DNA from: Nitrosopumilus sp.
GTDB taxonomy: Archaea > Thermoproteota > Nitrososphaeria > Nitrososphaerales > Nitrosopumilaceae
Length of the DNA: 64,000 nucleotides
NCBI GenBank assembly: GCA_965238275.1
Contig: OZ250186.1
Span: forward strand, 2,144,001-2,208,000
Direction: 5' to 3'
Positions within the stretch are counted from its first letter, which is position 1, and each line of letters opens with the position of its first letter. Below are positions 1-64,000 of this stretch, in pieces. Below the pieces are notes generated by a model, which had not been told where the DNA came from, searched no databases, and saw nothing but the letters and a program-made list of their open reading frames with translations. Position numbers and translations under genes: made by a program.

Positions 1-196
1 AGATACTGCGCCCACCCCATGCCAGTCATCCCCATGCACAGGCGTCAAACAACACAAACCAATGAATGAGTTTTTTCCAAATCTGTGCTTAAAATGACAA
101 CGCATGAGTCAGTAAACAACGAATCCACATGAAACATGCGCGTCAATATCCATACACGAAATCAATATTTAAAAAAACCGATCCGGCATCCGCGGG

Positions 197-2016
197 ATGC
201 CCCGGGCAGGTGTCCCTTTAGGCATGGCTCCTTCTCCTCCTCCAAAATCCGAAAAGCTGATCCTGCAGGCGGAGCTGCGCCGCGCATGGGGCGTGGCCGA
301 CTGCCTGATCGGAGTGGTTGCGACGTGTTTGGGACTGGTGGATTCGCTGAGGGGCAGGCTGGCACAAAAAACCAGGGAGAATGACGACTTGAAAAAAGAG
401 ATAGTCAAGCTCAAAAGGATGCTGTCGGTCCACGAGAGTTGGAACCACTCGTCCAGGGAGGCAGTCCTGTTTGCCAAGAAGCGAAAAGAGTTCCAGAGGA
501 GGGCCGGCGCCGGGACCGGCGGGGACGGTGGTGAGGAAGACGGTCAATATCCATCCAGAGGAGGGCCGGCGCCGGGACCGGCAGTGCCAGTCCTGACGGA
601 AAACGGTGCGGACACCAGCCCGGGACAGAGGGCGTCTCCCACGGCCACAAGCCGACTGAAACCAAGACATATCGGGCAGACATGTGCAAAAACTGCAGCA
701 GCACGGACACGCAGCCCGAAGGGATGTATTGGAAGATTGTACTTGATTTGACCCGATGTGATGGCAACAACAACATGGTCTGCCATGTGGAGGAGACCGT
801 GCCGGCATACTGCACCAGGTGCGGCACCGTCACGCACCCCGAGACTGGCACCATTGCGGGATCATCACTTGGGCCCGGCCTGAGGAGAATAATCGCCAAC
901 ATACACGAAGTCGTGCCATCCGTAAGGTCCATCCAAAGGCTCCTGGCATCAAACCACGGCGTCACGTTATCGACGGGGTGCATATCCAACTGCCTGTCGG
1001 GGGTGACCAAACGCGCAAAAGGGAACTGTCCGGAAACGACTCCCGGCCATGCAGAAACCCCGTTGGTCTCCAAGGGGCCGTTGTCGCTGCTGCCGCCGTC
1101 GCCTGCAGACTGCGGGCCGTATGACCCGAGCCGGGATGCCGTCTGGTCCGGCATGGCAACACAGCCGCTTGTCAGACAGATAGAGGAAAAGATCAGCATG
1201 GCCCCATGCGTGCAGATAGACGAGTCGCGAAAAAACATCGGGGGCAGGCAGGCACAGGCCCTGGTGCTGGACACAGAGCATGCTGTCCTCATACGCATAG
1301 AGAAGGACAAGTCCAGGAAGACCATGGAGGGTGCCTTTTGGATGGCGCTGAACAGGCCGTTTGTGGCAGACATGTACCGCGGCGGCTGCGCCTTTGCAGG
1401 AGAGTTCCAGTCGTGCTTTGTGCACGTGAACCGCAAGAGCGAGGGCCTGGCCATTCGCCACGGCATCGACTCGTTCGAGTACGTCCTGTACGTCATGATG
1501 CGCGGCATATACCATGACGCCAAGGCAGCAGCTGCCAGGACCCTCGAGATGGCCGGGGGGCAAGCAGTGCAGTCTGCCTGCGACATCGGCGCCGCCGTCA
1601 GGACAGTTCCAGGACTGGCAGAACACGTCGAATCAAGCCGGTCTGACCTGCTCAAGCGCCTCGGAAAGGTGGCCCACGCATACCGGAACGGCGCAGTCTC
1701 TGATGATGCCAGCCGCGAGTTTGCAGGCACGCTTGAAAACGCAATGCCGTACCTCCTCACGTTCATCGGACATCCGGGAATGGAGGGCAGCACCAACGCC
1801 TGTGAGAGAACCATACGCGGGTATGTCGTGAGGCCGCGCAACATACAGCGCATACTTCCGAACCGGCGCGCCGCAGACAACCTTGCCACGCTCCAGACGA
1901 TTCACGCCACGTGCGCAAAACGCGGAATATTCTCAGGCGATGCAGTCACCGCGTGCGACTCGTGGAACATGTTCGAGGCCGGGACGCCGCCGCCGATACT
2001 TCCGAATCTCAAATGA
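197..2016 (+). pseudogene. IS66-family transposase split by a frameshift at ~535-553
   Basis: N-terminal coiled coil in ORF 197-751. GHQPG..G.SH, CxxC pairs, QIDES, ADMY, QSCFVHV and TNACERTIR motifs lie in the frame of ORF 682-2016. Confidence 0.8.
492..582. repeat. 29-bp direct repeat, two copies 62 bp apart
   Basis: TCCAGAGGAGGGCCGGCGCCGGGACCGGC at 492-520 and 554-582. Confidence 0.95.
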
Positions 2017-2394
2017 CCGCGCCACGGCATCCGGCAGATCAGGGTTGTTGCCGCACCATTTTGGTTTAGACAGGACACGTTGCAGAACATGCCACAAAAA
2101 GCCGCAGGCATGTCTGCATGATGACATCTTATTCTTGCTATGCATTTTCACACACTGGCATATCTCTGATGGATGCTTCCATAATGGAGTCAGAATCACA
2201 TACCCATGTATGACATCCCAGCTAGCGTGGAATTGGCAAGGGGGGACGTGAACGCTTACCCTGCAGAATGCCCCAATGCGTAAGCGGCTGGGTTTACGCC
2301 TAATTCCACAATGTTGCAGACATCAAGCCCAAACAGTTTGCCTCCAATGCCTCAAATAGGCAAATATAGAGGAAGAACGGCACAGATCTCAGAT

Positions 2395-2562
2395 ATGTGT
2401 GAATGCTCAAAGGTTCACCTGTACGAGGTTGAATTCAAGCTTGATGGCATGACAGTCGTCCCCACCCACAAGAACTGCGGATTCGCCCTGGATCAAAAGC
2501 AGTCCGACAAGTTTCAGAAGGATCTTGTAAGATCATGGGGCATGGAAGACGAAGAGGACTAA
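2395..2562 (+). CDS. Small hypothetical protein (55 aa), possible metal binder
   Basis: MCECSKVH...THKNCG. AT-rich TATA-like box about 30 bp upstream. Confidence 0.65.
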   Translation: MCECSKVHLYEVEFKLDGMTVVPTHKNCGFALDQKQSDKFQKDLVRSWGMEDEED

Positions 2563-2586
2563 AAAATAAAAGGAATGTAAGTTTTT

Positions 2587-2721
2587 CTAGTGTTCAGTGT
2601 TCTTGCATATATCTTGATTGCAATCGCAAGAAGCGTCACAATAACACTCACTCTGCATTGCGCAGTCACATTCGGTGCCGTTCTCGGCCTGTGCTGCACA
2701 TCCACATGCTGCATCTGACAT
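2587..2721 (-). CDS. Metallothionein-like Cys-rich peptide (44 aa)
   Basis: MSDAACGCAAQAENGTECDCAMQSECYCDASCDCNQDICKNTEH: 9 Cys, four CxC motifs. TTTTAAAA box at 2743-2750. Confidence 0.7.
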   Translation of the reverse strand: MSDAACGCAAQAENGTECDCAMQSECYCDASCDCNQDICKNTEH

Positions 2722-2735
2722 ACTATACCTCACAT

Positions 2736-3000
2736 GCACTTGTTTTAAAAGGTTATAGCGGCGAGCGAAAATTCGTGCAAACAGATCTCTCTGTAGCATG
2801 TCCTGATGCTCTTTCCGGCGCTCTGTCAGACCTTCCAATATTGTCGTCGTTGTCGGATCCAAGCCGACCTGTCGAATTGTTCATTCCAGAACCATCCGAT
2901 CCGTGATCCTCGCGCCTTGTGACGACCTCGACACCTGCAATGGTGCCTCCACGATTCCCGTGGGCTTGGCCGCCAGTCTCCTCCGTATGGAGACAGTCAT
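2736..3000 (-). ncRNA. Predicted omegaRNA (scaffold in tnpB 3' tail plus flanking guide), copy 1
   Basis: Hairpin 2872-2899 covaries with copy 2. Sequence is conserved up to the element end and diverges after it. The 5' boundary is approximate. Confidence 0.65.
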
Positions 3001-4198
3001 TATCCAAAATGTTTTTTGCCGCGTTCTTGTCGGCATGGTGGCACCATCCGCATGAGACGCAGACAAATGATTCGCCGTTCCTGGACTTTTTGTCCACTAC
3101 CCCGCAGGCAGCGCACCTCTGGCTTGTATGTGCGTGTTCCACGCGTCTTGAAATTCCGCCTTTCTTTTTCATCTGCCATTCAAGCTGGATCCTGAACTCG
3201 CCCATTCTGGAATAGGCCATCTCGCGGTTCAACCCCGTCTTTGAAGCAGCCCCGTTGGATCGCCTCATCTTGGTCAAATCCAGATCTTCCAGGAACAATA
3301 CGGACAGTCCTTTTGTTATCCGTCTGGCAATGTCGGCCTCGTTGTGTTTTTGCCTGTTTGATGTCTTTTTCAATTCATGTGCTATCTTGCGCCCGATCTC
3401 TTTCCATCTTCTGGAGCCTGCCTGGCATCTTGATCTAAGTGATTTCAGCTGATCAATCCTGTCGCCGTCATGCCTCTTGCAGCCTCCGGGGACATTGTGC
3501 AGTTTTTCGTTCCCATGCTCGTCTGCGACTGCCGCAAGGTGCCTGACTCCAAGATCTAGCCCTGCCTTGCATCCGCCGCCACCGCCTGTCGCGGGTTCGG
3601 GGTCTGGGACTTCTATCTGCAAATGCAGTTTGAATTCGCGATCACCATCCTTGGTCTTGCGCGTGGCCTTGCCTGTGATATCGATCATCTGGAATGACAC
3701 GAACCTGCCTTCCGGGATCTTTACGCGCGGCCTTACTTCCCCGAATCCGGGCAGAAATACGGCTCCACTGTCTCGCAGTTTTGGCTTTGCGCGTGAATTC
3801 AGCGAGCGCAGCCTGGTTGTTTTCCTGCCGCGCCTCATCAGGCCAGACGGCTCGGTCCACCGATTGTGCTTGTACGTTTTCTTTTTCCCCACCAGCTTGA
3901 TCTGTTTCTTGCGCCAGATGCGCTTGTTGTGCTTGAGCCGGTTTGCCTTGCGGAATTTGACTGCCGCCTGGAAAGCCTGTTTTGAGGCGGCCTCATGCAT
4001 GCGGACGCTGTTGGTCAGGTTGAATTCCCTGCGCCATCCTGTTATCAGGTTGTTGACATCAAACTGCGTGATCCGTGAGTGTGCAAGTTTCATCATGATT
4101 GTCATGTCGTAAATGATGTCTGTTTCCCGGGAGCATTTCACGATCTTGCGTGACAGTTCCCGAGATTGTGTTATCTTGATGATTTTACTGACAATCAT
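2753..4198 (-). CDS. tnpB: RNA-guided endonuclease TnpB
   Basis: RuvC-I GLDLG, RuvC-II FLEDL, CxxC-CxxC zinc finger, RuvC-III HADKNAAKNI. All three catalytic acidic residues are present. Confidence 0.92.
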   Translation of the reverse strand: MIVSKIIKITQSRELSRKIVKCSRETDIIYDMTIMMKLAHSRITQFDVNNLITGWRREFNLTNSVRMHEAASKQAFQAAVKFRKANRLKHNKRIWRKKQIKLVGKKKTYKHNRWTEPSGLMRRGRKTTRLRSLNSRAKPKLRDSGAVFLPGFGEVRPRVKIPEGRFVSFQMIDITGKATRKTKDGDREFKLHLQIEVPDPEPATGGGGGCKAGLDLGVRHLAAVADEHGNEKLHNVPGGCKRHDGDRIDQLKSLRSRCQAGSRRWKEIGRKIAHELKKTSNRQKHNEADIARRITKGLSVLFLEDLDLTKMRRSNGAASKTGLNREMAYSRMGEFRIQLEWQMKKKGGISRRVEHAHTSQRCAACGVVDKKSRNGESFVCVSCGWCHHADKNAAKNILDNDCLHTEETGGQAHGNRGGTIAGVEVVTRREDHGSDGSGMNNSTGRLGSDNDDNIGRSDRAPERASGHATERSVCTNFRSPL

Positions 4199-4600
4199 AC
4201 CTGTGGTTGGGATTTATTTTCTTAAAAAGGATCTCAAAAAATTGCACGAACTCCCATGTGTTACGGGCATCCAAACCCGTTGATGTTGTGTGTTGACAAT
4301 GCGTCTGGTCCAGTCCGGTTTGGGTTGGTCGGGCAGTTTTTTAAAGATTTGTGGATCAATTGGGTAATTTTAGGCATGTCCGTGTCCGAACCGGCAGGCA
4401 CTGCGTGCGTATCCAGAAGAATGGTGCACAGCTGCCGCTAGGAATCCCCTCCCCCGTATCCGGAGGAAATGGTAGGCCAAACTCCTACAGTCAATATCAT
4501 TTTCGGCAAGCCGGGGGGACGGAAGGGGGCGTTGAGTCGCCCTCCGCTTGTGCAGGGGCGGCGAAACGCACCCCGGGTTCTCCAGTTTCCCCCAGGACGC

Positions 4601-5672
4601 CTAGACCTTGGATTCGGCAATGCGTTTTATTCTCTGGAATTTTCGTCTTACAAGATCCCTGTCCTGGGTCCTGTACTCGGTGCTGTGCTCAAGCATCTCC
4701 CAGACCCATTCGAGCATCTGCCTGGCCACGGCGACCCTTGCCTTCATGGGTCCTATGCGGGTTGCCAGTCTTTGGTAGCGCGCCCCTATCCGGACATCGT
4801 GCTGGACGGCAACTAACGCGGCCTCGACCATGGCGCGGCGCAGCCAGACGGAGCCGCGTTTTGTGATGCCGCCGGTCCTGACGGTCTCCCCGCTGTTGTG
4901 GTGTTTTGGCACCAGGCCGGCGTATGAGGCCATCTTTTCGGCGTCAGCAAACCTGCTGTGGTCGACTATTTCGGCAAGTATGGTTACTGCCGTAATGTAG
5001 CCTATTCCGGGTATGGTCATGATCAGCTGTGCCCTCCTGTCGCTCATTGCAATCCCGGCTACCTTTTTTTCAAATTTTGCCACCTGCTTTAGTACGGTAT
5101 CGATGGTGGCCAGATGCGACTGCACCGCCATGCGGTCAACCTCCCTCAGGGGCACGGCCTGCAGCCACTCGAGTCCAGGTCCCGTAAAGTCCTCCCTTGG
5201 GCTGCTCGTGCGGGTATTTGGCCAGGATCGCGTGGATGCGGTTCTTTGGGGCGGTGGCGTACATCTTCATGCCCAGGCGGGTGCGGGTCAGTTCGCGCAG
5301 GTCCCGCGCGGGCTTGTCGGCCACGAACGACTCCGGGATCATGTCCAGCCTGCACAGGTCTGCCAGCTTTGCCGAGTCTGCCTTGTCGTTTTTGTAGACG
5401 GTTTCGGTTATGATCTTCGTGTTGTGTGGGTGGGCCAGCAGGGTGTTGATGCCGACATCCTCGAGCATGTCGTGCACGACTATCCAGTAGTTGGCCGTGG
5501 ATTCGCAGACGGCCGTAGCCGGCACGTATCCTTCCTTGCGGATCATCTTGACGAATTCGGTTATTCCCCGGACATTATTGTCAAATTCAGCCTGCCTTAG
5601 TATCTTGTTGGTTTTGCCCTTGATGGTTGAAACGCATTTCTTTTTGTGAACGTCTATTCCAATGTAATACGT
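4601..5672 (-). pseudogene. IS110-family recombinase (DEDD + Tnp_20 domains), frameshifted at ~5180, start codon apparently ACG
   Basis: IGIDVHK, CEST, KNDKADS, IPGIG and AGLVPKHHNSG motifs. Shine-Dalgarno GGAGGTGA 4 nt before ACG at 5672. Confidence 0.9.
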
Positions 5673-5699
5673 GCTATCACCTCCTTTGCAGCATATCGG

Positions 5700-5863
5700 A
5701 CCCGACCAGCGGAAAACTCCCATTCACCGTCAAAGCGGTATTTGACCATCCGCATACCTTGAGTCACTCTTTCGCACGCCATCATAAGTGGCAAGTTCGT
5801 GTCGACTCTCAGGTCCAACAGGGTAAATGCCATGATCACCGTTACAACGGCAACACATGGCGT
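5700..5863 (-). ncRNA. Predicted bridge RNA (target-binding loop 5808-5761, donor-binding loop 5753-5709)
   Basis: Two stem/internal-loop/stem units whose loop arms match the insertion target and the circle junction. Confidence 0.8.
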
Positions 5864-5973
5864 CTTTCGCTTTTCACTATAGTACAGGAACATGGTTTAT
5901 ACAAATAGGATCAACTCCCCCCATACATGGCAGTCGACTGTGATTTCCTGTGCGGTGTCCGGGCAGAACCGGG

Positions 5974-6852
5974 CTATACGCCTGATACTGTCTCGAGTAT
6001 GGAGTTGCACGAGGTTTTGATGAGGCCGGCCTGCTCCTCCAGCAGGCCAGAGTCGGCCCCCGTGTCAAAGGCGGTTCTCAGTACATGGAAGAGATCCCGC
6101 CTCTCATCCAGGGTGCCCTTGATTCTTTCAAAGTTCTGCCTGTTGACATACCCCAGATAAAAATAACAGTCAGTAGGCATGGAGTTTCCTAGGAAGAAAT
6201 CATATTTTGACCGGATGGTCCCAGAAACGCCTGCCCGGACCATGTCAGAGAATCCGATCGTTGATTTGAGCATCCGCTCAAGGAGGGTGGTAGTCGCCCT
6301 CTCCATTCCTATCGTCTGGGTCACAGACGAGATGTGCTCGTTGATGGGATTCTTGGGAAGCAGCCGAAGCGTCTCAAGCATGTGGGAGGGACTTGGTTTC
6401 CGATGGTTCAGGAGACATATCGCGTCTGCCAGGCAGTATGAGGCACATTTTTGCCAGAACGGGGCAAATGCGTCGGATGCTTGGATCCCCTTCATGGTTC
6501 TCTGAATGCAGAACAGCGCCTCGATCAGATTGTTCCGGGCAAGATTGGTAAAGAGTGCCGGCTTTTTTGCCTGGACCCTTGATACAAGCATTCTCAAATC
6601 CCACGACTCGTCCTGGATTATGTGCATCCCGTCATATCCGAGGAGAACCTTTGGGTCATTCCAGGACAGGGAGGCATGGCGGATGACGGCATACGAATCC
6701 CCGTACCGGACCGTCTCATGCCCGGATCTTTCGTCAAAGACAAAGACGTCATACCCGCATGATTCAAAATGGGTGCCGGCGGCCCTGCATCCCCCCAGTC
6801 CGGCCGGAAACGAGTCCAACCCCCTCCCCTCAAGAAGTCTTTTCAGATCCAC
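5974..6852 (-). CDS. Hypothetical protein, possible nucleotidyltransferase-like N-terminus
   Basis: 292-aa ORF with normal composition and a GG...YDVFVFD segment. Confidence 0.7.
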   Translation of the reverse strand: MDLKRLLEGRGLDSFPAGLGGCRAAGTHFESCGYDVFVFDERSGHETVRYGDSYAVIRHASLSWNDPKVLLGYDGMHIIQDESWDLRMLVSRVQAKKPALFTNLARNNLIEALFCIQRTMKGIQASDAFAPFWQKCASYCLADAICLLNHRKPSPSHMLETLRLLPKNPINEHISSVTQTIGMERATTTLLERMLKSTIGFSDMVRAGVSGTIRSKYDFFLGNSMPTDCYFYLGYVNRQNFERIKGTLDERRDLFHVLRTAFDTGADSGLLEEQAGLIKTSCNSILETVSGV

Positions 6853-7025
6853 ACCATGACAAATAGCAAAATTCCCTTAAAGGGTGTCAGCCCACAAAAT
6901 TTTACAAACCGCACAAAGTCAGAGTCCCCCCTGCTGTCAGTCCGGAATGGGTTCCGGCCGTGCCGCGTGCAAGGGCAGGTTCCAAGCATTTCCTTTAAAT
7001 TGAGAAACAGCCCGCCTTTTATCAA

Positions 7026-7100
7026 GCTCCTATAGTGTAGTCCGGTTAAGCATACTGCCCTCTCAAGGCAGTGACTCGGGTTCAAATCCCGATGGGAGCA
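7026..7100 (+). tRNA. tRNA-Glu(CTC)
   Basis: Cloverleaf with anticodon arm CTGCC-CTCTCAA-GGCAG and T-loop TTCAAAT. Confidence 0.95.
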
Positions 7101-7135
7101 TTGCATTACTAAAATAGTTAGGCTGCGTACACGTA

Positions 7136-7786
7136 GTGTTGAGCCTGAAAGAGATCAAACTCAAAGACGAATACCGGTCTGACACGAGCAACATCACAGA
7201 GGACTTTTTCATCCCGTGCCTTGAAAACTGCACGGAGTATCACAGGTGTACAGAGACGCTCTCAATCAAGGCGCTAATCATGATGGCTACAAGACTTGAC
7301 AACATTACAGACGGCACCACGGTGCTGAGAATGGTCATAGGCCACAGGCTCAGAGTCAGTGACCTGAACATGCTCATAAGGCTGTTCTCTGAAGGAGCCA
7401 GACTTCCCAGGGGAAAGCACGCAAAGACCATTCAACGGATAAAGGATGCAGTCAGACAGGGCAGCATTCAGGTCAGGATTGCAGTACCAAACTCAGATCA
7501 CATCATAGATTCCGTATCAGAAAGGGTTGGGATATTCAGGGACGGCGAGAACAACATGGTGGCATTTACCGGAACTTTTAGGGAGGCCATCGCATCCCCG
7601 ACAAAGGAGTTTGAGGCAATAGATGTCTTTACGTCATGGAATGACATGTCAAGGGTGAAAAGAAAGATGGAGCACTTTGAGCAGCTGTGGCAGAACAAGG
7701 CAAAACATCTGGACGTGTATGACTTTGTGCATGCAGAAAAAAAAAGCCTTCTCAAATACTCCTCGGACTGGCTGATGCAGTGCTAG
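7136..7786 (+). CDS. Stand-alone PLD-like domain resembling N-termini of SF2 helicases, HKD motif degenerate
   Basis: YRSD...DFFIPCL at the start and SERVGIFRD...VAFTG...FEQLW later in the protein. Confidence 0.65.
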   Translation: MLSLKEIKLKDEYRSDTSNITEDFFIPCLENCTEYHRCTETLSIKALIMMATRLDNITDGTTVLRMVIGHRLRVSDLNMLIRLFSEGARLPRGKHAKTIQRIKDAVRQGSIQVRIAVPNSDHIIDSVSERVGIFRDGENNMVAFTGTFREAIASPTKEFEAIDVFTSWNDMSRVKRKMEHFEQLWQNKAKHLDVYDFVHAEKKSLLKYSSDWLMQC

Positions 7787-8349
7787 GCCTCAAACGGCTC
7801 CTCTGGCGTGGCGGACTTGTTTTCATAAAAATTCATCCTGTTAATCTTGTAGTATATGACCTCGCCGCGGCGCTCAATGACTGCAATTATCGGCTCCTTT
7901 CCCATCTGCGTAATCTCGTCAATCTTTTTTTGCAGGGCGCCCATCCTCTCCTGCCGGCCTTCGCTGAGGCCAAATATGAGAAACTTGGCACCCTTTTGTC
8001 CATAGTCCCCCCTCTCATAAACCCTAAAATCAGAACCGAACCCAAAGCCGTCCTTTACCACATAGCCGCGATTGCGAAGGTCGCGATATATCAGGAATCT
8101 TGTCAGTATCTCAGGATCGGTCTTTTGGCATGTGCTGACAAAGGAGTCAAAGTCAGTCTGCCGTCCTCCCTTGGTCAGGGTAAGGCGGTTGGTGTACAGC
8201 AGGTAGAGCGTTTCAAACTGCTTTAAGACAAGTCTCTTTCCTTCGGCGTCTCCAAACCCCTTCTGTTCAAGCTCGTGGATCATCTCCCGGTCGGATATGT
8301 ATACGCGTGAGGAGATCAGCTTACCGGTAACCAGCGGGGTCTCATCCAT
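7783..8349 (-). CDS. endA: tRNA splicing endonuclease subunit
   Basis: YRDLRNRGYVVKDGFGFGSDFRVY motif. Confidence 0.9.
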   Translation of the reverse strand: MDETPLVTGKLISSRVYISDREMIHELEQKGFGDAEGKRLVLKQFETLYLLYTNRLTLTKGGRQTDFDSFVSTCQKTDPEILTRFLIYRDLRNRGYVVKDGFGFGSDFRVYERGDYGQKGAKFLIFGLSEGRQERMGALQKKIDEITQMGKEPIIAVIERRGEVIYYKINRMNFYENKSATPEEPFEA

Positions 8350-8448
8350 GATATGATGGGTGCCTGATGGTTTCCATATAAGCATTGGAATGGCGGCGGT
8401 TTGGGGGACCGGTCGGTTCAGGGGGAGGCGTTATAGGGTTCGTATCCG

Positions 8449-8492
8449 GGCAGGCAGGCAGGCAGGCAGCAGCAGCAGCAGCAGCAGCAGCA
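8449..8492. repeat. Compound microsatellite (GGCA)n(GCA)n
   Basis: Directly visible, intergenic. Confidence 0.9.
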
Positions 8493-8567
8493 CCCCACAA
8501 ATGCGCGGCAGGCGTTGAAGGGATTGGAACCGGCACGGGCCGGTCCGGCGGTTTGGTCACATGCGCA

Positions 8568-10209
8568 GTAAACACTCAGGTCCCCCCAATCCACCTTGTT
8601 AATTCAGACTGCGACTGTCATTGCAGGTACTTCGCATGGAGGAGGCTTGAATATTTTCCAGCCAGGATCCCTGATGAGCGATTCCACTGCGATGCGTGGC
8701 AGTATTCCCTGCTTGTGGCAGGTGCGCGCAACTGAAACAAGTACAGAAAAGACCTTCATTCCCTCCGCCACTGACAGCTTGTGGCGCACGTTCCTCTGTA
8801 GCACGACGGCGTCGCGTATGTCCCGTTCTGCATCGTTATTGTGTGGAGGCATGCCGGGGTACTGCAGATACGTAAACAGGTCGGGGGCCGCACCCTCAAG
8901 GGTGGTCTTGAAGGGGTGGGATTCCCCGTAGGAGGCGGCAATTCCAAGCACGCGTTTTTCCAGGTCCCGACGCTTCGCGGCATCAGCCGTGTCCAGATCC
9001 TTAATGTCATGATACATTTTGAGCAGCCTTTCGTACTGGAGCAGATCATTGCCGCCGTTCCTGATTGCCAGCTTTTCAGCCTCGCGGAGCAGGTGTACCC
9101 AGCACCGCTGTTTGATTGGAAACACGCTGTATCCGGCATACCCGTCCACCACGACAGGAATGCCCAAAAGCCCGGCAAAGTGAAGTTCCAGTACGGCAGC
9201 GGCCCTGGTGTGGGCCACCACCACGTATGTTGCGTCTTTTATGGTGACAAGCCACGCATAGCCCCTCTTGCCGTTGATCTTGATGTATGATTCGTCCATC
9301 TGGATGTAGGGCGCGTCTGCCATCCTGTCCATGATCTCCTTGTATGCGCCCTCCAGGAGGCGCTTTAGCGCCACGCGCGCATTCCATATGGTGTTGGACG
9401 AGATCTCAAACTTGTATAATGCGTTGAAATAGTATGCGACGGTCTGGTCCGTGCTTCTCTTGTTGTAGTATTCCAGCACGAATCCCAGCGCCTTGGGGCC
9501 CAGTGACGTGCCGCACAGCGTGGGATCCGGGGCGGCAGTTATTGTGCCGCATTTGCAGCATGCTGCCTTTTCCATCACGTATGCGATACATTTGATCCCA
9601 ATCGCGTCGTCGTCGGGAAAGTCATAGACCATCTTCACTTTTGGAGCCGTATGCTGGAGCGTCTTGCTTCCGCAGCTGCCGCACCTGCTTACGCCCAGGG
9701 TAATCGTTCTGCCTGCCTTGTTCTTGTGCGAAACTCCGACATGGCCCATGGGCGGTCCGCGGCCGGTATTGTTGTTTTTTGATTCTGCATCGCCTGCTTC
9801 CGGTTTTGTGCCATCTTCTTCGGGTTCTGCATCACCCCCTTTTGGTTCTGCATCCTTTTCACGCTCCTTCCGGAAGGCATCGCGCTCTGCATTGTACATG
9901 GAAATGGTGGATGATGACATGTGCTCGCTTTCGTATGCTGCAAGCTTTCTGTCACGTTCTGCCAGATCAGATCTCAATGAATCTATTTCACGTACAAGCC
10001 TGATTGTCTCCTTGGCCAACGTGTCCTCCATCTCTTTTACCTTGGTTCTGAACATTTCATTCTCTCCGGCCAGTTTTCTGAATTCCTCGCGCAGGAGCGT
10101 AAGATCGGATTTACTCATGTGGTGGTTTTTAGACGCTACGATCTAAATTGTGATGGTCTAAATGGATGCATGTTCTGGTCAATGTTTAGGCAGGGACCTG
10201 AGTGTTTAC
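8568..10209 (-). mobile_element. IS66-family single-ORF element, complete
   Basis: Perfect 17-bp TIR GTAAACACTCAGGTCCC. 8-bp TSD CATGCGCA at 8560-8567 and 10210-10217. Confidence 0.95.
8604..10118 (-). CDS. IS66-family transposase
   Basis: QMDES, VVDGY, QRCWVHLLR and HNNDAERDIR motifs, zinc ribbon and N-terminal coiled coil. Confidence 0.92.
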   Translation of the reverse strand: MSKSDLTLLREEFRKLAGENEMFRTKVKEMEDTLAKETIRLVREIDSLRSDLAERDRKLAAYESEHMSSSTISMYNAERDAFRKEREKDAEPKGGDAEPEEDGTKPEAGDAESKNNNTGRGPPMGHVGVSHKNKAGRTITLGVSRCGSCGSKTLQHTAPKVKMVYDFPDDDAIGIKCIAYVMEKAACCKCGTITAAPDPTLCGTSLGPKALGFVLEYYNKRSTDQTVAYYFNALYKFEISSNTIWNARVALKRLLEGAYKEIMDRMADAPYIQMDESYIKINGKRGYAWLVTIKDATYVVVAHTRAAAVLELHFAGLLGIPVVVDGYAGYSVFPIKQRCWVHLLREAEKLAIRNGGNDLLQYERLLKMYHDIKDLDTADAAKRRDLEKRVLGIAASYGESHPFKTTLEGAAPDLFTYLQYPGMPPHNNDAERDIRDAVVLQRNVRHKLSVAEGMKVFSVLVSVARTCHKQGILPRIAVESLIRDPGWKIFKPPPCEVPAMTVAV

Positions 10210-10259
10210 CATGCGCATTGTGAACCGTTAAAATATGGGCGTCACGGCTTGAGGGCATC

Positions 10260-10774
10260 ATGCATGGTGCCAACTACAGGAACGGAACAGGCCAGCCATT
10301 TACGCGAAAGCAGTACATCAAGGGAAAACCGCAGATAAAGATCGCCAAGTTTCAGGGCGGCAAGAGGGGAACATACCAGTACTGCGTCCAGCTTCTCATT
10401 AATGAAAAGATTCAGATCAGGCACATGGCCATCGAGTCGACCAGACTTGCGGCAAACAAGACCCTGGAGAAGACAGTCGGGGAGACTGGCTACTATTCCA
10501 GACTCAGGATATACCCGCACAATCTCCTCAGGGAGAACAAGATGATTGCCGCCGCAGGCGCAGACAGGCTTCAGGAGGGAATGAGGCGTGCATGGGGCAA
10601 GGCAACAAGCCTCGGGGCAAGGGTCAGACAGGGCCAGTGCATCATAGACCCCGACATTATGTCAACGGGAGTGAACACCTGGAGGCTTCGAAAAAGGCAC
10701 TCAGGGGATCGTGCGTAAAGCTGCCCGGAACCCCGACAATCAAGGTAATCGAGTGGAACAAGCCATCACCATAG
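10260..10774 (+). CDS. rpl10e: 50S ribosomal protein uL16 (L10e) with an apparent frameshift at ~10647-10657
   Basis: LRENKMIAAAGADRLQEGMRRAWGK. The C-terminus YVNGSEHLEASKKALRGSCVKLPG is in another frame. Confidence 0.85.
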
Positions 10775-11029
10775 GCCCTCCAGCTGCTGCTTTTTGCCCC
10801 TTACAAACGCCAAGAATTCCTCAAACTCTTCTTTTGTCGGTTCGCGCCCAAGCACCCTCCTTGACTGATAGTAGAATGCGTTATAGAGCCTCCCCATCGC
10901 TATCCCCAGTACAAACGACCGGGAATAGTCTGCCTCAGAAAGGGATCTGGCCAGCTGCAGTATCTCATCCCTGTTTGAGACAGTCTCCTGAATCTTCTGT
11001 TCCAGCCGCTCAAGGATCACCCCATTCAC
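10766..11029 (-). CDS. Hypothetical protein
   Basis: 87-aa ORF with upstream TTTTAA box. Confidence 0.7.
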   Translation of the reverse strand: MNGVILERLEQKIQETVSNRDEILQLARSLSEADYSRSFVLGIAMGRLYNAFYYQSRRVLGREPTKEEFEEFLAFVRGKKQQLEGLW

Positions 11030-11092
11030 GACTAATGTTGGTCTTTACTGTTAAAAACAGTTTAATATTCAAATCCGGATTCTAGAACTGTC

Positions 11093-11169
11093 GCAGTTAT
11101 AGTATAGTTTGGTTATTATGCGAGCTTGCCAAGTTCGTGACCCGGGTTCAAATCCCGGTAACTGCACCA
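11093..11169 (+). tRNA. tRNA-Gly(GCC), CCA encoded
   Basis: Acceptor GCAGTTA/TAACTGC and anticodon arm CGAGC-TTGCCAA-GTTCG. Confidence 0.95.
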
Positions 11170-11597
11170 TCGGGTTCCAGGGGCGTCAGGGCCTTCCTGA
11201 TTATTGCCAGGGCATCCTGTGCCCTTGCAGGATTGGGCAGCTGAATCATAAAGACGTTATCCCTGCCGTAGTGGGATCTTGGGGAGGATAGTGCAAGCAT
11301 CGTGGCATCTGCAAGGGACTCGAAGAATGCCAGATCGGTTTTTGCATTGACCATGAATCTTTCAACCATGCCGCCCTTTGAGAACTCTAGAACAACATCC
11401 ACAAAGACATGCCCCAGCCCGTCCTGCAGGATGTTCAGATTGGTGTCGATCGAGAGCGGCCTGCCTGCAATCTCAGACAGCAGATCGTCATACCGGCTCG
11501 CCTCAATAACAATGCACGGGACCCTCCTGCCGTCAAAGTCAAAGGTGGTGACTCCGTCATGCACCCGGCTGAGCAGTCTCTTTAATTCGTCAGGCAT
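11148..11597 (-). CDS. Hypothetical protein
   Basis: 149-aa ORF whose start overlaps the antiporter stop. Confidence 0.75.
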   Translation of the reverse strand: MPDELKRLLSRVHDGVTTFDFDGRRVPCIVIEASRYDDLLSEIAGRPLSIDTNLNILQDGLGHVFVDVVLEFSKGGMVERFMVNAKTDLAFFESLADATMLALSSPRSHYGRDNVFMIQLPNPARAQDALAIIRKALTPLEPDGAVTGI

Positions 11598-12966
11598 CGT
11601 CGTCCTGCTCGTCCATTGAAAGTACCTTGTCTCCGGCCCGTACCATGTATGGTGTAAGAAACGAGGTGATTATCGCGATCATTCCCATCAGCGGAAAGAG
11701 AAAGGCGCTGACTGCGCCTATGTCCACGCCGGTCTTAATAATTACGATTGAGAATTCGCCTCTTGGCGCAGCCAGGGTAAATGCGGAGCGAAACACGCCT
11801 CCGCGCCGCTGGCGGAATATCAGGCTGGCAATCGTGTTTCCCCCAAACTTTGTACCGATGGCCACTGCAATCAGTGCGACGGCTATGAGCATATAGTCGC
11901 CAATATTGGTAATGTCCATCAGGGCGCCTATGGATATGAAAAATATTGCCACGAACATGTCCTTGATCGGGCTTGAGAGCAGCTTGGCCACTTCGGCCGA
12001 CTTTGATTCGGCCACAAGCACCCCTGCCAAAAACGCCCCGATTGCAACAGAGAGCCCCACGACGTTTGTCAGCAGGGCGTATCCAAAGCAGATTCCAAGA
12101 ATGGTAAGCAGTAGGATTTCACGATGCTCGGTTGCAGCAACCCTGTCGATCAGGGGCGTGATCAGGCGGGTGCCGACTGCAAACGTTCCAAAGATCAGTG
12201 CGGCGGCGACTGCCACAACAGTTGCAACCGACTCTGGAGATACGGTTCCAATCAGGGCAACGGACTGCAGCGAGCTGAGCAGTATTACGGCAATTACATC
12301 CTCCACAATCAGGATTCCCAGAACCCGGATGGACGACTTTTGTTGGATCTTCCCTGCATCCTCCAGAATCTTGACGATTACAGCAGTGCTGGAGATGGAC
12401 AGGGCCGCTGCAATAAACAGGGCGTCCATGAACTCCAGGCCAAGCGCAGTCGCCACGTAAAATATGGCCCCCAGCGACATGAGCAGCCCCATCGTGCCCA
12501 CGCCTATGGTGGCCCGGCCTATGCTTCGAATCTTTGCGTACGGGAACTCGATTCCAATGACAAACAGTAGCAGTATGACTCCGATATCGGCAAAGAGGTG
12601 CAGGGCAGAGATGTCAGCCAGCAGCCCCACCTCGCCGAAGATGCTGGGATCCCTCCCGTCAGGCAGAATCCATGACCAGAACGGCGAGAGAGGGCCTATC
12701 AGCATTCCCGCAAAGAGATATCCGATGATCAGCGGCTGCCGTATCTTAAAGAATGCAAGGGCGACTACGGCCCCAATAATCATGATAAAAGCCAGATCAG
12801 TGATAAAGTTGGTATGGTAAAATCCAGGAGTGACCTGGTCAATAATGGTGGTTACGGTACTGTTGAACGAGTCTTGGATTGTTGACGGATCCAGCTGGAG
12901 TAAGAAGTTCTGCATACTAACAGTTTGTACAGTATGCTTAAAAATAGATGCCATGGCAGATGGCAC
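11590..12966 (-). CDS. CPA2/Kef-type cation:proton antiporter (start uncertain, probably later)
   Basis: Many TM helices, SISSTAVIVKIL, GILIVED, GAFLAG and PRGEFS motifs. Confidence 0.88.
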   Translation of the reverse strand: MPSAMASIFKHTVQTVSMQNFLLQLDPSTIQDSFNSTVTTIIDQVTPGFYHTNFITDLAFIMIIGAVVALAFFKIRQPLIIGYLFAGMLIGPLSPFWSWILPDGRDPSIFGEVGLLADISALHLFADIGVILLLFVIGIEFPYAKIRSIGRATIGVGTMGLLMSLGAIFYVATALGLEFMDALFIAAALSISSTAVIVKILEDAGKIQQKSSIRVLGILIVEDVIAVILLSSLQSVALIGTVSPESVATVVAVAAALIFGTFAVGTRLITPLIDRVAATEHREILLLTILGICFGYALLTNVVGLSVAIGAFLAGVLVAESKSAEVAKLLSSPIKDMFVAIFFISIGALMDITNIGDYMLIAVALIAVAIGTKFGGNTIASLIFRQRRGGVFRSAFTLAAPRGEFSIVIIKTGVDIGAVSAFLFPLMGMIAIITSFLTPYMVRAGDKVLSMDEQDDDA

Positions 12967-13230
12967 CCATACCCCGGAACTGACGCGGATCCGGCATCAC
13001 ATAGCCTGCAGGCCAAACCGCACCATGCCGTAGGACGTATTGGACTCACGGATTCGTGCGATCCGGAGATACGGCGCATGCCAAATCCCTTTATTGTCAT
13101 GGAACCGCACACACACATAGAGACAGTCACATGACCAAGTGCGGGGTGATGAGTAGGTCGACTGAAACGGGATGTGGAGACATGACCTGGGGTATTTGAC
13201 TGCATTAGGTTATGCCGTGTTTGGGTTCTG

Positions 13231-14720
13231 TAGTGAAAAGCGAAAGTTCGTGCAATTTTTTGGATCCCTTTTTAAGAAAACAAATTCTATCCACATACAT
13301 GATTGTCAGCAAACGCGTTACGATAATGCAGTCTCGGGAATTGTCACGCAAGATTGTAAAATGTTCCCTGGAAACAGACGTCGTTTACGACATGACCATA
13401 CTGATGAAACTGGCCCATCCCAAAATGACCCAGTTTGACGTGAACAACCTGATAACTGGCTGGCGCAAAGAATTCAACCTGACCAACAGCGTCCGCATGC
13501 ATGAGGCCGCGTCCAAGCAGGCCCTCCAGTCGGTAATCAAATTTAAGAAATCAAATGTGAAAAAACACGCAAAACGGATCTGGCGCAAGAAGCAGATAAA
13601 GCTCGGCAAGGCCAGAACGTACAGGCACAACAGGTGGACGGATCCGTCCAGCCTGATGAGGCGCGGCAAGAAGACAACCAGGCTGCGTTCGCTGAATTCG
13701 CGCGGAAAGCCAAAACTGCGAGACGACGGCACGGTGTTCCTGCCCGGACTCGGAGGGGTAAGGCCGCGCACGGAGATCCCCGAAGGCAGGTTTGTGTCGT
13801 TCCAGATGATCGACATTACAAACAAGGTCACGCGCAAGACCAATGACGGTGATCGCAGGTTCAAACTGCATTTGCAGGTAGAAGTTCCAGACCCCGAACC
13901 AGCTGCAGGCTGCAAGGCAGGGATCGATCTGGGCGTCAGGCACCTTGCGGCAGTCGCAGACGAGGACGGGAACGAAAAACTGTACAATGTTCCTGGCGGG
14001 TGCAGGCGTCACGACGGCGACAAGATTGACCGGTTGAAGTCACGCCGGTCAAAATGCGTGCGCGGTTCGCGCAAATGGGGAAAGGTCGGCCGCATGATAC
14101 AACGTGAATTGAAAAAGATATCCGACAGGCAGAAACACAACGAAACGGGCATTGCCAGGCGGATAACAAAAGGCCTGTCTGCGGTATTTTTGGAAGACAT
14201 GGATTTGACCAGGATGAGGAGATCCAACGGAAAGGCACCAAAGACCGGGTTGAACCGCGAGATGGCATACTCTAGGATGGGGGAGTTTCGGAGCCAGGTT
14301 GAATGGCAGATGAAAAAGAAAGGCGGAGTTTCAAAACGCGTGGAATACAAGAATACCAGCCAGAGGTGTGCTGTTTGCGGAACTGTGGACAAAAAGTCCA
14401 GAAACGGCGAATCCTTTGCCTGCACTGCATGCGGGTGGTACCACCACGCCGACAAGAACGCGGCAAAAAATATTTTGGATAATGACTGCCTCCACATGGG
14501 GGCTGGCGGCCAAGCCCACAAAAACAGTGGAGGCACCATTGCAGGTGTCAAGGTCGTCACAAGGCGCGAGGATCACGGTTCAGGCAGTCCTGCAAGGGAC
14601 AGCTTGACAAGTCGGCTTGGACCCGACAACGATGATTTTGGAAGATCTGACAGAGCGCCGGAAAGGGCATCAGGGCATGCTACGGAGAAATCTGTTTGCA
14701 CAAACTTTCGCTCGCCGCTA
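13231..14720 (+). mobile_element. TIR-bounded TnpB element copy 2, intact ends, no transposase
   Basis: Left end TAGTGAAAAGCGAAAGTTCGTGCAA vs reverse complement of right end TAGCGGCGAGCGAAAGTTTGTGCAA. TA at both termini. Confidence 0.85.
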
Positions 14721-14780
14721 TGGTACCAGTCACACTGCAGAGCCAGAACCCAGACGGCCCGCATAAGGAACCGCCAATAG
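13299..14780 (+). CDS. tnpB: RNA-guided endonuclease TnpB
   Basis: GIDLG, FLEDM, zinc finger and HADKNAAKNI. Close paralogue of 2753-4198; start set by alignment (MIVSK). Confidence 0.92.
   Translation: MIVSKRVTIMQSRELSRKIVKCSLETDVVYDMTILMKLAHPKMTQFDVNNLITGWRKEFNLTNSVRMHEAASKQALQSVIKFKKSNVKKHAKRIWRKKQIKLGKARTYRHNRWTDPSSLMRRGKKTTRLRSLNSRGKPKLRDDGTVFLPGLGGVRPRTEIPEGRFVSFQMIDITNKVTRKTNDGDRRFKLHLQVEVPDPEPAAGCKAGIDLGVRHLAAVADEDGNEKLYNVPGGCRRHDGDKIDRLKSRRSKCVRGSRKWGKVGRMIQRELKKISDRQKHNETGIARRITKGLSAVFLEDMDLTRMRRSNGKAPKTGLNREMAYSRMGEFRSQVEWQMKKKGGVSKRVEYKNTSQRCAVCGTVDKKSRNGESFACTACGWYHHADKNAAKNILDNDCLHMGAGGQAHKNSGGTIAGVKVVTRREDHGSGSPARDSLTSRLGPDNDDFGRSDRAPERASGHATEKSVCTNFRSPLWYQSHCRARTQTARIRNRQ
14470..14740 (+). 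ncRNA. Predicted omegaRNA, copy 2
   Basis: GNRA hairpin 14580-14607 covaries with copy 1. The guide would be the flank after 14720. The 5' boundary is approximate. Confidence 0.65.
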
Positions 14781-15158
14781 TCATCACATGCAGCAGTGGC
14801 AGATGCCAAGACATGGTTCTGATGAACGGTGCATAAAAGCAGTCGAGTGTCACATCAGGCAGATTCTGCACAAGGCAGGCATGCTGCAGGGGATACAGCA
14901 TCAGGCCACAGGCATGGCATTACAGGAATGGAAGGGGCAGACGCCTCTAACACGTGGCGGCAGGCCGTGCAATTTGGATCCACAAAGTATTAGTAGTACC
15001 GTACTATACAGTACCATATGATTCGATGCCAGCACTGCACCATGCCATTCACGGCAACTGCAGACGGGATGGCCGAAAAGACATTTCATGAGATTCTCCA
15101 CGGTCCCAAAGTAGTCAACTAGCCCAACTCTTTTATGATAATTTTTTTAATGGAATGC

Positions 15159-16661
15159 ATGGCAAGTGCCGCAAAAAAGACTACTGGGACTGCAAAGAAG
15201 AGGGAGCCGAGTCCGGCCGCACTTTTAAAGAAGGTCGCATCAGTCTCGGACTCTACAAAGGCGCTGCAAAAGGAGATCAAGGCAATGTCAAAGATCTTTG
15301 CGGGCAACCAAAAGATACTTGTCTCGATGAAGGGTATGATGGATGCGCTGGCATCAACGCTGGAGCATGTCCAAAAGCACTCAAGGCAGATCAGCATAAT
15401 GGAGGAGGATACGCAAAAGCTGTATGCCGGCCTGAATCGCGCAAAGTCCCAGTCGGACATTATAGGCAGGCTCAACGATCAGACTGCAAGGCTGCAGGAG
15501 GAGGTGAACAGGGTCCAGAAGATACAGGAGGCATCAAACACCGGGGAGCTTGCACGGCAGGTCGAGGACAGCATGCATTCAATCCAGAACAACTCCAAGA
15601 TGATCATCAGGATTGCACAGAGAATCGACGAGATAAGGGACGAGCTCAGGGATGTCTCGGGAAGGACAGACTCGCTTTTGGAGATTGGCAGCGACATTGA
15701 CAGGCTCAAAAACAGCATGGATGACATATCAGAAAAGACCACAAGGCTGGATGCAGGGACGCATGTGATTGAAGACATCAAGGGCGAGCTTGGAAGGATT
15801 GCCGAGAAGGTCTCGTCAGATTCCAATCTTGGCTCCGAACTGGACGCAATCAGGTCGACGATTGACGCCATATCGGCAAAGGCCTCAAGGATCGACTCGC
15901 TGGGCGGCGTCATAGAGAATCTTCAGAACCAGTTTGAGGCAGTTGCCGCAGATGCCACGGACACAAACAGCATGTGCGCAAGGTCAGTCAGTGATCTTGC
16001 AGGCAAGATAGACAGGATAGAGACCGATATCGGGACACTGTCACGCAGGGCAGACTCGACGGCGTTTGTAGGGGAGGGACTCAAGTCGGTCCAGTCGGAT
16101 CTGAACAACCTCAAGGAAGGCATGCTTGAGAGGACCGACGGCATAGAGCAGAAGATTGCATCTGCCTCGGAGATGATAAGGAGGCAGGATGCAGGAAACG
16201 CAGAATTTCACAAAAAAACGGAGAGCATATTCAAGGATATTCAGGCGATCAAGAGCGCGGCAAGCAAGGCATCAGGGGACTCTTCAAGGGAGATGATGGC
16301 GCTGCTAAGGCTCTCAGAGTACCAGTCGGGCATCAGGATGAATGCAGAATCCAAGTACGGGGATTCGGTGGATCTGGAGAAGATGGCGCAGCAGACTGTG
16401 CAGATTATCAACTTGTTTGACAGAATCTCAATTGAGGCAGGTGAGGAGATCCCGCTTCCCCGCGAGGTAAGGCAGTGGGCCATAAGCAAGATTCTGGACT
16501 GTGCTGACAGGTGGGAGATTCGGTTTGAGGAGGTCTATTCCATGCTGAAAAATACGATGGGCAAAAAAACCCTCAACGAGTCCCTGAGAATTCAGCAGGT
16601 AAGGGACATTTACGGAATCAGGGCAGTAGACAAGATCAGGCGGGAACTGGACATATCCTAG
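15159..16661 (+). CDS. Long coiled-coil protein
   Basis: ~500-aa heptad-rich ORF. Confidence 0.8.
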   Translation: MASAAKKTTGTAKKREPSPAALLKKVASVSDSTKALQKEIKAMSKIFAGNQKILVSMKGMMDALASTLEHVQKHSRQISIMEEDTQKLYAGLNRAKSQSDIIGRLNDQTARLQEEVNRVQKIQEASNTGELARQVEDSMHSIQNNSKMIIRIAQRIDEIRDELRDVSGRTDSLLEIGSDIDRLKNSMDDISEKTTRLDAGTHVIEDIKGELGRIAEKVSSDSNLGSELDAIRSTIDAISAKASRIDSLGGVIENLQNQFEAVAADATDTNSMCARSVSDLAGKIDRIETDIGTLSRRADSTAFVGEGLKSVQSDLNNLKEGMLERTDGIEQKIASASEMIRRQDAGNAEFHKKTESIFKDIQAIKSAASKASGDSSREMMALLRLSEYQSGIRMNAESKYGDSVDLEKMAQQTVQIINLFDRISIEAGEEIPLPREVRQWAISKILDCADRWEIRFEEVYSMLKNTMGKKTLNESLRIQQVRDIYGIRAVDKIRRELDIS

Positions 16662-18749
16662 ACGCCGACCTCGTCGATCCTGTTGAGTTGTTCCTTCTTC
16701 CTCTTCAGGGCCGCAAATATTCCCAGAATTACGGCAATCCACATGGTGGCAAGGAGTATGTTGGTGATGCTGACGTACATGTATGGCATTGCATCAGTGA
16801 CGTTGGACTGCAGCAGCAACGCCCTGCTGTTGATGTCCATCATTCCGGTATGGTACGCAGAACTGTCCTTTGGGACGGTTGCAATCTTTTGAATGCTCTC
16901 AGATATGGTGTTGATGTCAGTCTGGATTCTAAGGAAGTTTGTAGACTCTGTGGCAAAGAGCCATACGGGGTTTTTGGCAACAAGCTCGCCGCCCGTGTCG
17001 GTCGTTTCAGGCAGCTTTGTAAGCACGATCGTCATGTCATTATTGATTGCAGCCAGATGGGCCTGGATGACTGCAGGATCAGATGAGCCGACTGTCAAGG
17101 TTACCCCTTATCCTGTCAAGCGGGTATATGTCAGAGTTGTACCCGTAGAGTGCCATAAATCCGCCAAACATGATAACTGCAACTATTCCCACCATCGAAA
17201 GCTTGTAAACCCTGTTAGCCATCTTCTCCTTCTCAGTCATTACAGGATTGGGGTTTGATTTATTTCTTTTATACCGGGTGTGCGACAGGCTCATGTAGGC
17301 GATATAAAAGAACCCGACCACCTGCAGTCCGATGATCGGTGCAAAGATTGGATTGTTTGAGAATATGGCAATGAATATCCCGGCCACGCCGTACACTCCA
17401 AAGAATATCTCCAGGAGGGTGGTCTGGGTAAAGGGCAGGTTGTATGCCTTGTTCTTCCAGCCGTCATCGTTTTTGATTATGCCGTACTTGGGAGTTCGAA
17501 GAAACTCGTTCTTTCTTCCAACCACGGCATCAAAGACTGCGACGGTATTGTTGACTGACATTCCGGCGTTATACACCAGCAGGGCCGGAAGTATCTTTGC
17601 CTTTGACTTCCACGACTTGTTGTACATCTTTTGTATTATCATGATGTATGCGCCCGGCCCCATCGCAAGGTATGTTGCAATCGTCAGTGCCGGAAGAAGG
17701 CTGATTATGTAGAGGTCCACCCTCCCTGCCAGCAGTACAGGCAGTGCCAGAAACTGTATGAGCATCAGCGGGTACACGATGTGGCGCGTCAGCTGAATGA
17801 ATGCCTGGATCTTGGTCTCCACTGCAACTGTGCGCTTGATGACAATGTCAGAGAGCAGCTTTATTGCACACTGTATGGAGCCCTTTGCCCAGCGAAACTG
17901 CTGGCGTTTTGCCGCATTCATCTGGACTGGAAGCTCTGCATCCACCACAACGTCAGGCAAAAAGATACACTTCCATCCCTTCATCTGCGCCCTGTAGCTC
18001 AGGTCCAGATCCTCTACCAGCGTGGCCGTATGCCAGCCCCCGGAATCCTCAATGCAGTCCCGCTTCCAGATTCCGGCGGTTCCGTTAAAGTTCATAAAGA
18101 GACTGGAGTTGCTTTTTGCCTTTTGTTCTATCAGAAAATGAAAGTCAAGGCTCAGCGCCTGCGCCTGGGTTATTGCAGAGTAGTTCTCGTTGACGTGCCC
18201 CCAGCGGCACTGTACCAGGCCTATGCCCGGCTCTGAAAAGTACGGGATTGCCTTCCTGAGAAACCACTCAGGCGGGATAAAGTCTGCATCAAATATGGCA
18301 ACAAGCTCCGTGTCTGTCGTCTCCATTGCATGCTTGAGGGCGCCGGCCTTGTATCCCCTCCTTGTTCCGCGCCGGACATGCTCTATTTGAAATCCCTGCT
18401 TTTGGTAGTCACGGACGGTGTCCCTGAGCAGGTCCACGGTGTCATCATCAGAGTCGTCCAGCACCATTATCCTCATCTCGTCCTTGGGGTAGTCCAGGCT
18501 GCACACTGCACTGACAAGCCTCCTTGCGACGTACTTTTCATTGTATATTGGAAGCTGGATGGTAATTGACGGGGTGCCCAGATCAGCAGTGGGCAGAACG
18601 TCATTTCTCCTGCTGGACAGGTATGCCAGATAGTAAAAGTTGCAGGTGTACGCAGTGATTATAACCGCAGATATCATGAAGATGCTGAGCATAAAGCTTA
18701 CAAACGGAGTATAGTCCATGTTCCCTAATGCCTGAGAGGCGCCATTCAC
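16658..18749 (-). CDS. GT2 cellulose-synthase-like glycosyltransferase, C-terminal domain separated by a frameshift at ~17090
   Basis: DDS, KAGAL, DAD, ED and QQFRW motifs. The downstream frame (VGSSDPAVIQ...) overlaps the upstream stop and lacks a convincing start. Confidence 0.85.
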
Positions 18750-18767
18750 TATTTATAGTTGCAAGCG

Positions 18768-19715
18768 CTATTTCGGCTCGAATATCTTGATTGCCTGGGG
18801 CGGACAGACCCCCTCGCAGGCAAGACAGAATATGCAGTCAGGCTCCTTTGACATCAGCGGCTTCTTCTCGGATCCGGGGTTTCCCGGGGTGTCAAACCAC
18901 TCGTAGACGCTGACCGGACAGGCCTCGATGCAGCCGCCGTCGGCAATACAGATGTCATAGTCTACAGATACAAACTCGCCCCACACGCCCATGATTCCGT
19001 TGCTGGTGCCTCTTCGGCCCCAGGTCTTGATGGTGTGTTCTGCAGCATCATACGAGAGGGACGGCTTGAGTTTTGATTTGAATTCGATGTCGATTGGGCC
19101 ATCTTTTGCGCCGTCTGGAATCTCGATTGCGCCGTCGTCTTCCTCGTCCAATTCCTCGGTAGCCTCTATCGGCTTTGGCTTTGCGCCAAGGACGATCTTG
19201 GCCAGCGGGGTCAGATCCTCAAGTTTTTGAAGTGCCACCACCTCGGAGATCTTTTCAGATTTTACATAATATGCGACAAGCTTGTCTGCAAGGATGGTGT
19301 TGCGCAGTATCGTATCGATGATCATCTTGGCAAAGTGATCGGCTTTTTTGCGGTAGTCCTGAACCCAGTTGGGATCACCGAACTTTTCAATCGGGAATAT
19401 CTGGTATATGATATCAACTACTTCCCCGGTTACAATCTCCACCGTAATTGACAGGTTCACCTCCTCGTAGCCTTTAGCGTCAGGATCATTCATGTTTCGC
19501 TCCGTCCACCTGTACGTGGCAAAGATCCTGTCAGCGTACATGTCCATCTCAAATGACTTTTTGAGGCCGTCATGAACCGACTTTAATTCCACAGGATCCT
19601 CAAGTTTGACTGGCAGTCTGTAAAGGCCAAGCTTGAAGCCGTGCAGCGGATAGACGCCGCGTTTGGCAGTGGGTGCTTCCATCGACCATACGCGATCCTT
19701 TAGGAGCAGTGACAT
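18768..19715 (-). CDS. Protein with C-terminal 4Fe-4S dicluster ferredoxin domain
   Basis: CIADGGCIEACP and CIFCLACEGVCP. Confidence 0.88.
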   Translation of the reverse strand: MSLLLKDRVWSMEAPTAKRGVYPLHGFKLGLYRLPVKLEDPVELKSVHDGLKKSFEMDMYADRIFATYRWTERNMNDPDAKGYEEVNLSITVEIVTGEVVDIIYQIFPIEKFGDPNWVQDYRKKADHFAKMIIDTILRNTILADKLVAYYVKSEKISEVVALQKLEDLTPLAKIVLGAKPKPIEATEELDEEDDGAIEIPDGAKDGPIDIEFKSKLKPSLSYDAAEHTIKTWGRRGTSNGIMGVWGEFVSVDYDICIADGGCIEACPVSVYEWFDTPGNPGSEKKPLMSKEPDCIFCLACEGVCPPQAIKIFEPK

Positions 19716-20164
19716 TCAATATTGATTGTCCGGATTTAGTTAAAAAGGTTGTCAAATGTAATTTGCGGTGTAGTATCCAAGAATCATGTCGCCTCTGATC
19801 TTGATTGTCAATCATTGATATCTGCCTCCATCCATTTGGGGTTCTGCTGTCTTATCTCGTCAGTCACACGCTTGTTGCGGAATGCCATCATGGGAGTCTC
19901 GTAGTTGTCAATGTCCAGAGAAAAGTGCAACCTGTCGGCGTTATAGTATTCGACGTAATCGTCCAGATCCTTGTAGTGCCATATCTCATCTTCGATCGTT
20001 CTGTGGAACCTTTCCAGTTTTCCGTTGGTCTGCGGGTGATATGGCCGTGAATTGATCAGTCCTACGTTGAGGTTCAGCAGCTCGTTTTCAAAGAATGTTG
20101 GGATCCAGGTTCCGGTCTGCTTCTTGCGGCCACCCCTGCCGACGAAGCACGAACCGTTGTCAGA

Positions 20165-20474
20165 CAGGATTGTCGCCGGCGTCCCGAACCTGCTGACTGC
20201 CTGACGGAGTACTGTTACCGCGTTCTCCGAAGTGGCCTCCCTGAACAGCGCAGCGCCTGTGATGCACCTGGAGGCGTCGTCAAGGTACGTAATCAGGTTC
20301 AGATTCCTCATGCGCTGATCAGGATTGTCGCCGGCGTCCCGAACCTGCTGACTGCCTGACGGAGTACTGTTACCGCGTTCTCCGAAGTGGCCTCCCTGAA
20401 CAGCGCAGCGCCTGTGATGCACCTGGAGGCGTCGTCAAGGTACGTAATCAGGTTCAGATTCCTCATGCGCTGAT
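20165..20474. repeat. 155-bp tandem duplication in the IS481 integrase domain
   Basis: Units 20165-20319 and 20320-20474 read as identical. Confidence 0.92.
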
Positions 20475-20947
20475 CATTCATGACGTGCCAGTCCGTGTGC
20501 CACATAGCATTGGAGTAGATGCGTTCGTACCTGATCCACTTGCGTTTTTTGGATTTTGCAGGAGGGTCGACCACGAGGCCGTTGGATTTCATAATTTGGT
20601 ATACCCTAGAGCGGCTCATATTGTGTCCATCACCCTTGAGTCTCCTGGCAGTCCTGGGCCGGACCCCGCTAGAATGAGACCGATCAAATCCGAATGCCTT
20701 TTGGAGCAGGGGGTCGAGGGAAGGACATGAGCAAGAGACGTAGTCCCCAGGACAAGGCCAGGATAGTGATGGAGTTTTTTACCACCAATGTGCCAGCTGC
20801 CGAATTGTGCCGAAAGCACAACGTGTCGCCTGCAACCTTCCAAGACTGGAAGGACAAGTTCCTGCAGGGAGACAAGCAGGCTCTCATAAACAGGGGGGAT
20901 GCAGCCAAAAACCATTTGGCAGAGGTGGAAAACCTCAAGCGCATAAT

Positions 20948-21685
20948 AGAAGATATGCGTAATCCGGAACTTTTTCAAACTCCGCGCTGACATGTTAGCC
21001 CTGCTGTCAAAAATTTATGATCCATCCAATTAAAACCAGAATATGCCGGTTCATACTGTTGTCGAATCAGGAAACAAGTGACCTGCAAAAAGAGAACAAG
21101 GCTCTCAGAGACATGATCAAGCGCCAGGACGCTGACATCAAGCGCTTGGAGGCAGCCGCCAAGCACGAGCAAAGCCTGTGGGGTACGCGAGACGGCTCCG
21201 AGTCTGGAGCCGCAGGAGAGCCCGCCCTGCTGCATCGCGTGGAGGTCTTTGATGAGATCATCAGAGTCGAGAAAAATCTTCATGACGCGACGCTGAAGTG
21301 CAGGGAACAGTTCCAATACATGCTTGACAGGGTCGAGGCATGGATAAGGCAAAGCGGCAAATCCCCGCTCTTCAGGAACGACGAGACGAGGGCGTCGGAT
21401 CCCGGGAACCGCTGCAAGCTGTACCCCAGGCACGCGCTGCTCATGGCGCTGATGTACAAAAAGGGCAACCCCACGCAGGGCGCACTTGCGGCATTCTTTG
21501 GAATAGACCAGGCAACCGTGTCCCGGTATATCGATGTACTAGACGGGGTGCTTGAGGCGGTGCTGCCCACCGCTGCCAACATCTCAAAGGAGATAGCAGG
21601 CACGGAGACAAAAGAGGATCTCAAAAAAATAATTTCCGGGCCGGACGGGGGCATCATGATGATCGACGGCACGCACTGCCCCATA
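20948..21685 (+). mobile_element. IS5-family (ISL2-like) element A, 3'-truncated
   Basis: Left TIR AGAAGATATGCGTAATCC. ORF 21017-21700 is nearly identical to the N-half of 24063-25313 and breaks off after IDGTHCP. Confidence 0.85.
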
Positions 21686-23282
21686 AGAAAATATGCGTAA
21701 TCCCCCTGTTCACATCGATAAATTTAGATCAGGCACGATCGCGTCTCACATCAAATGCCAGACTCGCCTGATCAGATCATGCACAGATTGGAACAGGAAA
21801 ACAGAAGCCTAAAAAATATTCTAAAGCAGAAAGACAAAAAGCTGGAACAGAAAGACAAAAAGCTGGAACAGAAAGACAAAAAGCTGGAACAGAAAGACAA
21901 AACCCTAAAAAATATTCTAAAGCAGAAAGACAAAAAGCTGGAACAGAAAGACAGAAGCCTAAAAAATATTCTAAAGCAGAAAGACAAAAAGCTGGAACAG
22001 AAAGACAGGGAGTTGGGCCTTGAACGCGGCCTGTGGAAGAGCAGGAACGATGGCTGGAACCCCGGCAAGGGGCCCGCGTTGCACCTGCTAGAGGTGCTAG
22101 ACGGCATAATACGCGACGGGGACAAGCTCCGCCATGTCACGCTGGCAGACGGGGAACAGTTCCGGTACATGCTGGAGCGGGCCAAGGTGTTTCTGACGCA
22201 TTCGGGCCAGATGCCGCTGTTCCGCGATAACGCATCCCGGGTCTCCGATCCCGGAAACCGGTGCAAACTGTACCTGAGACACGCACTGCTCCTAGCACTT
22301 ATCCGCAAAAAGGACAACCCCGCCCAAGGCGTGCTTGCCGCATTCTTCGGGATAGACCAGACCACCGTGTCCCGGTACATTCCGGTGATGGATGCGATGC
22401 TGACAGGAATACTTCCGACGGCAGACAACATATCCGAGGAGGTAGCTGCTGCCCCGACCAAGGAGGATTTCAAGAAGATCGTGCCCGGGTCCGACGGGGG
22501 CGAGATATTCATAGACGGCACGCACTGCCCCGTGCAGCGCCCGTCTGTAAAGTCAGTCCGGCGCATGGGATACTCCGGCAAGAAGAAAAAGTTCACCAAC
22601 AATACCAACGTGTACACCAACCGGGACGGGGTGGTGATCGGCATATCAAAAAGCACCGTCGGGTCAGTCGGCGACATCACGTTGCTCAAGGAACGCCCCA
22701 TGCCGTTTGGAAAGTGGGAGGAGGCGATGCACGATCCGGACCTGCCAGAATCAGACAGGTGCCACCCCTTCGTCGACCGCGGCTACCAGGGAATCGCAGA
22801 TCACCTGCCCGGCACCACGCCGGAGATCCCGTACAAGAAGACCAGGGACACGCCGCTGACGCCGGAGCAAAAAAAGCACAACCACAGGATCAACTCCACC
22901 AGGGTGTTGGTGGAGCACACGATAGGCAGGCTCAAGCGCTACGCGCGTCTTGCCGACCCGTACGACGGCAACGCGGCCCAGTTCAACAGGGAGTTCAACG
23001 TGATCACCGGGCTGGTAAACCTGAACCTTTTGTGGGACTGCATGGAAAAGGGTCCGCCACCACCGGGGCAGTGGAAGACGTCAGTAGACTGGGACAGGGC
23101 CTGCTCCGAAGCTCCGGTCAAGTAGAATTCAGGGCACGATGAAGTGCTGCAAGGCTGCGCACGTCATTTTGGATTTTGGGGTGAACAGACTTGCCACATA
23201 CACGACACGAGCAGTTTTAGGCCGTATTTTTCCGGTTTTTTATGGCCGGGTTGGCAAAATGGGTGGATTACGCATATCTTCT
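21686..23282 (+). mobile_element. IS5-family (ISL2-like) element B
   Basis: TIRs AGAAAATATGCGTAATCC and GGATTACGCATATCTTCT. Confidence 0.88.
21755..23125 (+). CDS. DDE_Tnp_4-type transposase with expanded heptad N-terminus
   Basis: IDGTH, YSGKKK, DRGY and RVLVEHTIGRLK motifs, plus QKDKKLE repeats. Confidence 0.9.
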   Translation: MPDSPDQIMHRLEQENRSLKNILKQKDKKLEQKDKKLEQKDKKLEQKDKTLKNILKQKDKKLEQKDRSLKNILKQKDKKLEQKDRELGLERGLWKSRNDGWNPGKGPALHLLEVLDGIIRDGDKLRHVTLADGEQFRYMLERAKVFLTHSGQMPLFRDNASRVSDPGNRCKLYLRHALLLALIRKKDNPAQGVLAAFFGIDQTTVSRYIPVMDAMLTGILPTADNISEEVAAAPTKEDFKKIVPGSDGGEIFIDGTHCPVQRPSVKSVRRMGYSGKKKKFTNNTNVYTNRDGVVIGISKSTVGSVGDITLLKERPMPFGKWEEAMHDPDLPESDRCHPFVDRGYQGIADHLPGTTPEIPYKKTRDTPLTPEQKKHNHRINSTRVLVEHTIGRLKRYARLADPYDGNAAQFNREFNVITGLVNLNLLWDCMEKGPPPPGQWKTSVDWDRACSEAPVK

Positions 23283-23898
23283 AATAGGCGAGATCACCGT
23301 AGCCAACGACATTTTAAAAAAAACTTTGGAGGGAACAAAGTGATGAGGATGCAGGCCGTAAGTGACGTAAGCAAGTGCATGAGCCTGAACAGGGCCCTGC
23401 AATACTGCGGCATGTCCAAACACTCCTGGTACTACACCAAGAAGCCAAGAGACATGGCCATCATCTGGCCGCATGAGTTTGCGCGCTTTCAAGATGCAGA
23501 GGTCGTACTTGCAAAGGCCTTTGAGGACTACAACAAGGACAGGATCCACTCGGCTCTGGGGTATCTCACACCCGACGAGTTTATCGGCAAGATGGAGGTT
23601 GAGAATAGATGAGAGACATGATTATTCGGAAAAAGATGCAAAAAGTGGTACCAAAAACAAGGGTCCAGATCAGTCCGTACTGCACCCTCCGGCCTGCGGC
23701 GGTGGGCGTCCAGTAACGCTTGGATCTCCAGATCAGACGGCACGGGATTTCTCGGTCTCCCTGCAAGGATCTGTTGGTGTGCTGTTCCCGTCTTGAGGTA
23801 CTCTGCCCACAACCACTGGATGTGCCGCTGCGTCACGTGCATCTCCTTTGCCACGGTATCGGTGTCCTTGCCATTTTTCATCTGGTTGATGATGTATT

Positions 23899-25382
23899 AG
23901 AAGCCATGCGTAATCCCTCCATTTCGTTGGGTTAAACCAGAAAAACCCAGAAAATATTAAAAATTCTGATTTAATTCCCGTCATGTCAAGCGTGTGGAAA
24001 CCCGTCCTGCCAGAAATACAAAATAACGTGCGCAACCTTGCAGCACCACGATGTGCACGGAATTAATTGTTTGAAACGGCGCTGCCGGGGACGTTTGCCT
24101 CTTCCCAGTTTATTACCGGCCCCAGCGTGCTACCTGAAGGAGGTCCTTTCTTCATCTGGTTCCACAGGAGGTCCAGGTTTACGAGTCCGGTTATTATGTT
24201 AAATTCCCTGTTAAAGTCGCCAATCTTTCCTTTGTATGGCGCGGTAAGCCGGCCGTACCGCTTCAGCCTGCCGATGGAGTGCTCCACCTTTACCCTGGCC
24301 GAGTTGACGGCGTGGTTGTGCTCCTTTTCCTCCTTTGTAAAGCGCTTGTGGTTCTTGGTCTTCTTGTGCGGCTGCAGGGTGTTTGTGCCGGGCAGATCCT
24401 TTGCGATTCCCTTGTAGCCGCGGTCAGTAAGGGTGTGGATCCTGTCTTCTTCGGGGGTGTCCTCGTCGCACATCCTGTCCCACCATCTTCCAAATGGCAG
24501 CGGGCTCTCCCTGAGCAGCGTGATGTCGTGGACGGATCCCACGGTGCTGCCGGATATGGCGACTATCACCCCGTTTTCATTTATGCACACGGTGGTGTTG
24601 AGCGTGAATTTCTTCTTCTTGCCAGAATACATCATGCTCCTCATCTGTTTTTCGTCTGGCCGCTGCAGCGGACAGTGCGTGCCGTCGATCATCATGATGC
24701 CCCCGTCAGGCCCGGAAATTATTTTTTTGAGATCCTCTTTTGTCTCCGTGCCTGCTATCTCCTTTGAGATGTTGGTAGCGGTGGGCAGCACCGCCTCAAG
24801 CACCTCGTCTAGCACATCGATATACCGGGACACGGTCGCCTGGTCTATTCCAAAGAATGCCGCAAGCACGCCCTGCGTGGGGTTGCCCTTTTTGTACATC
24901 AGCGCCATGAGCAGCGCGTGCCTTGGGTACAGCTTGCAGCGGTTCCCGGGATCCGACGCCCTCGTCTCGTCACTCCTGAAGAGCGGGGATTTGCCGCTTT
25001 GCCTTATCCACGCCTCGGCCCTGTCAAGCATGTATTGGAACTGTTCCCTGCACTTCAGCGTCGCGTCATGAAGATTTTTCCCGACTCTGATGATCTCATC
25101 AAGGACCTCCACGCGATGCAGCAGGGCGGGCTCTCCTGCGGCTCCGGACTCGGAGCCGTCCCGTGTGCGCCACAGGCTTTGCTCGTGCCTGGCAGCTGCG
25201 TCCTGGCGCTTGATCATGTCTCTGAGAGCCTTGTTCTCTTTTTGCAGGTCACTTGTTTTCTGATTCGACAACAGTATGAACCGGCATATTTTGGTTTTAA
25301 TTGAATGGATCATAAATTTTTGACAGCAGGGCTAACATGTCAACGCGGAGTTTGAAAAAGTTCTGGATTACGCATATTTTCT
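23899..25382 (-). mobile_element. IS5-family (ISL2-like) element C, complete
   Basis: 18-bp imperfect TIRs. 3-bp TSD ATT at 23896-23898 and 25383-25385. Confidence 0.9.
24063..25313 (-). CDS. DDE_Tnp_4-type transposase
   Basis: IDGTH, YSGKKK, DRGY and RVKVEHSIGRLK motifs. Confidence 0.9.
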   Translation of the reverse strand: MIHSIKTKICRFILLSNQKTSDLQKENKALRDMIKRQDAAARHEQSLWRTRDGSESGAAGEPALLHRVEVLDEIIRVGKNLHDATLKCREQFQYMLDRAEAWIRQSGKSPLFRSDETRASDPGNRCKLYPRHALLMALMYKKGNPTQGVLAAFFGIDQATVSRYIDVLDEVLEAVLPTATNISKEIAGTETKEDLKKIISGPDGGIMMIDGTHCPLQRPDEKQMRSMMYSGKKKKFTLNTTVCINENGVIVAISGSTVGSVHDITLLRESPLPFGRWWDRMCDEDTPEEDRIHTLTDRGYKGIAKDLPGTNTLQPHKKTKNHKRFTKEEKEHNHAVNSARVKVEHSIGRLKRYGRLTAPYKGKIGDFNREFNIITGLVNLDLLWNQMKKGPPSGSTLGPVINWEEANVPGSAVSNN

Positions 25383-25609
25383 ATTGTATGGACTTGGCCG
25401 TTAGTTTCGGCCTCATTGCCTCACTGGATTTGTGTAGCTTAAAGTAGTCTCGGAATGTGCGCTTGACTACACCCAAGCGACATGATTTTTGGACAATAGA
25501 AAATGTAATTTGCGGATCATCAGGCCCAACCAGTTGGATGTGGGGTATGCAAATGCCTTGCGTGCGGTGCTAGCCTGCCGCGTACGTTATTTGACAGGCG
25601 AACCACGTA

Positions 25610-27058
25610 TTATCCTACGACTATGATTCCCTCTTTTATGAGGAACTGTATGGCAGATACAAACGAGGCATCATCTATGTCTCCATTTACCCAGTGTCCT
25701 GCGGTACCCTTTATCCAGTCTGGGATTGGCTTTTCCCCCGGATCCTTCTCAGACAAAGTCGGCGGAATCTGTAGTATCCCTTCGTTTACCAGAAACTGCA
25801 TGGCAGATACAAACGAGGCATCATCTATGTCTCCATTTACCCAGTGTCCTGCGGTACCCTTTATCCAGTCTGGGATTTTTTGGACAGAAACGGTGCTTTC
25901 CTTGGCAAATATTTGGACGGGGATTTCCACATAATCCGCAGTGGCGGATGGGACGATGTGCTCAGGCGACAATCCGTAAACCCAGACGACATAATTTGCG
26001 ATCCCGGGTTCCTCTTTAACGATAAAATCAATCATGGCCTGTCCGGATGGGGAGTAAAGAAAGTCTCTGCCCTCCTCCTGTGCCAGTGATCTCAGCGGTT
26101 TCAGGTCGTCATCCACTACAAGAAAGTCGTACTGAACCTGGTTTAGAAACTCGGTATCGTCAAACTTGCTGATGAATTTTATGAGCCACTGCATCTCACA
26201 GCCTTCCACGGGGTCTTCAGGTCCGTAGAAAGCGTGGATTTGGTAGTCGGAGTTGCTCGTAGGCTTTTTGACACTTACCGCTTTTTCTATACTAGTGTCA
26301 CAGCCGGATGTGGCAAGCAGATCTGCCGTGGACTCAATCCCGGCAAAGGGAGTCTCCAGGACGTTTTCCCTGTATTCCCGTAACTCGAATATGTATTCCG
26401 GGGGAGGAATGCCTTCAGATACGTGTGTATACGTTTGCGCCTTTATCGGAAAGGGAAAATCGTCAACTATCCAAACCTTACTTACGGCACCGCCCGTCTT
26501 CCAGCCAACTTGGACCGTTTCCCATGTGCCAGCTCGAACTGTGACCGTCTCAATTGCCACGGGGACTACTTGCTGGCCGCCAATGTTACCAATTTTTCCC
26601 CAAGACACCGCTGAGAATTCTTTTGGTCCCTTGCCGCCGGAGCTTCCGTCGGCTGTCGCAAATGCGGACAGCCAGACAATCGAGGATTTGAAGGCCCCCC
26701 TGTAAGTACTCAGGTTCTCAGTGCCGCCTGTCGGCTCGGGAGCGATTTTTCCCAGCTCCATTTCGCCCCTGATGACCTTGTTGCCGTCATAGACGACGAC
26801 CTCTGATAGCCACTTGATTTCGCTTCCTACCTGCTTGTCCCCCTTTATCCAGATGTCCATTTCAAATTTGACGCATTCTTTGTAATCCACATGGCACATT
26901 GAATAGGAGAAGTAGTCGCCCTGTTTGAGACCCTCGCCTGCAAACCAAGTGCCCTCTTTGTCAACGCCGCCTGCCTCAATTTGTGCAAAGGTGGTAGCCG
27001 GTATGAATAACGCCAAAAGAAGCATGGGAATAATCGAAAACAGCAAAGTTTGTTTCAA
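25610..27058 (-). CDS. Secreted/surface protein with two C-terminal IPDWIK...W...I.D..F repeats
   Basis: Signal peptide and a repeat typical of thaumarchaeal surface proteins. Confidence 0.8.
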   Translation of the reverse strand: MKQTLLFSIIPMLLLALFIPATTFAQIEAGGVDKEGTWFAGEGLKQGDYFSYSMCHVDYKECVKFEMDIWIKGDKQVGSEIKWLSEVVVYDGNKVIRGEMELGKIAPEPTGGTENLSTYRGAFKSSIVWLSAFATADGSSGGKGPKEFSAVSWGKIGNIGGQQVVPVAIETVTVRAGTWETVQVGWKTGGAVSKVWIVDDFPFPIKAQTYTHVSEGIPPPEYIFELREYRENVLETPFAGIESTADLLATSGCDTSIEKAVSVKKPTSNSDYQIHAFYGPEDPVEGCEMQWLIKFISKFDDTEFLNQVQYDFLVVDDDLKPLRSLAQEEGRDFLYSPSGQAMIDFIVKEEPGIANYVVWVYGLSPEHIVPSATADYVEIPVQIFAKESTVSVQKIPDWIKGTAGHWVNGDIDDASFVSAMQFLVNEGILQIPPTLSEKDPGEKPIPDWIKGTAGHWVNGDIDDASFVSAIQFLIKEGIIVVG

Positions 27059-27328
27059 ACCTGATAAAAATTGTCAAATCGGATAGTTAAACATTTTGCA
27101 ACTGTTTGGCGTTGTCCACGTCTTCGTCAAAAACCATCAATTAGCTTAAAGATCATTGGCATCAGGCATCAGAAAGGTTTTGGATCACCGATCCCGCCCA
27201 CAATTAATGAATCCCAATAGAAAAAAGAGGAAGGCAAAGAACATTCCGCGAGACCAAGAAAATAAGAAGAAATGGACATGTCCGGGTGCCAGAATCAGAA
27301 TAACGCCAGACTGCATCTTGGAGACGCA

Positions 27329-27634
27329 CTAGTCATCCGGACAGGTAAGAGCCCTGAGATCCGTATACCTCTTCTCCATGGCGTTGGCATGGGCCTGAAC
27401 CTGTGGCAGTCCGTAGCATTCCTTGGAAAAGTACCACCGGATCGGAACCCAGTGTCCTATACCATCCATGTCATGTATCATGCCCTTGTCGGCATTGACG
27501 TTTAGTTTTTCGTCAACAGACGTGTCCCGGATGGAGAGTCCCCTCTTGGTTTTATCCTCCATGACAAGATCCGCATCGCTTTCCTTGATTAGATAAAAGG
27601 AACCCTCTTTGAGAACAGGAAGGTCCAGTAGCAA
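27329..27634 (-). CDS. Hypothetical protein
   Basis: Directly follows the sulfurtransferase gene. Confidence 0.7.
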   Translation of the reverse strand: MLLDLPVLKEGSFYLIKESDADLVMEDKTKRGLSIRDTSVDEKLNVNADKGMIHDMDGIGHWVPIRWYFSKECYGLPQVQAHANAMEKRYTDLRALTCPDD

Positions 27635-27635
27635 T

Positions 27636-28481
27636 TTACCGTTCCACGGGATTTCCTATCATGTTGCCCCATTCAGTCCACGAGCCATCGTAGTTTCTAA
27701 CCCTGGGGTATCCCAGCAGGTACTTGAGCACAAACCAGCTGTGAGAGGATCTCTCGCCAATTCTGCAGTAGCAGATTACATCCTTGTCTGCAGTGACACC
27801 CAGAGGTTCGTAATTCTGCCTCAGTTCCTCGACAGACTTGAATGTCCCGTCAGCATCGTTGACTGCCGTGGCCCACGGAATGTTGTTTGCGTCAGGAATG
27901 TGTCCGCCCCTCTGTGCATGCTCCGTCGGGTATTCCGGGGGTGCGGTGATCTTGCCTGAAAATTCCGCAGGAGAACGTACATCGACCATCACCGTATCTT
28001 CCCGGTCCAGTGCGCGCCGAACATCAAACAGGTACGCCCTCAGTCCCTCATCGGGTGGTTGGGCGCTATACCCGACAGGCTCCAGATTGGGCTCGCCAGT
28101 CGTGTATTTGCGATCCTCCAGCTCCCACTTTTTCCGTCCGCCGTTCATAATCCGGACGTCATCATGACCGTAATACTTGAACACCCAGAAGACGAATGCG
28201 GCAAACCAGTTGTTAAAGTCGCCGTACAAAACAACGGCAGTGTCAGAACCGATTCCATTCCTTGACATTAATTCTTCAAACTGTTTTTTGTTGATAATGT
28301 CCCGTGTTACCGGATCGTTAATGTCGCGCTTCCACCAGATCAGGCTTGCGCCATCGATGTGGCCCTTTTGGTACGCGTTTACAGGATCATAATCGACTTC
28401 CACCAGTCGCCGGTTTTTGCCGGGGGGGTTCTGTGAGACCCACTGGGTATCCACCAGCACGTCAGGATCCGCATAACTCAT
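27636..28481 (-). CDS. Thiosulfate sulfurtransferase (tandem rhodanese)
   Basis: GHIDGA, GHIPDA, YCRIGERS and YDGSWTEW. Confidence 0.93.
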   Translation of the reverse strand: MSYADPDVLVDTQWVSQNPPGKNRRLVEVDYDPVNAYQKGHIDGASLIWWKRDINDPVTRDIINKKQFEELMSRNGIGSDTAVVLYGDFNNWFAAFVFWVFKYYGHDDVRIMNGGRKKWELEDRKYTTGEPNLEPVGYSAQPPDEGLRAYLFDVRRALDREDTVMVDVRSPAEFSGKITAPPEYPTEHAQRGGHIPDANNIPWATAVNDADGTFKSVEELRQNYEPLGVTADKDVICYCRIGERSSHSWFVLKYLLGYPRVRNYDGSWTEWGNMIGNPVER

Positions 28482-28662
28482 GATGCCGGTATGGCTTGTT
28501 CATAATTAACTGTTTACTGAAAGGCGGAAACCAATTCCATAAGCCGCATACAGCAGGCATGGGGGCGATGCAGGGCACGGCTTTTGACAGGACGGGTCGT
28601 CGGATTGTGCGGGACTGCCGACAAAAGATGACTTTTATGTAAATGCAAACAAGGTAGGGTGG

Positions 28663-29478
28663 TTGAATCTTCAAAGGGTCGCAGTAGTCAGCAAGGTTGG
28701 ATCAAAAGAGTCAGAGCAGGCTGCAAGGGATGTTGCAGGGAAGCTTCTGGCAAAGGGGATCATAGTGTATACGATATCGCCAATCAGCGTGGAGTCGGCA
28801 AAGGAGATGGAGTCCCTTGAGGAACTAAAGAAGATCAGGCTGGACCTTGTCATAACCCTTGGAGGGGACGGCACCACCCTGAGGGTCTTTAGAAACCTGG
28901 ACAACGAGGCCCCCATTCTGACAATAAACGTGGGGGGGAACAGGGGAATACTCTCGGAGATAACCATTGGGGAGATCGACGACGCGATAGAACAGATTCT
29001 TGCAGGCAAGTTTTTTCTGGACAGGAGGATCAGGGTGGTCGCATCCTGCGGAGGCGAGGAGTTTCCGCCCGCCCTCAACGAGATCTACATCAGCAGGACA
29101 AACCTGACAAGAACCTCAGAGATTGAGATAAAGTTTCAAAACGACACCGTGCAGCAAAAGATGGACGGGGTGATCGTTGCGACGCCTAGCGGCTCCACCG
29201 GGCATTCGTTTTCGCTGGGCGGTCCGATCCTGCACGAGAGCCTGGATGTCCTCATCATAACCCCGGTCGCCCCGGTATACAGGCTGGAGTCAATCGTAGT
29301 CCCCGACGAGAAGATTGAGATCGTATCGTCGCACGACAGCAGCATTGTGATGGATGCGCAGGTGGTAAAGGCGGCAGGGTACGGAGAGCCCATCATCATC
29401 AAAAAGTACAGAAAGCACGCAGTCTTTGTAAGACTCAAAAAGCGCGGACTCAGGCAGATGGGCAAGCTTGGGTACTAG
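28663..29478 (+). CDS. nadK: NAD kinase
   Basis: GGDGT, LNE and DGVIVATPSGSTGHS. Confidence 0.92.
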   Translation: MNLQRVAVVSKVGSKESEQAARDVAGKLLAKGIIVYTISPISVESAKEMESLEELKKIRLDLVITLGGDGTTLRVFRNLDNEAPILTINVGGNRGILSEITIGEIDDAIEQILAGKFFLDRRIRVVASCGGEEFPPALNEIYISRTNLTRTSEIEIKFQNDTVQQKMDGVIVATPSGSTGHSFSLGGPILHESLDVLIITPVAPVYRLESIVVPDEKIEIVSSHDSSIVMDAQVVKAAGYGEPIIIKKYRKHAVFVRLKKRGLRQMGKLGY

Positions 29479-29965
29479 AATTCTGGATGCAAGTGCATTT
29501 TATGCAGGGGTTCCGTTTGGATCCCCCGTACGCTCCCACACGTCCCGGCTGGTCTACGAGGAGATCAAGCACATAAAGAAGAGCCACGACGCGCTGGGCA
29601 TCCTGCTGGACACCGGAAGGCTGCAGGTCAGGGAGCCGGACGGTGCGTCAGTCGATGCAGCGCTCAGGGCTGCAAGAAGAACCGGGGACATCCTGCAGCT
29701 TTCAAGGCAGGACATATCAATTATTGCCATGGGCATTGAGATGAAAGGCGAGATTGTTACTGACGATTTTGCAGTCTCAAACGTGGCAAGGAGTCTGGGC
29801 CTGAAGGTCTCGCCCGTGATGACCCGCGGGATAACTGATGTAGGCAGGTGGGTTCATTACTGTCCGGGATGCAGGACAAACCACACAGGCACGTCAGAGT
29901 GTCCTGCATGCGGAACGCGTCTCAAAAGGAAGCTTCTCAAGGGTCGTGCAGGGTCTTCTGGCTAG
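29468..29965 (+). CDS. nob1: Nob1-like PIN-domain endoribonuclease
   Basis: ILDASAF, LSRQD, TDDFAVSN and a C-terminal zinc ribbon. Confidence 0.85.
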   Translation: MGTRILDASAFYAGVPFGSPVRSHTSRLVYEEIKHIKKSHDALGILLDTGRLQVREPDGASVDAALRAARRTGDILQLSRQDISIIAMGIEMKGEIVTDDFAVSNVARSLGLKVSPVMTRGITDVGRWVHYCPGCRTNHTGTSECPACGTRLKRKLLKGRAGSSG

Positions 29966-30623
29966 ACTCCTTTGAGAAGCTGCTTTTGGTGCACAGCGTC
30001 CTTTTGATCTTCTTTGATCTGGCCTGGCCGAATCCCTCAATCTTGGCAATCTCCGTGCTGCTTGCAGAGAATGCCTTGAGCGGCGTCTCAAACCTCTCAA
30101 GCATTCTTACTGCAAACTTTTCACCGACCCCCGGAAGGCTGCAGAGGACGGACAGCTGCTGCTTTTCAAGATCGGCGGACTTTTTGATCTTCTTGAGGTA
30201 TGGCCCCTTGGCAGACTCCTTTCTGGAGCACATGGAGACTAGCAGCTTGGCTGTGTGGGCGGCGCTGGGGGTCGGAATTACTGGAATTTTAAAATCAAGC
30301 GCGACAGTGGACAGGGCACCGTAGAATATCATCGGGTTGTCTGTGATCTCATCAATCTCATCTACGTTTCCCTCCATGAGGACGACAGGGTATTCAAAGT
30401 GCTCCTTGAGCCGGGAGCATTGATCAAACAGCCTTCCGTCAAATACGGACGACATCAGATCACGGATGCTCTTTCGCTCCACGACAGTCTCGGATGCGAC
30501 GATGTAGTCCCCTACCAGAAGCGTCTTTGTCTCGACGCTCAGGCCAATCGACTTGAGAAGATCAGGAATTCCGCTCTTCTTCTCCCTCTCATCTGCGACT
30601 ATCCGAAGGCCTGCCAGGTTCAT
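29937..30623 (-). CDS. xpf: XPF/ERCC4 endonuclease with HhH motifs
   Basis: ADERE, GDY, VERKS and LPGVG. Confidence 0.88.
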   Translation of the reverse strand: MNLAGLRIVADEREKKSGIPDLLKSIGLSVETKTLLVGDYIVASETVVERKSIRDLMSSVFDGRLFDQCSRLKEHFEYPVVLMEGNVDEIDEITDNPMIFYGALSTVALDFKIPVIPTPSAAHTAKLLVSMCSRKESAKGPYLKKIKKSADLEKQQLSVLCSLPGVGEKFAVRMLERFETPLKAFSASSTEIAKIEGFGQARSKKIKRTLCTKSSFSKESSQKTLHDP

Positions 30624-30682
30624 TACTGGTACATGCCAGACTGCGGGTATATCAAGCCATGCGCACACCCAGGCTACTACTA

Positions 30683-31075
30683 CTACCGCCTGGAACTATC
30701 AGAAGGCGGCGCACCCGGGGGGCCGCCACCGCTCTTCATCATCTGGGTAATGTGTGCCTCCTGTTCCTTGAGGGTCTCCTTGAGGCGCGTCTCCTGCTTT
30801 TCAAGCACGGTCATGCGCGTCTTTGCCATGACCTGCCTCTCCTCTAGATCATCGATTAGATCCTTCCTCGTTGATCGTATCATGACAGTTCCCACGTGTT
30901 TAAAGACGGCATCGTCATCGCCTGCCCTTTGCAGCTCCTCTAGCGCCTTTGTCGTTTCAGCCCTTTCCATCTCAAGGTGTTGTCTCTGGGTCATGACCGA
31001 CTGCAGGTTCTGCTGGGACTGCTGCATCTTGGTTATCTGTTCCTGAAGCCACGGCGGCATCTGTCTTGATGACAT
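30683..31075 (-). CDS. pfdB: Prefoldin beta subunit
   Basis: Coiled coils around VFKHVGTVMI; gene order. Confidence 0.9.
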   Translation of the reverse strand: MSSRQMPPWLQEQITKMQQSQQNLQSVMTQRQHLEMERAETTKALEELQRAGDDDAVFKHVGTVMIRSTRKDLIDDLEERQVMAKTRMTVLEKQETRLKETLKEQEAHITQMMKSGGGPPGAPPSDSSRR

Positions 31076-31098
31076 GGCTACCCTGAAACTTTGTTTCG

Positions 31099-31341
31099 TT
31101 ATATCTTTACCGATTCTATCGAGTCATGGCAGGCCCGGATGAGGCGCAGCGTGGAGTTGAGGTTTGCCCTCAGGTGTGCAAGATTCTCGGACTCTACGCG
31201 GATAAGGATTGCATCATCATCATCATCATCACCCATCTGGATGCTGGTTTTGACAGTGTTGTCAATCCCAATGGAGTCAAAAATGGCTTTTGTCTTGTCC
31301 CCTGCATCGACGGTAATTCTTGCGCTAAAGCTTGATGTCAT
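31099..31341 (-). CDS. pcc1: KEOPS subunit Pcc1
   Basis: LRANLNSTLRLI; lies between rpl37ae and pfdB. Confidence 0.8.
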   Translation of the reverse strand: MTSSFSARITVDAGDKTKAIFDSIGIDNTVKTSIQMGDDDDDDAILIRVESENLAHLRANLNSTLRLIRACHDSIESVKI

Positions 31342-31537
31342 ATGCGGTTCCGGCTATCTTGAGGTTGCATTTTTTGCAGGACCATATCCCCACGGCATCC
31401 CGGCCAAACGTCTTGGAACCGCATTCAGGGCAGGTTCTCTTCTCTTTTAGCTGGAGATGGATCTTTGTGTACTGTTTTCTCAACTTGATGCCATACCTTG
31501 CACCAAGGCCCTTGAGTGATTTCTTTGCCTTTGCCAT
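31325..31537 (-). CDS. rpl37ae: Ribosomal protein eL43 (L37Ae)
   Basis: GARYGIKLRK, CPEC and VGIWSCKKC. Confidence 0.92.
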   Translation of the reverse strand: MAKAKKSLKGLGARYGIKLRKQYTKIHLQLKEKRTCPECGSKTFGRDAVGIWSCKKCNLKIAGTAYDIKL

Positions 31538-31538
31538 T

Positions 31539-32354
31539 TCAGGCCCCCTGTGCGGATTCCTTGATCTGCTCGCGTATCTTTGCCCCAATCCGGACAGATA
31601 TCTCTCCGCATCGGACTACCTCGTCCTGGGTGAATCCGTCGGCTCCGCCCTTTTGGAGTGCACAGATGTTTCCGTCAGAGTTGCTGGCAATGGTTATCCT
31701 GGCATCCATGCAGCTCCACTCGTCTGCGTTTGGATCGACTATGATGTGACTTCCAATCTTGCCCATGGTTACAGAGACAGGTATGGTCGTGACAGGCACA
31801 GGCAACTCCTCGCCCTCTACCAGCGTGGGGATGTCATTTACCATGCTCCACGTGGGCATTTTGGATGTGAGCAGGGCCGCAGTGGCAGCATAAGAGCATG
31901 CATCAAACAGGTTTCCGTCATAGTCTACTACCACGTTGTCTGCAAAGACGCCCACTACGGACTTGTTGGCCTCAATTACCAGCTGGGAGACGTCCACCAT
32001 GTGGCTCTCCCGTATTCCCCGGTCTACCACCCTTGCCAGCTCGATTACGGCAGGTCCCGGCGGTCCGGTCTCTACGGTGGGGTGTGAAAGTGGCAACAGT
32101 TCTGCAGTACAGATGAAGATTCCCTTGTCGCCCGTGTCAGGAAATGGCCTGTCCGGTTGAATCTTTATTCCGCAAACCACCTCGGTCTCTCCGAGCAGTA
32201 CGCGGGCCGAGCCGTTTGCCTTGGGAATTGCGTTTACCTGTATGGTTATCTTTCTTGGCTCCTCAAGGGCCCTTCCGTCGGTTCTCTTGCCCTGTGCCAG
32301 AAGCTCGAGAATCTGCACCCGTTTCAGATCGTTGATTATTGCAGATGATGTCAT
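31539..32354 (-). CDS. rrp42: Exosome subunit Rrp42
   Basis: RNase PH fold motifs; IELARVVDRGIRES. Confidence 0.92.
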   Translation of the reverse strand: MTSSAIINDLKRVQILELLAQGKRTDGRALEEPRKITIQVNAIPKANGSARVLLGETEVVCGIKIQPDRPFPDTGDKGIFICTAELLPLSHPTVETGPPGPAVIELARVVDRGIRESHMVDVSQLVIEANKSVVGVFADNVVVDYDGNLFDACSYAATAALLTSKMPTWSMVNDIPTLVEGEELPVPVTTIPVSVTMGKIGSHIIVDPNADEWSCMDARITIASNSDGNICALQKGGADGFTQDEVVRCGEISVRIGAKIREQIKESAQGA

Positions 32355-33085
32355 TTCCTGTCGCCTTCAAAGTATTTGTTGTGGAGTGCCTTCTTTTGCA
32401 GGTCATATACTATCTTGCATCCCTCGATTCCCACTTCCACGCACTTTTTGTACTCTTCGGGAGTCATGATGCCGTCCAGTTGCAGGAGGGTAATCTTTTT
32501 CATGTTTGGCATGTAGCCGATTGGCATGTCAGCCTGTCCGGCCTGGTCTTCTTCATTATTGACATCAAGGATTACAGTGTCTGCCACCTTGCCTGCAGCG
32601 CACGCAGCCACCATGTCCCTCATCGGAATTCCGGCATCTGCCAGCGCGACGGAGGCTGCAGAGAGAGCCGCGCACCTTGTTCCGCCGTCTGCCTGAAGTA
32701 CCTCAATAAACACATCGACTGCGGTTCGTGGGAATTTTTCCAGAATTACCGCAGGCTCCAGGGCCTCCTTGATCACCTTTGATATCTCAATTTCACGTCT
32801 GGAGGGGGCTGGATTCTTTCGCTCGTCTACCGAGAACGGTTCCATGTGATACCTGACGCGCAGTATTCCCGTATCCGTATTGGACATGTGTTTTGGATGC
32901 ACGTCTCGTGGACCAAAGACGCCCACTACAATCTTGTTGTCGCCAAATTCAATGTACGCCGAACCGTCTGCATTCTTTAGTCCGCCGGCCTTTATCATTA
33001 TTGGCCTGGGCTCGTCAACCTTTCTGCCGTCACAACGAATGCCGTTCTTGTCTAACAGTACTAACTTTGCATCTCTTCCACCCAT
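32351..33085 (-). CDS. rrp41: Exosome subunit Rrp41
   Basis: ADGSAY, SRREIEISKV and QADGGTR. Confidence 0.94.
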   Translation of the reverse strand: MGGRDAKLVLLDKNGIRCDGRKVDEPRPIMIKAGGLKNADGSAYIEFGDNKIVVGVFGPRDVHPKHMSNTDTGILRVRYHMEPFSVDERKNPAPSRREIEISKVIKEALEPAVILEKFPRTAVDVFIEVLQADGGTRCAALSAASVALADAGIPMRDMVAACAAGKVADTVILDVNNEEDQAGQADMPIGYMPNMKKITLLQLDGIMTPEEYKKCVEVGIEGCKIVYDLQKKALHNKYFEGDRK

Positions 33086-33762
33086 TATGATTCACCTTTT
33101 GATTCCAGCATTTCTTTTACCTGATCAGCCAAATTGGCAACATGTGCGTTTTCATCTACCATTTGGATGGCCTTTTTAGCCTTTAATAAGCCATGGGGAG
33201 TATCACAGGATACGACAACCCAGCCGTTCTGGCCTATCGTGACTGCCGCGTCGGTTGCAAGCTCTATGGCCTGAATCATGGCGCCCTTCTTTCCGATTAG
33301 TCTTGGAATCTTGCTGGGGGATATCTTGACCAAGTCACCAGAGTCAATCTTGCCCAGATCCCGGTCAGACACTGTCACCAGCGGATCCCGGGTCCTGTCA
33401 AAGTTTGCTATCCTGGCAGCCACCAGATCCCCGGCACTGAGTTTCGAGGAGAGCTCGTCGGCATGTGCAGAAAAGTCCCGTCCAAAAACATCCTGTGCAG
33501 GCAGAAATCCCACATAGCACGAGTTGATGTCAAGCTCCCATGACAGCGATGTGTGGGAGATTACCTTGCCGATAACAAGATCATTAATCTTTGGAATATA
33601 CTTGCCAGTCAGCGGGATGACCTTTGCAGAGTCGTCATAAATCTCGGAGATTCCGACTGCGGTGGAGATTATGTTTTTTCCGTCAAGTATTACGTTCTGC
33701 TCGGGCCTGAACGGTCCGGTGGTAACAACATCGCCTGGAATCACGTATCTTCGCCGGTTCAT
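33085..33762 (-). CDS. rrp4: Exosome RNA-binding subunit Rrp4
   Basis: S1 and KH domains (PRLIGKKG). Confidence 0.92.
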   Translation of the reverse strand: MNRRRYVIPGDVVTTGPFRPEQNVILDGKNIISTAVGISEIYDDSAKVIPLTGKYIPKINDLVIGKVISHTSLSWELDINSCYVGFLPAQDVFGRDFSAHADELSSKLSAGDLVAARIANFDRTRDPLVTVSDRDLGKIDSGDLVKISPSKIPRLIGKKGAMIQAIELATDAAVTIGQNGWVVVSCDTPHGLLKAKKAIQMVDENAHVANLADQVKEMLESKGES

Positions 33763-34445
33763 TGGATTACCTCGACTGCAGCGGATCCTCTGGTTATGGA
33801 ACCCAATCTATCTATCACGTTTGGCCTTGCTCCAGCGGGTATTTCAAGTATTGCTTTTAGCGAACCGTTGTTCTGCCATTCCTCCTTTTGCAGGGATCCC
33901 ACGGATTTTAGTACCGCATACGACTGGGCCGCATACTGTGCTGGAATGAGGATCTCCAGCCGCAGGCTTTCAGACTTTAGTGCGATTATCGAGCGCAGTT
34001 TCTCAACGATATCCTTTACCTGCTCGTCGACGCTCCGCTGCGGATCAATCGAGATGCGGCCGTCCTTCATGGCCTGCTCGATTCTCAATGCGGGGTGCGG
34101 AAAATGTGTCCTGGGATCCACATACGTCTTGGCAATGAATCCTATGATCTGCCTCCTCTTTTCATCGATCATCTTACGCCGTTGATCGGTTGTAAGATTC
34201 AGATCACCTTTTTGGAGGATTATTTTTGCTATTTCAGAGGCGTCCTCCGTCTTGAAGGCGTTTAGGAGTTTCTCCATCGAGGGCTTTGTTCCCTTTCCGG
34301 AGTCAGAATAGATCTCATCGGAGACCAGGACAGAGGAGATCTCCTTCTTCCGGCCCAGCCGGTAGTCAAGGGCCGGATCGGGCTTCACCAGGATCTCAAA
34401 CTTTTCACCTTCAAAGGAATACCTAACCACTGTAATGTCTGCCAT
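33759..34445 (-). CDS. Ribosome assembly factor SBDS/Sdo1
   Basis: GEKFEILV, LTTDQRR and HPALRIE. Confidence 0.92.
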   Translation of the reverse strand: MADITVVRYSFEGEKFEILVKPDPALDYRLGRKKEISSVLVSDEIYSDSGKGTKPSMEKLLNAFKTEDASEIAKIILQKGDLNLTTDQRRKMIDEKRRQIIGFIAKTYVDPRTHFPHPALRIEQAMKDGRISIDPQRSVDEQVKDIVEKLRSIIALKSESLRLEILIPAQYAAQSYAVLKSVGSLQKEEWQNNGSLKAILEIPAGARPNVIDRLGSITRGSAAVEVIQ

Positions 34446-34550
34446 TTCTAAGACACGTAGGATTGCTGGGTATTTATTTATTGGAATCAGACAGGGGAGA
34501 GGGCCTTCCCGCTAGCTTTTTATTTGGACTGAGGAGAACTTTTTCGAGAC

Positions 34551-35189
34551 TTGTCGTCCTTGGAGATAGTTAAAAAAGATAGCCATAAAATTTCTGTAAA
34601 GTTCAGCGGAGTTCCCCTCCAATACGCAAATGCCCTAAGACGCATATGCCTCAACGGCATTCCGGTGTTTGCAATCGGCGATGTGGACGTAATAGAGAAC
34701 TCATCGGTGCTCCCAGACGAGGGTCTCGCACACAGGCTTGGGCTTGTGCCGATAAGGACCGATCTGCATAGATTCAATGAGCGATCAGAGTGCGACTGCA
34801 ACAGTGAAAAGGGATGCTCCAACTGCTCAGTCATGCTGTATCTGGATTCTGGAGAATCCGATGTTACAAGAACCATCTTCTCAAACGAGCTGTCCTCTGA
34901 GGACGATGTCATAAAGCCAACCTCAGACAAAATCCCCATAGTGGATCTTGCCCCGGGTCAGAAGATAAAAATCGAGTGCCATGCCATGCTGGGACGCGGA
35001 ACAGAGCACGCCAAGTGGAACTCGGCAAACATCTCGACTTTGATCGATGCTGACAATGCAGGCGAAAAGATCCTCACAGTAGAGTCTACAGGGTCACTCG
35101 ACCCCGAACAGATCATCCTTGCGGGAATAGACGAGGTCAAGGACAAGCTGGGCGAGTTCAGAGAGATGCTGGACAGGATTGAGGCGTAA
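34551..35189 (+). CDS. rpoD: RNA polymerase subunit D (Rpo3)
   Basis: ANALRR, LAHRLGLVP and GTEHAKW. Confidence 0.93.
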   Translation: MSSLEIVKKDSHKISVKFSGVPLQYANALRRICLNGIPVFAIGDVDVIENSSVLPDEGLAHRLGLVPIRTDLHRFNERSECDCNSEKGCSNCSVMLYLDSGESDVTRTIFSNELSSEDDVIKPTSDKIPIVDLAPGQKIKIECHAMLGRGTEHAKWNSANISTLIDADNAGEKILTVESTGSLDPEQIILAGIDEVKDKLGEFREMLDRIEA

Positions 35190-35243
35190 TCCGGGCAATA
35201 CAAATCATACACGTTATATTTGGGTTATAAACCGCTTATTCAC

Positions 35244-35591
35244 ATGACAAATCAAGTAGTGGTGCACATGGCCAGAAATTTAAGAAAGGCCTCGGCTGCC
35301 AACGATGCCCCAATCTGGGCAAAACTGGCAGAGTACGCGCTAAAGCCATCCATAGCAAGAAGGGACATCAACGTCAACAGGATTGGCCAGCTTACAAAAA
35401 AGGGCGACACCGTGGTGTTTCCGGGAAAGGTTCTCGGCACAGGCAGCATACCCCACGACATTACGCTGTTCTCGTTTGCCATATCGCGCACTGCAGCAGA
35501 CAAGATAACAGGCAGCGGCGGGAAGTTGATCGGATATTCGGAACTCATCGAGCAGAATCCCACAGGCAAGGGGGTGGTACTGCTTGGCTAG
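35244..35591 (+). CDS. rpl18e: Ribosomal protein eL18
   Basis: PGKVLGTG; gene order. Confidence 0.92.
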   Translation: MTNQVVVHMARNLRKASAANDAPIWAKLAEYALKPSIARRDINVNRIGQLTKKGDTVVFPGKVLGTGSIPHDITLFSFAISRTAADKITGSGGKLIGYSELIEQNPTGKGVVLLG

Positions 35592-36054
35592 TAGCAGCCA
35601 GGAGCAGGTAGTAAGAACCGACAGGCCCATAGTCGTTGATGCGACGGATCACATCGCAGGAAGGCTTGCATCGCATGTCGCAAAACTGCTCCTCAAGGGC
35701 AACAGGGTTTCTCTGGTAAACTGTGAAAAGATCATGATCAGCGGAACCAGGACAAACATCATTCAGGAGTACAGGGAGTTTTTGGAGATCAACAGCATAA
35801 TCAACCCAAAACACGGTCCGGTCCATTATCGCAGGCCGGACACGATAATCAGCAAGATGGTTCGTGGAATGCTCCCCCATGACAGAAAGCCTTCAGGCAA
35901 GGAGGCACACAAGAGGCTGAGGGCATACATTGGATCTCCAAAGGATGTAAAGTCTCTCAAGAAGATCCAGTTTGAAAAGGCAAAAATTAAAAGAACCGCA
36001 TCACAGTATGTCACAATGGCGCAGCTGTGCAGGGTGATAGGGTGGACTGAATGA
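35584..36054 (+). CDS. rpl13: Ribosomal protein uL13
   Basis: AGRLAS and VRGMLP. Confidence 0.94.
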   Translation: MASSSQEQVVRTDRPIVVDATDHIAGRLASHVAKLLLKGNRVSLVNCEKIMISGTRTNIIQEYREFLEINSIINPKHGPVHYRRPDTIISKMVRGMLPHDRKPSGKEAHKRLRAYIGSPKDVKSLKKIQFEKAKIKRTASQYVTMAQLCRVIGWTE

Positions 36055-36500
36055 CCGTTCCAAAGACTGAGATTTATTTTGCAACCAGAAAGGCTGCCAG
36101 TGCACGGGTATACATTACAAAAGGACAGGGAAGAGTCCGCATCAACAATGTCCCAGTGGAGATGATTCCGCAGGAGACTGCCCGCGAGGTCGTCATGGCT
36201 CCGCTGGAGATACTAGGCGACCTGAGAAACAGGGTTGACGTATCAGTGAGGGTCAGGGGCGGAGGCTTCATGGGGCAGGCAGGTGCAATCGCGACAGGAA
36301 TCTCAAGGGCGCTTGTAGGCTGGACAAAGTCTAAAAAGGATCCAAGGGATCATCCGTTCCCAAAATCCATCAGGGAGGATCTAAGAAGAAGAATAACTGA
36401 TTTTGACAAGTATCTGATCAGCGGGGATGCCAGGCAGAAGGAACCAAAGAAGTTTGGCGGGCCCGGGGCCAGAAGAAGAAAGCAGAAATCATACCGTTAG
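36051..36500 (+). CDS. rps9: Ribosomal protein uS9
   Basis: GGGFMGQA and GARRRKQKSYR. Confidence 0.95.
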   Translation: MTVPKTEIYFATRKAASARVYITKGQGRVRINNVPVEMIPQETAREVVMAPLEILGDLRNRVDVSVRVRGGGFMGQAGAIATGISRALVGWTKSKKDPRDHPFPKSIREDLRRRITDFDKYLISGDARQKEPKKFGGPGARRRKQKSYR

Positions 36501-36503
36501 GCC

Positions 36504-37223
36504 GTGAAGAGCGTAATTCTGGCAGGCGGCAGTGGTTCCAGGGGAAGGCCGTATACTGACTACTTTCCAAAGGCCATGACGCCAATCAACGACAGGCCGC
36601 TGATCGATTATATCGTAAGATATCTGGAGTCATTTGATCTTATCGAGGAGATCATCATAGTGTCTGACTTTAACGGCCTCGGGGGCCAGATTAAAAACTA
36701 CTTTGGGGACAGCAGGAGGGGCCTTGTATACATCCAGGACTCCGGGAACGGAACTGCAGGAGATCTGCTGCATGCAGGAAGCATGCTGGACGGCCAGCCG
36801 GAGTTCCTTTTGTGGTTTGCAGACAACCTGTGCGCTGTCAGCCCGGAGGGGATGAGGGATGTCCTCAGGGAGAAGGAGAGCATGGCAGTAATTGCCACCA
36901 GGACAAGCAGGAGGGAGGAGACAGGGTTTGCAGTAGTGCAGGATGGAATAATCAAGCGGTTCATGGAAAAGCCCGTAATGCAGCTGCCGGCCTCCGAATG
37001 CCTTGGAATATACATGCTCAGGGGCGACATCATGGACAGAATCGGCCAGACTCAGAAGAAGGAGATCAACCTGTCCTATGACATCCTGCAGCCGCTCTCA
37101 GGGGAGGACAGGATCAGCGCCTTTGACATAGGGGACAGGGAATGGATTGACGTCGAGTCCCCGACCGTCATTGACAGAAACAAGGATACCGTGGAAAGAA
37201 TCATAGCACAGATGGGACTGTAG
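36504..37223 (+). CDS. Sugar-phosphate nucleotidyltransferase family protein
   Basis: ILAGGSGSR...PKAM. Confidence 0.88.
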   Translation: MKSVILAGGSGSRGRPYTDYFPKAMTPINDRPLIDYIVRYLESFDLIEEIIIVSDFNGLGGQIKNYFGDSRRGLVYIQDSGNGTAGDLLHAGSMLDGQPEFLLWFADNLCAVSPEGMRDVLREKESMAVIATRTSRREETGFAVVQDGIIKRFMEKPVMQLPASECLGIYMLRGDIMDRIGQTQKKEINLSYDILQPLSGEDRISAFDIGDREWIDVESPTVIDRNKDTVERIIAQMGL

Positions 37224-37782
37224 AGGCCTTCTCAAACCTGGATATCTCATCTTCAAACTGGAACGTTCTGGCAATCTCGTCTAGGCCCTCGAGCAGTATC
37301 TGCTTCCGGTGGGACTCCATCTCAAAGGGTATCTCCTCAGACGGGGTGGTGATTGTCTGCTTTTCCAGATCCACGTCCACCGTGCCAGTCTCCGAATAAA
37401 GCCGCCCAACCGTCTCAGGGTCCAGCTGTACAGGCAGGATGCCGTTCTTGAAGCAGTTGCTCAAAAAGATGTCTGCAAAGGACGGTGCAACCACCACGGA
37501 GAATCCGTAGTCCATCAGCGCCCACACGGCATGCTCGCGGCTGGACCCGCAGCCAAAGTTTTCTCCGGTTACAAGTATCTTGGAACCGCCGTACTCTGGG
37601 TTGTTCAGGACAAAGTCAGTCTCCCTTCCTTCCTGGTCGTACCGCCAGTTGTAGAACAGGTACCTTCCAAAGCCGGATCTCTGGATCAGTTTTAGAAACT
37701 GTTTTGGGACGATCTGATCCGTATCCACGTTTATCTTCTCAAGGGGCGTGATGATGCCTGACACCCGGGAGAAAGGCTCCAC
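37201..37782 (-). CDS. leuD: 3-isopropylmalate dehydratase small subunit
   Basis: VDTDQIVPKQFL and NFGCGSSREHA. Confidence 0.93.
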   Translation of the reverse strand: MEPFSRVSGIITPLEKINVDTDQIVPKQFLKLIQRSGFGRYLFYNWRYDQEGRETDFVLNNPEYGGSKILVTGENFGCGSSREHAVWALMDYGFSVVVAPSFADIFLSNCFKNGILPVQLDPETVGRLYSETGTVDVDLEKQTITTPSEEIPFEMESHRKQILLEGLDEIARTFQFEDEISRFEKASTVPSVL

Positions 37783-37783
37783 C

Positions 37784-39193
37784 CTAGATCATCTCCCGGA
37801 CATCTGTAAAATGCCCCCGGATTGCAGCTGCTGCTGCCATTACCGGACTCACCAGATGCGTGCGTCCGCCGGCGCCCTGCCTGCCTTCAAAGTTCCGGTT
37901 GGACGTGCTTGCGCACCGCTCGCCCGGGGCCAGGATGTCAGGATTCATTCCAAGGCACATGCTGCATCCGGCCTCCCTCCATTCAAAACCGGCATCGGTA
38001 AAGATTCTGTCGAGTCCCATCTCCTCTGCCTGCCTTCGGACCATCTGTGAGCCTGGAACCACCATGGCCCGTACGTGCGGGGATACGCGGTTCCCCTGAA
38101 CGATGCAGGATGCCTCTATCAGATCCTCGAGCCTTGCGTTGGTGCACGAGCCGATAAAGACGCGGTCGATGCGTATGTCCCGGATTGGTGTTCCGGGCTT
38201 GAGATCCATGTAGTCAAGGGCATTCTGGGCGCCATCCTCCCGGTTTGGATCGCCGCAGGCAAACTCGCCTGGGGGCGGAACGGCGTCAGTCACATCGCAT
38301 GTCATCTCCGGGTTGGTGCCCCAGCTGACCTGGGGCGCCATGTCGTCAATATTCATGACAAACCTCCTCTCAAAGGCTGCATCTGCGTCACTTTTGAGAT
38401 CCTCCCTCCACGAGTCCACAAGCGATTCGTAGTTTTCCGGCGTGTACTGCCGTCCCCGGAGATAGTCAAATGTCTTCGAGTCCGGCGCGACAAGGCCCGC
38501 ACGCGCGCCTGCCTCGATGGACATGTTGCATACAGTCATCCGCTGCTCCATGGAGAGATCCGAGATTCCCCGGCCGCAGTACTCGATTACCGTGCCCGTG
38601 CCGCCGCCGGTTCCGATGTTTTTAATGATCGAAAGTATGATGTCCTTTGCAGTCACGGCCCTTGGGTTCTTGGGCGACCCTTCCACCCTGATCTCAAAGG
38701 AATCCGGCTTCTCAAGCCACAGCGTCTGGGATGCCAGGACGTGTTCCACCTCGCTTGTGCCGATTCCAAATGCCAGCGCCCCAAAGGCGCCATGCGTCGA
38801 GGTATGGCTGTCACCACAGACAATGGTGGAACCTGGCAGGGTAATTCCAAGCTGGGGGCCGATAACGTGGACTATGCCCTGGTTGGGGCTGTCCATGTCA
38901 AAGAGTTTGATTCCAAAGTCCTGGCAGTTTTTTGCAAGCGTCTGGATCTGGACTGCCGATGTCTGGTCCAGCATTGGAAGGGTCCTGTTGCTGGTGGTGG
39001 GGACGTTGTGATCCATTGTTGCAATTGTAAGGTCCGGCCGCCTGACTCCCCTCCCATTCACCCGCAGTCCCTCAAAGGCCTGCGGCGATGTCACCTCGTG
39101 TACCAGGTGTCTGTCAACATACAGCAGATCCCGGCCGTCCTGCCGGGCCACCACATGGGCATCCCAGATCTTCTCAAAGAGGGTCCTTCCCAT
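37784..39193 (-). CDS. leuC: 3-isopropylmalate dehydratase large subunit
   Basis: [18 protein letters not shown] and CSMCLGMN. Confidence 0.94.
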
Positions 39194-39685
39194 CTAATCG
39201 CCCGGTTTGTACTTGAAGAGGCCGCCTGCGGCAATTATCTGGCCGATAATCTTTGAGAATGGCTTCATGGGATATGTCTGGTTTTTGGTAACGTTTCGTA
39301 TCTGGTTGGCATCCGTGTCAATCTCGACTGTGTCGCCTTCGGATATGCCCTCATACGCATCCTGTTCGATCTCGATTGGCAGCAGGAACGCGCCATCCAC
39401 CGCGTTTCGATAAAAGATTCTTGCAAAGGAGAGTGCGAGGACGGCCGTTATCCCCGAGTGCGACAGGGCGATTGGCGCATGCTCCCGAGACGAGCCGCAC
39501 CCAAAGTTTTTCCCTGCCAGTATCAGGCTTCCATTCTTGGCCTTGGAGTGAAAGTCGGGATCCAGCCCCTCCATGGCATGCGTTGCAAGCTCCGCATAGT
39601 CATGAATCTTGAGGTACTGGCCGGGAACGATTACGTCCGTATCGATGTTGTCCCGTGCGTACTTTATTATGCTGCCCCTCATCAT
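39194..39685 (-). CDS. Homoaconitase/isopropylmalate isomerase small subunit
   Basis: NIDTDVIVPGQYL and GCGSSREHA; archaeal-type paralogue. Confidence 0.88.
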   Translation of the reverse strand: MMRGSIIKYARDNIDTDVIVPGQYLKIHDYAELATHAMEGLDPDFHSKAKNGSLILAGKNFGCGSSREHAPIALSHSGITAVLALSFARIFYRNAVDGAFLLPIEIEQDAYEGISEGDTVEIDTDANQIRNVTKNQTYPMKPFSKIIGQIIAAGGLFKYKPGD

Positions 39686-40959
39686 TATAGATCCCTCGGG
39701 TCCGTGATTCTTCCGGTAACGGCAGACGCGGCTGCAACGAGCGGGGATGACAGGTATGTCTGGGATTCCACATGGCCCATTCTTCCCGGGAAGTTTCTGT
39801 TTGTGGTGCTGATGCAGATCTCGTCCTTTGCAAGCACCCCCATGTGAGCACCGCAGCACGCGCCGCAGGTTGGCGGCCCGACTGTCGCGCCCGCATCAAG
39901 AAATATCTTTAACAGCCCGTTCTCCATGGCGCGCCGGTATATCGATATTGCCGCAGGAAGTATCTCGGTTCTTATCCGCACTTTCCTGCCCTTGAGAATG
40001 CGCGCCGCAGCCTCCAGATCCTCGTACTTTGCGCCGGTGCATGAGCCGATGTATGACTTGTCCAGGTCCACTGACGGGGCATCCCTGACCGCCGAGACGT
40101 TTTCAGGCGAGAACGGTTTTGCGACCACCGGCTCCACCTCGGCACCCTCAATCTCAAACACCTGGGCGTACTCTGCGTCATCATCGCCCCTCACCAGACG
40201 AGCATCCGGTGCTGCTGCTCCCCTCTGTGCGAGATAGTCTGCCACCTTTTGATCCGGCTCGACGATTCCATTCTTTGCCCCGGCCTCGGTAGTCATGTTG
40301 CACAGGGTAAGCCTGCCCTCCACGGACATGGCATCAACGCCGGTTCCGCCAAACTGCATGGTTCTGTATGCGCCGCCGTCTGTTCCTATCTGCCCGATTA
40401 TCTTCAGAATCAGATCCTTTGCCATTACGTGATCAGGCAGCCTGCCGTTGATCTTAAAGTAGAGCGTCTCTGGAACCTTGAACCAGATCCTTCCGTTGAG
40501 CAGCACGTATGCCACGTCGGTGTGCCCCAGCCCGCATGCAAATGCCCCCAGGGCGCCAGTAGTGTTGGTGTGCGAGTCTCCCCCCACATACACGTCGCCG
40601 GGCATGACCAGCGCCTCCTCATGGGAGAGGGTATGGCATATTCCGTACTGGCCCATGCCGTACTTGAAGTGCTTCTTGATGCCGTATTCCCGTGTAAATC
40701 TGGATAATTTCACAATGTTTTCTGCAGAGATCTTCTCGGCAGAAGGGACAAAGTGATCCTCGGCAACCCAGACCCTGTCCGGATTCCACAGCCTGTCTGT
40801 CCGGATTCCCTGCGCCTTCAGCCTCTCAAAGACCTTGAGTACGCCGGGTCCGGATACGTCATGAACCATGACCTGGTCAACATCTGCAAAGACCACGTCG
40901 TCAGGGGATACGCTGGATCTTCCGGACGCCCGTGCAAGAATCTTCTCAACAATATTCAT
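39685..40959 (-). CDS. Homoaconitase/isopropylmalate isomerase large subunit
   Basis: DSHT, GSCTG, CGACCG and TNRNFPGRMG. Confidence 0.88.
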   Translation of the reverse strand: MNIVEKILARASGRSSVSPDDVVFADVDQVMVHDVSGPGVLKVFERLKAQGIRTDRLWNPDRVWVAEDHFVPSAEKISAENIVKLSRFTREYGIKKHFKYGMGQYGICHTLSHEEALVMPGDVYVGGDSHTNTTGALGAFACGLGHTDVAYVLLNGRIWFKVPETLYFKINGRLPDHVMAKDLILKIIGQIGTDGGAYRTMQFGGTGVDAMSVEGRLTLCNMTTEAGAKNGIVEPDQKVADYLAQRGAAAPDARLVRGDDDAEYAQVFEIEGAEVEPVVAKPFSPENVSAVRDAPSVDLDKSYIGSCTGAKYEDLEAAARILKGRKVRIRTEILPAAISIYRRAMENGLLKIFLDAGATVGPPTCGACCGAHMGVLAKDEICISTTNRNFPGRMGHVESQTYLSSPLVAAASAVTGRITDPRDL

Positions 40960-41138
40960 AACCGACAGACCCCGTCTTACAGATTAAAATCTTTTCAGGG
41001 ATGACGGGGATGCGGGGGGCAATCCACGCATGCAGCTGAAATATTTTGGGCCTGAACGGTGCGTATGTTCCCCGCAGCACCATATGAACGGTAAAATGGC
41101 AGAACAGTAAAAAAGAAAAAAAACCCCCAGACATCATC

Positions 41139-41939
41139 ATGCACCTAAGCGTCCTACCCCTTCTGGCAGACAGAATGAGGGGAGTCTTTGACATATTTGA
41201 GATGCTCTCAAGGACGCTGGAGAAGAACGGCGCAAGACTGCAGGACGGCGATGTTCTGGTGATCTCTACAAAATACGTATCAAACTCTCAGGGAAGAATT
41301 GTGGATGCCCAGAAGATCAGGGTATCAGGCAGGGGAAGACAAGTCTCAGAGAGGTTCAGGATGGAACCGGAGACTGCAGAGATCATCATCAGGGAGTCTG
41401 ATGAGATTATTGGGGGCATTGCAGGATTTGTCATCACGTCATCAGAGAGCATAATGGCGCCAAACGCCGGAATCGACAGATCCAACGCGGGGGGGGAAGT
41501 GATCCTCTATCCTGCAGAGTCGCATCTGACTGCAGAACAGATTCGCAGAAAGATCTTCCTGGGGTTTGGCATACACGTGGGGATAATTCTGGCAGACAGC
41601 AGACTGATGCCTGCAAGGGTCGGAACCTCCGGGGTTGCAGTAGCGTGTGCAGGGATCGAGCCGGTGCTGGACATGAGAGGCAGCAGGGATCTTGACGGAA
41701 ACCCGTTAAAGGTGACATTCCAGGCAGTGGCTGACAACCTGGCAACGATTGCAAACCACAAGATGGGCGAGGGCTCAGAGTCAAGGCCGTTTGCAATAGT
41801 CAGGGATTCGGGGGCAATACTGACAGACAGGAGGATCACGCCCTCAGAGACGACAGTGTCGCCTGACCTGTGCCTGTACGTCAGAGGACTCTCAGGCATG
41901 CACGCAGGCAGCAGGAGCAGCAACAGCAACAACAGCTAG
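41139..41939 (+). CDS. cofE: Coenzyme F420:L-glutamate ligase
   Basis: DVLVISTK, NAGIDRSN and MGEG. Confidence 0.88.
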   Translation: MHLSVLPLLADRMRGVFDIFEMLSRTLEKNGARLQDGDVLVISTKYVSNSQGRIVDAQKIRVSGRGRQVSERFRMEPETAEIIIRESDEIIGGIAGFVITSSESIMAPNAGIDRSNAGGEVILYPAESHLTAEQIRRKIFLGFGIHVGIILADSRLMPARVGTSGVAVACAGIEPVLDMRGSRDLDGNPLKVTFQAVADNLATIANHKMGEGSESRPFAIVRDSGAILTDRRITPSETTVSPDLCLYVRGLSGMHAGSRSSNSNNS

Positions 41940-42044
41940 AAGGGCCGTTCTGTTCTGAATGGATTGGTTTGAAGAATCCCGAGCATGCTGTGTGCTCATC
42001 GATGACCCGGATTGGCTGTTCCCGCATGACTAAAAACACGCCTG

Positions 42045-43050
42045 TCATCCCATGACGTTTGGATAGCAGGCATACGTGTCTGCCAATTCCTGCTGGCGTT
42101 CCACCAGCATGTTATGCCATTCTATCACGGACGCATGTTTTTCTGCCAGTTCGTTGTACTTGTCGGTATTCCACCCGTACTGTTCTACCGCCTCGTCGTA
42201 CTCTGCAAATATCACGCTGTATTCTTCTACCATTTCGTCATACCCTGCACCGCTCACGGCTGTCATCTCCACCCCAATACGGTCAAGATCGGCACCCATG
42301 CCATCCAAGGCCGCGTCTAGATTGGCAAATATGGTGTCAAACTCGGCAAACGCGGAGTCAAATGCCTCCAAATTCTCGTCGTGCATGGTAATCTCGCTGG
42401 CAATCTCGCCCATGTCCGTGTATAGTATTTCCTGCCCCACGAACCACTCGGCGCGTTTTTCCGGCACGGCATAACCGTTCCAATCAGACGTGGGCACACC
42501 GCCATTCCCGTACATCAGGTGTGACGTGTCATCGGTGTGGCCGAGCCCGAGGGAATGACCTATCTCATGCATTATGACATTTGTCACAAAATCATGGTCC
42601 CTCTGGACGAATTTTCCATTGCAGTCATAGTCGCCCAACCCGATATGGATATCGCAGTCGATGTAAGGGACGTTCAGCGGGCATTTGACCTCGCCGGCGC
42701 GCCCGTTTAACAACTTGTGCGTCCATATTATGTCGATCGCGCGTCAACGAACCTCAATCCGGGGTTTGACATTTCCCACGTGCCCAGCGCGTCCTCAAGT
42801 GCCGCAATCGGGATCTCCTTGTCCGGGATCATGTCCAGCCAGCCGCTTACGGAATAACTCACCGTCTGGTTATGCGCCAGAAAGCCAAGGCTTTGCATGT
42901 ATTCCAGCGCAGCCCACATTTCAGTCTCTTCAATAAGGCCGTCTTCCTCGTATTCGAATAACACGTCGATCCACGCGTCGGCCGAACCTGGAACGAATAA
43001 CAACATTACAAGGAATGCATATGTGGCTTTCGTTACTTACAATAGGCATT
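42045..43050 (-). pseudogene. Matrixin (M10) metalloprotease, frameshifted
   Basis: HEIGHSLGLGH plus Met-turn LMY. N-terminal part with signal peptide is in another frame, with a break at ~42730-42745. Confidence 0.75.
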
Positions 43051-43078
43051 CATTGCTTAAAACTGATCACTGGAAAGT

Positions 43079-44291
43079 GGGTGTGTCCTAGTAATAAAAA
43101 ATGCCATCCCATGTGCCAAGATGTCAAAGACACGATTGGTGCCAGAACCCGTCGGCATCAACAGTGCAGCACCGTCGATCCCCCACAACCCATAAAATCC
43201 CCCAAATCCAAGACGCTGTGCGGAGGCTCCGCTAGGAGGCGCGTGTCAAGACGCGCCGGTTACGCTGCAAGTATCGCGATTTGATCCTGTGTGAGCCTAC
43301 CGTCTTTTGCCTGCAATCTGGCCACGAGCTCGACGTTGTAGCACATGATGCGGATCGCAACCTCATTTGCCCGGTTCTCGTGTTTTCGGCATCTGGTGCC
43401 ATCCCCGTACATCTTCTTGAGGGCGGCAAAGACTGCCTCGATGATGCTCCGCTGGTGGTACTGCGAATCAAATTTGTCCCGATCATCCATGTACAGGCTC
43501 ACCATCTCGCGCCACGACTGGCTTCCCTTGGCGTTGCGTACGGTGTTGGACTTTGGCTTGATGCGGGGCACCATTCCCATGGCAGATATCATGTTGCACA
43601 TGAGCCTTGCCAGGTACGCAGAATCCAGGCAAAAGTCGCCGGTGCCCCGGCTTAGCCTGCAGAGCATCACATACAACCCGTTTATGTCTGCCACCGCGCT
43701 GTCTGTCACCATGCAGTCGATTATCACCCTGGTGCGGATATCCACGATTGCGTGCAGTTTGACCCATCCCTTCCTGGTGCGAAAACTGTCGGTCCTGACG
43801 TCAAGCCACCTGACAAACCGCAGGTACGAGTATCCGGTGCTGTCTGCTGCCAGGGAGCCTGCCTCCACCTCCCTGATGGCAATCCGGTGTGCCTCTGCCA
43901 GATACCATTCCGGGATCAGGCCGTAGGCGTGCGCTATCGTGCTCTTGGAGGGAATCCGGTCCAGGCCCATCTTGGCTGCCATGGTGCCGTTATTCCGGAG
44001 AATGCCGACCATCTTACGGTAGGTCGTGCGCTGTGCCTCAAGCATGATGCAGACAGCTGCCATGGCGCCAGGCGGATATGCAGTCATGCCGCCCAGGCCG
44101 GGCCTGACGGCGTACGGATTCCCAAGCTCCTTGATTATTCCCAGCACGGTATTCAGCATGAGACCAGACAGGTACTGCTGAACCAAATCGTATTGTCGTT
44201 GATCGCGTTTCTTTGTAGTCATTAGGCGATGCCGTGATCTGCCGATCCATATCTTTTGTCATCCGGGGGTATATGTCTCTAGGACACACCC
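43079..44291 (-). mobile_element. IS5-family element, complete
   Basis: 13-bp TIR GGGTGTGTCCTAG. 9-bp TSD CTGGAAAGT at 43070-43078 and 44292-44300. Confidence 0.93.
43260..44222 (-). CDS. IS5-family DDE transposase
   Basis: ADSTG, KLH, LDSAY and YHQRSIIE. Confidence 0.9.
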   Translation of the reverse strand: MTTKKRDQRQYDLVQQYLSGLMLNTVLGIIKELGNPYAVRPGLGGMTAYPPGAMAAVCIMLEAQRTTYRKMVGILRNNGTMAAKMGLDRIPSKSTIAHAYGLIPEWYLAEAHRIAIREVEAGSLAADSTGYSYLRFVRWLDVRTDSFRTRKGWVKLHAIVDIRTRVIIDCMVTDSAVADINGLYVMLCRLSRGTGDFCLDSAYLARLMCNMISAMGMVPRIKPKSNTVRNAKGSQSWREMVSLYMDDRDKFDSQYHQRSIIEAVFAALKKMYGDGTRCRKHENRANEVAIRIMCYNVELVARLQAKDGRLTQDQIAILAA

Positions 44292-44440
44292 CTGGAAAGT
44301 TGTGTACGCGTCTTGGCTCAGCGGCGTAAAGATCCATAATGATCAGGATCGGTGGGCCATGCACCGGATTCATGCCAAGCCGAAACTGTGCCATCGGAAC
44401 GAGTTTTTGCTTTAAATATCCCATTATGGATCACAATAAC

Positions 44441-44992
44441 ATGGAGTACATGACCAGATACCCCAAGACCATATCATTCCTTGACGGACTGAAGCACCAG
44501 ATTAATGCAGACAGCAAGGAGGGCGTCGAGCAGCTCCACATAGTAGTCAGAAAGAGCTTTGAGGAGATCACCAAGATCTTTGCAAAGGAGGGATTTACCA
44601 AGGTAAAGCTTGAGCACAAGCAGCCGGACCAGATAGGCAGCGGAATGAATCTGAAGCTGAAAAAGCCATGGGAGATACACGTAAGAATGGTCGACTTGAA
44701 GAAGGGGCTGATTGGAATCCAGGCAGAGGTAGAGGTCTCAAGGGACTATCTCCAGCACCTGTTCTCCCAGAGGACGCCAGTCGTCTACGAGATCGAGGAG
44801 ATTCTAAAAAAATACCAGGTGGAGTACAGCGTATGGCACAACAGAATCAGAAAGAACATACACACCATCATAGACAACTACAAGGTCAAGCTTGCAACGC
44901 CCAGCATACCCGTATTTGCATGGAAACCCATGCTGTTTGTAATCGGAACGATAGGCGCCTTTTACGGCTGGAAGTACTTTAACACCATCTAG
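44441..44992 (+). CDS. Hypothetical protein with C-terminal TM helix
   Basis: ORF with TTTAAA box about 25 bp upstream. Confidence 0.75.
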   Translation: MEYMTRYPKTISFLDGLKHQINADSKEGVEQLHIVVRKSFEEITKIFAKEGFTKVKLEHKQPDQIGSGMNLKLKKPWEIHVRMVDLKKGLIGIQAEVEVSRDYLQHLFSQRTPVVYEIEEILKKYQVEYSVWHNRIRKNIHTIIDNYKVKLATPSIPVFAWKPMLFVIGTIGAFYGWKYFNTI

Positions 44993-45321
44993 ATGCCAAG
45001 CATCTCGGCCTTGGTCAGTTCCAGAAACACCTTGTCCCCCACTGAAAGACCCATCTCCTTGTACTCGTGCATCTCAAGCTTCAACTGGGTGACTCCGGCC
45101 TGCGCCCCCATTCCGCCGCCGCCCATTCCGGAGAGCATCTTGTTGAGATCCTTCATCATGTCGTTCATGTTTGTGAATCCCATTACCTTTGGGGTGCCAA
45201 ACGGCGACGGCGGGTTCTGTGCCCCTTCCTGAAAGTCCTTTATCGAGGACAGCGAGACTACCACGTATGGTGCCCCGTCAGGCGAGGCATCAATACTTCG
45301 CACTACAAACTCTTTCTTCAT
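44989..45321 (-). CDS. Hypothetical protein
   Basis: MKKEFVV...MGLSVGDKVFLEL; TATA-like box upstream. Confidence 0.75.
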   Translation of the reverse strand: MKKEFVVRSIDASPDGAPYVVVSLSSIKDFQEGAQNPPSPFGTPKVMGFTNMNDMMKDLNKMLSGMGGGGMGAQAGVTQLKLEMHEYKEMGLSVGDKVFLELTKAEMLGI

Positions 45322-45620
45322 GTTATGGAATGGCGGTCTCTTGCCATATAATCTTAATTTTGGCAAAAGGCCGTTTGGACGGTATGTGGCGGCTTTGCAG
45401 CTCATCTGAGGGCAGAATGCGTGCTATTCTGGCCTGTAAGTATTCTGAGATATCCTCTGGCCGCATGTGGGGCCCGGTTCTGTCCGAGGCAGGAAATGGA
45501 ACCGTGTAGAATCCGTCAAAAAATGCCTGCACGCCTCAGATCGGGGCGTGGATTTGTGAACGGGCGGCAGACTGCATATCAATTCTGGCCGGATCCCATC
45601 AGGCATGCCTGCATTCATTT

Positions 45621-46394
45621 TCAGGCAATCCAGCGTGTTATGGAGTAGTAGTTTTTGTCATATTCAAAGATCCAAGACAGGTCGTATTTTTCGCGCCACC
45701 GATCAATTTGGCTAATGTCTGACCGGCTCAGGGCAACTGACACGTCAATGTTTTCCTGAATCATTCCTGTGGCGTTTATTGCCGACTGTACAGTCGGGAG
45801 TTGTGCCAAGTCCGTATCAGTCAGATCCACAAATTGGGACTGTGCGCGTTGTAACATGTATACCCCAACGAACGGTGGGTCAGGACCTCCGACCAGGACG
45901 TATTCATCAGAAAAGACGTAAAACGTCCCATCATGCCTGAAGAATTTTGAATCGGTGCGATACTCATAGCTGCCCGGATACATCGACTTGGTGTCCGGGT
46001 CAGGCTCGGATATTGTAAAATAGTCATCTACATTACCGCCATACTTTGCGACATGCTTTTGTGCGACATACCGGTGGTTTGCAAACATGTCATCATAGGT
46101 TGCAGACACCCGGCCTTCCGGACTCAGTGGAAAGTCTTCTGCAAGGGATTGCTCAATCAGGTCTCTGACTATGGGTGCCTCCCTCAGGGCATCATCACTC
46201 AGATGTTTAATTTCCAGATGCTCCAGTCCCTCCGCAGCGTCTGCCGCTTTTTGAAACTCGTAGTCAGAGTAACGTATGAGCCCGACCCCCTCATGGTAGG
46301 GCGAGACGCCGAGGGCAGACAGATAAAGCACGGCAAAGACGGCGGCAGATATTCCGACACTTCCGGTTATTTGCAGAATTCTCCCAGTCCTCAT
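45621..46394 (-). CDS. Membrane-anchored hypothetical protein
   Basis: N-terminal TM helix and two related L.D..L...P segments. Confidence 0.7.
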   Translation of the reverse strand: MRTGRILQITGSVGISAAVFAVLYLSALGVSPYHEGVGLIRYSDYEFQKAADAAEGLEHLEIKHLSDDALREAPIVRDLIEQSLAEDFPLSPEGRVSATYDDMFANHRYVAQKHVAKYGGNVDDYFTISEPDPDTKSMYPGSYEYRTDSKFFRHDGTFYVFSDEYVLVGGPDPPFVGVYMLQRAQSQFVDLTDTDLAQLPTVQSAINATGMIQENIDVSVALSRSDISQIDRWREKYDLSWIFEYDKNYYSITRWIA

Positions 46395-46471
46395 CCCCTG
46401 TTACCCCTTCCAGACACCATAACGATCAACTGTTTTGCCCAGGTTCTCTATTAAACAATTCATGCATGCCC

Positions 46472-47720
46472 GGCGTTGTCCACATTTTGATAATCCCGCT
46501 CTATTTCACACTATTTTTGGTTTATTTTGGCACCCCAAATCTGGACTCCGAAGGGAGTTTTGGTGTTGACAGGTTTACTATTAGTCGCTTTTGAGCCGTT
46601 TTCATCATGTGGTGTATAGCATCTGCTGGAACCGGAAACCGGCATTCTGCCCCTACAGGAGCCCTATGCTACCAGATTGTAACAGATGTTTCGCAGAATT
46701 ACCTGGAGCCTCTGCATGGGGAGCGTCTTTGCGGCCACTACGGAGCCGAACCTTTCCTTCATGGATGAAAACACCGACTCGACAGGGCTGCGTTGGTGAT
46801 ACACCTTCTCGAATCCGTCCTGATCCCGCCTGAACCAGCGGAGCATCTCTGCCCGGGGGTTGAAACCCTTTGCGGTGTGGTTCTTGCGGGGCCATATCAC
46901 CGGCTTCCTGCCGCTGTCGTAGATCATCTTGCAGTTGGCGCGTGCGTCATATGCCGAATCCAGCATGACGTGCCCGTCACCGTCTGGCACGCGGGCAATC
47001 ATCTTTCGGAATATCGGCGAGTCGTGGGTGCGTCCGGGCGTCACCATGCATGCGACGATCTTTCCATGGGGGGCCACCAGTATATGCAGCTTGACGAACT
47101 GACGCCTAGACACGATGCCCTTCTTGGCATCCTCCCAGTCGGCGTAGACGTTGATTGAGAATCCGGTTGCGTCCCCGAGGAGAGGACCGTGTGCATCACT
47201 GCCTGCCTGTCTTAGGATCGTCTCTGCCAGAACCTCCTGCTTTTCTGCCAACCTCTTGGCTGCCGCATGCAGGCACGATTTGGACGGAACAGCTTTTAAG
47301 CCGCATACGTGCAGTGAACCTGGGTTTGCCTCTAGGTACGAGACGTGTTCCCGGTATGAGTTGCCGCGAAACTCCTTGCCCATGAGGCAGATCAAGTAGG
47401 AGATCTCACGCCGGTCCTTATCAGATTTTGGTTTGAAGATCTCGTACAGGGTGGTGGCAAGGAATCGGATTCTGATTGATACTCGTTTCCCCTCTCCACT
47501 CCTTCTCACCTCGTATTCTTTGCTGTAGCCTTTCGGCCGCACCCATTTCTCCTTGTTTTCCTTGTCTTTGTCTTCCTTGGCTCTGTTCTTTGCCTTCCTC
47601 TTTTTTCTATTGGAATTCATTAATTGTGAGCGGGATCGGTGATCCAAAACTTTTCTGGTGTCTGACGCTAATGATCTTTAAGCGTAACGTTACTTTTTTG
47701 AGGAAGATGTGGACAACGCC
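46472..47720 (-). mobile_element. IS5-family element, complete
   Basis: 14-bp TIR GGCGTTGTCCACAT. 10-bp direct repeat ATGCATGCCC at 46462-46471 and 47721-47730. Confidence 0.93.
46664..47647 (-). CDS. IS5-family DDE transposase (start probably 47620)
   Basis: GDATG, KLH, HD, LDSAYD and YHQRSPVE. Confidence 0.9.
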   Translation of the reverse strand: MDHRSRSQLMNSNRKKRKAKNRAKEDKDKENKEKWVRPKGYSKEYEVRRSGEGKRVSIRIRFLATTLYEIFKPKSDKDRREISYLICLMGKEFRGNSYREHVSYLEANPGSLHVCGLKAVPSKSCLHAAAKRLAEKQEVLAETILRQAGSDAHGPLLGDATGFSINVYADWEDAKKGIVSRRQFVKLHILVAPHGKIVACMVTPGRTHDSPIFRKMIARVPDGDGHVMLDSAYDARANCKMIYDSGRKPVIWPRKNHTAKGFNPRAEMLRWFRRDQDGFEKVYHQRSPVESVFSSMKERFGSVVAAKTLPMQRLQVILRNICYNLVA

Positions 47721-47846
47721 ATGCATGCCCGACCAGCCTGTATGCGATGGCAAAGGCGGCATTACGGATGCGCAAGGGGCAGCATGCCTCCATAATGGAT
47801 GTCGGTGGTTGAAACTTTAATTACAAATTTTTATCAAACCATAACG

Positions 47847-48380
47847 TTGACTGAGCCGTTAAGAACCACGCTTCGATACTATGGGATCTCGCCGTGGGAG
47901 ATCGAGGTGCTGTACGGATTCCTCAACTCCCATTTTGTAGTGATCCAGGACGAGATCGAGCCCGATGATGAAAACTTTGTGAGTCTTTTGGACATGACCA
48001 TTCCGCTCCAGTTCAGCGAGACGTTCTTCCAGTGGTTCGGATTCAAGCGCTGGGAGAAGATCAAGGGCATCTTCAAGGAGATGAAGCGGAGGAGGGGCAG
48101 TGGCAACGCATTAAAGATTGTCATCAGGTTTCTGGGAAGGCCGGGGATCATATTTACCGTCGATGTCAATGACAGGCAGTGGTTTGACAACGCAATGGAG
48201 AAGATTGATTTTGTGCTGGAGCTGCTGCCGCACCATCTTGATCCGGGCAAGACGCCCCCGGACATCTCAGAGATCACATACAGGTTTGACCAGGAGACGA
48301 TAAGGTGGCGCCTTGATGCTGCCTCGTCAGGGGGCAGGAGGTATTCCTTCAGAGGCGGCTCGTGGGTAGGGGCTACCTGA
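47847..48380 (+). CDS. Hypothetical protein
   Basis: ORF with TTG start about 25 bp after a TTTAA box. Confidence 0.72.
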   Translation: MTEPLRTTLRYYGISPWEIEVLYGFLNSHFVVIQDEIEPDDENFVSLLDMTIPLQFSETFFQWFGFKRWEKIKGIFKEMKRRRGSGNALKIVIRFLGRPGIIFTVDVNDRQWFDNAMEKIDFVLELLPHHLDPGKTPPDISEITYRFDQETIRWRLDAASSGGRRYSFRGGSWVGAT

Positions 48381-48807
48381 GATCATCCTGTAGCGGTTCT
48401 AGCAGCCTGTAAAGCTCCTTGTACTTGGATTCAAGAAACTCAAGGGCGTCTCCAAGCTTTTTGGATTTTGCATACTTGAAGCGAATCAGTTCGCGGTGGT
48501 GCCAGTATGTGCTGCCCTGGCCAGAGGAGATTGTGGTGAAATAGTCCACCCCCTTTATGGCATCGGGCAGCCTTACATCGTACGGAAACAGCATATCCAC
48601 AATGAACCATTCATCCCCGTCAGGGTAGTCAGAGCCGGTCTCCACATCAAAGAATATGTGAAGCAGGTCTGACTGCATGAGGCCGTCGCCGTCCAGCAGC
48701 GGATGTCTTGCAGACGATCTCTTAAAGTCCAGATTTACAAGTTCGGGTTCAAAGAACCCCCGGATTATGGATCGACGAAATATCTGGTTTGCCTTGCTGA
48801 TATTCAA
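48373..48807 (-). CDS. Hypothetical protein
   Basis: 144-aa ORF convergent with the previous gene. Confidence 0.72.
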   Translation of the reverse strand: MNISKANQIFRRSIIRGFFEPELVNLDFKRSSARHPLLDGDGLMQSDLLHIFFDVETGSDYPDGDEWFIVDMLFPYDVRLPDAIKGVDYFTTISSGQGSTYWHHRELIRFKYAKSKKLGDALEFLESKYKELYRLLEPLQDDLR

Positions 48808-48890
48808 ATATTAGTATTTAACGAAACTTGGCTATAACCTCTTAGGTCGACCATTTAAAACAGATCCACGCCCACAAAATAAGAATACAC

Positions 48891-50491
48891 GTAACTGTGT
48901 AGTTTTTTGATCAAATGGTGAATTCCATGCCTACAAAAAACTATGTATTTTTTTTAACATGGAACCAGATTCTCGCGCAGGACCGTGCAAAAATCATCTC
49001 CCCTTGCCTTGCATGTCTGCTTGATGCTCATCAGCACGGCAATCGCGTCTGCGCCCTTCTTTGACCTGCTCCCGTTGCTGTTCTTGCGAAGAATGACGTA
49101 CGGCCTGATGGCCCGCTCTGCCCGGTTGTTGTGGTATTCGACATCGTCTGTCTCCAGAAACGCAAACAGGTGATCCCTTTCCCGCACCAGCCTCTTGCGC
49201 ATCCTGTTGCAGTGCTTGCAGTCGCGGTCCTTCTCGAGCCTGCCTATCAGGAACGCGATGCGACGGTCCAGCCTCTTCTTTGTGGCAAGCGCGTCTGCTC
49301 CTCCCGGAATGGCACCGTCGACGTGCGAGTCCCACAGTATGCTGCGCAGCGTCCTTGCGTGCCGCCGGTAGTCCTGGCCGGGATTTTTGTATCTCAGGGT
49401 GTCCTTGATGTCCCGGGCGTAATGCAGGTGGCACTTTTGGTGCATGGTTCCTATGACGTTCCACGCTCCCCACGAGTCAGACGTCACGCATCCCGAATAG
49501 TCCTTGCCAAGCATCTTTTTTGGAACCTTCGAGTTCCTGCGGCGGTGTACCTCGTAGATTACGGCGTACTTTGTTACCACCGCCCACAGCCAATAGTTGG
49601 TGCCGTTGACGCGCCAGACAGACTCGTCCCCATTTATCGCAGGCGAGCGCCTCACCTCCTCCTTGATCTTCTCGTACAGCGGCCCAAGCTCCCGTGCCAT
49701 CCTGCACACCATGCGGTTTATGGCAGATTCGGTGATCCTTGCAGAGTACGTTAGCAGGACAATCTGGCATATCCTGAGGTCTGACATGCCGTGCAGCCTG
49801 AGGATGACCATCATTATCATAAAGTTGATCCCGTACCTGGAGTTTGGCAGTGCCAGCGGGGTCCTGCCGGACACGGTCTTCTTGCAGTTCCTGCAGCGCC
49901 TTCTCTTTACTGTCACCTTGATGTGCTCTAGTTCCACCCTGGCAGCCTCCCTTACGACCTTTGTGTACGTGGATACGCACTCGGAGAGGTCGGAGCTGCC
50001 GCAGTTGTCGCACGTGTGGGGATCTGCCGTCTCCTCCGCGTCTATTCTTTCAGGACGCCTGAGGCCGGTACGTCTGTGGTCGCTTGACTTGCCCTTGGCC
50101 TTTGTGCGGCGTCTGGCACCGCCGGTCTTTTTGTCAGGTTTTGCGCCGATGCTCCTTGCAACGGCAGCCGATATGACGCCCTTTGCTTCCTGCAACTCTG
50201 CCGTGAGGTCCCGGATCTGTCGGAGGGCGGCAGCGTAAAGATCAGCGAGATTGGCCAGCTGACGGTCTTTTTTGGCCAGCTGCCCTGCCATCATCTCCAC
50301 TTTTTCCTCCAGTTCTGCAATCCTTGACTCGGAATTATCATCAGGCATAATGCAAACCGTGGGAACTGATGATCTAAAAATTGGAATGGAGAGAAAAACT
50401 CGATCAAGTGATTAAAAATAGTTTCAAAAAAAACTACACAGACGTTTGTAGGCATGGAATTCAACGTTTGATCAAAAAACTACACAGTTAC
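48891..50491 (-). mobile_element. IS66-family single-ORF element, complete
   Basis: 47-bp TIR (45/47) starting GTAA. 8-bp TSD GAATACAC at 48883-48890 and 50492-50499. Confidence 0.95.
48954..50348 (-). CDS. IS66-family transposase
   Basis: NGDES, TSD, QKCHLHYAR and HNNRAERAIR protein motifs. Confidence 0.92.
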   Translation of the reverse strand: MPDDNSESRIAELEEKVEMMAGQLAKKDRQLANLADLYAAALRQIRDLTAELQEAKGVISAAVARSIGAKPDKKTGGARRRTKAKGKSSDHRRTGLRRPERIDAEETADPHTCDNCGSSDLSECVSTYTKVVREAARVELEHIKVTVKRRRCRNCKKTVSGRTPLALPNSRYGINFMIMMVILRLHGMSDLRICQIVLLTYSARITESAINRMVCRMARELGPLYEKIKEEVRRSPAINGDESVWRVNGTNYWLWAVVTKYAVIYEVHRRRNSKVPKKMLGKDYSGCVTSDSWGAWNVIGTMHQKCHLHYARDIKDTLRYKNPGQDYRRHARTLRSILWDSHVDGAIPGGADALATKKRLDRRIAFLIGRLEKDRDCKHCNRMRKRLVRERDHLFAFLETDDVEYHNNRAERAIRPYVILRKNSNGSRSKKGADAIAVLMSIKQTCKARGDDFCTVLRENLVPC

Positions 50492-50613
50492 GAATACACC
50501 AGATGCCATGCTTTGGACCAGTTTTCCAAACCCATCAAGACACGCATGGGGCCACAGGCCAGGCGTCATCAGACAACATGCAAAAGGCCGGCGCCTATCA
50601 GGAATTTTCCGGC

Positions 50614-51576
50614 TCAGATCTCCATGGAGTCAAGCATTGAGGAGATATCGGTGGTCGGAAAACCGTCTCTGGAGATCTGCTGCTTTGCAGGCGAGTTTTC
50701 AATGTAGTTTGGAATGGTCCCCTGGAGTCGTCTGTCGTACGGCGTAATGCCGTCATTCCTGTAAAAGACGCCTATTGGTATCCGGTCCCCCCATTCCAGG
50801 GACTTTACCAGTGCCTGGCTCAGCTTGTGGTTTAGGTCGCCCTCGGTGGCATGGCGGACCATCGGGTTGTAGCCAGTATCCTCCAGCTTGTAGATTCTAG
50901 AGTGCCTCTTCTGTGCCTCATCAACCAGGTCCACGCCGGCGTACCAGTCCCTTGTGTTGATGTCGTTGTACGTGGGGCACGGCTGCAGCACATCCAGAAA
51001 TGACAGCCCCTTGTGTTCGACTGACTGGATTATCAGATCCTTCAGATGCCGGACGTCATACGAGTATCCCCGTGCAACAAACGTAAAGCCGCTTGTCACT
51101 GCCAGCCCTATCGGGTTTACATTGTAGTTGGTGTTGGGAGAGGGGAGCGACTTTGTCTGCTCGCCAAGCTTCATGGTGGGCGATGCCTGTCCCTTTGTCA
51201 GGCCGTACACCCCGTTGTCAAATATGATGTACGTCATGTCGACATTGCGTCTTCCGGCTGCAACAAAATGACCGGCGCCGATTCCCAGTCCGTCCCCGTC
51301 GCCACCCACTGCAACAACGTTCAGATCATTGTTTGCTATCTTTGCGCCCTGGGCAAATGTCAGTACCCTGCCGTGTAGCGTGTGGACGCCATACGTGTTG
51401 ATAAAGTGCGAGGTCTTGCCGGAACATCCGATGCCGGAGAATATCACGGTCCTGTCCCTCCGGATTCCTATCTCCGCCAGGGCCATCTGGATGGCGTTTA
51501 CTATCCCAAAGTCGCCACATCCGGGACACCAGTCGTTGTGCACGTCGGTCTTAAAGTCGGCAATCTTAAGCGCCAT
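50614..51576 (-). CDS. 2-oxoacid:ferredoxin oxidoreductase beta subunit
   Basis: WCPGCGD and the GGDGD TPP motif. Confidence 0.93.
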
Positions 51577-53479
51577 GTGTCAGGATCTCCTTCTTGTCGG
51601 CCTTGTTCTGGACGATTCTCTTAAGCGAGTCATAAATCTCGGTGCATGTCATGGATCTGCCGGTATATTTTAGGATGTAGTAGTCAGGATCCCGTCCGGT
51701 GTTCATCTTGAATAGTTTTCCCATCTGTGCAGAATAGTTGGCCTCCACATCAATTATTGTTTTGACATTGCCAATTAATGATTGTATGTACGCGGCAGGG
51801 AACGGGTGCAGCAGCTTCATCTCGATGAGCCCCACAGTGATTCCCTCTTTTTTGAGCATCCTGATTGCATCAAGTATGGGCCCCTTGGCCGAGCCCCACG
51901 AGATCACAGTATGCTCATGGATTCCGTACGAGACTGCCTGCTCGGATTCCGGAATGCTCTTCAGTATAAGGTCAAGGCGGGACATTCTCTTGTCCATCAT
52001 GGCTATGCGCATCTCGGGATCCTCGGTAATGTGACCGTGCTCGTCGGATTCGTCCCCGGTGTTCCAGAATATTCCGTCGTCTGCGCCCAGATACGAGCGC
52101 GGGGATATGCCGTCATAGGTAAACCTGAACCTTTGATAGTCATCATCATCAACACGCTCCAGCAGCTTGCCGCGATCGATTGATATCCTTGCGGGTTCAA
52201 ACCGCCTGCATGTGACTACCGAGCTTGCAAGGAACTTGTCCATCATGTGGATTACCGGAACCTGAAAGACATCGGCATAGTTGAAACACCTTCCGGTGTC
52301 GTAAAAGCTCTCCTCGATGGTGCCAGACGCGTAGACGATCTTTGGAAAATCCCCGTGTCCGGCGTGGACTGCAAAGAGCAAGTCATCCTGCCCGTGCCTC
52401 GTTGGAAGTCCGGTGGAGGGTCCGCTTCTCTGATAGTTGGTAATGACGATTGGGACCTCGTTGATTCCCGCCCATCCCAGGGATTCGGCCATCAGCGAGA
52501 ATCCCGGACCGGACGTGCATGTTGCAGAACGGGTCCCGGTCAGCGCGCCTCCGATGGTCATCCCGATTGCACACATCTCGTCCTCAGTCTGCATCACTAC
52601 AGTGGAACCTGCCTGGGAGCCGTCCACATCCAGAACTGCATTTGACTCCAGATAGGACGACTCGTCAGAGGCAGGGGTAATCGGATAGTAGGGCTGGAAT
52701 CTGCACCCGCACGCCATCTTTCCCAGCGCGGTGCCCTGGAATCCCTGCACCAGTATGGTATGGGACCGTTTTTTCACCGGGTGTAGTTTGTGGGGGAATT
52801 CTACAGGCTGCCTGCTCATGTAGTCATAGGAGTGTGTGGCTGCCTGCTTGTTTAGCATGGCAATTGCAGGCTTTTTTGCAAATATCACACCAATGGAGTC
52901 AAGCAGTAACTTGGACGGTACCCTGAGCAGCCCCAGCGACAGCGAGACGGCAATCACATTGTACATCCTCACCAGGCCCCGCAGCCTTGGGTTGCCTGTC
53001 TCCTCTGCAAGACGTGCAAGCAGTCCCTTGAAGGACACAGGATACAGGTGGACGCCATTGTCTTTTGCGACCTCCAGTGCCCCGGATATGGTAAACGGCT
53101 TTCCCTTGGACTCAAGAAACGCATGCAGTCGGTTCCGGAACGACTCGTCAAGGGTCATGACTCTGCTGGTATCAACACCGTCCAGATCCGAATCATAGAT
53201 AATTCCGCCGCCTGGCAGTACGTCGTTAAAATGTCGAAATATGGTCTCTGCGTCAAACGAGGCCATCAGGGTTATGCTGTTGGTACTGGATGAAATCTCC
53301 TCGTCTGATATCCGGACTGCAAAGTAGCTGTGCTCCCCCTTGATGTTTGAATAGAACTCCCTCTTGCCAAACACGGCATACCCTTCCTCTGCACAGACAC
53401 GCGTGAATATGTTTGCGCCGGATTCGACTCCACTGCCCTGTGGGCCTCCGACAAGCCAAGTAAAATCAGTCAAATCCAT
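51566..53479 (-). CDS. 2-oxoacid:ferredoxin oxidoreductase alpha subunit
   Basis: YPITP, TSGPG and [10 protein letters not shown]. Confidence 0.93.
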
Positions 53480-53517
53480 AACACAACACGTCAGTTCTAG
53501 CGCATAAATGAGTTTTT

Positions 53518-53661
53518 CTAACCACCGGTGGCAGCATCAAACAGGGCACATTCGCATTTGTCGCGCTCTCCACAGTACGGACACACGCACATGCACATCT
53601 CAATGGAGTTGCCACACAGCATGCATGTTTCGAATTCCTCCTTCTCGTCGGCGCTAGGCAT
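53518..53661 (-). CDS. Small Cys-rich protein (47 aa)
   Basis: CMLC, CMCVCPYC and CEC; TTTATA box upstream. Confidence 0.65.
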   Translation of the reverse strand: MPSADEKEEFETCMLCGNSIEMCMCVCPYCGERDKCECALFDAATGG

Positions 53662-53712
53662 GCTGGCTTTAGACAAGAATCGTATAAATGGTTTAAGCCA
53701 TGAATTCAGGAT

Positions 53713-54681
53713 ATGAAAAGAAAGGTGTTCATAACAAGAAAAATTCAGGACGCTGCACTGGCAGAACTGAACAGCAAGTATCAGGTGGATGTGCATTCGG
53801 GGGAGCGGCCTGCCACCCGTGAAGAGTTGCAGTCAGGAACAAGGGATGCAGACGGGCTGATCTGCTTTCCATACGACAGGATTGACCAGAAGATCATCGA
53901 TTCTGCAAGGAATCTAAGGGTCATCAGTACGTACAGCGTCGGATTTGAGCACATAGACGTAGGGCATGCCAGGAACAGGGGAATCAGAATAGGGTACACC
54001 CCAAACGTGCTGACTGATGCGACTGCCGATATGACGTTTGCGCTCCTGCTTGACCTGTTCAGAAGGGTGTCAGCAGGGGACAGGGTTATGCGGGAGGACA
54101 GATGGGTGTCAGTCTATGCGCCAACTGAGTATCTTGGGACTGATCCCCAGGGCAAGACGCTCGGGATTCTGGGCATGGGCAGGATTGGCCGGGCAGTAGC
54201 CAAAAGGGCAGACGCATTTGGCATGAAGACAGTATACCACAACAGGCAACGCCTGCAGGACCCGCAAGAGAGGTCGCTGGGAATAGAATACGTATCCTTT
54301 GATGAGCTGGTCACACGGAGTGATGTCATCTCAATCCACACGCCGCACACTGCAGAGACTGAACACCTGTTTGATGCGGATGTCTTTGCCAGAATGAAGA
54401 GGACTGCATACCTCATCAACACTGCAAGGGGGAGAATAGTCAACGAAAGGGATCTGGCAGCTGCCCTGAGGGACGGGATCATTGCAGGTGCGGGACTGGA
54501 TGTCTTTGAGACTGAGCCCATCAACGGAGAAAACCCCCTGCTAAAGCTGCAAAACGTGGTGCTGTCCCCCCACATGGGTAGCGCCACAACGGAGACAAGG
54601 GCAAGAATGGTCGAGATCGTAATCAGGAATCTGGATCTTGGGATGGACGGCAGGAAGCCTGCATACTCTGTGGAATATTAG
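53713..54681 (+). CDS. D-2-hydroxyacid dehydrogenase (glyoxylate reductase-like)
   Basis: GMGRIG, NTARG, LDVFETEP and PHMGS. Confidence 0.92.
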   Translation: MKRKVFITRKIQDAALAELNSKYQVDVHSGERPATREELQSGTRDADGLICFPYDRIDQKIIDSARNLRVISTYSVGFEHIDVGHARNRGIRIGYTPNVLTDATADMTFALLLDLFRRVSAGDRVMREDRWVSVYAPTEYLGTDPQGKTLGILGMGRIGRAVAKRADAFGMKTVYHNRQRLQDPQERSLGIEYVSFDELVTRSDVISIHTPHTAETEHLFDADVFARMKRTAYLINTARGRIVNERDLAAALRDGIIAGAGLDVFETEPINGENPLLKLQNVVLSPHMGSATTETRARMVEIVIRNLDLGMDGRKPAYSVEY

Positions 54682-54817
54682 AATTCGGCCATGGCAGACG
54701 TACGGACAAGATTGTGCAGGACAGGACTTGTGCAGGACAATCAAACACGGCGGGAACCCACGCCGGACTGGTCATACATGCGCAGTTTTTATATCCATGG
54801 CACGATGTATAATCATA

Positions 54818-54904
54818 TTGAAGAAGTTCAAGCACACCAATGAAGAATTAGAGTTAGCCAAGATACAGTCTGAGAAAGAGAAGAAGCGGAAATCCCAGAA
54901 CTAG
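54818..54904 (+). CDS. Possible 28-aa charged peptide
   Basis: TTG start about 25 bp after TTTTTATAT; MKKFKHTNEELELAKIQSEKEKKRKSQN. Confidence 0.35.
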   Translation: MKKFKHTNEELELAKIQSEKEKKRKSQN

Positions 54905-54942
54905 TGTCTTTCACCCACCTGCCTGTACGGCAGGGGTTTTTT

Positions 54943-55332
54943 TTAAAATTGAATCTTTGAAGGATACCTCTGATGCAGCCCGTCATACAGTTCCATTCGC
55001 TCTGGAATCAGCACGCCGGACTGGTCATACATGCGCGTAAAGAATGCTGCCAGGACCCGCTGTCCGTCCCTGTTAAAGAACCGCACACTGAAGCTTGTTC
55101 GCCCGGGCCGCGGTTCCTTGACAAACTCGGCGGATTCTATGGACTCGGAGTTAATATGCATGTGTGCCGGATCGTCGTTTTCCCCCAGCGTGATCCACTT
55201 GTCCTTCTGCCGTATTCCCAGATGGTTGCTTCTTACCTCGCTTACGGCACCATCACTCTTTACGATAAACAGCACATCGTCAATTCCCACAATCTCAGAT
55301 AGCAGTTCCAAAAGCATGCATGGGTATTTCAT
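54943..55332 (-). CDS. ChuX/HutX-like heme carrier family protein
   Basis: GAVSE, HMHIN and SFSVRFFN..G...LAAF. Confidence 0.7.
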   Translation of the reverse strand: MKYPCMLLELLSEIVGIDDVLFIVKSDGAVSEVRSNHLGIRQKDKWITLGENDDPAHMHINSESIESAEFVKEPRPGRTSFSVRFFNRDGQRVLAAFFTRMYDQSGVLIPERMELYDGLHQRYPSKIQF

Positions 55333-55342
55333 CAAAGTTATT

Positions 55343-55624
55343 TCAGTTTTTGGGATCCGGGGTGTCAATCTGCACAAGATCGTCCGGATCTCCGCGGATG
55401 CAGTCAGTGCCGACTGCCTTGACCGGGGAAAACGTCATCACGCCCCGCGGAATCTTTCCGCCGTCCTGAAGTATGGTAATCCTGTCGGATATGTCCTGTC
55501 GGTGCCTCTCGCAGGCAAGCCCCACCATGTATTCGTCGGCACCTGCAACTATCGAGACGATGAATCTGGGGGGATTCACACACTGCCTTTTCTTGCTTAC
55601 CACAGAGCACCTGTCAGGCATCAT
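55343..55624 (-). CDS. Hypothetical Cys-containing protein
   Basis: ORF directly upstream of the HutX-like gene. Confidence 0.65.
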   Translation of the reverse strand: MMPDRCSVVSKKRQCVNPPRFIVSIVAGADEYMVGLACERHRQDISDRITILQDGGKIPRGVMTFSPVKAVGTDCIRGDPDDLVQIDTPDPKN

Positions 55625-55671
55625 AAGGCCAGTCGGCGCCTGTTTGATATTAATCTTGGTCGGACGGTGGA

Positions 55672-55727
55672 AAACGATGCGGCCCCAAACGATGCGGCCC
55701 CAAACGATGCGGCCCCAAACGATGCGG
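55672..55727. repeat. 15-bp tandem repeat AAACGATGCGGCCCC x3.7
   Basis: Directly visible; no spacers. Confidence 0.95.
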
Positions 55728-55809
55728 TGGCAAAAATTCACCCCATGCAGGATGAATTCGTCTGAGGAATACGGAGTTTATTACAGAGACAGGCCAAATA
55801 TGAATACTG

Positions 55810-57117
55810 TTGAACAGCGAGTTTGATGTTGCAATCATAGGAGGGGGAATCCTTGGAACCTCGATATCATATTTTGTATCGGCCCTGAACGAATCAAAAA
55901 GGATAGCAGTGATAGAGCAGGCCGGGAGCGTCGCATTTCATACAAGCGGAAGAAACACCGGAAAGGTTCATGCGCCATACCTGTACGACCCGGCAAGGAA
56001 GCGGCTTCTTGCAAGGGCCGCCTTTGACGGGTACGGCATGTGGGAGGAGTACTCCAGGATGAAAGGCCTGCCGTTCAGAAGGGATGGGGTGCTTGAAGTC
56101 GCACTGGACAGGGATGACGTGCAGGTGCTTGAAAAGTATCTCAGATGGGGAAGGCAGAACGGACTGGAGGATTCGGACATTGAGATTCTGGACGGGGGCG
56201 ATTTGAAGAGAACCGAGCCGGAGATACGGTGCGAGGCGGCGCTCAGGGTGCGCAGGGATGCATCCACAGACTATGCTGCACTGTCCGGTGCGCTGATGAC
56301 GGACAGCCAGGAAAACGGCACGAAGTTTCTTATGAACTCGACTGTCACCGGGATAAAAAAGGGCGGCGCCAAGTGGGAGATCACGTTAAACAACGAGAAC
56401 GTGATTCTTGCAGATCTGTTGATTAATGCAGCCGGCGGCAGGGCAGTGGATATCGCGCACGATGCAGGAGTTGCACACAACCTTACGGATGTGCATTTCA
56501 GGGGGGAGTACTGGAAGGCCCCTGAGGAGTACTCCGGACTGACCAAGACCAGCGTGTATTCGGTTCCGGAATTTCCAGAATATCCGTTTCTGGATCCCCA
56601 CTGGATCATCAGGGCCGACGGCAGCTGTGAGATCGGTCCGAATGCGGTTCCCGTGTTCAGTCCATACGGGTATGACACAATGGAGAACATCAAGGAGTTT
56701 GTGCCAAAGATGCTTGAGATGCTCGGCTCCGGCGCAAGAAAGGCAGTCTTTAACAGGCAGTTTCAGGAACTTGCAATCAGCGAGATTCAGTCATCCATGT
56801 CAAAGACGGCGATGGTCGACAGGGTAAGAAGATTCCTGCCTAGAATCAATCCGAACAGGATCACCGAGAGGGGGACGGCCGGCATCCGATCGTCAGTGAT
56901 TGACGAGAACGGGACGTTCATCCCTGATGCAGTCTGCATCGAGGGCGACTCGTCATTTCACATTCTCAACTACAACTCCCCGGGTGCCACAGGCGCGCTT
57001 CCGTTTTCGGCATACGTGGTCAGCACGCTCGATGAGAAGGGACTCATCAGCAACGAGCATCAAGATGCAAGATGCGGACCGTGGCAGTTCTCAGAGATTG
57101 TAGGGGGCATGGCGTGA
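55810..57117 (+). CDS. FAD-dependent oxidoreductase (L-2-hydroxyglutarate oxidase-like)
   Basis: IIGGGILG, HTSGRNTGKVH, FRGEY and NSPGAT. Confidence 0.88.
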   Translation: MNSEFDVAIIGGGILGTSISYFVSALNESKRIAVIEQAGSVAFHTSGRNTGKVHAPYLYDPARKRLLARAAFDGYGMWEEYSRMKGLPFRRDGVLEVALDRDDVQVLEKYLRWGRQNGLEDSDIEILDGGDLKRTEPEIRCEAALRVRRDASTDYAALSGALMTDSQENGTKFLMNSTVTGIKKGGAKWEITLNNENVILADLLINAAGGRAVDIAHDAGVAHNLTDVHFRGEYWKAPEEYSGLTKTSVYSVPEFPEYPFLDPHWIIRADGSCEIGPNAVPVFSPYGYDTMENIKEFVPKMLEMLGSGARKAVFNRQFQELAISEIQSSMSKTAMVDRVRRFLPRINPNRITERGTAGIRSSVIDENGTFIPDAVCIEGDSSFHILNYNSPGATGALPFSAYVVSTLDEKGLISNEHQDARCGPWQFSEIVGGMA

Positions 57118-57209
57118 ATCGGTATGCGGCGGAATTGCCATGCGTACAACAGGCCTGCATCAGTGGCCGAACCACCGCAGGGCATCCCCTAAAGACGGCA
57201 TGGGATGAA

Positions 57210-57310
57210 TGGCGCCGGGAGGGAGATTTGAACTCCCGATCCCTTGCGAGAACGCGCTTTATGGTGTATCATTTCCAGGCGCGCGCCCTACCAGGCTAGG
57301 CGACCCCGGC
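57210..57310 (-). tRNA. tRNA-Ser(GGA) with 14-nt intron at 37/38 (57259-57272), CCA encoded
   Basis: Long variable arm; anticodon stem CGCGC/GCGCG encloses 21 nt. Confidence 0.9.
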
Positions 57311-57371
57311 ACAAGTCTTACGACAGGGGTGCTTGGGGGAATCTGATTATAAATTGTGTCATGCCTTCGGC

Positions 57372-57797
57372 CTACAGGATTGTGACTGTAGTTGATGCGG
57401 CGACATCGTGCCCTGCGTGTATCTTGTAGATGCCGGAGATGATCGGCGTTCCATCATACTGGATCGGAGTCCATGATATGTACCACTCGTCTCCGGGATT
57501 GAGCGTTTGTTCCACCTCCCCTGCAAGGGGAGCAAATATGGCGACGCCTGCAAGACCGGTAACACGTAATCCATACGAGTCATCAGGAAAACTCAGCGGA
57601 AGCGTCCCGGAGTTTATGACGCGGATCTCAATCTTCTCGCCCGGCGCATAAACGGACTTGTCTGTAACGACAGACAGCGAATGCCCCTCCACATACGTCA
57701 CCTGGTTGGTATCCTTCAGACCTGCAAGATACACGCCAAAGAGCAGTCCGGAGACGACGCCGACTGCGATAAAGACGACGAGGGTTCTTGCTAACAA
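57372..57797 (-). CDS. Membrane-anchored Ig-like hypothetical protein
   Basis: N-terminal TM helix, then TDKSVY.PGE...W...G.Y. Confidence 0.72.
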   Translation of the reverse strand: MLARTLVVFIAVGVVSGLLFGVYLAGLKDTNQVTYVEGHSLSVVTDKSVYAPGEKIEIRVINSGTLPLSFPDDSYGLRVTGLAGVAIFAPLAGEVEQTLNPGDEWYISWTPIQYDGTPIISGIYKIHAGHDVAASTTVTIL

Positions 57798-57821
57798 CGG
57801 TTACGGTGTGTCGTATCTGTT

Positions 57822-58823
57822 TTAATCCTTTGGCATAACAGGCTTGGTACGCCATTTCTTGGGATATGTGTTGGGGGGCATTATGATTCGTTTTGTCTCA
57901 AAGGCATGCCCCTTCGCAGCCTCGTCGATCTCCTCGGCAGACATTGTCGACTCTGCCAGTGCAACTGCCTCCCCCTTTTGGGTATACACGCCGACCAGAT
58001 CCCCCTGTTTCAGTCCTCTGGAGACCTGCAGGATTCCGGGCACCGCCAGCTGTGCGCCGTGACACATCGCATCAACTGCCGAGTCACGAATAACCACAGA
58101 CTTTATCTCGCTGAGTGCAGTCTCCACGGGTTTTATCATCCTCATCAGCTTGCTGCCATCCCCGTCATCATTCCATGTGGCAAACGCGTCTGCCAGTTCG
58201 TGCATCGTCACCAGGCCGTCAGTCTCCCGGAACTGGCCCACCCTGGTCCGTCTCAGTTCCACCATGGTCGAGCCGGGCCCCAGCACCTCGCCCACATCAT
58301 AGTACAGTTTTCTTATGTAGGTGCCTGCCTCGCACAGGATGCGGGTCAGCAGCAGCCTCTCCTTCTGCTCAAGCACCTCAAACTCGTAGATGTGCCTGAT
58401 TCGGGTCTGCCTGAGTACGGCAGAGCGCTGCGGGGGCTTTTGGAAGATTGGCCCTTTGAACATCCCAATCACCTGTGCAAGCTTTTCAGGCGACGGCAGG
58501 GAGTGGATCCGGCCCAGCGCATGATACTCCTTTGGGCCAAGCAGCAGGACCCCCAGTGCCTTTGTAGCCTCTCCCAGTCCGAGCGGCAGGACCCCGGACA
58601 CCTGTGGATCAAGCGTTCCGCTGTGGCCAATCTTGGGTAGGTTCAGTATCCTCTTTGTCCATGCCACAGTCTCATGGCTTGTAGGACCAGGCGGCTTGTC
58701 CAGCAGTATTATTCCATAGCTGAGCAGCTGCTCGACTGTTCTCTTGTCGTAGTATGTGCCATATGCATCGTCTGTGATATCCTGATCAATTTCAACCAGA
58801 TTCTCAAGCTGTCTGAGCGTCAT
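57822..58823 (-). CDS. cbf5: Pseudouridine synthase Cbf5
   Basis: DKPPGPTSH, GHSGTLDP and a PUA domain. Confidence 0.94.
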   Translation of the reverse strand: MTLRQLENLVEIDQDITDDAYGTYYDKRTVEQLLSYGIILLDKPPGPTSHETVAWTKRILNLPKIGHSGTLDPQVSGVLPLGLGEATKALGVLLLGPKEYHALGRIHSLPSPEKLAQVIGMFKGPIFQKPPQRSAVLRQTRIRHIYEFEVLEQKERLLLTRILCEAGTYIRKLYYDVGEVLGPGSTMVELRRTRVGQFRETDGLVTMHELADAFATWNDDGDGSKLMRMIKPVETALSEIKSVVIRDSAVDAMCHGAQLAVPGILQVSRGLKQGDLVGVYTQKGEAVALAESTMSAEEIDEAAKGHAFETKRIIMPPNTYPKKWRTKPVMPKD

Positions 58824-59380
58824 AGCAGTCTCTTCACCGTATCCCTTGCAATATCAATTACCTGTTGCGCGGTAAGATGGTCAGTGTCAATCTTCAAATC
58901 AAAGACGGACTCGTCATATCCAAACTCAAATCTGTACAGGTTCTTGTACAGCGCCCTGTTCTTGTCAAAGCGGTTCTTTGTGACTGCAGATGCCTCGACG
59001 GGGCTCATATTGTCCCGGGATTGCATTCTTTTGGTGCTGCTTGCATGGGAGCCGTCAAGCCATATCTTTATGCCGCTGCCTACCAGCCACGGCAGCGTGT
59101 AGCTTGTGATTACCCTGCCTCCATCATTGAACAGACCCATCAGTTTCTGGTCCAGCTGCCTGTCAAACGTAGAGTCGCCCTCGCGCTGGTTGAGAAACTG
59201 CATTCCCTGCTGCGTGTCCCACCAGTCATCACCGTCAGGTTCAAACCCCTGCGTCCTAGCCATCTCCTTTAGGACGTCCCCGCCGCTGAGATACTCCATT
59301 CCAAACTCCGTTGCAAGGCCCTTTCCAACAGTAGTCTTGCCCACCGCCGGGGGTCCGGAGATTACAACAGATTTTGTCAA
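58820..59380 (-). CDS. cmk: Cytidylate kinase
   Basis: SGPPAVGKTT; gene order. Confidence 0.88.
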   Translation of the reverse strand: MTKSVVISGPPAVGKTTVGKGLATEFGMEYLSGGDVLKEMARTQGFEPDGDDWWDTQQGMQFLNQREGDSTFDRQLDQKLMGLFNDGGRVITSYTLPWLVGSGIKIWLDGSHASSTKRMQSRDNMSPVEASAVTKNRFDKNRALYKNLYRFEFGYDESVFDLKIDTDHLTAQQVIDIARDTVKRLL

Positions 59381-60000
59381 CTGAGATCCATGGATGTTCT
59401 GGTCAGTTTCATGATAATTCCACTAAACGCAATGGATGAAAGAAAGTACCATGCCCACAGAAAGAGCGCGTTCTCCGCGGTACAGACATGCTCCGGGTCT
59501 GCGGCCTGTTCGGCAGTACACGTAAGCTGCAGCCAGTCGCCTGGAATCACGTTGAGCGGTATGGGGGATATTGCAACGGTATACGAGAAGAGTTGTGGCA
59601 GGACCAGATAGAATATCAGAATCAGGGGAACAAATGTAATCATCATCGGCCTCATGTTCATCTGCATCATCTCCATGGACATCTTGTTCATGTAAGAGGA
59701 CTTTTTGCTCAGCTCGTTTATCCTGGCCTGATCCTTTGAGCGCATTGCGGCCATCCTCTCCTTCTGCCATGAGCGGGTCTCCTTCATGATCCGCTTCAGC
59801 TTTGTCTGATCAACCATCTTCTTTCGGACTGCCGCATTGAATATGTTGAGCAGTATTCCAAATCCGGACACGGCAAACATTGAAACAATCAGGCCCTTGA
59901 CTATCGGATCATCGCTTCCCAGCGCGCCCCGCTGCTCTGTAAAGAATTCAAACTGGAGAAACACAGAATCAACAAAGAGAAACACAAAGCCGAGATCCAT
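59377..60000 (-). CDS. DUF106/EMC3-TMCO1 family membrane insertase
   Basis: TM, coiled coil, MRPMMITFVP and WYFLSS; lies between adk and cmk. Confidence 0.85.
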   Translation of the reverse strand: MDLGFVFLFVDSVFLQFEFFTEQRGALGSDDPIVKGLIVSMFAVSGFGILLNIFNAAVRKKMVDQTKLKRIMKETRSWQKERMAAMRSKDQARINELSKKSSYMNKMSMEMMQMNMRPMMITFVPLILIFYLVLPQLFSYTVAISPIPLNVIPGDWLQLTCTAEQAADPEHVCTAENALFLWAWYFLSSIAFSGIIMKLTRTSMDLS

Positions 60001-60002
60001 TT

Positions 60003-60578
60003 CTACAGCCCCATCATGTTGATTATTTCATCCGCTACTTCATCAACCTTTCCCTCTGAGTTCAGTACATGCATCACCGGGGAGCCGGTAATTACAGAAC
60101 ATGCAGAGATCATTCCGGACTGGACATCCAGATCCCCCTTGACTGCGGCGATGGTAACACGATCCCTGTTTCGGCTGGTATCCCTCATCCGCCTGTTGTA
60201 GATCTCCTCGGGACGCGCAGAGACTGAGATAAAGTTGGTTGGACGGATGATACTCAGGACCTGCCCCGGCAGCCCTGGATAGTAGCCTTCCGGCGAGCTG
60301 ATAAATGCATGGGTGTCGACAAGTATCATGCCCTCATAGGTTGCAATCCGTTGGGCGGCAATATTCTGAAGGCGTCTCTGCTCGGATATGGGAAGCTTTC
60401 TGAGATGATCCCGATCACGCACGCCGTTCTCCTGCCCCACTTCCAGCATCAGCGTTCCAAAGCTTACCACGATACAGTCCGGGTTGTTGGCCTTTAGACG
60501 CTGGATCATCTTGGAGAGCAGCGTGGTCTTTCCGACTCCGGGAATCCCGGTGATTACTATCCGCTTATTTCCTGCCAA
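60003..60578 (-). CDS. adkA: Archaeal adenylate kinase
   Basis: GIPGVGKTT, DTH and GYYPGLP. Confidence 0.92.
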   Translation of the reverse strand: MAGNKRIVITGIPGVGKTTLLSKMIQRLKANNPDCIVVSFGTLMLEVGQENGVRDRDHLRKLPISEQRRLQNIAAQRIATYEGMILVDTHAFISSPEGYYPGLPGQVLSIIRPTNFISVSARPEEIYNRRMRDTSRNRDRVTIAAVKGDLDVQSGMISACSVITGSPVMHVLNSEGKVDEVADEIINMMGL

Positions 60579-61995
60579 GCAGAGCCCCCAAACGCGGCAT
60601 GACGACTTCGACTTGTTCCCTTACCAGTTGCGTATAGTAGTTAATTAGAATGTCAACCATGAGCAGGATTCCGATTCCGGATCCAAACACTCCAAGAACA
60701 TCAGAGACTCCGGCCAGCAGGCCCAGTATCATCGAACCGATGAGGGTGACAGACGGGATGTACTTGTTTAATAGCGCCTCAACAGGCTTGTTTGATCTTC
60801 GAAATCCCGGAATCTGTACATCGGCATCGAGAAGGTTTTGGGCTGCGCTCTTTGGGGAAAGGCCTCCAAGCTCCACCCAGAGCTTTCCAAACACCACCAC
60901 AATCCCAATCATAAATATGACATAGCCTACTGCCCTCATCGGATCCAGGGTGGCCGCCTCCAGGCCCCTGGGCGGCGTGATAAAGTATATGAGGCCGCCT
61001 ATCGGGGTGGACGGGCTTGTCGGGTCAAACTGTGCTATGAAATTCATAAAGAAGTTGTTGTTCCGCGGGTTCGTGTTGGCCCATAACATCTGGAATACGA
61101 ATACAGCATTTGCCGTAAGGGCAGAGGCCAGGATCACAGGAATGTTGGAGACGTACATCAGCTTGATCGGGTATACGGCAGAGAACCCCCTGTACTTTGT
61201 CGATACGATCGGGATCTCAATCTTCATGCCCTGTGTAAAGACAAGTATCAGCAGGATTCCGGCGGTAAGACACAGTCCGAAGATGCTCGGCAGCTGGTTT
61301 GAACGGAACAGTATGTCTGCGAAGTCGCCGGCTATTATTGATTCGCCGATAAACGGGAATATGCCGATCATTCCGCCGTCGCCGGCACGCAACGGGCTGA
61401 ACAGGCTCCAGAGGATCTGCTGGGCCACGCCTGCCATGATAAACAGGCTGATCCCGCTTCCCAAGCCCCATCCCTTCTGGATCAGCTCGTCAAGGAACAT
61501 GATTATGATCGACGCTGCCATCAGCTGCCCGACCATGATATACAGGACAGACGGTTCCGTGATATTAGGACCGTACACTGCGATTCCGTACACGACTGAC
61601 TCTACAACGATTATGATGTAGGTTACCAGCTTGGTCGCCGTCTGGAATATGCCTCGCTCCTCGGGCTTTTTAAAGTCAAACTTGAGGATCTCCGAGCCCC
61701 TGAGCAGCTGCATCAGCAGCCCGGCAGTCACGATCGGCCCTATCCCCAGTTCCACGAGGGTGCCCTGCTGGGATGCAAAGATTACACGCGCAAACTGTAG
61801 AAAATCAAATTCGGGCGTGGTTGCGCCAAACAGCGGGGTCTGCCCCATCACCATATAGATGAGCAGGGCCATTCCACACCAGAGGAGGCGTATTTGGAGA
61901 GAGATCTTCTTTTTCGGCTTTGGGACCTGCGGGAGGTAGGGTTCGACCTTGAAGACAATCCTTCGTAGGATGGTAGTTAAGCTACCTTCAGCCAT
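60565..61995 (-). CDS. secY: Preprotein translocase SecY
   Basis: ELGIGPIVTAG, GLGSGISLFI and YVSNIP. Confidence 0.95.
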   Translation of the reverse strand: MAEGSLTTILRRIVFKVEPYLPQVPKPKKKISLQIRLLWCGMALLIYMVMGQTPLFGATTPEFDFLQFARVIFASQQGTLVELGIGPIVTAGLLMQLLRGSEILKFDFKKPEERGIFQTATKLVTYIIIVVESVVYGIAVYGPNITEPSVLYIMVGQLMAASIIIMFLDELIQKGWGLGSGISLFIMAGVAQQILWSLFSPLRAGDGGMIGIFPFIGESIIAGDFADILFRSNQLPSIFGLCLTAGILLILVFTQGMKIEIPIVSTKYRGFSAVYPIKLMYVSNIPVILASALTANAVFVFQMLWANTNPRNNNFFMNFIAQFDPTSPSTPIGGLIYFITPPRGLEAATLDPMRAVGYVIFMIGIVVVFGKLWVELGGLSPKSAAQNLLDADVQIPGFRRSNKPVEALLNKYIPSVTLIGSMILGLLAGVSDVLGVFGSGIGILLMVDILINYYTQLVREQVEVVMPRLGALLGRK

Positions 61996-62413
61996 CGCGG
62001 GGCAACACCTCTCCACCAGCTGCCTCTAGTTTTTCTTGTGCGGACTTTGTAAACTGCCGTACCTTGACAGAGTAGGGGCTGGACAGGCTTCCGCCGCCAA
62101 GGAGCTTGTCGTATCCTGCGCCTTGAAGATCCACTGTTTTTTTGCCCCCTTCCTCGGTACCGAATGCTGCAAACAGGTCGTCTAGGTCACGAATGCTGGC
62201 CCATCTTCGGATGATGTTTGGGTGGGGCGGTTTAGTTGAATCATGGCCGTAATGATCAGGATCATCCTTCAACATGGTACTGTAATGGTGCTTCATCATG
62301 CCGGTAATTCCCAGACCGCCCTGATGTCCGCTTGCACGGTGCTGGCCGACCTGGCCCCATCCCATGTGCCTGCCTCCCCGGAGCCTTCTGGTCTTTCTCA
62401 GTCTTGTTGCCAT
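61988..62413 (-). CDS. rpl15: Ribosomal protein uL15
   Basis: KLLGGG...A.EKLEAAGG. Confidence 0.93.
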   Translation of the reverse strand: MATRLRKTRRLRGGRHMGWGQVGQHRASGHQGGLGITGMMKHHYSTMLKDDPDHYGHDSTKPPHPNIIRRWASIRDLDDLFAAFGTEEGGKKTVDLQGAGYDKLLGGGSLSSPYSVKVRQFTKSAQEKLEAAGGEVLPRDG

Positions 62414-62414
62414 G

Positions 62415-62882
62415 TCAGATCATATTCCTAACAAGCGTGCCCAGTTCCTTGTTCTGTCCCAGTATGCCCTTTTGTCCGTACAGTTTCTTGGTGCTTCTCT
62501 TGAATCCGTATCTTGGGGGTGCCAGGGCAAACCACGGCTTGAGCGGCTTGAGCTTGGACAGGGTCACCTTTCCCTCGCTCAGGGCAGATGCCAGATCATC
62601 AGAACTTGCAAAGCCAAGATCCTTGAGATCCTCTGAAGTGACCTTTTGATAGCCTGACTTTCTTGCCTTCTTGTCTATGAGTTCCTTTGCCAGGGCAGCG
62701 TCAGCATCAAACCACGAGACATAGTGCTTTATCTTGTTTAGCATGCCCAGCGTGTTCTCCTTGGCAGGCAGTATGGTGGCGCGGTATTTTTTATCGAGCT
62801 TGAGCAGGGTCATGGTGCGGACTGCCCAGTACGGAACGTCTGCCTGGCCCTTTATTCTAACAACGAGATATGCCTTGACCAT
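62415..62882 (-). CDS. rpl30: Ribosomal protein uL30
   Basis: VVRIKG and FALAPPRYGF. Confidence 0.9.
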   Translation of the reverse strand: MVKAYLVVRIKGQADVPYWAVRTMTLLKLDKKYRATILPAKENTLGMLNKIKHYVSWFDADAALAKELIDKKARKSGYQKVTSEDLKDLGFASSDDLASALSEGKVTLSKLKPLKPWFALAPPRYGFKRSTKKLYGQKGILGQNKELGTLVRNMI

Positions 62883-62887
62883 TCCCA

Positions 62888-63550
62888 TCAACCCTGACTG
62901 AACGTCTGCCTGAGGCAGTTCAGTATAGCCTTTGATGTCGAGTTCATGGTGGGCGTGGAGCCCTTTGCGGTGGTCCACGCATCCTTTAGTCCTGCCAATT
63001 CCAATAATCGCTTTATCTTGCCTCCTGCTACAAGCCCCAGCCCTCTGGGAGCAGGAATTATCTCGATCGTGACGCTTCCTCCCTTCCCTTTGACCTTGAA
63101 CGGGACCGAATGCTTTTGATCACACCTGCACTCCCAGCTGCCGCATCCGATCTTGATTGGGCTCACGTTCAGAAAGGCCTGGCTGGTCGCCTTTTCTATT
63201 GCAATTCTCATCTGTTTGGATTTTCCCTGACCGATTCCCAGATATCCTGCCTCGTTTCCCGTTGCGACGATCGCCTTGAATCTGGTGGACTGGCCGTTTG
63301 AAGTCATCTTTTGGATAATCCCCACGTCAATCACCTCGCTCTTCAGATCGGGAAGTAGTTTTTTGATTATTCCGGCCTCTTGGATTCGCAGGCCCGTCTC
63401 AATTATCTCCTCAAGGGATGTGATCTCGCCGGATGCGACCTTGTGACCAAGTATGGTCTTTGGTAGCCAGACCTCTTCCTCAGGCTCCCTTCTGGGTCTT
63501 TTGGGACGGTTGCCGCCGCCCCCTCCTCGGTACTGGGATCTCTGACTCAA
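62888..63550 (-). CDS. rps5: Ribosomal protein uS5
   Basis: WLPKTILG, GCGSWEC and PAPRGLGLV. Confidence 0.94.
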   Translation of the reverse strand: MSQRSQYRGGGGGNRPKRPRREPEEEVWLPKTILGHKVASGEITSLEEIIETGLRIQEAGIIKKLLPDLKSEVIDVGIIQKMTSNGQSTRFKAIVATGNEAGYLGIGQGKSKQMRIAIEKATSQAFLNVSPIKIGCGSWECRCDQKHSVPFKVKGKGGSVTIEIIPAPRGLGLVAGGKIKRLLELAGLKDAWTTAKGSTPTMNSTSKAILNCLRQTFSQG

Positions 63551-64000
63551 CTATCCAACACCGCCGTCGATGGTAGATTTAACCTGTAAAACCTCGTTCT
63601 TTACAGTCAGGTGATCCCCGTTGATTCTCTCTGTGGGTGGAAACGTCTCTGCGTCGGCAGGCACCTCAAGGCCTGCGTCAATCACGCCCTTTAGGGCCGC
63701 AGCCATTCTCTGGGTGTATCTTCGGGTTCCAGTGTAAAGAATGGCGTTCTTTGCGCCCAAGAGTAGCGCCTTCTTGCCTGCAAGATACCCTGTCAGGTAT
63801 GCTGCAGGTATGTTCTTTCTGGAGCCCTTCCATCCCCTCTCCAGCAGGGATCTAGAGTGTGCAGATGCAATAACCGTGTCACCTGCGATTCCTGGCTTGA
63901 GAATCTGGACCTGGGTGTTTTGATTGGTAATGTTTACAGTGATGAAATCGCGCTTGCCCATGAGCATGGTGCCGCGTTTTTTATAGTTGGTTTTTTGATT
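63551..64000 (-). CDS. rpl18: Ribosomal protein uL18, 5' end outside the window
   Basis: NIPAAYLTGYLAG and LKGVIDAGL. Confidence 0.92.
   Translation of the reverse strand, partial: NQKTNYKKRGTMLMGKRDFITVNITNQNTQVQILKPGIAGDTVIASAHSRSLLERGWKGSRKNIPAAYLTGYLAGKKALLLGAKNAILYTGTRRYTQRMAAALKGVIDAGLEVPADAETFPPTERINGDHLTVKNEVLQVKSTIDGGVG

What the first reader, a model, noticed from the sequence alone, without database searches (positions are those of the whole stretch)
4240..5879. IS110 bridge recombinase apparently programmed against the terminal repeat of a TnpB transposon
Seen: the TnpB-element left end is intact at 13231 (TAGTGAAAAGCGAA-AG-TTCGTGCAA). In copy 1 it is split at the AG (CT on +, 5864-5865 and 4251-4252) by a 1.6-kb IS110 element. 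Upstream of the recombinase the minus strand reads GAGUC-gaCACGAACUU-GCCA-cuuauga-UGGC-guGCGAAAGagu-GACUC (5808-5761), a stem/internal-loop/stem. Its 5' arm is complementary to the right half of the target (AAGTTCGTG, 9 nt) and its 3' arm equals the left half (GCGAAAG, 7 nt); both include the core. Known: this is the target-binding-loop logic of IS621 bridge RNAs, and IS4321/IS5075 target Tn21-type TIRs. Inference: an archaeal RNA-guided recombinase that parasitises, and probably immobilises, an RNA-guided nuclease transposon.
Basis: partly seen in the sequence, partly recalled or inferred. Interest (0 to 1): 0.95.

Follow-up and report, generated by a model that had tools for sequence, protein, structure and literature searches.

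The report
RNA-guided IS110 element in transposon ends
A decayed archaeal insertion sequence of the IS110 family carries a guide ("bridge") RNA whose loop arms spell out the terminal repeat of another transposon family, some members of which carry the RNA-guided nuclease TnpB; it is a clean natural example of a known mechanism, not a new one.

Summary
A 1.6-kb IS110-family element (window 4251-5863, minus strand) splits a repeat that is intact at 13231. Upstream of its recombinase gene lies a stem/internal-loop/stem whose 5' arm complements the right half of the target and whose 3' arm equals the left half, overlapping at AG. This is not chance: 0 of 200,000 shuffles contain both arms. Across 14 distinct arm/flank pairs from five genomes, the 3' arm matches its own left flank at 59 of 70 variable positions, a score that 0 of 100,000 re-pairings reach. 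A second loop matches the element's own ends, and the helices carry compensatory changes.

Three corrections apply. The target is a 25-bp terminal inverted repeat shared by IS630-family transposons and TnpB-carrying derivatives, present at both ends. All copies in this genome are dead, and the two near-identical ones are not independent insertions. The arm order and the 9-bp subterminal repeats are those reported for IS1111-type seekRNA elements, not IS621.

IS110/IS1111 elements that target the inverted repeats of other transposons are already known (IS4321/IS5075, IS1383). "Immobilises" is untested. Verdict: a new member of a known kind, of moderate interest.

The parts
5864..5879 (-). Outer 16 bp of the terminal inverted repeat (TAGTGAAAAGCGAAAG) of the TnpB-carrying element. 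It includes the AG core copy at 5865-5864 and is preceded by TA (5881-5880).
4251..5863 (-). IS110-family element, 1613 bp counted with one AG core copy (4252-4251). Ends are ACGCCATGTGTT... and ...AACACATGGGAG, with 9-bp subterminal inverted repeats CCATGTGTT/AACACATGG.
5687..5863 (-). Left non-coding end that encodes the bridge/seek RNA: a 5' hairpin, the target loop and the donor loop, closed by ACCUGA/UCGGGU.
5761..5808 (-). Target-binding loop. Outer stem GAGUC/GACUC and inner stem GCCA/UGGC. The 5' arm CACGAACUU is at 5801-5793 and the 3' arm GCGAAAG at 5775-5769, followed by two handshake-position bases.
5709..5753 (-). Donor-binding loop. Outer stem GCGGA/UCCGC and inner stem ACCG/CGGU. 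The 5' arm UGGUCAAAU is at 5748-5740. The 3' arm AAUGGGAG, at 5724-5717, equals the right end of the element plus the core and is followed by UU.
5136..5723 (-). N-terminal piece of the recombinase (DEDD/RuvC-like domain). It ends because of a 2-bp deletion near 5187.
   Evidence: table 4.
4601..5155 (-). C-terminal piece of the recombinase (Transposase_20 domain, with the NSG serine motif), in another frame.
4253..4600 (-). Long right non-coding end, about 350 nt, of unknown role. Most of it is deleted in copy B.
4226..4250 (-). Inner part of the split inverted repeat (TTCGTGCAA at 4250-4242), followed by the A/T-rich box CTTTTTAAGAAAA upstream of tnpB.
2753..4198 (-). tnpB gene (481 aa, open) of the interrupted element. 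The right inverted repeat is at about 2756-2780, followed by TA.
13231..13255 (+). Uninterrupted inverted repeat of a second TnpB element in the window. This is the unoccupied target, GCGAA-AG-TTCGTG.

Best explanation
This is a dead copy of an IS110-family (DEDD plus serine) RNA-guided recombinase element from an ammonia-oxidising archaeon. Its left non-coding end encodes a bridge/seek RNA with two internal loops.

The target loop pairs with both strands of the site GCGAA-AG-TTCGTG(C). The 5' arm pairs with the coding-sense strand to the right of and across the core. The 3' arm pairs with the other strand to the left of and across the core. The donor loop pairs in the same way with the joined ends of the element (...CATGGG-AG-ACGCCAT...). 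Recombination at the AG core, which reads CT on the other strand, inserts the element without duplication.

The specified site lies 16 bp inside the 25-bp terminal inverted repeat of a family of TA-flanked IS630-type transposons, many of which carry tnpB instead of a transposase. Guide variants in different copies match different variants of that repeat, so the lineage has been re-targeted repeatedly within this repeat family.

Shown here: the anatomy, the matches, the covariation and the conservation of the catalytic residues. Inferred: that the RNA is made, that it is bound by the recombinase, and that recombination proceeds as it does in IS621 or ISEc11.
For: 1. Junctions and an intact target are present in the window.

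2. Family membership. PF01548 and PF02371 are found in the two ORF pieces. An 89%-identical intact 372-aa relative (L038) scores 241.5 bits on NF033542, cut-off 140. It aligns to IS621 at E = 1.5e-18, with the D, E, D..D and SG residues in register.

3. Left-flank covariation. The 3' arm equals the left flank in copies whose arms differ: GCGAAAG (A, B), GCAAAAG (C, H), TCAAAAG (D), GCATAAG (L036), TAGTTAG (L038, L052), CACTCAG (L039), TTGACAG (L042), TTGATAG (L045) and GTAATAG (L016, L019). Of 14 distinct pairs, 9 are perfect, and 59 of 70 variable positions match. None of 100,000 re-pairings reaches this.

4. Right flank. The 5' arm predicts the right flank in 7 of 12 copies that keep a right junction: A, B, D, L037, L038 and L045, plus C through one G.T.

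5. Genomic targets. All 22 exact copies of GCGAAAGTTCGTG in the genome lie in the inverted repeats, 11 in left-type and 11 in right-type, against 0.07 expected by chance. The predicted sites of the C, D and H guides also occur only at element tips.

6. RNA structure. There are 20 consensus pairs in 4 helices, 98.7% of cells paired against 31-48% when the partners are slid, and 7 pairs with compensatory changes. Invariant G.U pairs fix the coding strand as the RNA strand.

7. Donor loop. The 3' arm AUGGGAG equals the invariant right end. The 5' arm covaries with bases 2-7 of the left end: AUGGUC/ACGCCAT, AUAGUG/ACACTAT and AUAUCC/AGGATAT.

8. Handshake positions. The two bases after each 3' arm behave like IS621 handshake guides. 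In most copies the AC after the target arm equals the first two bases of the element. The UU after the donor arm equals the first two bases of the right flank here.
Against: - No direct evidence of transcription. The only RNA-library hit is a contig of a relative.
- The fold is no more stable than its shuffles (z = -0.70), and no Rfam family matches.
- Five of 12 right flanks do not match their own 5' arm (L015 partly; L022, L036, L042 and L043).
- Five of 14 left pairs are imperfect (I, E/F, L015, L022, L043).
- The donor-loop 5' arm does not reach the core. AAAU stands where UCU would be needed, and in the window copy only 4 to 5 of its 6 positions pair.
- All copies in this genome are defective, so none of this can be active here now.
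- 22 perfect targets remain empty.
Confidence: 0.85

Rival explanations
1. The repeat is chosen as a safe, many-copy landing site and vehicle, not as a weapon. The element rides inside IS630/TnpB transposons and spreads with them, including by recombination between their copies. Any harm to the carrier is incidental.
For: There are 22 perfect targets, all in mobile DNA and none in host genes. Copy B acquired the same dead IS110 plus about 150 nt of A-type flank by recombination into a different TnpB subfamily, so spread without the recombinase has happened. tnpB and its A/T-rich upstream box stay intact next to the insertion. Other IS110/IS1111 elements target REP sequences, attC sites and transposon ends (reference lists and passages seen).
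Against: Cutting the repeat 16 bp from the tip should impair recognition by an IS630-type transposase. No composite copy with new TA flanks and an identical body was found, so no transposition of the composite has been seen.
Confidence: 0.5
2. One reading: the insertion functions to immobilise the TnpB/IS630 transposon, as a hyperparasite that disables its host element.
For: The insertion separates the terminal 16 bp from the remaining 9 bp of the inverted repeat. Guide variants track repeat variants, as an antagonistic chase would produce.
Against: Nothing tested here bears on the mobility of the interrupted elements. Only 8 left junctions (6 events) are seen against 22 empty perfect sites. 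The IS110 lineage, not the TnpB lineage, is the one that died out in this genome.
Confidence: 0.25
3. Target choice is made by the protein recognising the partly palindromic repeat (CGAA-AG-TTCG). The arm matches are a by-product, for example captured target DNA.
For: The target is partly palindromic.
Against: Relatives with unrelated, non-palindromic targets show the same arm/flank correspondence. The arms sit in internal loops of a conserved structure with compensatory changes. The recombinases are 89-93% identical where the targets differ.
Confidence: 0.03
4. The match is a chance resemblance.
For: None beyond the short length of the arms.
Confidence: 0.01

Closest known systems
IS1111-type seekRNA elements (ISEc11, ISKpn4, ISPa11; Siddiquee et al. 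2024, PMC11187229; passages read)
   Same: A DEDD recombinase. A guide RNA with short matches to both strands of the target that overlap at the insertion point. The top-strand complement lies 5' of the bottom-strand match. Subterminal inverted repeats are present. No target duplication. Relatives show natural re-targeting.
   Different: Here the guide RNA lies upstream of the recombinase gene; the paper reports this only for exceptions such as ISMtsp17. The subterminal repeat is 9 bp rather than the usual 11-13. The terminal extensions are 3-5 and 1-3 bases rather than 7 and 3. The host is archaeal.
IS621 bridge RNA (Durrant et al. 2024, PMC11208160; Hiraizumi et al. 2024, PMC11208158; passages and one section read)
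   Same: A 5' hairpin plus two stem/internal-loop/stem modules upstream of the gene. In each loop the 5' arm ends in CU and the 3' arm ends in AG. Arm lengths are 9 and 7. Two handshake positions follow each 3' arm. The recombinase is homologous (E = 1.5e-18).
   Different: In IS621 the CT strand is the coding strand, and the 5' arm matches the flank next to the left end. Here the coding strand reads AG, and the 5' arm matches the flank next to the right end. The donor 5' arm does not cover the core.
IS4321/IS5075 in Tn21-family inverted repeats (Partridge & Hall 2003) and IS1383 in IS1384 inverted repeats (Müller et al. 2001); titles seen in reference lists only
   Same: An IS110/IS1111-family element whose specific target is the terminal inverted repeat of another transposon.
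   Different: Those are bacterial and target Tn3-family or other IS elements. Here the target family is IS630-type and includes TnpB carriers. I did not read those two papers.
IS630-linked TnpB with symmetrical ends (Altae-Tran et al. 2023, PMC10691335; passage read)
   Same: tnpB sits inside elements with inverted-repeat ends of IS630 type.
   Different: Here most copies carry tnpB alone and share the repeat with separate IS630-transposase elements. I did not test whether they belong to that paper's branch.

Membership tests
IS110 family (DEDD/serine RNA-guided recombinase) | RuvC-like DEDD domain (PF01548) plus Tnp domain (PF02371) | tested here: met
   69.1 and 99.4 bits in the two ORF pieces. 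NF033542 at 241.5 bits (cut-off 140) for the intact relative L038.
IS110 family (DEDD/serine RNA-guided recombinase) | Catalytic D, E, D, D and S residues | tested here: met
   the alignment to IS621 keeps GID, CES/IEA, D..D and SG in register. The window copy keeps the same motifs, but its frame is broken by a 2-bp deletion.
Bridge/seek RNA | Conserved RNA with two stem/internal-loop/stem modules in a long non-coding end | tested here: met
   20 pairs, 98.7% paired, 7 compensatory, against 31-48% paired in the slid controls.
Bridge/seek RNA | Target-loop arms match opposite strands of the target and overlap at the core | tested here: met
Bridge/seek RNA | Donor-loop arms match the joined ends of the element | tested here: inconclusive
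   The 3' arm equals the right end plus the core in all 19 aligned copies. The 5' arm covaries with left-end bases 2-7 but does not cover the core, and it pairs at only 4 to 6 of 6 positions.
Bridge/seek RNA | The RNA is transcribed and bound by the recombinase | not testable with these tools
   One search gave only contigs. An RNA-library contig of a relative over 5611-5814 does not prove transcription.
IS110 group (IS621, ISEc21 type) | Bottom-strand match (same sense as the left flank) lies on the 5' side of the loop, and the core reads CT on the coding strand | tested here: not met
   Here the 5' arm complements the coding strand and the core reads AG on it, in all 19 copies.
IS1111 group | Top-strand complement lies 5' of the bottom-strand match | tested here: met
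   against the passage.
IS1111 group | Subterminal inverted repeats (7-17 bp by Durrant et al.; usually 11-13 bp by Siddiquee et al.) | tested here: met
   CCATGTGTT/AACACATGG, 9 bp. This is within the first range and below the second.
IS1111 group | Long non-coding region with the guide RNA downstream of the gene; terminal extensions of 7 and 3 bp | tested here: not met
   Both loops lie upstream. The extensions are 3-5 and 1-3 bp. A second long non-coding end does lie downstream (4253-4600).
IS110/IS1111 family | Insertion without target duplication; circular intermediate | tested here: inconclusive
   The target has one AG and each junction has one, which fits. No circle junction could be sought, because all copies here are dead and only contigs were served.
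IS630 family (the target elements) | DDE_3 transposase with HTH domains, terminal inverted repeats, TA flanks | tested here: met
   (175.1 bits, cut-off 100). The repeats and TA flanks are shown.
TnpB | OrfB_IS605 plus Cas12f1-like TNB domains; NF040570 | tested here: met
   (121.6 bits, cut-off 100).

The most novel reading that the evidence does not exclude
A lineage of RNA-guided recombinase elements in ammonia-oxidising archaea has specialised on the terminal inverted repeats of IS630/TnpB transposons and follows their sequence variants by re-programming both guide arms. That would be a transposon-on-transposon chase in which insertion disables the carrier's end. The lineage would also be an intermediate form between the IS110 and IS1111 groups, combining the IS1111 arm order and subterminal repeats with an IS110-like upstream two-loop bridge RNA.
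Probability: 0.25. Interest if true: 0.6.

Novelty: new member of a known kind. Interest (0 to 1): 0.4.

Why it matters
The locus gives a compact natural series of re-programmed bridge/seek RNAs: at least nine different 3' arms, each with its matching flank, in one archaeal family. One relative has an intact recombinase and could be tested directly. It shows one RNA-guided mobile element living inside the ends of another, an IS630-type element carrying TnpB. It also documents a mixed IS110/IS1111 architecture in archaea. It does not reveal a new mechanism, and the copies in this genome are fossils.

Tried and rejected
- **Rfam.** An E-value scan of window 2000-16000 found only two tRNAs and no bridge-RNA family.

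- **A new polarity class.** I first read the reversed arm order relative to IS621 as new. I dropped this after reading in Siddiquee et al. that this order is typical of IS1111-type seekRNAs and that exceptions with upstream non-coding regions are on record.

- **A and B as independent insertions.** Rejected. They share the 2-bp deletion and differ by 1 base in 1,266. B's flank switches from the A subfamily to the 428236 subfamily about 150 nt beyond the element.

- **AUGGCGU as the donor guide.** I considered that AUGGCGU in the inner stem of the target loop served as the donor guide. Rejected, because it does not covary in G006.

- **Sequencing runs.** All four runs laid were contigs.
  - Joints that skip 4239-5864 carry variant letters and come from other, uninterrupted copies of the repeat. 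They say nothing about an empty allele at this locus.
  - The RNA-library run X21 holds a 221-nt contig over 5611-5814 with 19 differences. This is a relative, and DNA carry-over is possible, so transcription is not shown.
  - Parts of the stretch without cover mean nothing.

- **The target in G061.** I looked for the target of the intact relative in G061. Two occupied sites share the right flank. A third, imperfect and empty site lies just after a tRNA gene. I did not establish whether that repeat is a transposon end.

- **Literature.** Five searches and a passage search of one archaeal IS survey found no description of an IS110-family element in IS630/TnpB repeats or in Nitrosopumilaceae. 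This is not proof that none exists.

- **Not used.** Supplementary files were not opened, although supplementary tables of Durrant et al. and Siddiquee et al. may list related elements. I did not use the search for homologous proteins, structure prediction, complex prediction or the protein atlas.
Full report
**What is there.** Read on the minus strand, the window runs TAGTGAAAAGCGAA-AG, then a 1.6-kb insert that begins ACGCCATGTGTT and ends AACACATGGG-AG, then TTCGTGCAATTTTTT. The same repeat is uninterrupted at 13231-13255. The insert carries the two Pfam domains of IS110-family recombinases in two different frames.

**Copies in the genome.** The window lies in a single 2.217-Mb contig. BLAST of the element finds 13 pieces at nine places, plus one weak 69-nt match that I did not follow.
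- Four places hold most of the element, and all four copies are defective.
  - A is the window copy.
  - B is 99.9% identical to A and has a 309-bp internal deletion.
  - C is 93% identical, with a 92-bp insertion and further indels.
  - D has an 814-bp deletion.
- Five places hold fragments (E, F, G, H, I).
- A and B share a 2-bp deletion that breaks the frame; C and D do not have it.
- Beyond the element, B's flank is 98.5% like A's for about 150 nt. It then becomes 98-100% like a different TnpB subfamily, the copy at 428236. B therefore received the dead element by recombination, and A and B count as one insertion event.
- E and F share their flank and lie 1.8 kb apart.
- The left junctions thus record six events: A/B, C, D, E/F, H and I.

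**What the target really is.**
- The TnpB element is about 1.5 kb and gives more than 20 matching places in the genome.
- It ends in inverted repeats: TAGTGAAAAGCGAAAGTTCGTGCAA on the left, and TAGCGGCGAGCGAAAGTTCGTGCAA (reverse complement) on the right.
- In the 18 copies I listed, TA lies outside the left end in 16 and outside the right end in 17.
- The same kind of repeat (TACTGACGATCAAAAGTTCGTGCACAG) bounds elements that encode an IS630-family transposase: DDE_3 plus HTH domains, and NF033545 at 175.1 bits.
- TnpB inside IS630-type elements with symmetrical ends is on record (Altae-Tran et al. 2023, passage).
- Where the IS110 copies sit:
  - A and B are in the left repeat of the main TnpB family.
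  - C is in the repeat of a divergent 484-aa TnpB element.
  - D is in an IS630-type repeat with no TnpB next to it.
  - E/F and H are in tips that resemble the other IS630-type end.
  - I is in a variant of the TnpB tip.
- All eight left junctions lie 16 bp inside such a tip.

**The guide RNA.**
- The MFE fold of the left end gives a 5' hairpin and two stem/internal-loop/stem modules inside a closing helix. The energy is not exceptional (z = -0.70).
- I collected relatives from the same family.
- In an alignment of 19 left ends, RNAalifold returns exactly the two modules.
- 98.7% of cells are paired, against 31-48% when the partners are slid. Seven of 20 pairs carry compensatory changes.
- Three G.U pairs that are invariant or nearly so would be A.C on the other strand. 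The RNA is therefore read from the coding strand.

**Programming of the target loop.**
- A regular expression extracted the flank and both arms from 19 copies.
- I collapsed identical pairs: B with A, H with C, F with E, L016 with L019, and L052 with L038. This left 14 distinct pairs.
- The five variable bases of the 3' arm equal those of the copy's own left flank at 59 of 70 positions, and 9 of 14 pairs are perfect. None of 100,000 re-pairings reaches either figure.
- Four more copies were not caught by the expression. By eye they give 5/7 (L041), about 5/7 with a changed core (L046), 6/7 (L017) and 7/7 (L020).
- The misses among the 14 pairs are I (6/7), E/F (5/7), L015 (5/7), L022 (4/7) and L043 (4/7). 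L043's flank equals the arm of its neighbour copy L042, as would happen if a guide RNA acted in trans.
- On the other side, the 5' arm predicts the first six bases of the right flank in 7 of 12 copies that keep a right junction: A, B, D, L037, L038 and L045, plus C with one G.T. It fails in L015 (shifted), L022, L036, L042 and L043.
- Inside this genome the guide variants fit repeat variants on both arms. The A guides fit GCGAAAG|TTCGTG, the D guides fit TCAAAAG|TTCGTGC, and the H guides fit GCAAAAG|TTTTTG.
- All 22 exact copies of the A-type 13-mer lie in the repeats, 11 left-type and 11 right-type, where 0.07 would be expected by chance.

**Donor loop and handshake positions.**
- The 3' arm of the second loop (AAUGGGAG) is invariant and equals the invariant right end plus the core.
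- Its 5' arm changes with the left end: AUGGUC with ACGCCAT, AUAGUG with ACACTAT, AUAUCC with AGGATAT, and ACAACA or AAAACA with ACGTTAT. Between 4 and 6 of the 6 positions pair. The arm stops short of the core, where AAAU stands.
- The two bases after the target 3' arm are AC in most copies, which equals the first two bases of the element. The window copy has AG.
- The two bases after the donor 3' arm are UU here, which equals the first two bases of the right flank.
- This is the pattern that Hiraizumi et al. call handshake guides (passages).

**Comparison with what is known.**
- The recombinase of the intact relative aligns to IS621 and ISCro4 with the catalytic residues in place and passes NCBI's IS110 model.
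- In IS621 the core reads CT on the coding strand. The 5' arm of each loop has the sense of the left flank or the right end, and the guide RNA lies in the left end.
- Here the two-loop RNA is also upstream, and the arms end in CU and AG as in IS621. But the coding strand reads AG, and the arms are assigned to the opposite flanks.
- Siddiquee et al. state that this order, with the top-strand complement first, is the rule in IS1111-type seekRNAs. They also state that IS1111 elements have subterminal inverted repeats, and that a few have an upstream non-coding region or two long ones (passages).
- The present element has 9-bp subterminal repeats and long non-coding ends on both sides. It is best placed as an IS1111-like member with an upstream bridge RNA, not as a new class.
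- IS110/IS1111 elements that land in the inverted repeats of other transposons are long known. IS4321/IS5075 do so in Tn21-type repeats, and IS1383 in IS1384 repeats. I saw only the titles of those papers in reference lists.

**What remains open.**
- Transcription is not shown.
- Whether the split repeat still works for the IS630-type transposase is untested, so 'immobilises' is a guess. The one spread event that can be traced, A to B, went by recombination.
- The role of the 350-nt right non-coding end is unknown.

**Verdict.** This is a new member of a known kind, with a useful natural re-targeting series but no new mechanism.

Noticed in passing
window 2753-4250 and 13231-14780; G000 copies listed: The tnpB elements have 25-bp terminal inverted repeats and TA on both sides, and they share the repeat type with IS630-family transposase elements (L047). 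So tnpB here rides in IS630-type, not IS200/IS605-type, transposons. The left flank is almost always nCTA.
   Followed up: partly
window 2753-2780: As listed, the tnpB reading frame runs through the right inverted repeat to the last bases of the element, and its stop codon overlaps the TA flank. In this copy the repeat's target reads GCGAAAATTCGTG, with the core changed.
   Followed up: no
L028:1441-2556 (G000:C1:1923482-1924597): A second, unrelated and apparently intact IS110-family gene (371 aa, both Pfam domains) lies between fragments H and I of the studied element.
   Followed up: partly
L003 / G000:C1:504038-504125 (copy C): A 92-bp insertion with a short duplicated ATGCGT sits at the start of the recombinase gene. 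It looks like a miniature mobile element.
   Followed up: no
window 4253-4600: The right non-coding end is long (about 350 nt), G+C-rich and present only in the G+C-rich clade. It is deleted between short direct repeats in copy B. Its function is unknown.
   Followed up: no
L039 (record labelled Dehalococcoidia MAG, 46-kb contig): This locus has a 66%-identical recombinase with the same bridge RNA and a perfectly matching left flank (CACTCAG), in a record labelled as bacterial. Mis-binning or horizontal transfer could explain it.
   Followed up: no
L060:1440-1520 (G061): In the relative genome with intact copies, a third, empty and imperfect copy of the target lies directly after the 3' end of a tRNA gene. 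That target repeat may be the edge of an integrated element.
   Followed up: partly
window 8604-10118 (-); 7026-7100 and 11093-11166 (+): An IS66-family transposase ORF and two tRNA genes lie between the two TnpB elements.
   Followed up: no
G000:C1:1089330-1089476 and 1091184-1091322: Fragments E and F are the same truncated left end with the same flank, 1.8 kb apart. This is a local duplication.
   Followed up: no

Follow-up and report, generated by a model that had tools for sequence, protein, structure and literature searches.

A probable bridge RNA upstream of an archaeal IS110-family transposase gene combines IS621-like loops with IS1111-type guide order

In IS621, a member of the IS110 group of insertion sequences, the left end of the element encodes the guide RNA, upstream of a DEDD/Ser recombinase; target and donor each have an internal loop of their own in this RNA, the loops being pseudo-symmetric, and within a loop one arm pairs with one DNA strand and the other arm with the opposite strand; a core of 2 nt lies on both sides of the element, and one donor arm pairs imperfectly (Durrant 2024, PMC11208160; Hiraizumi 2024, PMC11208158). 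Subterminal inverted repeats are reported to be 2-3 bp long in the IS110 group and 7-17 bp long in the IS1111 group, and in many IS1111 RNAs the donor-binding bases are placed in a multi-loop (Durrant 2024, PMC11208160). The IS1111-family guide RNAs, termed seekRNAs, lie downstream of the transposase gene, and within them the segment that pairs with the top strand precedes, in the 5' to 3' direction, the segment that pairs with the bottom strand, an order opposite to that of the IS110 type (Siddiquee 2024, PMC11187229). According to the same report, ISEc21 has its non-coding RNA upstream, a conserved target site inside other insertion sequences and a top-strand match 3' of the bottom-strand match. 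It also lists a few IS1111-type or diverged elements whose long non-coding region precedes the transposase gene (ISMtsp17) or flanks it on either side (ISHvo10, ISAcp5), so the upstream layout as such is already on record; the portion of that report drawn on here describes no RNA, guide arms or structure for these three elements. Guide-RNA position and guide-arm polarity have been treated as linked and used to split IS110 from IS1111.

In the clade to which the element described here belongs, these two properties are separable. The element lies in a window of 64,000 nucleotides, meaning the whole stretch of Nitrosopumilus DNA that was analysed. Positions 5709-5753 very probably form the donor-binding loop of a bridge RNA some 100 nt long, contained in a left-end non-coding RNA of about 175 nt in an IS110-family insertion sequence. 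The layout is confirmed as a real, little-described variant of the RNA-guided recombination system first described in 2024. The element and its gene comprise the following features.

4253-5863, minus strand: IS110-family element of 1,611 bp, its ends placed by intact copies of the target and by copies in the same genome
5863 and 4253, minus strand: left end ACGCCATGTG... and right end ...CACATGGG
5864-5865, minus strand: left copy of the core AG, from comparison with intact sites
4251-4252, minus strand: right copy of the core AG, from the same comparison
5852-5860, minus strand: left subterminal inverted repeat CCATGTGTT, element bases 4-12
4254-4262, minus strand: right subterminal inverted repeat AACACATGG, one base from the right end
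5136-5723, minus strand: N-terminal transposase piece with the DEDD/RuvC-like domain (Pfam PF01548, E 4.8e-19)
4601-5155, minus strand: C-terminal transposase piece with the Transposase_20 domain and GLxPxxxxSG motif (Pfam PF02371, E 1.5e-28), in a frame one base further on
5721-5723, minus strand: in-frame ATG within the donor loop 3' arm, a possible start codon in this lineage
5677-5684, minus strand: Shine-Dalgarno-like motif GGAGGTGA preceding the transposase gene and conserved throughout the aligned relatives
5670-5672, minus strand: ACG where aligned relatives have an ATG or TTG start codon
4253-4600, minus strand: 348-nt 3' non-coding region, found in the GC-rich lineage only

The ends had been predicted correctly in a first-pass annotation, and intact copies of the target place them at 5863 and 4253. 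Uninterrupted copies read ...GTGAAAAGCGAA-AG-TTCGTGCAA..., and this sequence is split in the window into ...GCGAA-AG/ACGCCATGTG...(element)...CACATGGG/AG-TTCGTG (slashes mark the ends), which fixes both ends and leaves an AG on either side where intact sites have a single copy. Among relatives, AG directly precedes the left end in 33 of the 34 that have a left flank and directly follows the right end in 20 of the 22 with a confident right end. The earlier reading of the core as AG rather than CT on the coding strand is borne out; some lineages have TG, so that the first base is A or T and the second a fixed G. The 9-bp subterminal inverted repeats it had claimed were likewise found (5860-5852 and 4262-4254); over the clade such repeats span 9-11 bp, with 10-11 bp in relatives. 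They are an IS1111-type trait, and their combination with an RNA upstream of the recombinase, an IS110 trait, is a real mixture that is conserved across the clade.

In addition to the Pfam domains, both open reading frame pieces match NCBIfam NF033542, at profile positions 1-166 and 183-342. A 2-bp deletion at about 5189/5188 ends the N-terminal piece early and separates the halves by a frameshift; the window copy is therefore dead, and all four same-genome copies that retain transposase sequence are broken. Intact relatives are present elsewhere. In one of these, L014, the frame is open from the ATG in the donor loop and encodes 372 aa, and alignment to IS621 places its GIDVH, CEST, NDKAD and NSGE motifs opposite the catalytic D, E, D, D and S (D11, E60, D102, D105 and S241 in IS621; Hiraizumi 2024, PMC11208158). 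These residues are invariant in a four-protein alignment. The IS621 protein is only distantly related, being matched over two separate stretches (phmmer E 2e-18).

Non-coding sequence in the window lineage amounts to about 190 nt upstream and 348 nt downstream of the transposase. A second, IS1111-style guide RNA in the downstream region was considered and rejected: within the first 310 nt nothing matches target or donor over 7 nt or longer, and the covariance model of the upstream RNA, run on the window copy, matched only 5707-5810 and nothing in the 3' region. About 310 bp of this region is deleted in one same-genome copy (G000:C1:827296-828957), and it is almost absent from the AT-rich relatives.

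The upstream RNA has the following parts.

5829-5861, minus strand: predicted 5' stem-loop of the non-coding RNA, seen in the window minimum-energy fold only
5761-5808, minus strand: target-binding loop, from its arms against the flanks and from stem covariation
5801-5794, minus strand: target 5' arm CACGAACU, reverse complement of AG plus TTCGTG (core and right flank)
5775-5769, minus strand: target 3' arm GCGAAAG, a copy of the left flank plus AG
5709-5753, minus strand: probable donor-binding loop, from its arms against the element ends and from stem covariation
5749-5745, minus strand: donor 5' arm AUGGU, pairing with the top strand of left-end bases 3-7
5723-5717, minus strand: donor 3' arm AUGGGAG, a copy of the last five right-end bases plus AG
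5696-5705, minus strand: predicted basal stem, 3' strand, which with its partner at 5809-5818 would enclose the two loops, from the minimum-energy fold

Both loops are internal loops, each set between two covarying stems. On a MAFFT alignment of 35 distinct relatives, pairing amounts to 99.5% in the outer and 100% in the inner stem of the target loop and to 97.7% in the inner stem of the donor loop, and 4, 1 and 3 pairs of these stems, respectively, show compensatory changes. A larger set of 69 distinct sequences, aligned by fitting to the model and thus biased towards the structure, has 96.5% of cells paired and a compensatory change in 14 of 20 pairs, with 180 compensatory cells where shuffles give 51.4; none of 500 shuffles reached the observed count. 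Over both alignments pairing is 97-100% in the target outer and inner stems and 93-98% in the donor inner stem. Outside the two loops, the 5' stem-loop is unproven, as only 49.9% of its cells pair on the MAFFT alignment of relatives, and the basal stem has weak alignment support at 57% of cells. The covariance model places the RNA just upstream of the gene and on the same strand at 69 of 100 relatives' loci, with two more recovered when its filters are off. A permissive Rfam scan of 3500-8000 returned only a tRNA at 7026-7100 and matched no described RNA family.

The arms of the target loop follow the host DNA on either side of each element. Over its five variable bases the 3' arm agrees with its own left flank at a mean of 4.26 positions, perfectly in 18 of 34 elements and through 24 different 5-mers, as against a mean of 1.72 over 1,088 cross pairings with the left flanks of other elements. 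The 5' arm matches its own right flank at 5.5 of 8 positions and those of other elements at 3.98; scores of 6 or more occur in 9 of 22 own pairings and 24 of 442 cross pairings, and the right-flank match is poor in 13 of the 22 elements.

For the second loop, the minus strand from 5753 to 5709 reads GCGG-AUGGUCAAAU-ACCG-CUUUGA-CGGU-GAAUGGGAGUUU-UCCGC, in agreement with the first-pass annotation. The match that it had proposed between the 3' arm, AUGGG-AG, and the junction of the excised circle also holds: the arm has the same sequence as the last five right-end bases followed by the core, and so would pair with the bottom strand there. As had been claimed, its spacing equals that of the target loop (GA-AUGGG-AG-UUU and GU-GCGAA-AG-AGU). 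Across relatives, six variants are seen in which the donor 3' arm and the right-end 5-mer plus core agree in full (ATGGG/AG, ATGGA/TG, ATGGA/AG, ATGGC/TG, ATAGG/AG and ATAGG/TG), a matching right end having been recovered at 8 of the 10 loci examined, and the core letters are concordant between the 3' arms of the two loops. Within the Nitrosopumilaceae both this arm and the right end are invariant; the covariation comes from fewer, more distant lineages.

The donor 5' arm had been read as a match of only 4 nt, in register. The register, anchored on the inner stem, stands; the count does not, since AUGGU forms five pairs with GCCAT, one of them G.U, and stops short of both left-end base 1 and the core. 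Pairing reaches 6 bp in relatives. In 13 distinct combinations of arm and end, the arm makes 4-6 of the 6 possible pairs with left-end bases 2-7, six combinations being perfect, and two Watson-Crick pair types occur at each of the four variable positions. A cross-pairing control gives little discrimination (5.15 of 6 with the arm's own end, 4.49 with others); the left ends of relatives differ mainly by transitions, which G.U pairing tolerates. Support for the donor-end match is weaker from the 5' arm than from the 3' arm. The likeness of the two apical loops holds within the window and fails in relatives, where full loop sequences are not conserved. By eye, the two bases 3' of the 3' arms, at the handshake-guide positions, show no consistent pattern against the partner DNA.

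Two observations had been named in advance as together speaking against a donor loop, namely dominance of a competing GUCAAA/UUUGAC fold and an absence of donor-arm covariation in homologues, with a covariance model of homologous left ends as the proposed check. With that model built, the donor arms are found to covary in relatives, and the objection accordingly fails. The competing hairpin is absent from the window minimum-energy fold, and its complementarity is lost in most relatives.

It could be supposed that the protein recognises the ends mainly through the subterminal repeats, the second loop being structural and the arm matches relics that guide nothing. The repeats are indeed long (9-12 bp), the shortness of the donor 5' arm, its failure to reach the core and its weak showing in the cross-pairing control also fit, and Siddiquee 2024 (PMC11187229) proposes that flanking target sequence helps to bring the two ends of IS1111 elements into proximity. 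However, the donor 3' arm equals the right-end 5-mer plus core through six variants, the donor core letters change together with those of the target loop, and compensatory pairs occur at all four variable positions of the 5' arm; we consider this account very unlikely.

Alternatively, the hairpins could do no more than form a 5' leader through which transposase translation is regulated, for example by masking or freeing the AUG of the donor 3' arm, and the end matches would be by-products of the subterminal repeats. This AUG is in frame in a lineage whose usual start codon has become ACG, a Shine-Dalgarno-like motif follows within 40 nt, and both donor arms lie in or adjoin the inverted repeats, a possible source of self-similarity. 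Yet a leader has no reason to carry target-loop arms that track flanking host DNA outside the element; the donor 3' arm, moreover, tracks the core letters and right-end 5-mer through six variants, and the AT-rich relatives keep the loop even though a stop comes after their upstream AUG. As a complete explanation the leader is very improbable; the hairpins may have a regulatory side role beside their guide function.

If the RNA is a bridge RNA, as we favour, the work on IS621 and on seekRNAs suggests how it would act. Excision would yield a circle in which AG links the right end to the left end. A recombinase tetramer carrying the RNA would bind this circle junction through the donor loop and the target through the other one, and strand exchange would take place at the core.

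Viewed against the described systems, the element resembles IS621 in the left-end position of its RNA upstream of the recombinase, in its two internal loops with arms for opposite DNA strands, in the 2-nt core on both sides and in having one imperfectly pairing donor arm. The roles of the arms are swapped. In IS621, whose polarity was read directly from four copies in E. coli W, the target 5' arm copies the flank adjoining the RNA-bearing end plus CT and the donor 5' arm copies the far (right) end, whereas here it is the 3' arms that copy the left flank or right end together with the core. The core is CT in IS621 and AG or TG on the coding strand of the clade, in which the arm that misses the core is the donor 5' arm. 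Repeats of 9 bp or more also set the clade apart from the IS110 group, with none or 2-3 bp. ISEc21 is similar in its upstream RNA and in targeting a site inside other insertion sequences, and opposite in guide order (PMC11187229).

Guide order is instead that of the IS1111 seekRNAs of ISEc11, ISPa11, ISKpn4 and ISPst6 (PMC11187229). The 9-bp repeats fall within the IS1111 range, and the target lies in the end of another mobile element, as for IS4321/IS5075 (PMC11187229). What differs from the IS1111 group is that the guide RNA is not in a long non-coding region downstream of the transposase, as its seekRNAs are (PMC11187229), but upstream, and that the donor-binding bases occupy a simple internal loop, as in IS621, rather than a multi-loop. 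ISMtsp17, ISHvo10 and ISAcp5 resemble the window lineage, by description only, in their long upstream or two-sided non-coding region. The first-pass suggestion of a possibly distinct subtype is thus upheld for the mixture of traits and not for the novelty of its parts: AG instead of CT is one face of the published IS110/IS1111 guide-order difference, and the upstream layout was already listed.

That the locus is an ordinary IS110-group bridge RNA of the IS621/ISEc21 type, its polarity an artefact of reading the wrong strand, would fit an RNA upstream of the recombinase with two IS621-like internal loops, and the other DNA strand does give a CT core and 5' arms that copy "left" sequences, but this deserves next to no credence, as the RNA and the gene themselves fix strand and orientation, the IS621 5' arms in the four E. 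coli W copies do what the 3' arms do here, on flipped DNA the RNA gene would sit at the donor half other than the one it occupies in IS621, the repeats measure 9-11 bp against the 2-3 bp reported for the IS110 group (PMC11208160), and the variable core base is the first and the fixed one the second (G), so that a simple flip fails to give the IS621 pattern (PMC11208158).

The layout is kept across a mainly archaeal clade with members in the Nitrosopumilaceae, Bathyarchaeia, Methanosarcinales/Methanophagales and Thorarchaeota, and at least one bacterial plasmid element has the same arrangement of gene and non-coding sequence, a likeness drawn from layout alone. Quick, sparse trees built without ISfinder references group the clade as sister to bacterial elements in which a long 3' non-coding region goes with subterminal repeats, and in them IS621 and an enterobacterial plasmid element of IS1111 layout fall together on long branches. 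The RNA model, run with filters off on bacterial relatives with a long 3' non-coding region (L126-L129, L131, L136 and L137), gave nothing significant, the best E being 3.1. The only named anchor in these comparisons is IS621, through its solved structure and PGAP name; plasmid and E. coli annotations read "IS110 family transposase", and no IS1111-type recombinase was found in the Protein Data Bank.

It is tempting, though as a whole decidedly tentative, to see in the clade an architecture of its own, a third class among RNA-guided DEDD insertion sequences. It would be the IS1111 plan circularly permuted, the ends having moved from between the RNA and transposase genes to a position upstream of the RNA gene. 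Such a class would have retained IS1111 guide polarity and subterminal repeats, with a two-loop, IS621-like RNA and a donor 5' arm that skips the core, and one of its lineages would have its start codon in the donor loop, coupling guide-RNA folding to translation. The separability of RNA position and arm polarity bears on the origin of the IS110 and IS1111 groups and on which arm must carry the core. The clade is also a source of compact archaeal recombinases of about 355 aa, together with their RNAs, as candidate bridge recombinases.

Four sequencing runs were compared with the element, one of which gave no contig. Short contigs of relatives, four in number and all below 95% identity, occur in RNA-library assemblies over 5617-5823 and 4978-5034. 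Those over 5617-5823 have about 88-92% identity; one run is a sponge metatranscriptome, and two runs were only guessed to be RNA. The contigs may represent DNA carry-over rather than transcript.

The insertion site itself is a terminal repeat of a multicopy TnpB insertion sequence, and is arranged as follows.

5866-5882, minus strand: interrupted target, left half (CTATAGTGAAAAGCGAA), formed by the outer portion of the TnpB-element terminal repeat
4225-4250, minus strand: right half of the interrupted target (TTCGTGCAATTTTTTGAG...), running into the TnpB element
2753-4198, minus strand: TnpB gene of the host insertion sequence (PF07282, PF01385, NF040570)

The terminal repeats of one mobile element thus serve as a landing pad for a second, RNA-guided one, and the 13-nt site GCGAAAGTTCGTG has 22 intact occurrences in the genome. 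The clade as a whole offers a case of natural reprogramming, with at least 24 different target arms, four of them within a single 2.2-Mb genome. Four variant copies in that genome each occupy a site matching their RNA, and for three further variants intact paralogous sites are present in the same genome (2, 4 and 1 sites).

As judged from sequence, the segment at 5709-5753 is best read as the donor-binding loop of a bridge RNA from a mainly archaeal clade. In this clade, guide polarity and subterminal repeats of the IS1111 type occur together with an RNA that lies upstream and is shaped like that of IS621. The first-pass annotation is confirmed in its observation as a whole and partly supported in its interpretation. 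The layout, as a listed exception, and the kind of RNA-guided mechanism were already known, and what is new is the RNA of elements with a layout of this sort. Read on the minus strand from 5753 to 5709, the sequence is GCGG-AUGGUCAAAU-ACCG-CUUUGA-CGGU-GAAUGGGAGUUU-UCCGC, exactly as first written down, and ~40 nt downstream of it on that strand come a Shine-Dalgarno-like GGAGGTGA and the gene for an IS110-family transposase.

Features of the bridge RNA and its surroundings
Within 5808-5761, minus strand: target module; 5' arm CACGAACU, reverse complement of AG+TTCGTG (core plus right flank); 3' arm GCGAAAG, copy of the left flank plus AG
Within 5753-5709, minus strand: donor module; 5' arm AUGGU, able to pair with left-end bases 3-7 (GCCAT) with one G.U; 3' arm AUGGGAG, copy of the last five right-end bases plus AG, spaced as in the target module
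5723-5136 and 5155-4601, minus strand: transposase in two ORF pieces, matching PF01548 and PF02371, also NF033542
4198-2753, minus strand: TnpB gene downstream of the element, with Pfam/NCBIfam profile matches

The limits of the element can be read from its own genome, a single 2.2-Mb contig. About 19 TnpB-element copies end at the point where the right end of the IS110 element abuts the TnpB element. Uninterrupted TnpB-element ends read CTATAGTGAAAAGCGAA-AG-TTCGTGCAATTTTTTGAG, and in the window this target is split as ...GCGAA-AG/ACGCCATGTG ... CACATGGG/AG-TTCGTG... (slashes mark the junctions). The element therefore spans 5863-4253 (1,611 bp) with AG flanking both sides, and the intact ends bear out the joined ends predicted earlier. 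The 9-bp subterminal inverted repeats reported before are also present, as CCATGTGTT and AACACATGG. The genome holds 22 intact copies of the 13-nt site GCGAAAGTTCGTG, 11 of them in one TnpB-element end and 11, inverted and ~1.49 kb off, in the other, so the target is the terminal inverted repeat of the TnpB element. This host is a TnpB-only insertion sequence occupying 2750-4252 plus 5864-5882, with a second copy at ~13225-14725, and it carries imperfect ~28-bp terminal inverted repeats (TATAG[TC]G...GCGAAAGTTCGTGCAA) at both ends, each with a bridge-RNA target. Classical IS200/IS605 elements are not known to carry terminal inverted repeats. Besides the window copy, three copies of the IS110 element retain both ends: one is 99.9% identical, a second is a 92% copy carrying an insertion and a third has an internal deletion. 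Four fragments keep only the left end and one only the right. A permissive Rfam scan of 3500-8000 returned a tRNA at 7026-7100 as its sole match.

At minimum energy, the left end (5863-5690) folds into a 5' hairpin and, after it, two internal-loop modules that share a closing basal stem (z = -2.3). The donor 3' arm had been proposed to match the right end plus AG with the spacing of the target loop, and this spacing is indeed the same in both modules. For the donor 5' arm, the claimed register holds and the match extends from the four nucleotides first counted to five pairs. Among the eight left ends in the genome, the target 3' arm covaries with the flank: GCGAAAG, GCAAAAG and TCAAAAG each lie beside an identical heptamer. 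Three variant copies have 2, 4 and 1 intact paralogous sites fitting both arms; for a fourth, none was found elsewhere in the genome. The four truncated left ends (G000:C1:1920595-1920787, 1925891-1926123, 1089330-1089476 and 1091184-1091322 on the genome's contig) keep the bridge-RNA region without a transposase and amount to solo guide-RNA genes with differing target arms. Extra small-RNA copies, similar to these, are mentioned for ISPpu9 (PMC12288879). Between two of the solo left ends lies an intact second IS110-family gene (L023, G000:C1:1923542-1924531) with an open frame of 371 aa and 28.7% identity to the relative L014; it falls inside the archaeal clade in trees, its upstream region folds differently and its match to the RNA model described below is no better than E 1.9.

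Relatives were drawn from pattern scans: 11 loci, 26 metagenome loci and the best 80 of 379 genome loci. Their protein identity is 45-100% in Nitrosopumilaceae, 35-40% in Bathyarchaeia, Thorarchaeota, Methanosarcinales and Methanophagales, and 28-30% in bacteria. Thirty-five distinct left-end RNAs could be aligned with good agreement; on this alignment the 5' hairpin and basal stem found no support.

Pairing in the 35-RNA alignment
Target outer stem: 99.5% of cells paired; compensatory change in 4 of 6 pairs
Target inner stem: 100% of cells paired; compensatory change in 1 of 4 pairs
Donor inner stem: 97.7% of cells paired; compensatory change in 3 of 5 pairs
Donor outer stem: invariant; no compensatory change

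A covariance model of the two modules, a step the first-pass annotation had suggested for the left ends, detected the RNA in 69 of 100 relative loci (E up to 4e-5), nearly always on the strand of the gene and with its 3' end 30-60 nt ahead of it. With filters off, two Bathyarchaeia loci were also detected. In the model-fitted alignment of 69 distinct sequences, which is biased towards the model's own structure, 96.5% of cells are paired and compensatory change is seen at 14 of the 20 pairs; compensatory cells number 180 versus 51 in shuffles (0 of 500 shuffles as high), and slid controls are 35-46% paired.

Whether the arms guide can be judged from how they vary with their surroundings. On average, 4.26 of the five variable bases in the target 3' arm agree with the element's own left flank (perfect in 18 of 34, with 24 different 5-mers), compared with 1.72 over 1,088 pairings with the left flanks of other elements. 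In 33 of 34 elements the left end comes directly after AG. The target 5' arm scores 5.5 of 8 against its own right flank and 3.98 against others; scores of at least 6 occur in 9 of 22 own pairings versus 24 of 442 cross pairings, and the own match is poor in 13 of 22. Right ends were confidently placed in 22 of 35 elements, 20 of them finishing ...ATGGG/AG. Within Nitrosopumilaceae, both the donor 3' arm and the right end are invariant; in more distant lineages they change jointly, with a matching right end in 8 of the 10 loci examined.

Joint changes of donor 3' arm and right end plus core
AUGGAUG with ...CATGGA/TG: L095, L099
AUGGAAG with ...CATGGA/AG: L119, L046
AUGGCUG with ...CATGGC/TG: L039
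AUAGGAG with ...CATAGG/AG: L102
AUAGGUG with ...CATAGG/TG: L089 family, four copies

The core letters also agree between the 3' arms of both loops, being mostly AG and TG in L095/L130 and L039, with L088 as an exception. With the inner stem as anchor, the 5' arms of the two loops fall in register, but the donor one has A-rich bases facing left-end base 1 and the core. The 13 distinct combinations of donor 5' arm and left end each give between 4 and 6 of the six pairs possible at left-end bases 2-7 (six are perfect), and two Watson-Crick pair types occur at every one of the four variable positions; cross-pairing separates own from foreign ends weakly (5.15 vs 4.49 of 6). An absence of donor-arm covariation among homologues had been named as grounds for abandoning the reading. 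Since donor arms and ends change together in the relatives, covariation is present: strong for the 3' arm with right end and core, moderate for the 5' arm with the left end.

In the IS621 bridge RNA, the top strand is described as paired by the 3' arms (Durrant 2024 PMC11208160; Hiraizumi 2024 PMC11208158). IS621 was read here from four copies in E. coli W, the product of which reaches 688 bits when compared with the solved IS621 chain; a fifth copy, annotated as IS621 family, is frameshifted. The copies are flanked as ATCAGGC-CT/TGTATTATCC ... AACAGTAT/CT-ACG. In their RNA, the left flank plus CT recurs as the target 5' arm AUCGGGCCU and the right end as the donor 5' arm ACAGUAUC, and the target 3' arm CGUAG reads as CT+ACG reverse-complemented. 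In the window element these roles are swapped: it is the 3' arms that repeat the left flank and the right end, with reverse complements in the 5' arms. According to Siddiquee 2024 (PMC11187229), the same reversal separates IS1111-family seekRNAs, with their top-strand match 5', from the IS110-type ISEc21. Guide order and subterminal repeats of 9-11 bp are thus IS1111 traits of the window element, whereas the upstream position and simple two-loop shape of its RNA are those of the IS110 group. How the core varies on the coding strand speaks against an IS621-like element read on the wrong strand: in this clade the first base may be A or T and the second is always G, and in IS621 too the first is less conserved and the second almost invariant (Hiraizumi 2024 PMC11208158), so reading the other strand yields no IS621-like element. 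The IS110 literature further includes a 2024 preprint on IS110 and Nop5 and a 2026 Nature paper on directionality.

The mixture of traits that suggested a distinct subtype stands; the layout as such is not novel. Siddiquee 2024 (PMC11187229) sorts >350 ISfinder entries by long non-coding region into 186 downstream, 123 upstream, 26 with both and 17 with none, and names an upstream region for ISMtsp17, an IS1111 relative, and regions on both sides for ISHvo10 and ISAcp5, which it counts as diverged relatives; in Durrant 2024 (PMC11208160) the 'vast majority' obey the IS110/IS1111 position rule. A literature search confined to article full texts found no guide arms or structure described for such exceptions or for Nitrosopumilaceae IS110-family elements. 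A layout of this sort is already in print as an exception; its RNA is not described.

In place of ISfinder references, relatives were scored by their own non-coding layout.

Non-coding regions (5'; 3') and subterminal repeats
L129, bacterial: ~61 nt; ~335 nt; present
L136, bacterial: ~69 nt; ~308 nt; present
L131, bacterial, four copies: ~90 nt; ~260 nt; present
L137, enterobacterial plasmid: ~75 nt; ~267 nt; 12 bp
L089, archaeal: 193 nt; 54 nt; 11 bp
L084, archaeal: 163 nt; 38 nt; present
L095, archaeal: 129 nt; 82 nt; present
L141, Nitrobacter plasmid, four copies: 267 nt; 108 nt; 8-9 bp

The 100 loci yielded 68 ORFs of at least 300 aa, 60 of them distinct; leaving out 17 near-duplicate, truncated or misread rows gave a 43-row tree, and leaving out 9 further near-duplicates and adding IS621 a 35-row tree. 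In these quick IQ-TREE trees, a branch with SH-aLRT 82 sets apart the elements with upstream regions (the archaeal ones and L141). The bacterial group L126-L136, which contains three of the four long-3'-region elements, is sister to them, and IS621, L137 and L055 are distant, on long branches. L141, from Nitrobacter hamburgensis plasmid 1 (1,593 bp, four identical copies, flanks unrelated in two), branches beside the archaeal clade and is compared here by its layout. The trees fit, without proving, a scenario in which the archaeal clade arose from among IS1111-like elements when the RNA gene changed its place with respect to the ends. Because the excised form is a circle, such relocation amounts to circular permutation; the RNA model found no homologue in the bacterial 3' regions, and circular permutation of the IS1111 plan as the origin thus remains speculative.

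Among 151 sampled genomes of the class, the RNA model matched eight: the window's own genome and 7 of 80 further members of its family (0 of 32 further members of its genus), the unpublished G131 among the matches, with 0 of 70 in eleven other families. This patchy distribution is such as a mobile element gives. Separately, contigs binned as Dehalococcoidia and Poribacteria MAGs (L015/L061, L062, L067, L085) carry elements near-identical to that of a Cenarchaeum MAG (L063), which points to mis-binning or transfer within one community.

The transposase gene of the window copy lacks 2 bp at ~5189/5188 relative to intact relatives, and the gene is broken in all four copies of this genome that keep transposase sequence; intact frames are present in L014, L015 and L016. 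The 2-bp deletion is common to the window copy and the 99.9% identical G000:C1:827296-828957, which occupy TnpB-element ends at two separate places in the genome. This is explained either by mobilisation of a dead element in trans or by movement of the composite as one unit. The start position (5672-5670) is ACG in the GC-rich lineage and ATG or TTG in relatives. An AUG within the donor 3' arm (5723-5721) lies in the gene's frame, and from it the frame of L014 stays open for 372 aa, so translation may begin inside the guide RNA in the GC-rich lineage. The stretch 5617-5823 is covered at 88-92% identity by three short contigs, of which one belongs to a sponge metatranscriptome assembly and two to runs whose RNA origin is a guess; the contigs come from relatives, DNA carry-over is possible and they are weak evidence of expression. 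The 348-nt 3' non-coding region (4253-4600) is exclusive to the GC-rich lineage, whose elements measure ~1,530-1,860 bp vs ~1,290-1,330 bp in AT-rich relatives; it showed no guide matches of 7 nt or more in its first 310 nt and no Rfam match, and ~310 bp of it are deleted in G000:C1:827296-828957, the rest of which is near-identical to the window copy. Elsewhere in the window, a 504-aa ORF at 8604-10118 (minus strand) looks by eye like another putative transposase.

Follow-up and report, generated by a model that had tools for sequence, protein, structure and literature searches.

A TnpB-encoding element with IS630-type ends and a structured 3′ RNA in Nitrosopumilus, probably mobilised in trans by resident IS630-family transposases

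Genes and features of the locus

The window analysed here is a 64-kb stretch of the genome of Nitrosopumilus sp., an ammonia-oxidising archaeon, which is assembled as 1 contig of 2.217 Mb (99.9% complete, 52.7% G+C). Two copies of a TnpB-encoding element lie within it (Table 1), of which the second, copy 2 (13231-14720), is 1490 bp long (~1.49 kb) and has boundaries that are exact according to contigs of empty alleles described below. These are the limits that had been proposed in an earlier note on this DNA, made from the sequence alone, and its description of the ends as 25-bp imperfect inverted repeats, each starting with TA, also stands: the 25-mer at 13231-13255 and the reverse complement of that at 14696-14720 are identical at 20/25 positions. 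A 16-nt core of the ends occurs three times in the 64-kb window, against 0.05 occurrences expected. The consensus ends of the main TnpB subfamily agree at 21/25 positions between left and right (4 mismatches), as compared with 5 mismatches between the repeats of copy 2 itself. Genome-wide, 25 left and 24 right ends of such TnpB elements were detected, which represent fragments and, in addition, ~22 copies with both ends or nearly so.

The tnpB gene is the sole open reading frame with a family match between the ends of copy 2, and no transposase gene is found there; the element is therefore filed as a non-autonomous derivative. The A/T-rich box upstream of the tnpB start codon could, by analogy, act as an archaeal TATA box, the tnpB mRNA then being leaderless, a reading that follows the known architecture of archaeal promoters.

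Copy 1 has ends like those of copy 2, as the earlier note had stated, but an IS110-family insertion of 1.6 kb divides its left end into an inner part (4242-4252) and an outer part (5864-5879). The Pfam domains of the inserted element, DEDD_Tnp_IS110 (5139-5723) and Transposase_20 (4604-5155), are located in two separate frames. A second TnpB copy, as well as other ends of IS630 type, is interrupted at the same insertion point.

Table 1. Features of the two TnpB-encoding elements in the window (positions of the window, position 1 being its first letter)
Feature	Position	Strand	Basis or remark
Copy 1 of the TnpB family	2756..5879	-	81% identical to copy 2; TA at 2754-2755 and 5880-5881
Copy 1 tnpB open reading frame, 481 aa	2753-4198	-	–
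IS110-family element in left repeat of copy 1	4253..5863	-	between TTGCACGAACT and CTTTCGCTTTTCACTA; CT on both sides
Left target-site duplication	13229..13230	+	TG in copy 2, TA in others; joint of the empty-allele contigs X14/X16, single TG in G017
Left terminal inverted repeat TAGTGAAAAGCGAAAGTTCGTGCAA	13231..13255	+	shared, unchanged or nearly so, by 25 left ends of the genome
A/T-rich box CTTTTTAAGAAAAC	13268..13281	+	~25 nt upstream of the ATG; conserved between copies
tnpB open reading frame, 493 aa	13299..14780	+	conserved protein ends near aa 395
OmegaRNA (reRNA) scaffold, ~230 nt	14490..14720	+	predicted from covariation; includes the right repeat and ends at the last base of the element
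Right terminal inverted repeat, reverse complement TAGCGGCGAGCGAAAGTTTGTGCAA	14696..14720	-	24 right ends in the genome
Right target-site duplication TG	14721..14722	+	end alignment and empty-allele contigs
Predicted guide part of the omegaRNA in the flank	14723..14742	+	analogy with TnpB/Fanzor systems (PMC13565253 section 6.2)

Target-site duplication and recent mobility

Across the 25 left ends and 24 right ends of the genome, left ends read N-C-TA-[TAGTG...] and right ends read [...CGCTA]-TA-N. The conserved repeat includes the terminal TA, and it is the dinucleotide outside the repeat that is duplicated. This outside dinucleotide is TA at 23/24 right ends; copy 2 is the only TG copy, with TG at each of its two flanks. 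Previously, the duplication had been identified with the terminal TA of each repeat, which is incorrect; the YR-TA-YR target pattern and the TAM candidate GTWCTRTA that had been read from the flanks are therefore artefacts, and only the C before the duplication is conserved.

The position of the duplication can be read from empty alleles. Two contigs from public runs belonging to two studies, X14 (2053 bp) and X16 (3320 bp), join position 13228 to 14721 and skip 1492 bases; two letters at the joint fit either side, which corresponds to the 1490-bp element plus one TG. The X14 contig has 3 differences from the window per side and the X16 contig 1 difference per side. The empty site of copy 2 observed in these contigs is GGGTTC-TG-GTACCA, in place of the GTTCTG-TA-TGGTAC that had been reconstructed. 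In a relative, G017, whose flanks are ~82% identical, the copy-2 site is empty as well and reads ATGCC-12 nt-TG-GTACCAGT, with the spacing of the host minus the element. The copy-1 site of G017 is also empty and reads ..TTTTAAAAGGT-TG-GTACAAAAACATGG.., as compared with ..AAAAGGT-TA-[copy 1]-TA-GTACAGGAACATGG.. in the host, and the GTACTA-TA-TAACCT suggested for this site gives way to one dinucleotide between ..AAAAGGT and GTACA... G017 consequently has neither window copy at the corresponding sites, each of which holds one dinucleotide. Since three independent empty sites (X14/X16, G017 copy 2 and G017 copy 1) are available, the position of the duplication is settled. The earlier note had expected empty alleles to hold one TA; a single dinucleotide is indeed present, confirming a 2-bp duplication, but at the copy-2 site it is TG, both in X14/X16 and in G017. 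A departure from TA was also seen in one autonomous IS630-type relative in genome G132, which is flanked by an AA..AA duplication. Distant relatives (64-70% identity) yielded no exact empty sites, their intergenic DNA being too diverged.

Eight full-length copies in the host genome are 97-99% identical to one another, and copy 2 is a singleton, ~82% identical to the remaining copies. Strains with flanks >99% identical to the window have no element at the copy-2 site, and the X14 and X16 runs still hold contigs that are 98.6-99% identical to the interior of copy 2 and have other flanks. A single copy residing at differing places in near-identical strains is the prediction of a cut-and-paste mechanism. 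Together, the 97-99% identical copies and the empty site in near-identical strains argue for recent movement, and the element has recently been mobile in the host lineage.

The TnpB protein and its putative guide RNA

The protein encoded by copy 2 matches two Pfam families above their cut-offs, OrfB_IS605 (aa 192-309) and Cas12f1-like_TNB (aa 328-392), with scores of 55.8 and 59.7 bits. The RuvC D/E/D residues and the CxxC..CxxC zinc finger align with those of ISDra2 TnpB (8bf8/8exa), and the motifs GID.., ..LED.. and ..HADKNAA are kept. The best match among natural proteins of solved structure is ISDra2 TnpB (E 8e-11), a TnpB-like protein of a mimivirus reaching 3e-8. The RuvC glutamate is found in the canonical position. 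Judged by its sequence, the copy 2 protein is a canonical TnpB, and neither the ranking of structure matches nor the position of the glutamate indicates a specific kinship to Fanzors. It belongs to a narrow clade, represented by 29 clusters at E up to 1e-20 in a collection of 5.8 billion proteins, none of which is named.

There is no stop codon for the tnpB frame inside the element, and the frame stays open across the guide-RNA region and the right repeat. At the right end it reads ..CCG CTA|TA N, where a stop is formed by the duplication together with a flanking A or G (14/24 right flanks) and the frame otherwise runs on, as it does in copy 2, where it continues beyond the right repeat for 20 codons into the flank. 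The frame is kept in 11/17 full-length copies and broken in 6/17. Third-position bias falls from 0.50-0.54 in the body of the protein to 0.31 in the tail (aa 396-465), and since the tail is without such bias, the constraint on this region is on RNA and not on protein.

The last ~230 nt of the element, which begin directly 3′ of the last conserved TnpB motif, are better conserved than the remainder and contain 8 helices. In an alignment of 20 copies (A2), comprising 9 from the host genome (G000), 10 from G017 and 1 from G132, there are 46 pairs, 22 of them with compensatory changes, and 97.2% of cells are paired, a share that drops to 31-44% if partners are shifted by 1-3 columns; the observed covariation was reached by 0/500 shuffles. 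In helix 8, GAGC of the scaffold pairs with GCTC within the right repeat. A further hairpin, ACAGA..UCUGU, located before the right repeat, is compensated in G017 only in a shifted alignment register and was not counted. Two 3′-terminal fragments at genome positions 35139-35481 and 193617-194029 were considered as stand-alone omegaRNA mini-elements, but both are without a left repeat and represent 5′-truncated copies. No Rfam family was matched in 13100-14900 at E up to 1. With the catalytic D/E/D residues and the zinc finger kept and a 3′ scaffold that covaries, the TnpB looks to be active and guided.

Candidate transposases

The complete genome contains 34 matches to DDE_3, the IS630-type catalytic domain, and no matches to either Y1_Tnp (PF01797) or Resolvase, the serine recombinase domain (PF00239). 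The possibility raised in the earlier note, that the ends belong to a Y1 or serine-recombinase element, finds no candidate enzyme among these genes. One of the DDE_3 proteins is encoded by an intact IS630-family element (genome 1873255-1874346, ~1.09 kb), which specifies a 337-aa protein with HTH_32/HTH_29/HTH_23 and DDE_3 domains and lies in a (GTA)n run whose repeat phase is kept only if one TA was duplicated. Of all non-self 25-mers in the genome, an end of this candidate partner, TAGTGGCGATCAAAAGTTCTTGCAA, comes nearest to the right repeat of the TnpB element, with 21/25 identities; the distance of 4 mismatches equals that between the left and right consensus ends of the TnpB elements, and in a null search of the reversed genome no 25-mer lay at 6 or fewer mismatches to the right repeat. 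The left repeat of copy 2 matches the end on the transposase-C side of the partner at 19/25 positions. Overall, the ends of the partner differ from TnpB-element ends at 4-6/25 positions, and the partner is present once in the genome; its group also includes a second intact transposase, 63% identical to that of the partner, and two that are broken.

A correspondence between end types is also seen in G017. TnpBs at 59% protein identity are carried there by elements with TAC-type ends (TACTGACGCGCAAAAGTT) and those at 46-48% protein identity by elements with TAG-type ends (TAGTGAC.CGCCAAAGT / TAGTGACGAGCAAAAGTT), elements of both groups being ~1.49 kb and TA-flanked, and the ~1.1-kb IS630-like elements of the same genome have two end types that match those of its two TnpB groups. 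The 21/25 match to a resident IS630-family end and the matched end types in G017 support the earlier proposal that the ends are IS630-like. In the genus, the TnpB clade was found in 4/121 sampled genomes and the transposase type in 23/121, with all 4 included among the 23. These genomes are kin and not independent, and the co-occurrence is therefore consistent with dependence of the TnpB elements on the transposase but is no test of it.

Neither a DDE gene nor a gene for a separate HTH protein lies between the ends of the TnpB elements in any of 17 full-length host copies or 39 loci of relatives. A genome search for the terminal repeats, and for a DDE transposase between them, had been suggested by the earlier note; the repeats are abundant, as given above, and no DDE gene lay between them in these copies and loci. 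At one G132 locus a transposase gene is situated beside a small TnpB fragment, an arrangement that was read as a neighbouring insertion.

Target preference

The base before the left duplication is C at 36/36 resolved left ends (25 host, 10 G017, 1 G132), whereas its mirror image, a G after the right duplication, is found at only 12/35 right ends (10/24 host, 2/10 G017, 0/1 G132). The invariant left C was considered as a TAM, and 17 autonomous partner-type copies in G132 (90-95% protein identity) served as a control: these have C at 23/24 ends, on both sides, which amounts to C-TA-G. The preference is looser in the smaller samples, with 3/6 in the host and 5/8 in G017. IS630 itself uses a CTAG target with duplication of the TA. 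Because the autonomous relatives prefer C-TA-G too, the left C cannot be assigned to a TAM and may stem from a CTAG-type preference of the transposase. It is the left/right asymmetry alone, with C strict on the left and G relaxed on the right, that hints at a TAM. A one-sided TAM filter would yield such an asymmetry, and asymmetric ends might do so too.

Mode of mobilisation

Copy 2 and its relatives are probably non-autonomous elements of the IS630/Tc1-mariner type that carry a TnpB and its omegaRNA as their sole cargo and are most likely moved in trans by resident IS630-family transposases. The homology of the ends, the duplication, the absence of other transposase types and the recent mobility are matters of observation; as to the enzyme that acts on the ends, their resemblance to those of the partner makes a resident transposase the most likely one. 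A non-autonomous, IS630-like archaeal TnpB element mobilised in trans is what the earlier note had envisaged, and the proposal gains support from the 2-bp duplication and from a complement of DDE_3 genes unaccompanied by Y1 or serine recombinase genes. Of the traits of the IS630/Tc1-mariner group, terminal inverted repeats and a 2-bp duplication are present and the HTH+DDE_3 transposase between the ends is missing.

In the mechanism that we propose, the HTH+DDE_3 transposases of ~1.1-kb IS630-family elements would bind the repeats at either end and mobilise the element in trans. The right repeat would then be both the presumed transposase site and the last part of the omegaRNA scaffold, all within the open tnpB frame, and transcription through the right end would produce an omegaRNA with the right flank as its guide. 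In TnpB and Fanzor systems the guide is described as beginning after the right end or after the 3′ duplication, and for Fanzors in duplication-making transposons the 5′ duplication is placed within the TAM and the 3′ duplication within the scaffold or between scaffold and guide (PMC13565253 section 6.2). By analogy with other TnpB and Fanzor systems, TnpB might read the left flank and left duplication (C-TA) as its TAM and cut the unoccupied site only, and repair of the cut from an occupied copy would then result in homing or retention.

Several observations fit imperfectly with this explanation. The ends of the proposed partner are 4-6/25 positions off and only one copy of it exists in the genome; the C at 23/24 ends of the autonomous G132 copies, set against the relaxed G at the right of the TnpB elements, is an imperfect fit to the same enzyme acting on both; and broken tnpB frames occur in 6/17 full-length copies. 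The first two of these would be accommodated if the ends were ancestrally of IS630 type and the cognate transposase had since gone, leaving copies that are stranded or are moved by an enzyme from outside (a virus, a plasmid or another strain), with the resident ~1.1-kb elements being relatives and not drivers. That copy 2 has no close source in the host genome, its nearest counterpart being ~82% identical, also favours such a history. It is nonetheless unlikely, since the eight near-identical copies and the insertion polymorphism among >99% identical strains indicate recent movement, the relocation of a single copy is as cut-and-paste transposition predicts, and no fitting transposase genes other than those of the IS630-type DDE class were found in the genome. 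The broken frames, in turn, would suit a TnpB that is a domesticated or decaying passenger, for example a repressor directed by a guide RNA, or a 3′ RNA with some other role. We regard this as very unlikely, given that the D/E/D residues and zinc finger are kept in copy 2, that the frame is kept in 11/17 copies with a third-position bias of 0.50-0.54 in the body of the protein, and that tnpB always travels inside mobile ends.

The least probable of the alternatives, with next to no likelihood, is an element of the IS200/IS605 or IS607 type mobilised by a TnpA of the Y1 or serine kind. The similarity between the inverted ends and the TA would then be incidental or, in the IS607 version, the TA would be the crossover dinucleotide. 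TnpB is commonest in the IS200/IS605 and IS607 families (PMC13565253 section 5.1), and a serine recombinase would likewise leave one dinucleotide type on both sides, but the complete genome lacks both enzyme types, the ends are homologous to IS630-family ends and the empty alleles reveal a true duplication. Furthermore, the TG..TG and AA..AA dinucleotides covary on both sides, which a mismatched serine crossover would presumably not give. Compared trait by trait, IS200/IS605 membership is contradicted by the absence of a Y1 TnpA from the genome and by the inverted ends and duplication, and IS607 membership by the absence of a serine recombinase and, again, by the duplication.

Trans-mobilisation by resident IS630-family transposases is accordingly preferred, and a more specific scenario can be attached to it: that an IS630-type transposon independently captured a canonical TnpB-omegaRNA in this archaeal lineage, giving rise to a transposase-less hitch-hiker whose insertions pass a one-sided TAM filter composed of C and the 5′ duplication. 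This scenario is tentative and, on the present evidence, somewhat doubtful. If true, the TAM filter would account for the invariant left C as compared with the relaxed right G, and one 25-bp repeat would belong to the omegaRNA scaffold and to the open reading frame while also being the transposase site.

The family offers a clean, still-mobile natural case of an apparently RNA-guided nuclease in a prokaryotic cut-and-paste DDE transposon. Its ends are exact, its duplication has been demonstrated, wild strains supply an empty allele, and it comes with a candidate partner transposase and a putative guide RNA supported by covariation. Why a DDE element that leaves a break on excision should keep a homing nuclease is a question raised in a 2026 review (PMC13565253 section 6.2), for which ~20 copies, matched partners in at least 2 genomes and a simple TAM prediction make this family suitable. 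The TnpB is also compact, with ~395 conserved residues and a short candidate TAM.

Comparison with known systems

The closest parallels are found among prokaryotic TnpBs associated with DDE transposases, for which six branches, all with inverted terminal repeats, have been reported (Altae-Tran et al. 2023, PMC10691335). The DDE-6 branch is described there as large and as combining IS630-family DDE transposases with a separate HTH protein and symmetrical ends. The same work also reports solo TnpBs that are mobilised in trans, a statement that PMC13565253 repeats. The kind of element is thus already in print, and the earlier note, which names only some eukaryotic Fanzors as associates of elements with TA duplications and terminal inverted repeats, is outdated on this point given the IS630-linked prokaryotic TnpBs of PMC10691335. 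The Nitrosopumilus family resembles DDE-6 and the solo TnpBs as portrayed in that source in its IS630-family symmetrical ends and in having the 3′ end of tnpB at most 250 bp from the transposon end, and it further resembles the solo TnpBs in the proposed trans-mobilisation via matching ends. In contrast to DDE-6, in so far as PMC10691335 describes that branch, the Nitrosopumilus family is TnpB-only in every copy examined, with no DDE or HTH gene in cis, its partners are ordinary ~1.1-kb IS630-family elements without TnpB, and its host is a Nitrosopumilus-like archaeon. Among the papers searched, none mentions TnpB together with Nitrosopumilus.

With the IS630 family, for which as for Mariner a TA duplication is listed (PMC13565253), the element shares inverted ends of ~25 bp, the TA duplication, the C-TA(-G) context and, in its partners, the HTH+DDE_3 transposase; it differs in lacking a transposase of its own, in the relaxed right target base and in the use of TG by one copy. 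With the TnpB-omegaRNA of ISDra2, a member of IS200/IS605 (PDB 8exa, 8bf8, 8h1j), it shares domain order, catalytic residues and zinc finger, as well as a predicted structured RNA that extends from the 3′ end of the gene to the right end. ISDra2 is moved as a single strand by Y1 'peel and paste' without duplication, whereas the carrier described here is of the DDE class, with inverted ends and a duplication, and unlike that of ISDra2 its TnpB reading frame is open through the whole RNA region.

Among eukaryotes, Bao and Jurka reportedly described Fanzor1 in 2013 from Tc1/mariner and other DDE transposons. Copy 2 is like Fanzor1 in pairing what appears to be an RNA-guided TnpB-like nuclease with a TA-duplicating element that has inverted ends, and unlike it in that the protein is prokaryotic, short (~395 aa conserved) and, as far as its sequence indicates, a canonical TnpB. 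Should the independent capture outlined above be correct, the Nitrosopumilus element would be a prokaryotic equivalent of Fanzor1 in mariner, observed at a stage when it still moves in natural populations.

Sequences flanking the copy-2 insertion site

Immediately to the left of the insertion site of copy 2, the 1.49-kb TnpB element, lies a block of ∼75 nt (window 13135-13212) that is kept at 77-86% identity in numerous genomes from this genus; the intergenic DNA around it is not conserved. The block contains GTGATGA and CTGA motifs and, from these, gives the impression of a candidate C/D-box small RNA; ARAGORN, applied to window 1-20000, placed no tRNA there (tRNAs were predicted only at 7026-7100 and 11093-11169), and no Rfam family was matched from window 13100 onwards, a range that covers the block. 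In the related genome G017, an unrelated insertion sequence is found ∼400 bp away from the empty copy-2 site. The 3′ end of its 407-aa transposase-like frame is similar to a stretch, ..GTACGGCACGCCAAGGATCGTGCAAGCCTACAAGCCCGG.., which a loose repeat search detected at about 14 places in the source genome (e.g., 299807, 328147, 373951, and 2209316). Elsewhere in the window, positions 15-2259 match genome 1213985-1216191 at 98% identity; this stretch of 2.2 kb may have arisen by segmental duplication or may be a further mobile element.

TnpB and IS630-type elements at other loci

The insertion that splits the TnpB copy at L131 holds several ORFs, one of which is a DDE_3 gene of a different IS630 subfamily that is present in three identical copies in the genome. 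A more distant TnpB (34-36% identical) is encoded at L074 in a second related genome, G132, by an element flanked by an apparent 7-8-bp direct repeat (CTGCATG). In this genus, TnpB would thus also be carried by a transposon of another type that duplicates its target. The flanks of the autonomous IS630a-like copy at L135, also in G132, constitute a second case of a non-TA duplication that matches left and right.

Features detected in the window, the source genome and G132
Feature	Location	Details
TnpB copy, L131	genome 883621-891002	split by 5.9-kb insertion
Distant TnpB element, L074	G132:C1:1701029-1704760	perfect 23-bp inverted repeats GGGAATTACATACAAAAGTTACA
Autonomous IS630a-like copy, L135	G132:C1:2353726-2355339	flanked AA..AA, not TA..TA
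IS110-family element	window 4253-5863	DEDD_Tnp_IS110 and Transposase_20, in two separate frames
Further IS110-family occurrences	genome 827312-828604, 502654-504359, 1289006-1289808	inside IS630-type repeats
IS110-family fragments	genome, ending at 1926105, 1920771, 1089476, 1091322	in IS630-type repeats
Tandem repeat	window 20165-20474	exact 155-nt doublet
Tandem repeat	window 21789-22016	21-nt period array, rich in AAAGACAAAAAGCTGGAACAG
Tandem repeat	window 25626-25877	102-nt pair, 93% identity

An IS110-family element within IS630-type repeats

The IS110-family element occupies a constant insertion point, the conserved core ..GAACT|CTTT(C/T)G.., in every case, and is flanked there by CT on both left and right. 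It has inserted into two separate copies of the TnpB element as well as into several ends of the transposase type, and two sites in G132 also carry IS110-family copies (86% identical). The element looks like a parasite aiming at the repeats of IS630-type elements. In targeting the terminal repeats of other transposons it would resemble IS4321 and IS5075, which target the repeats of the Tn21 family.
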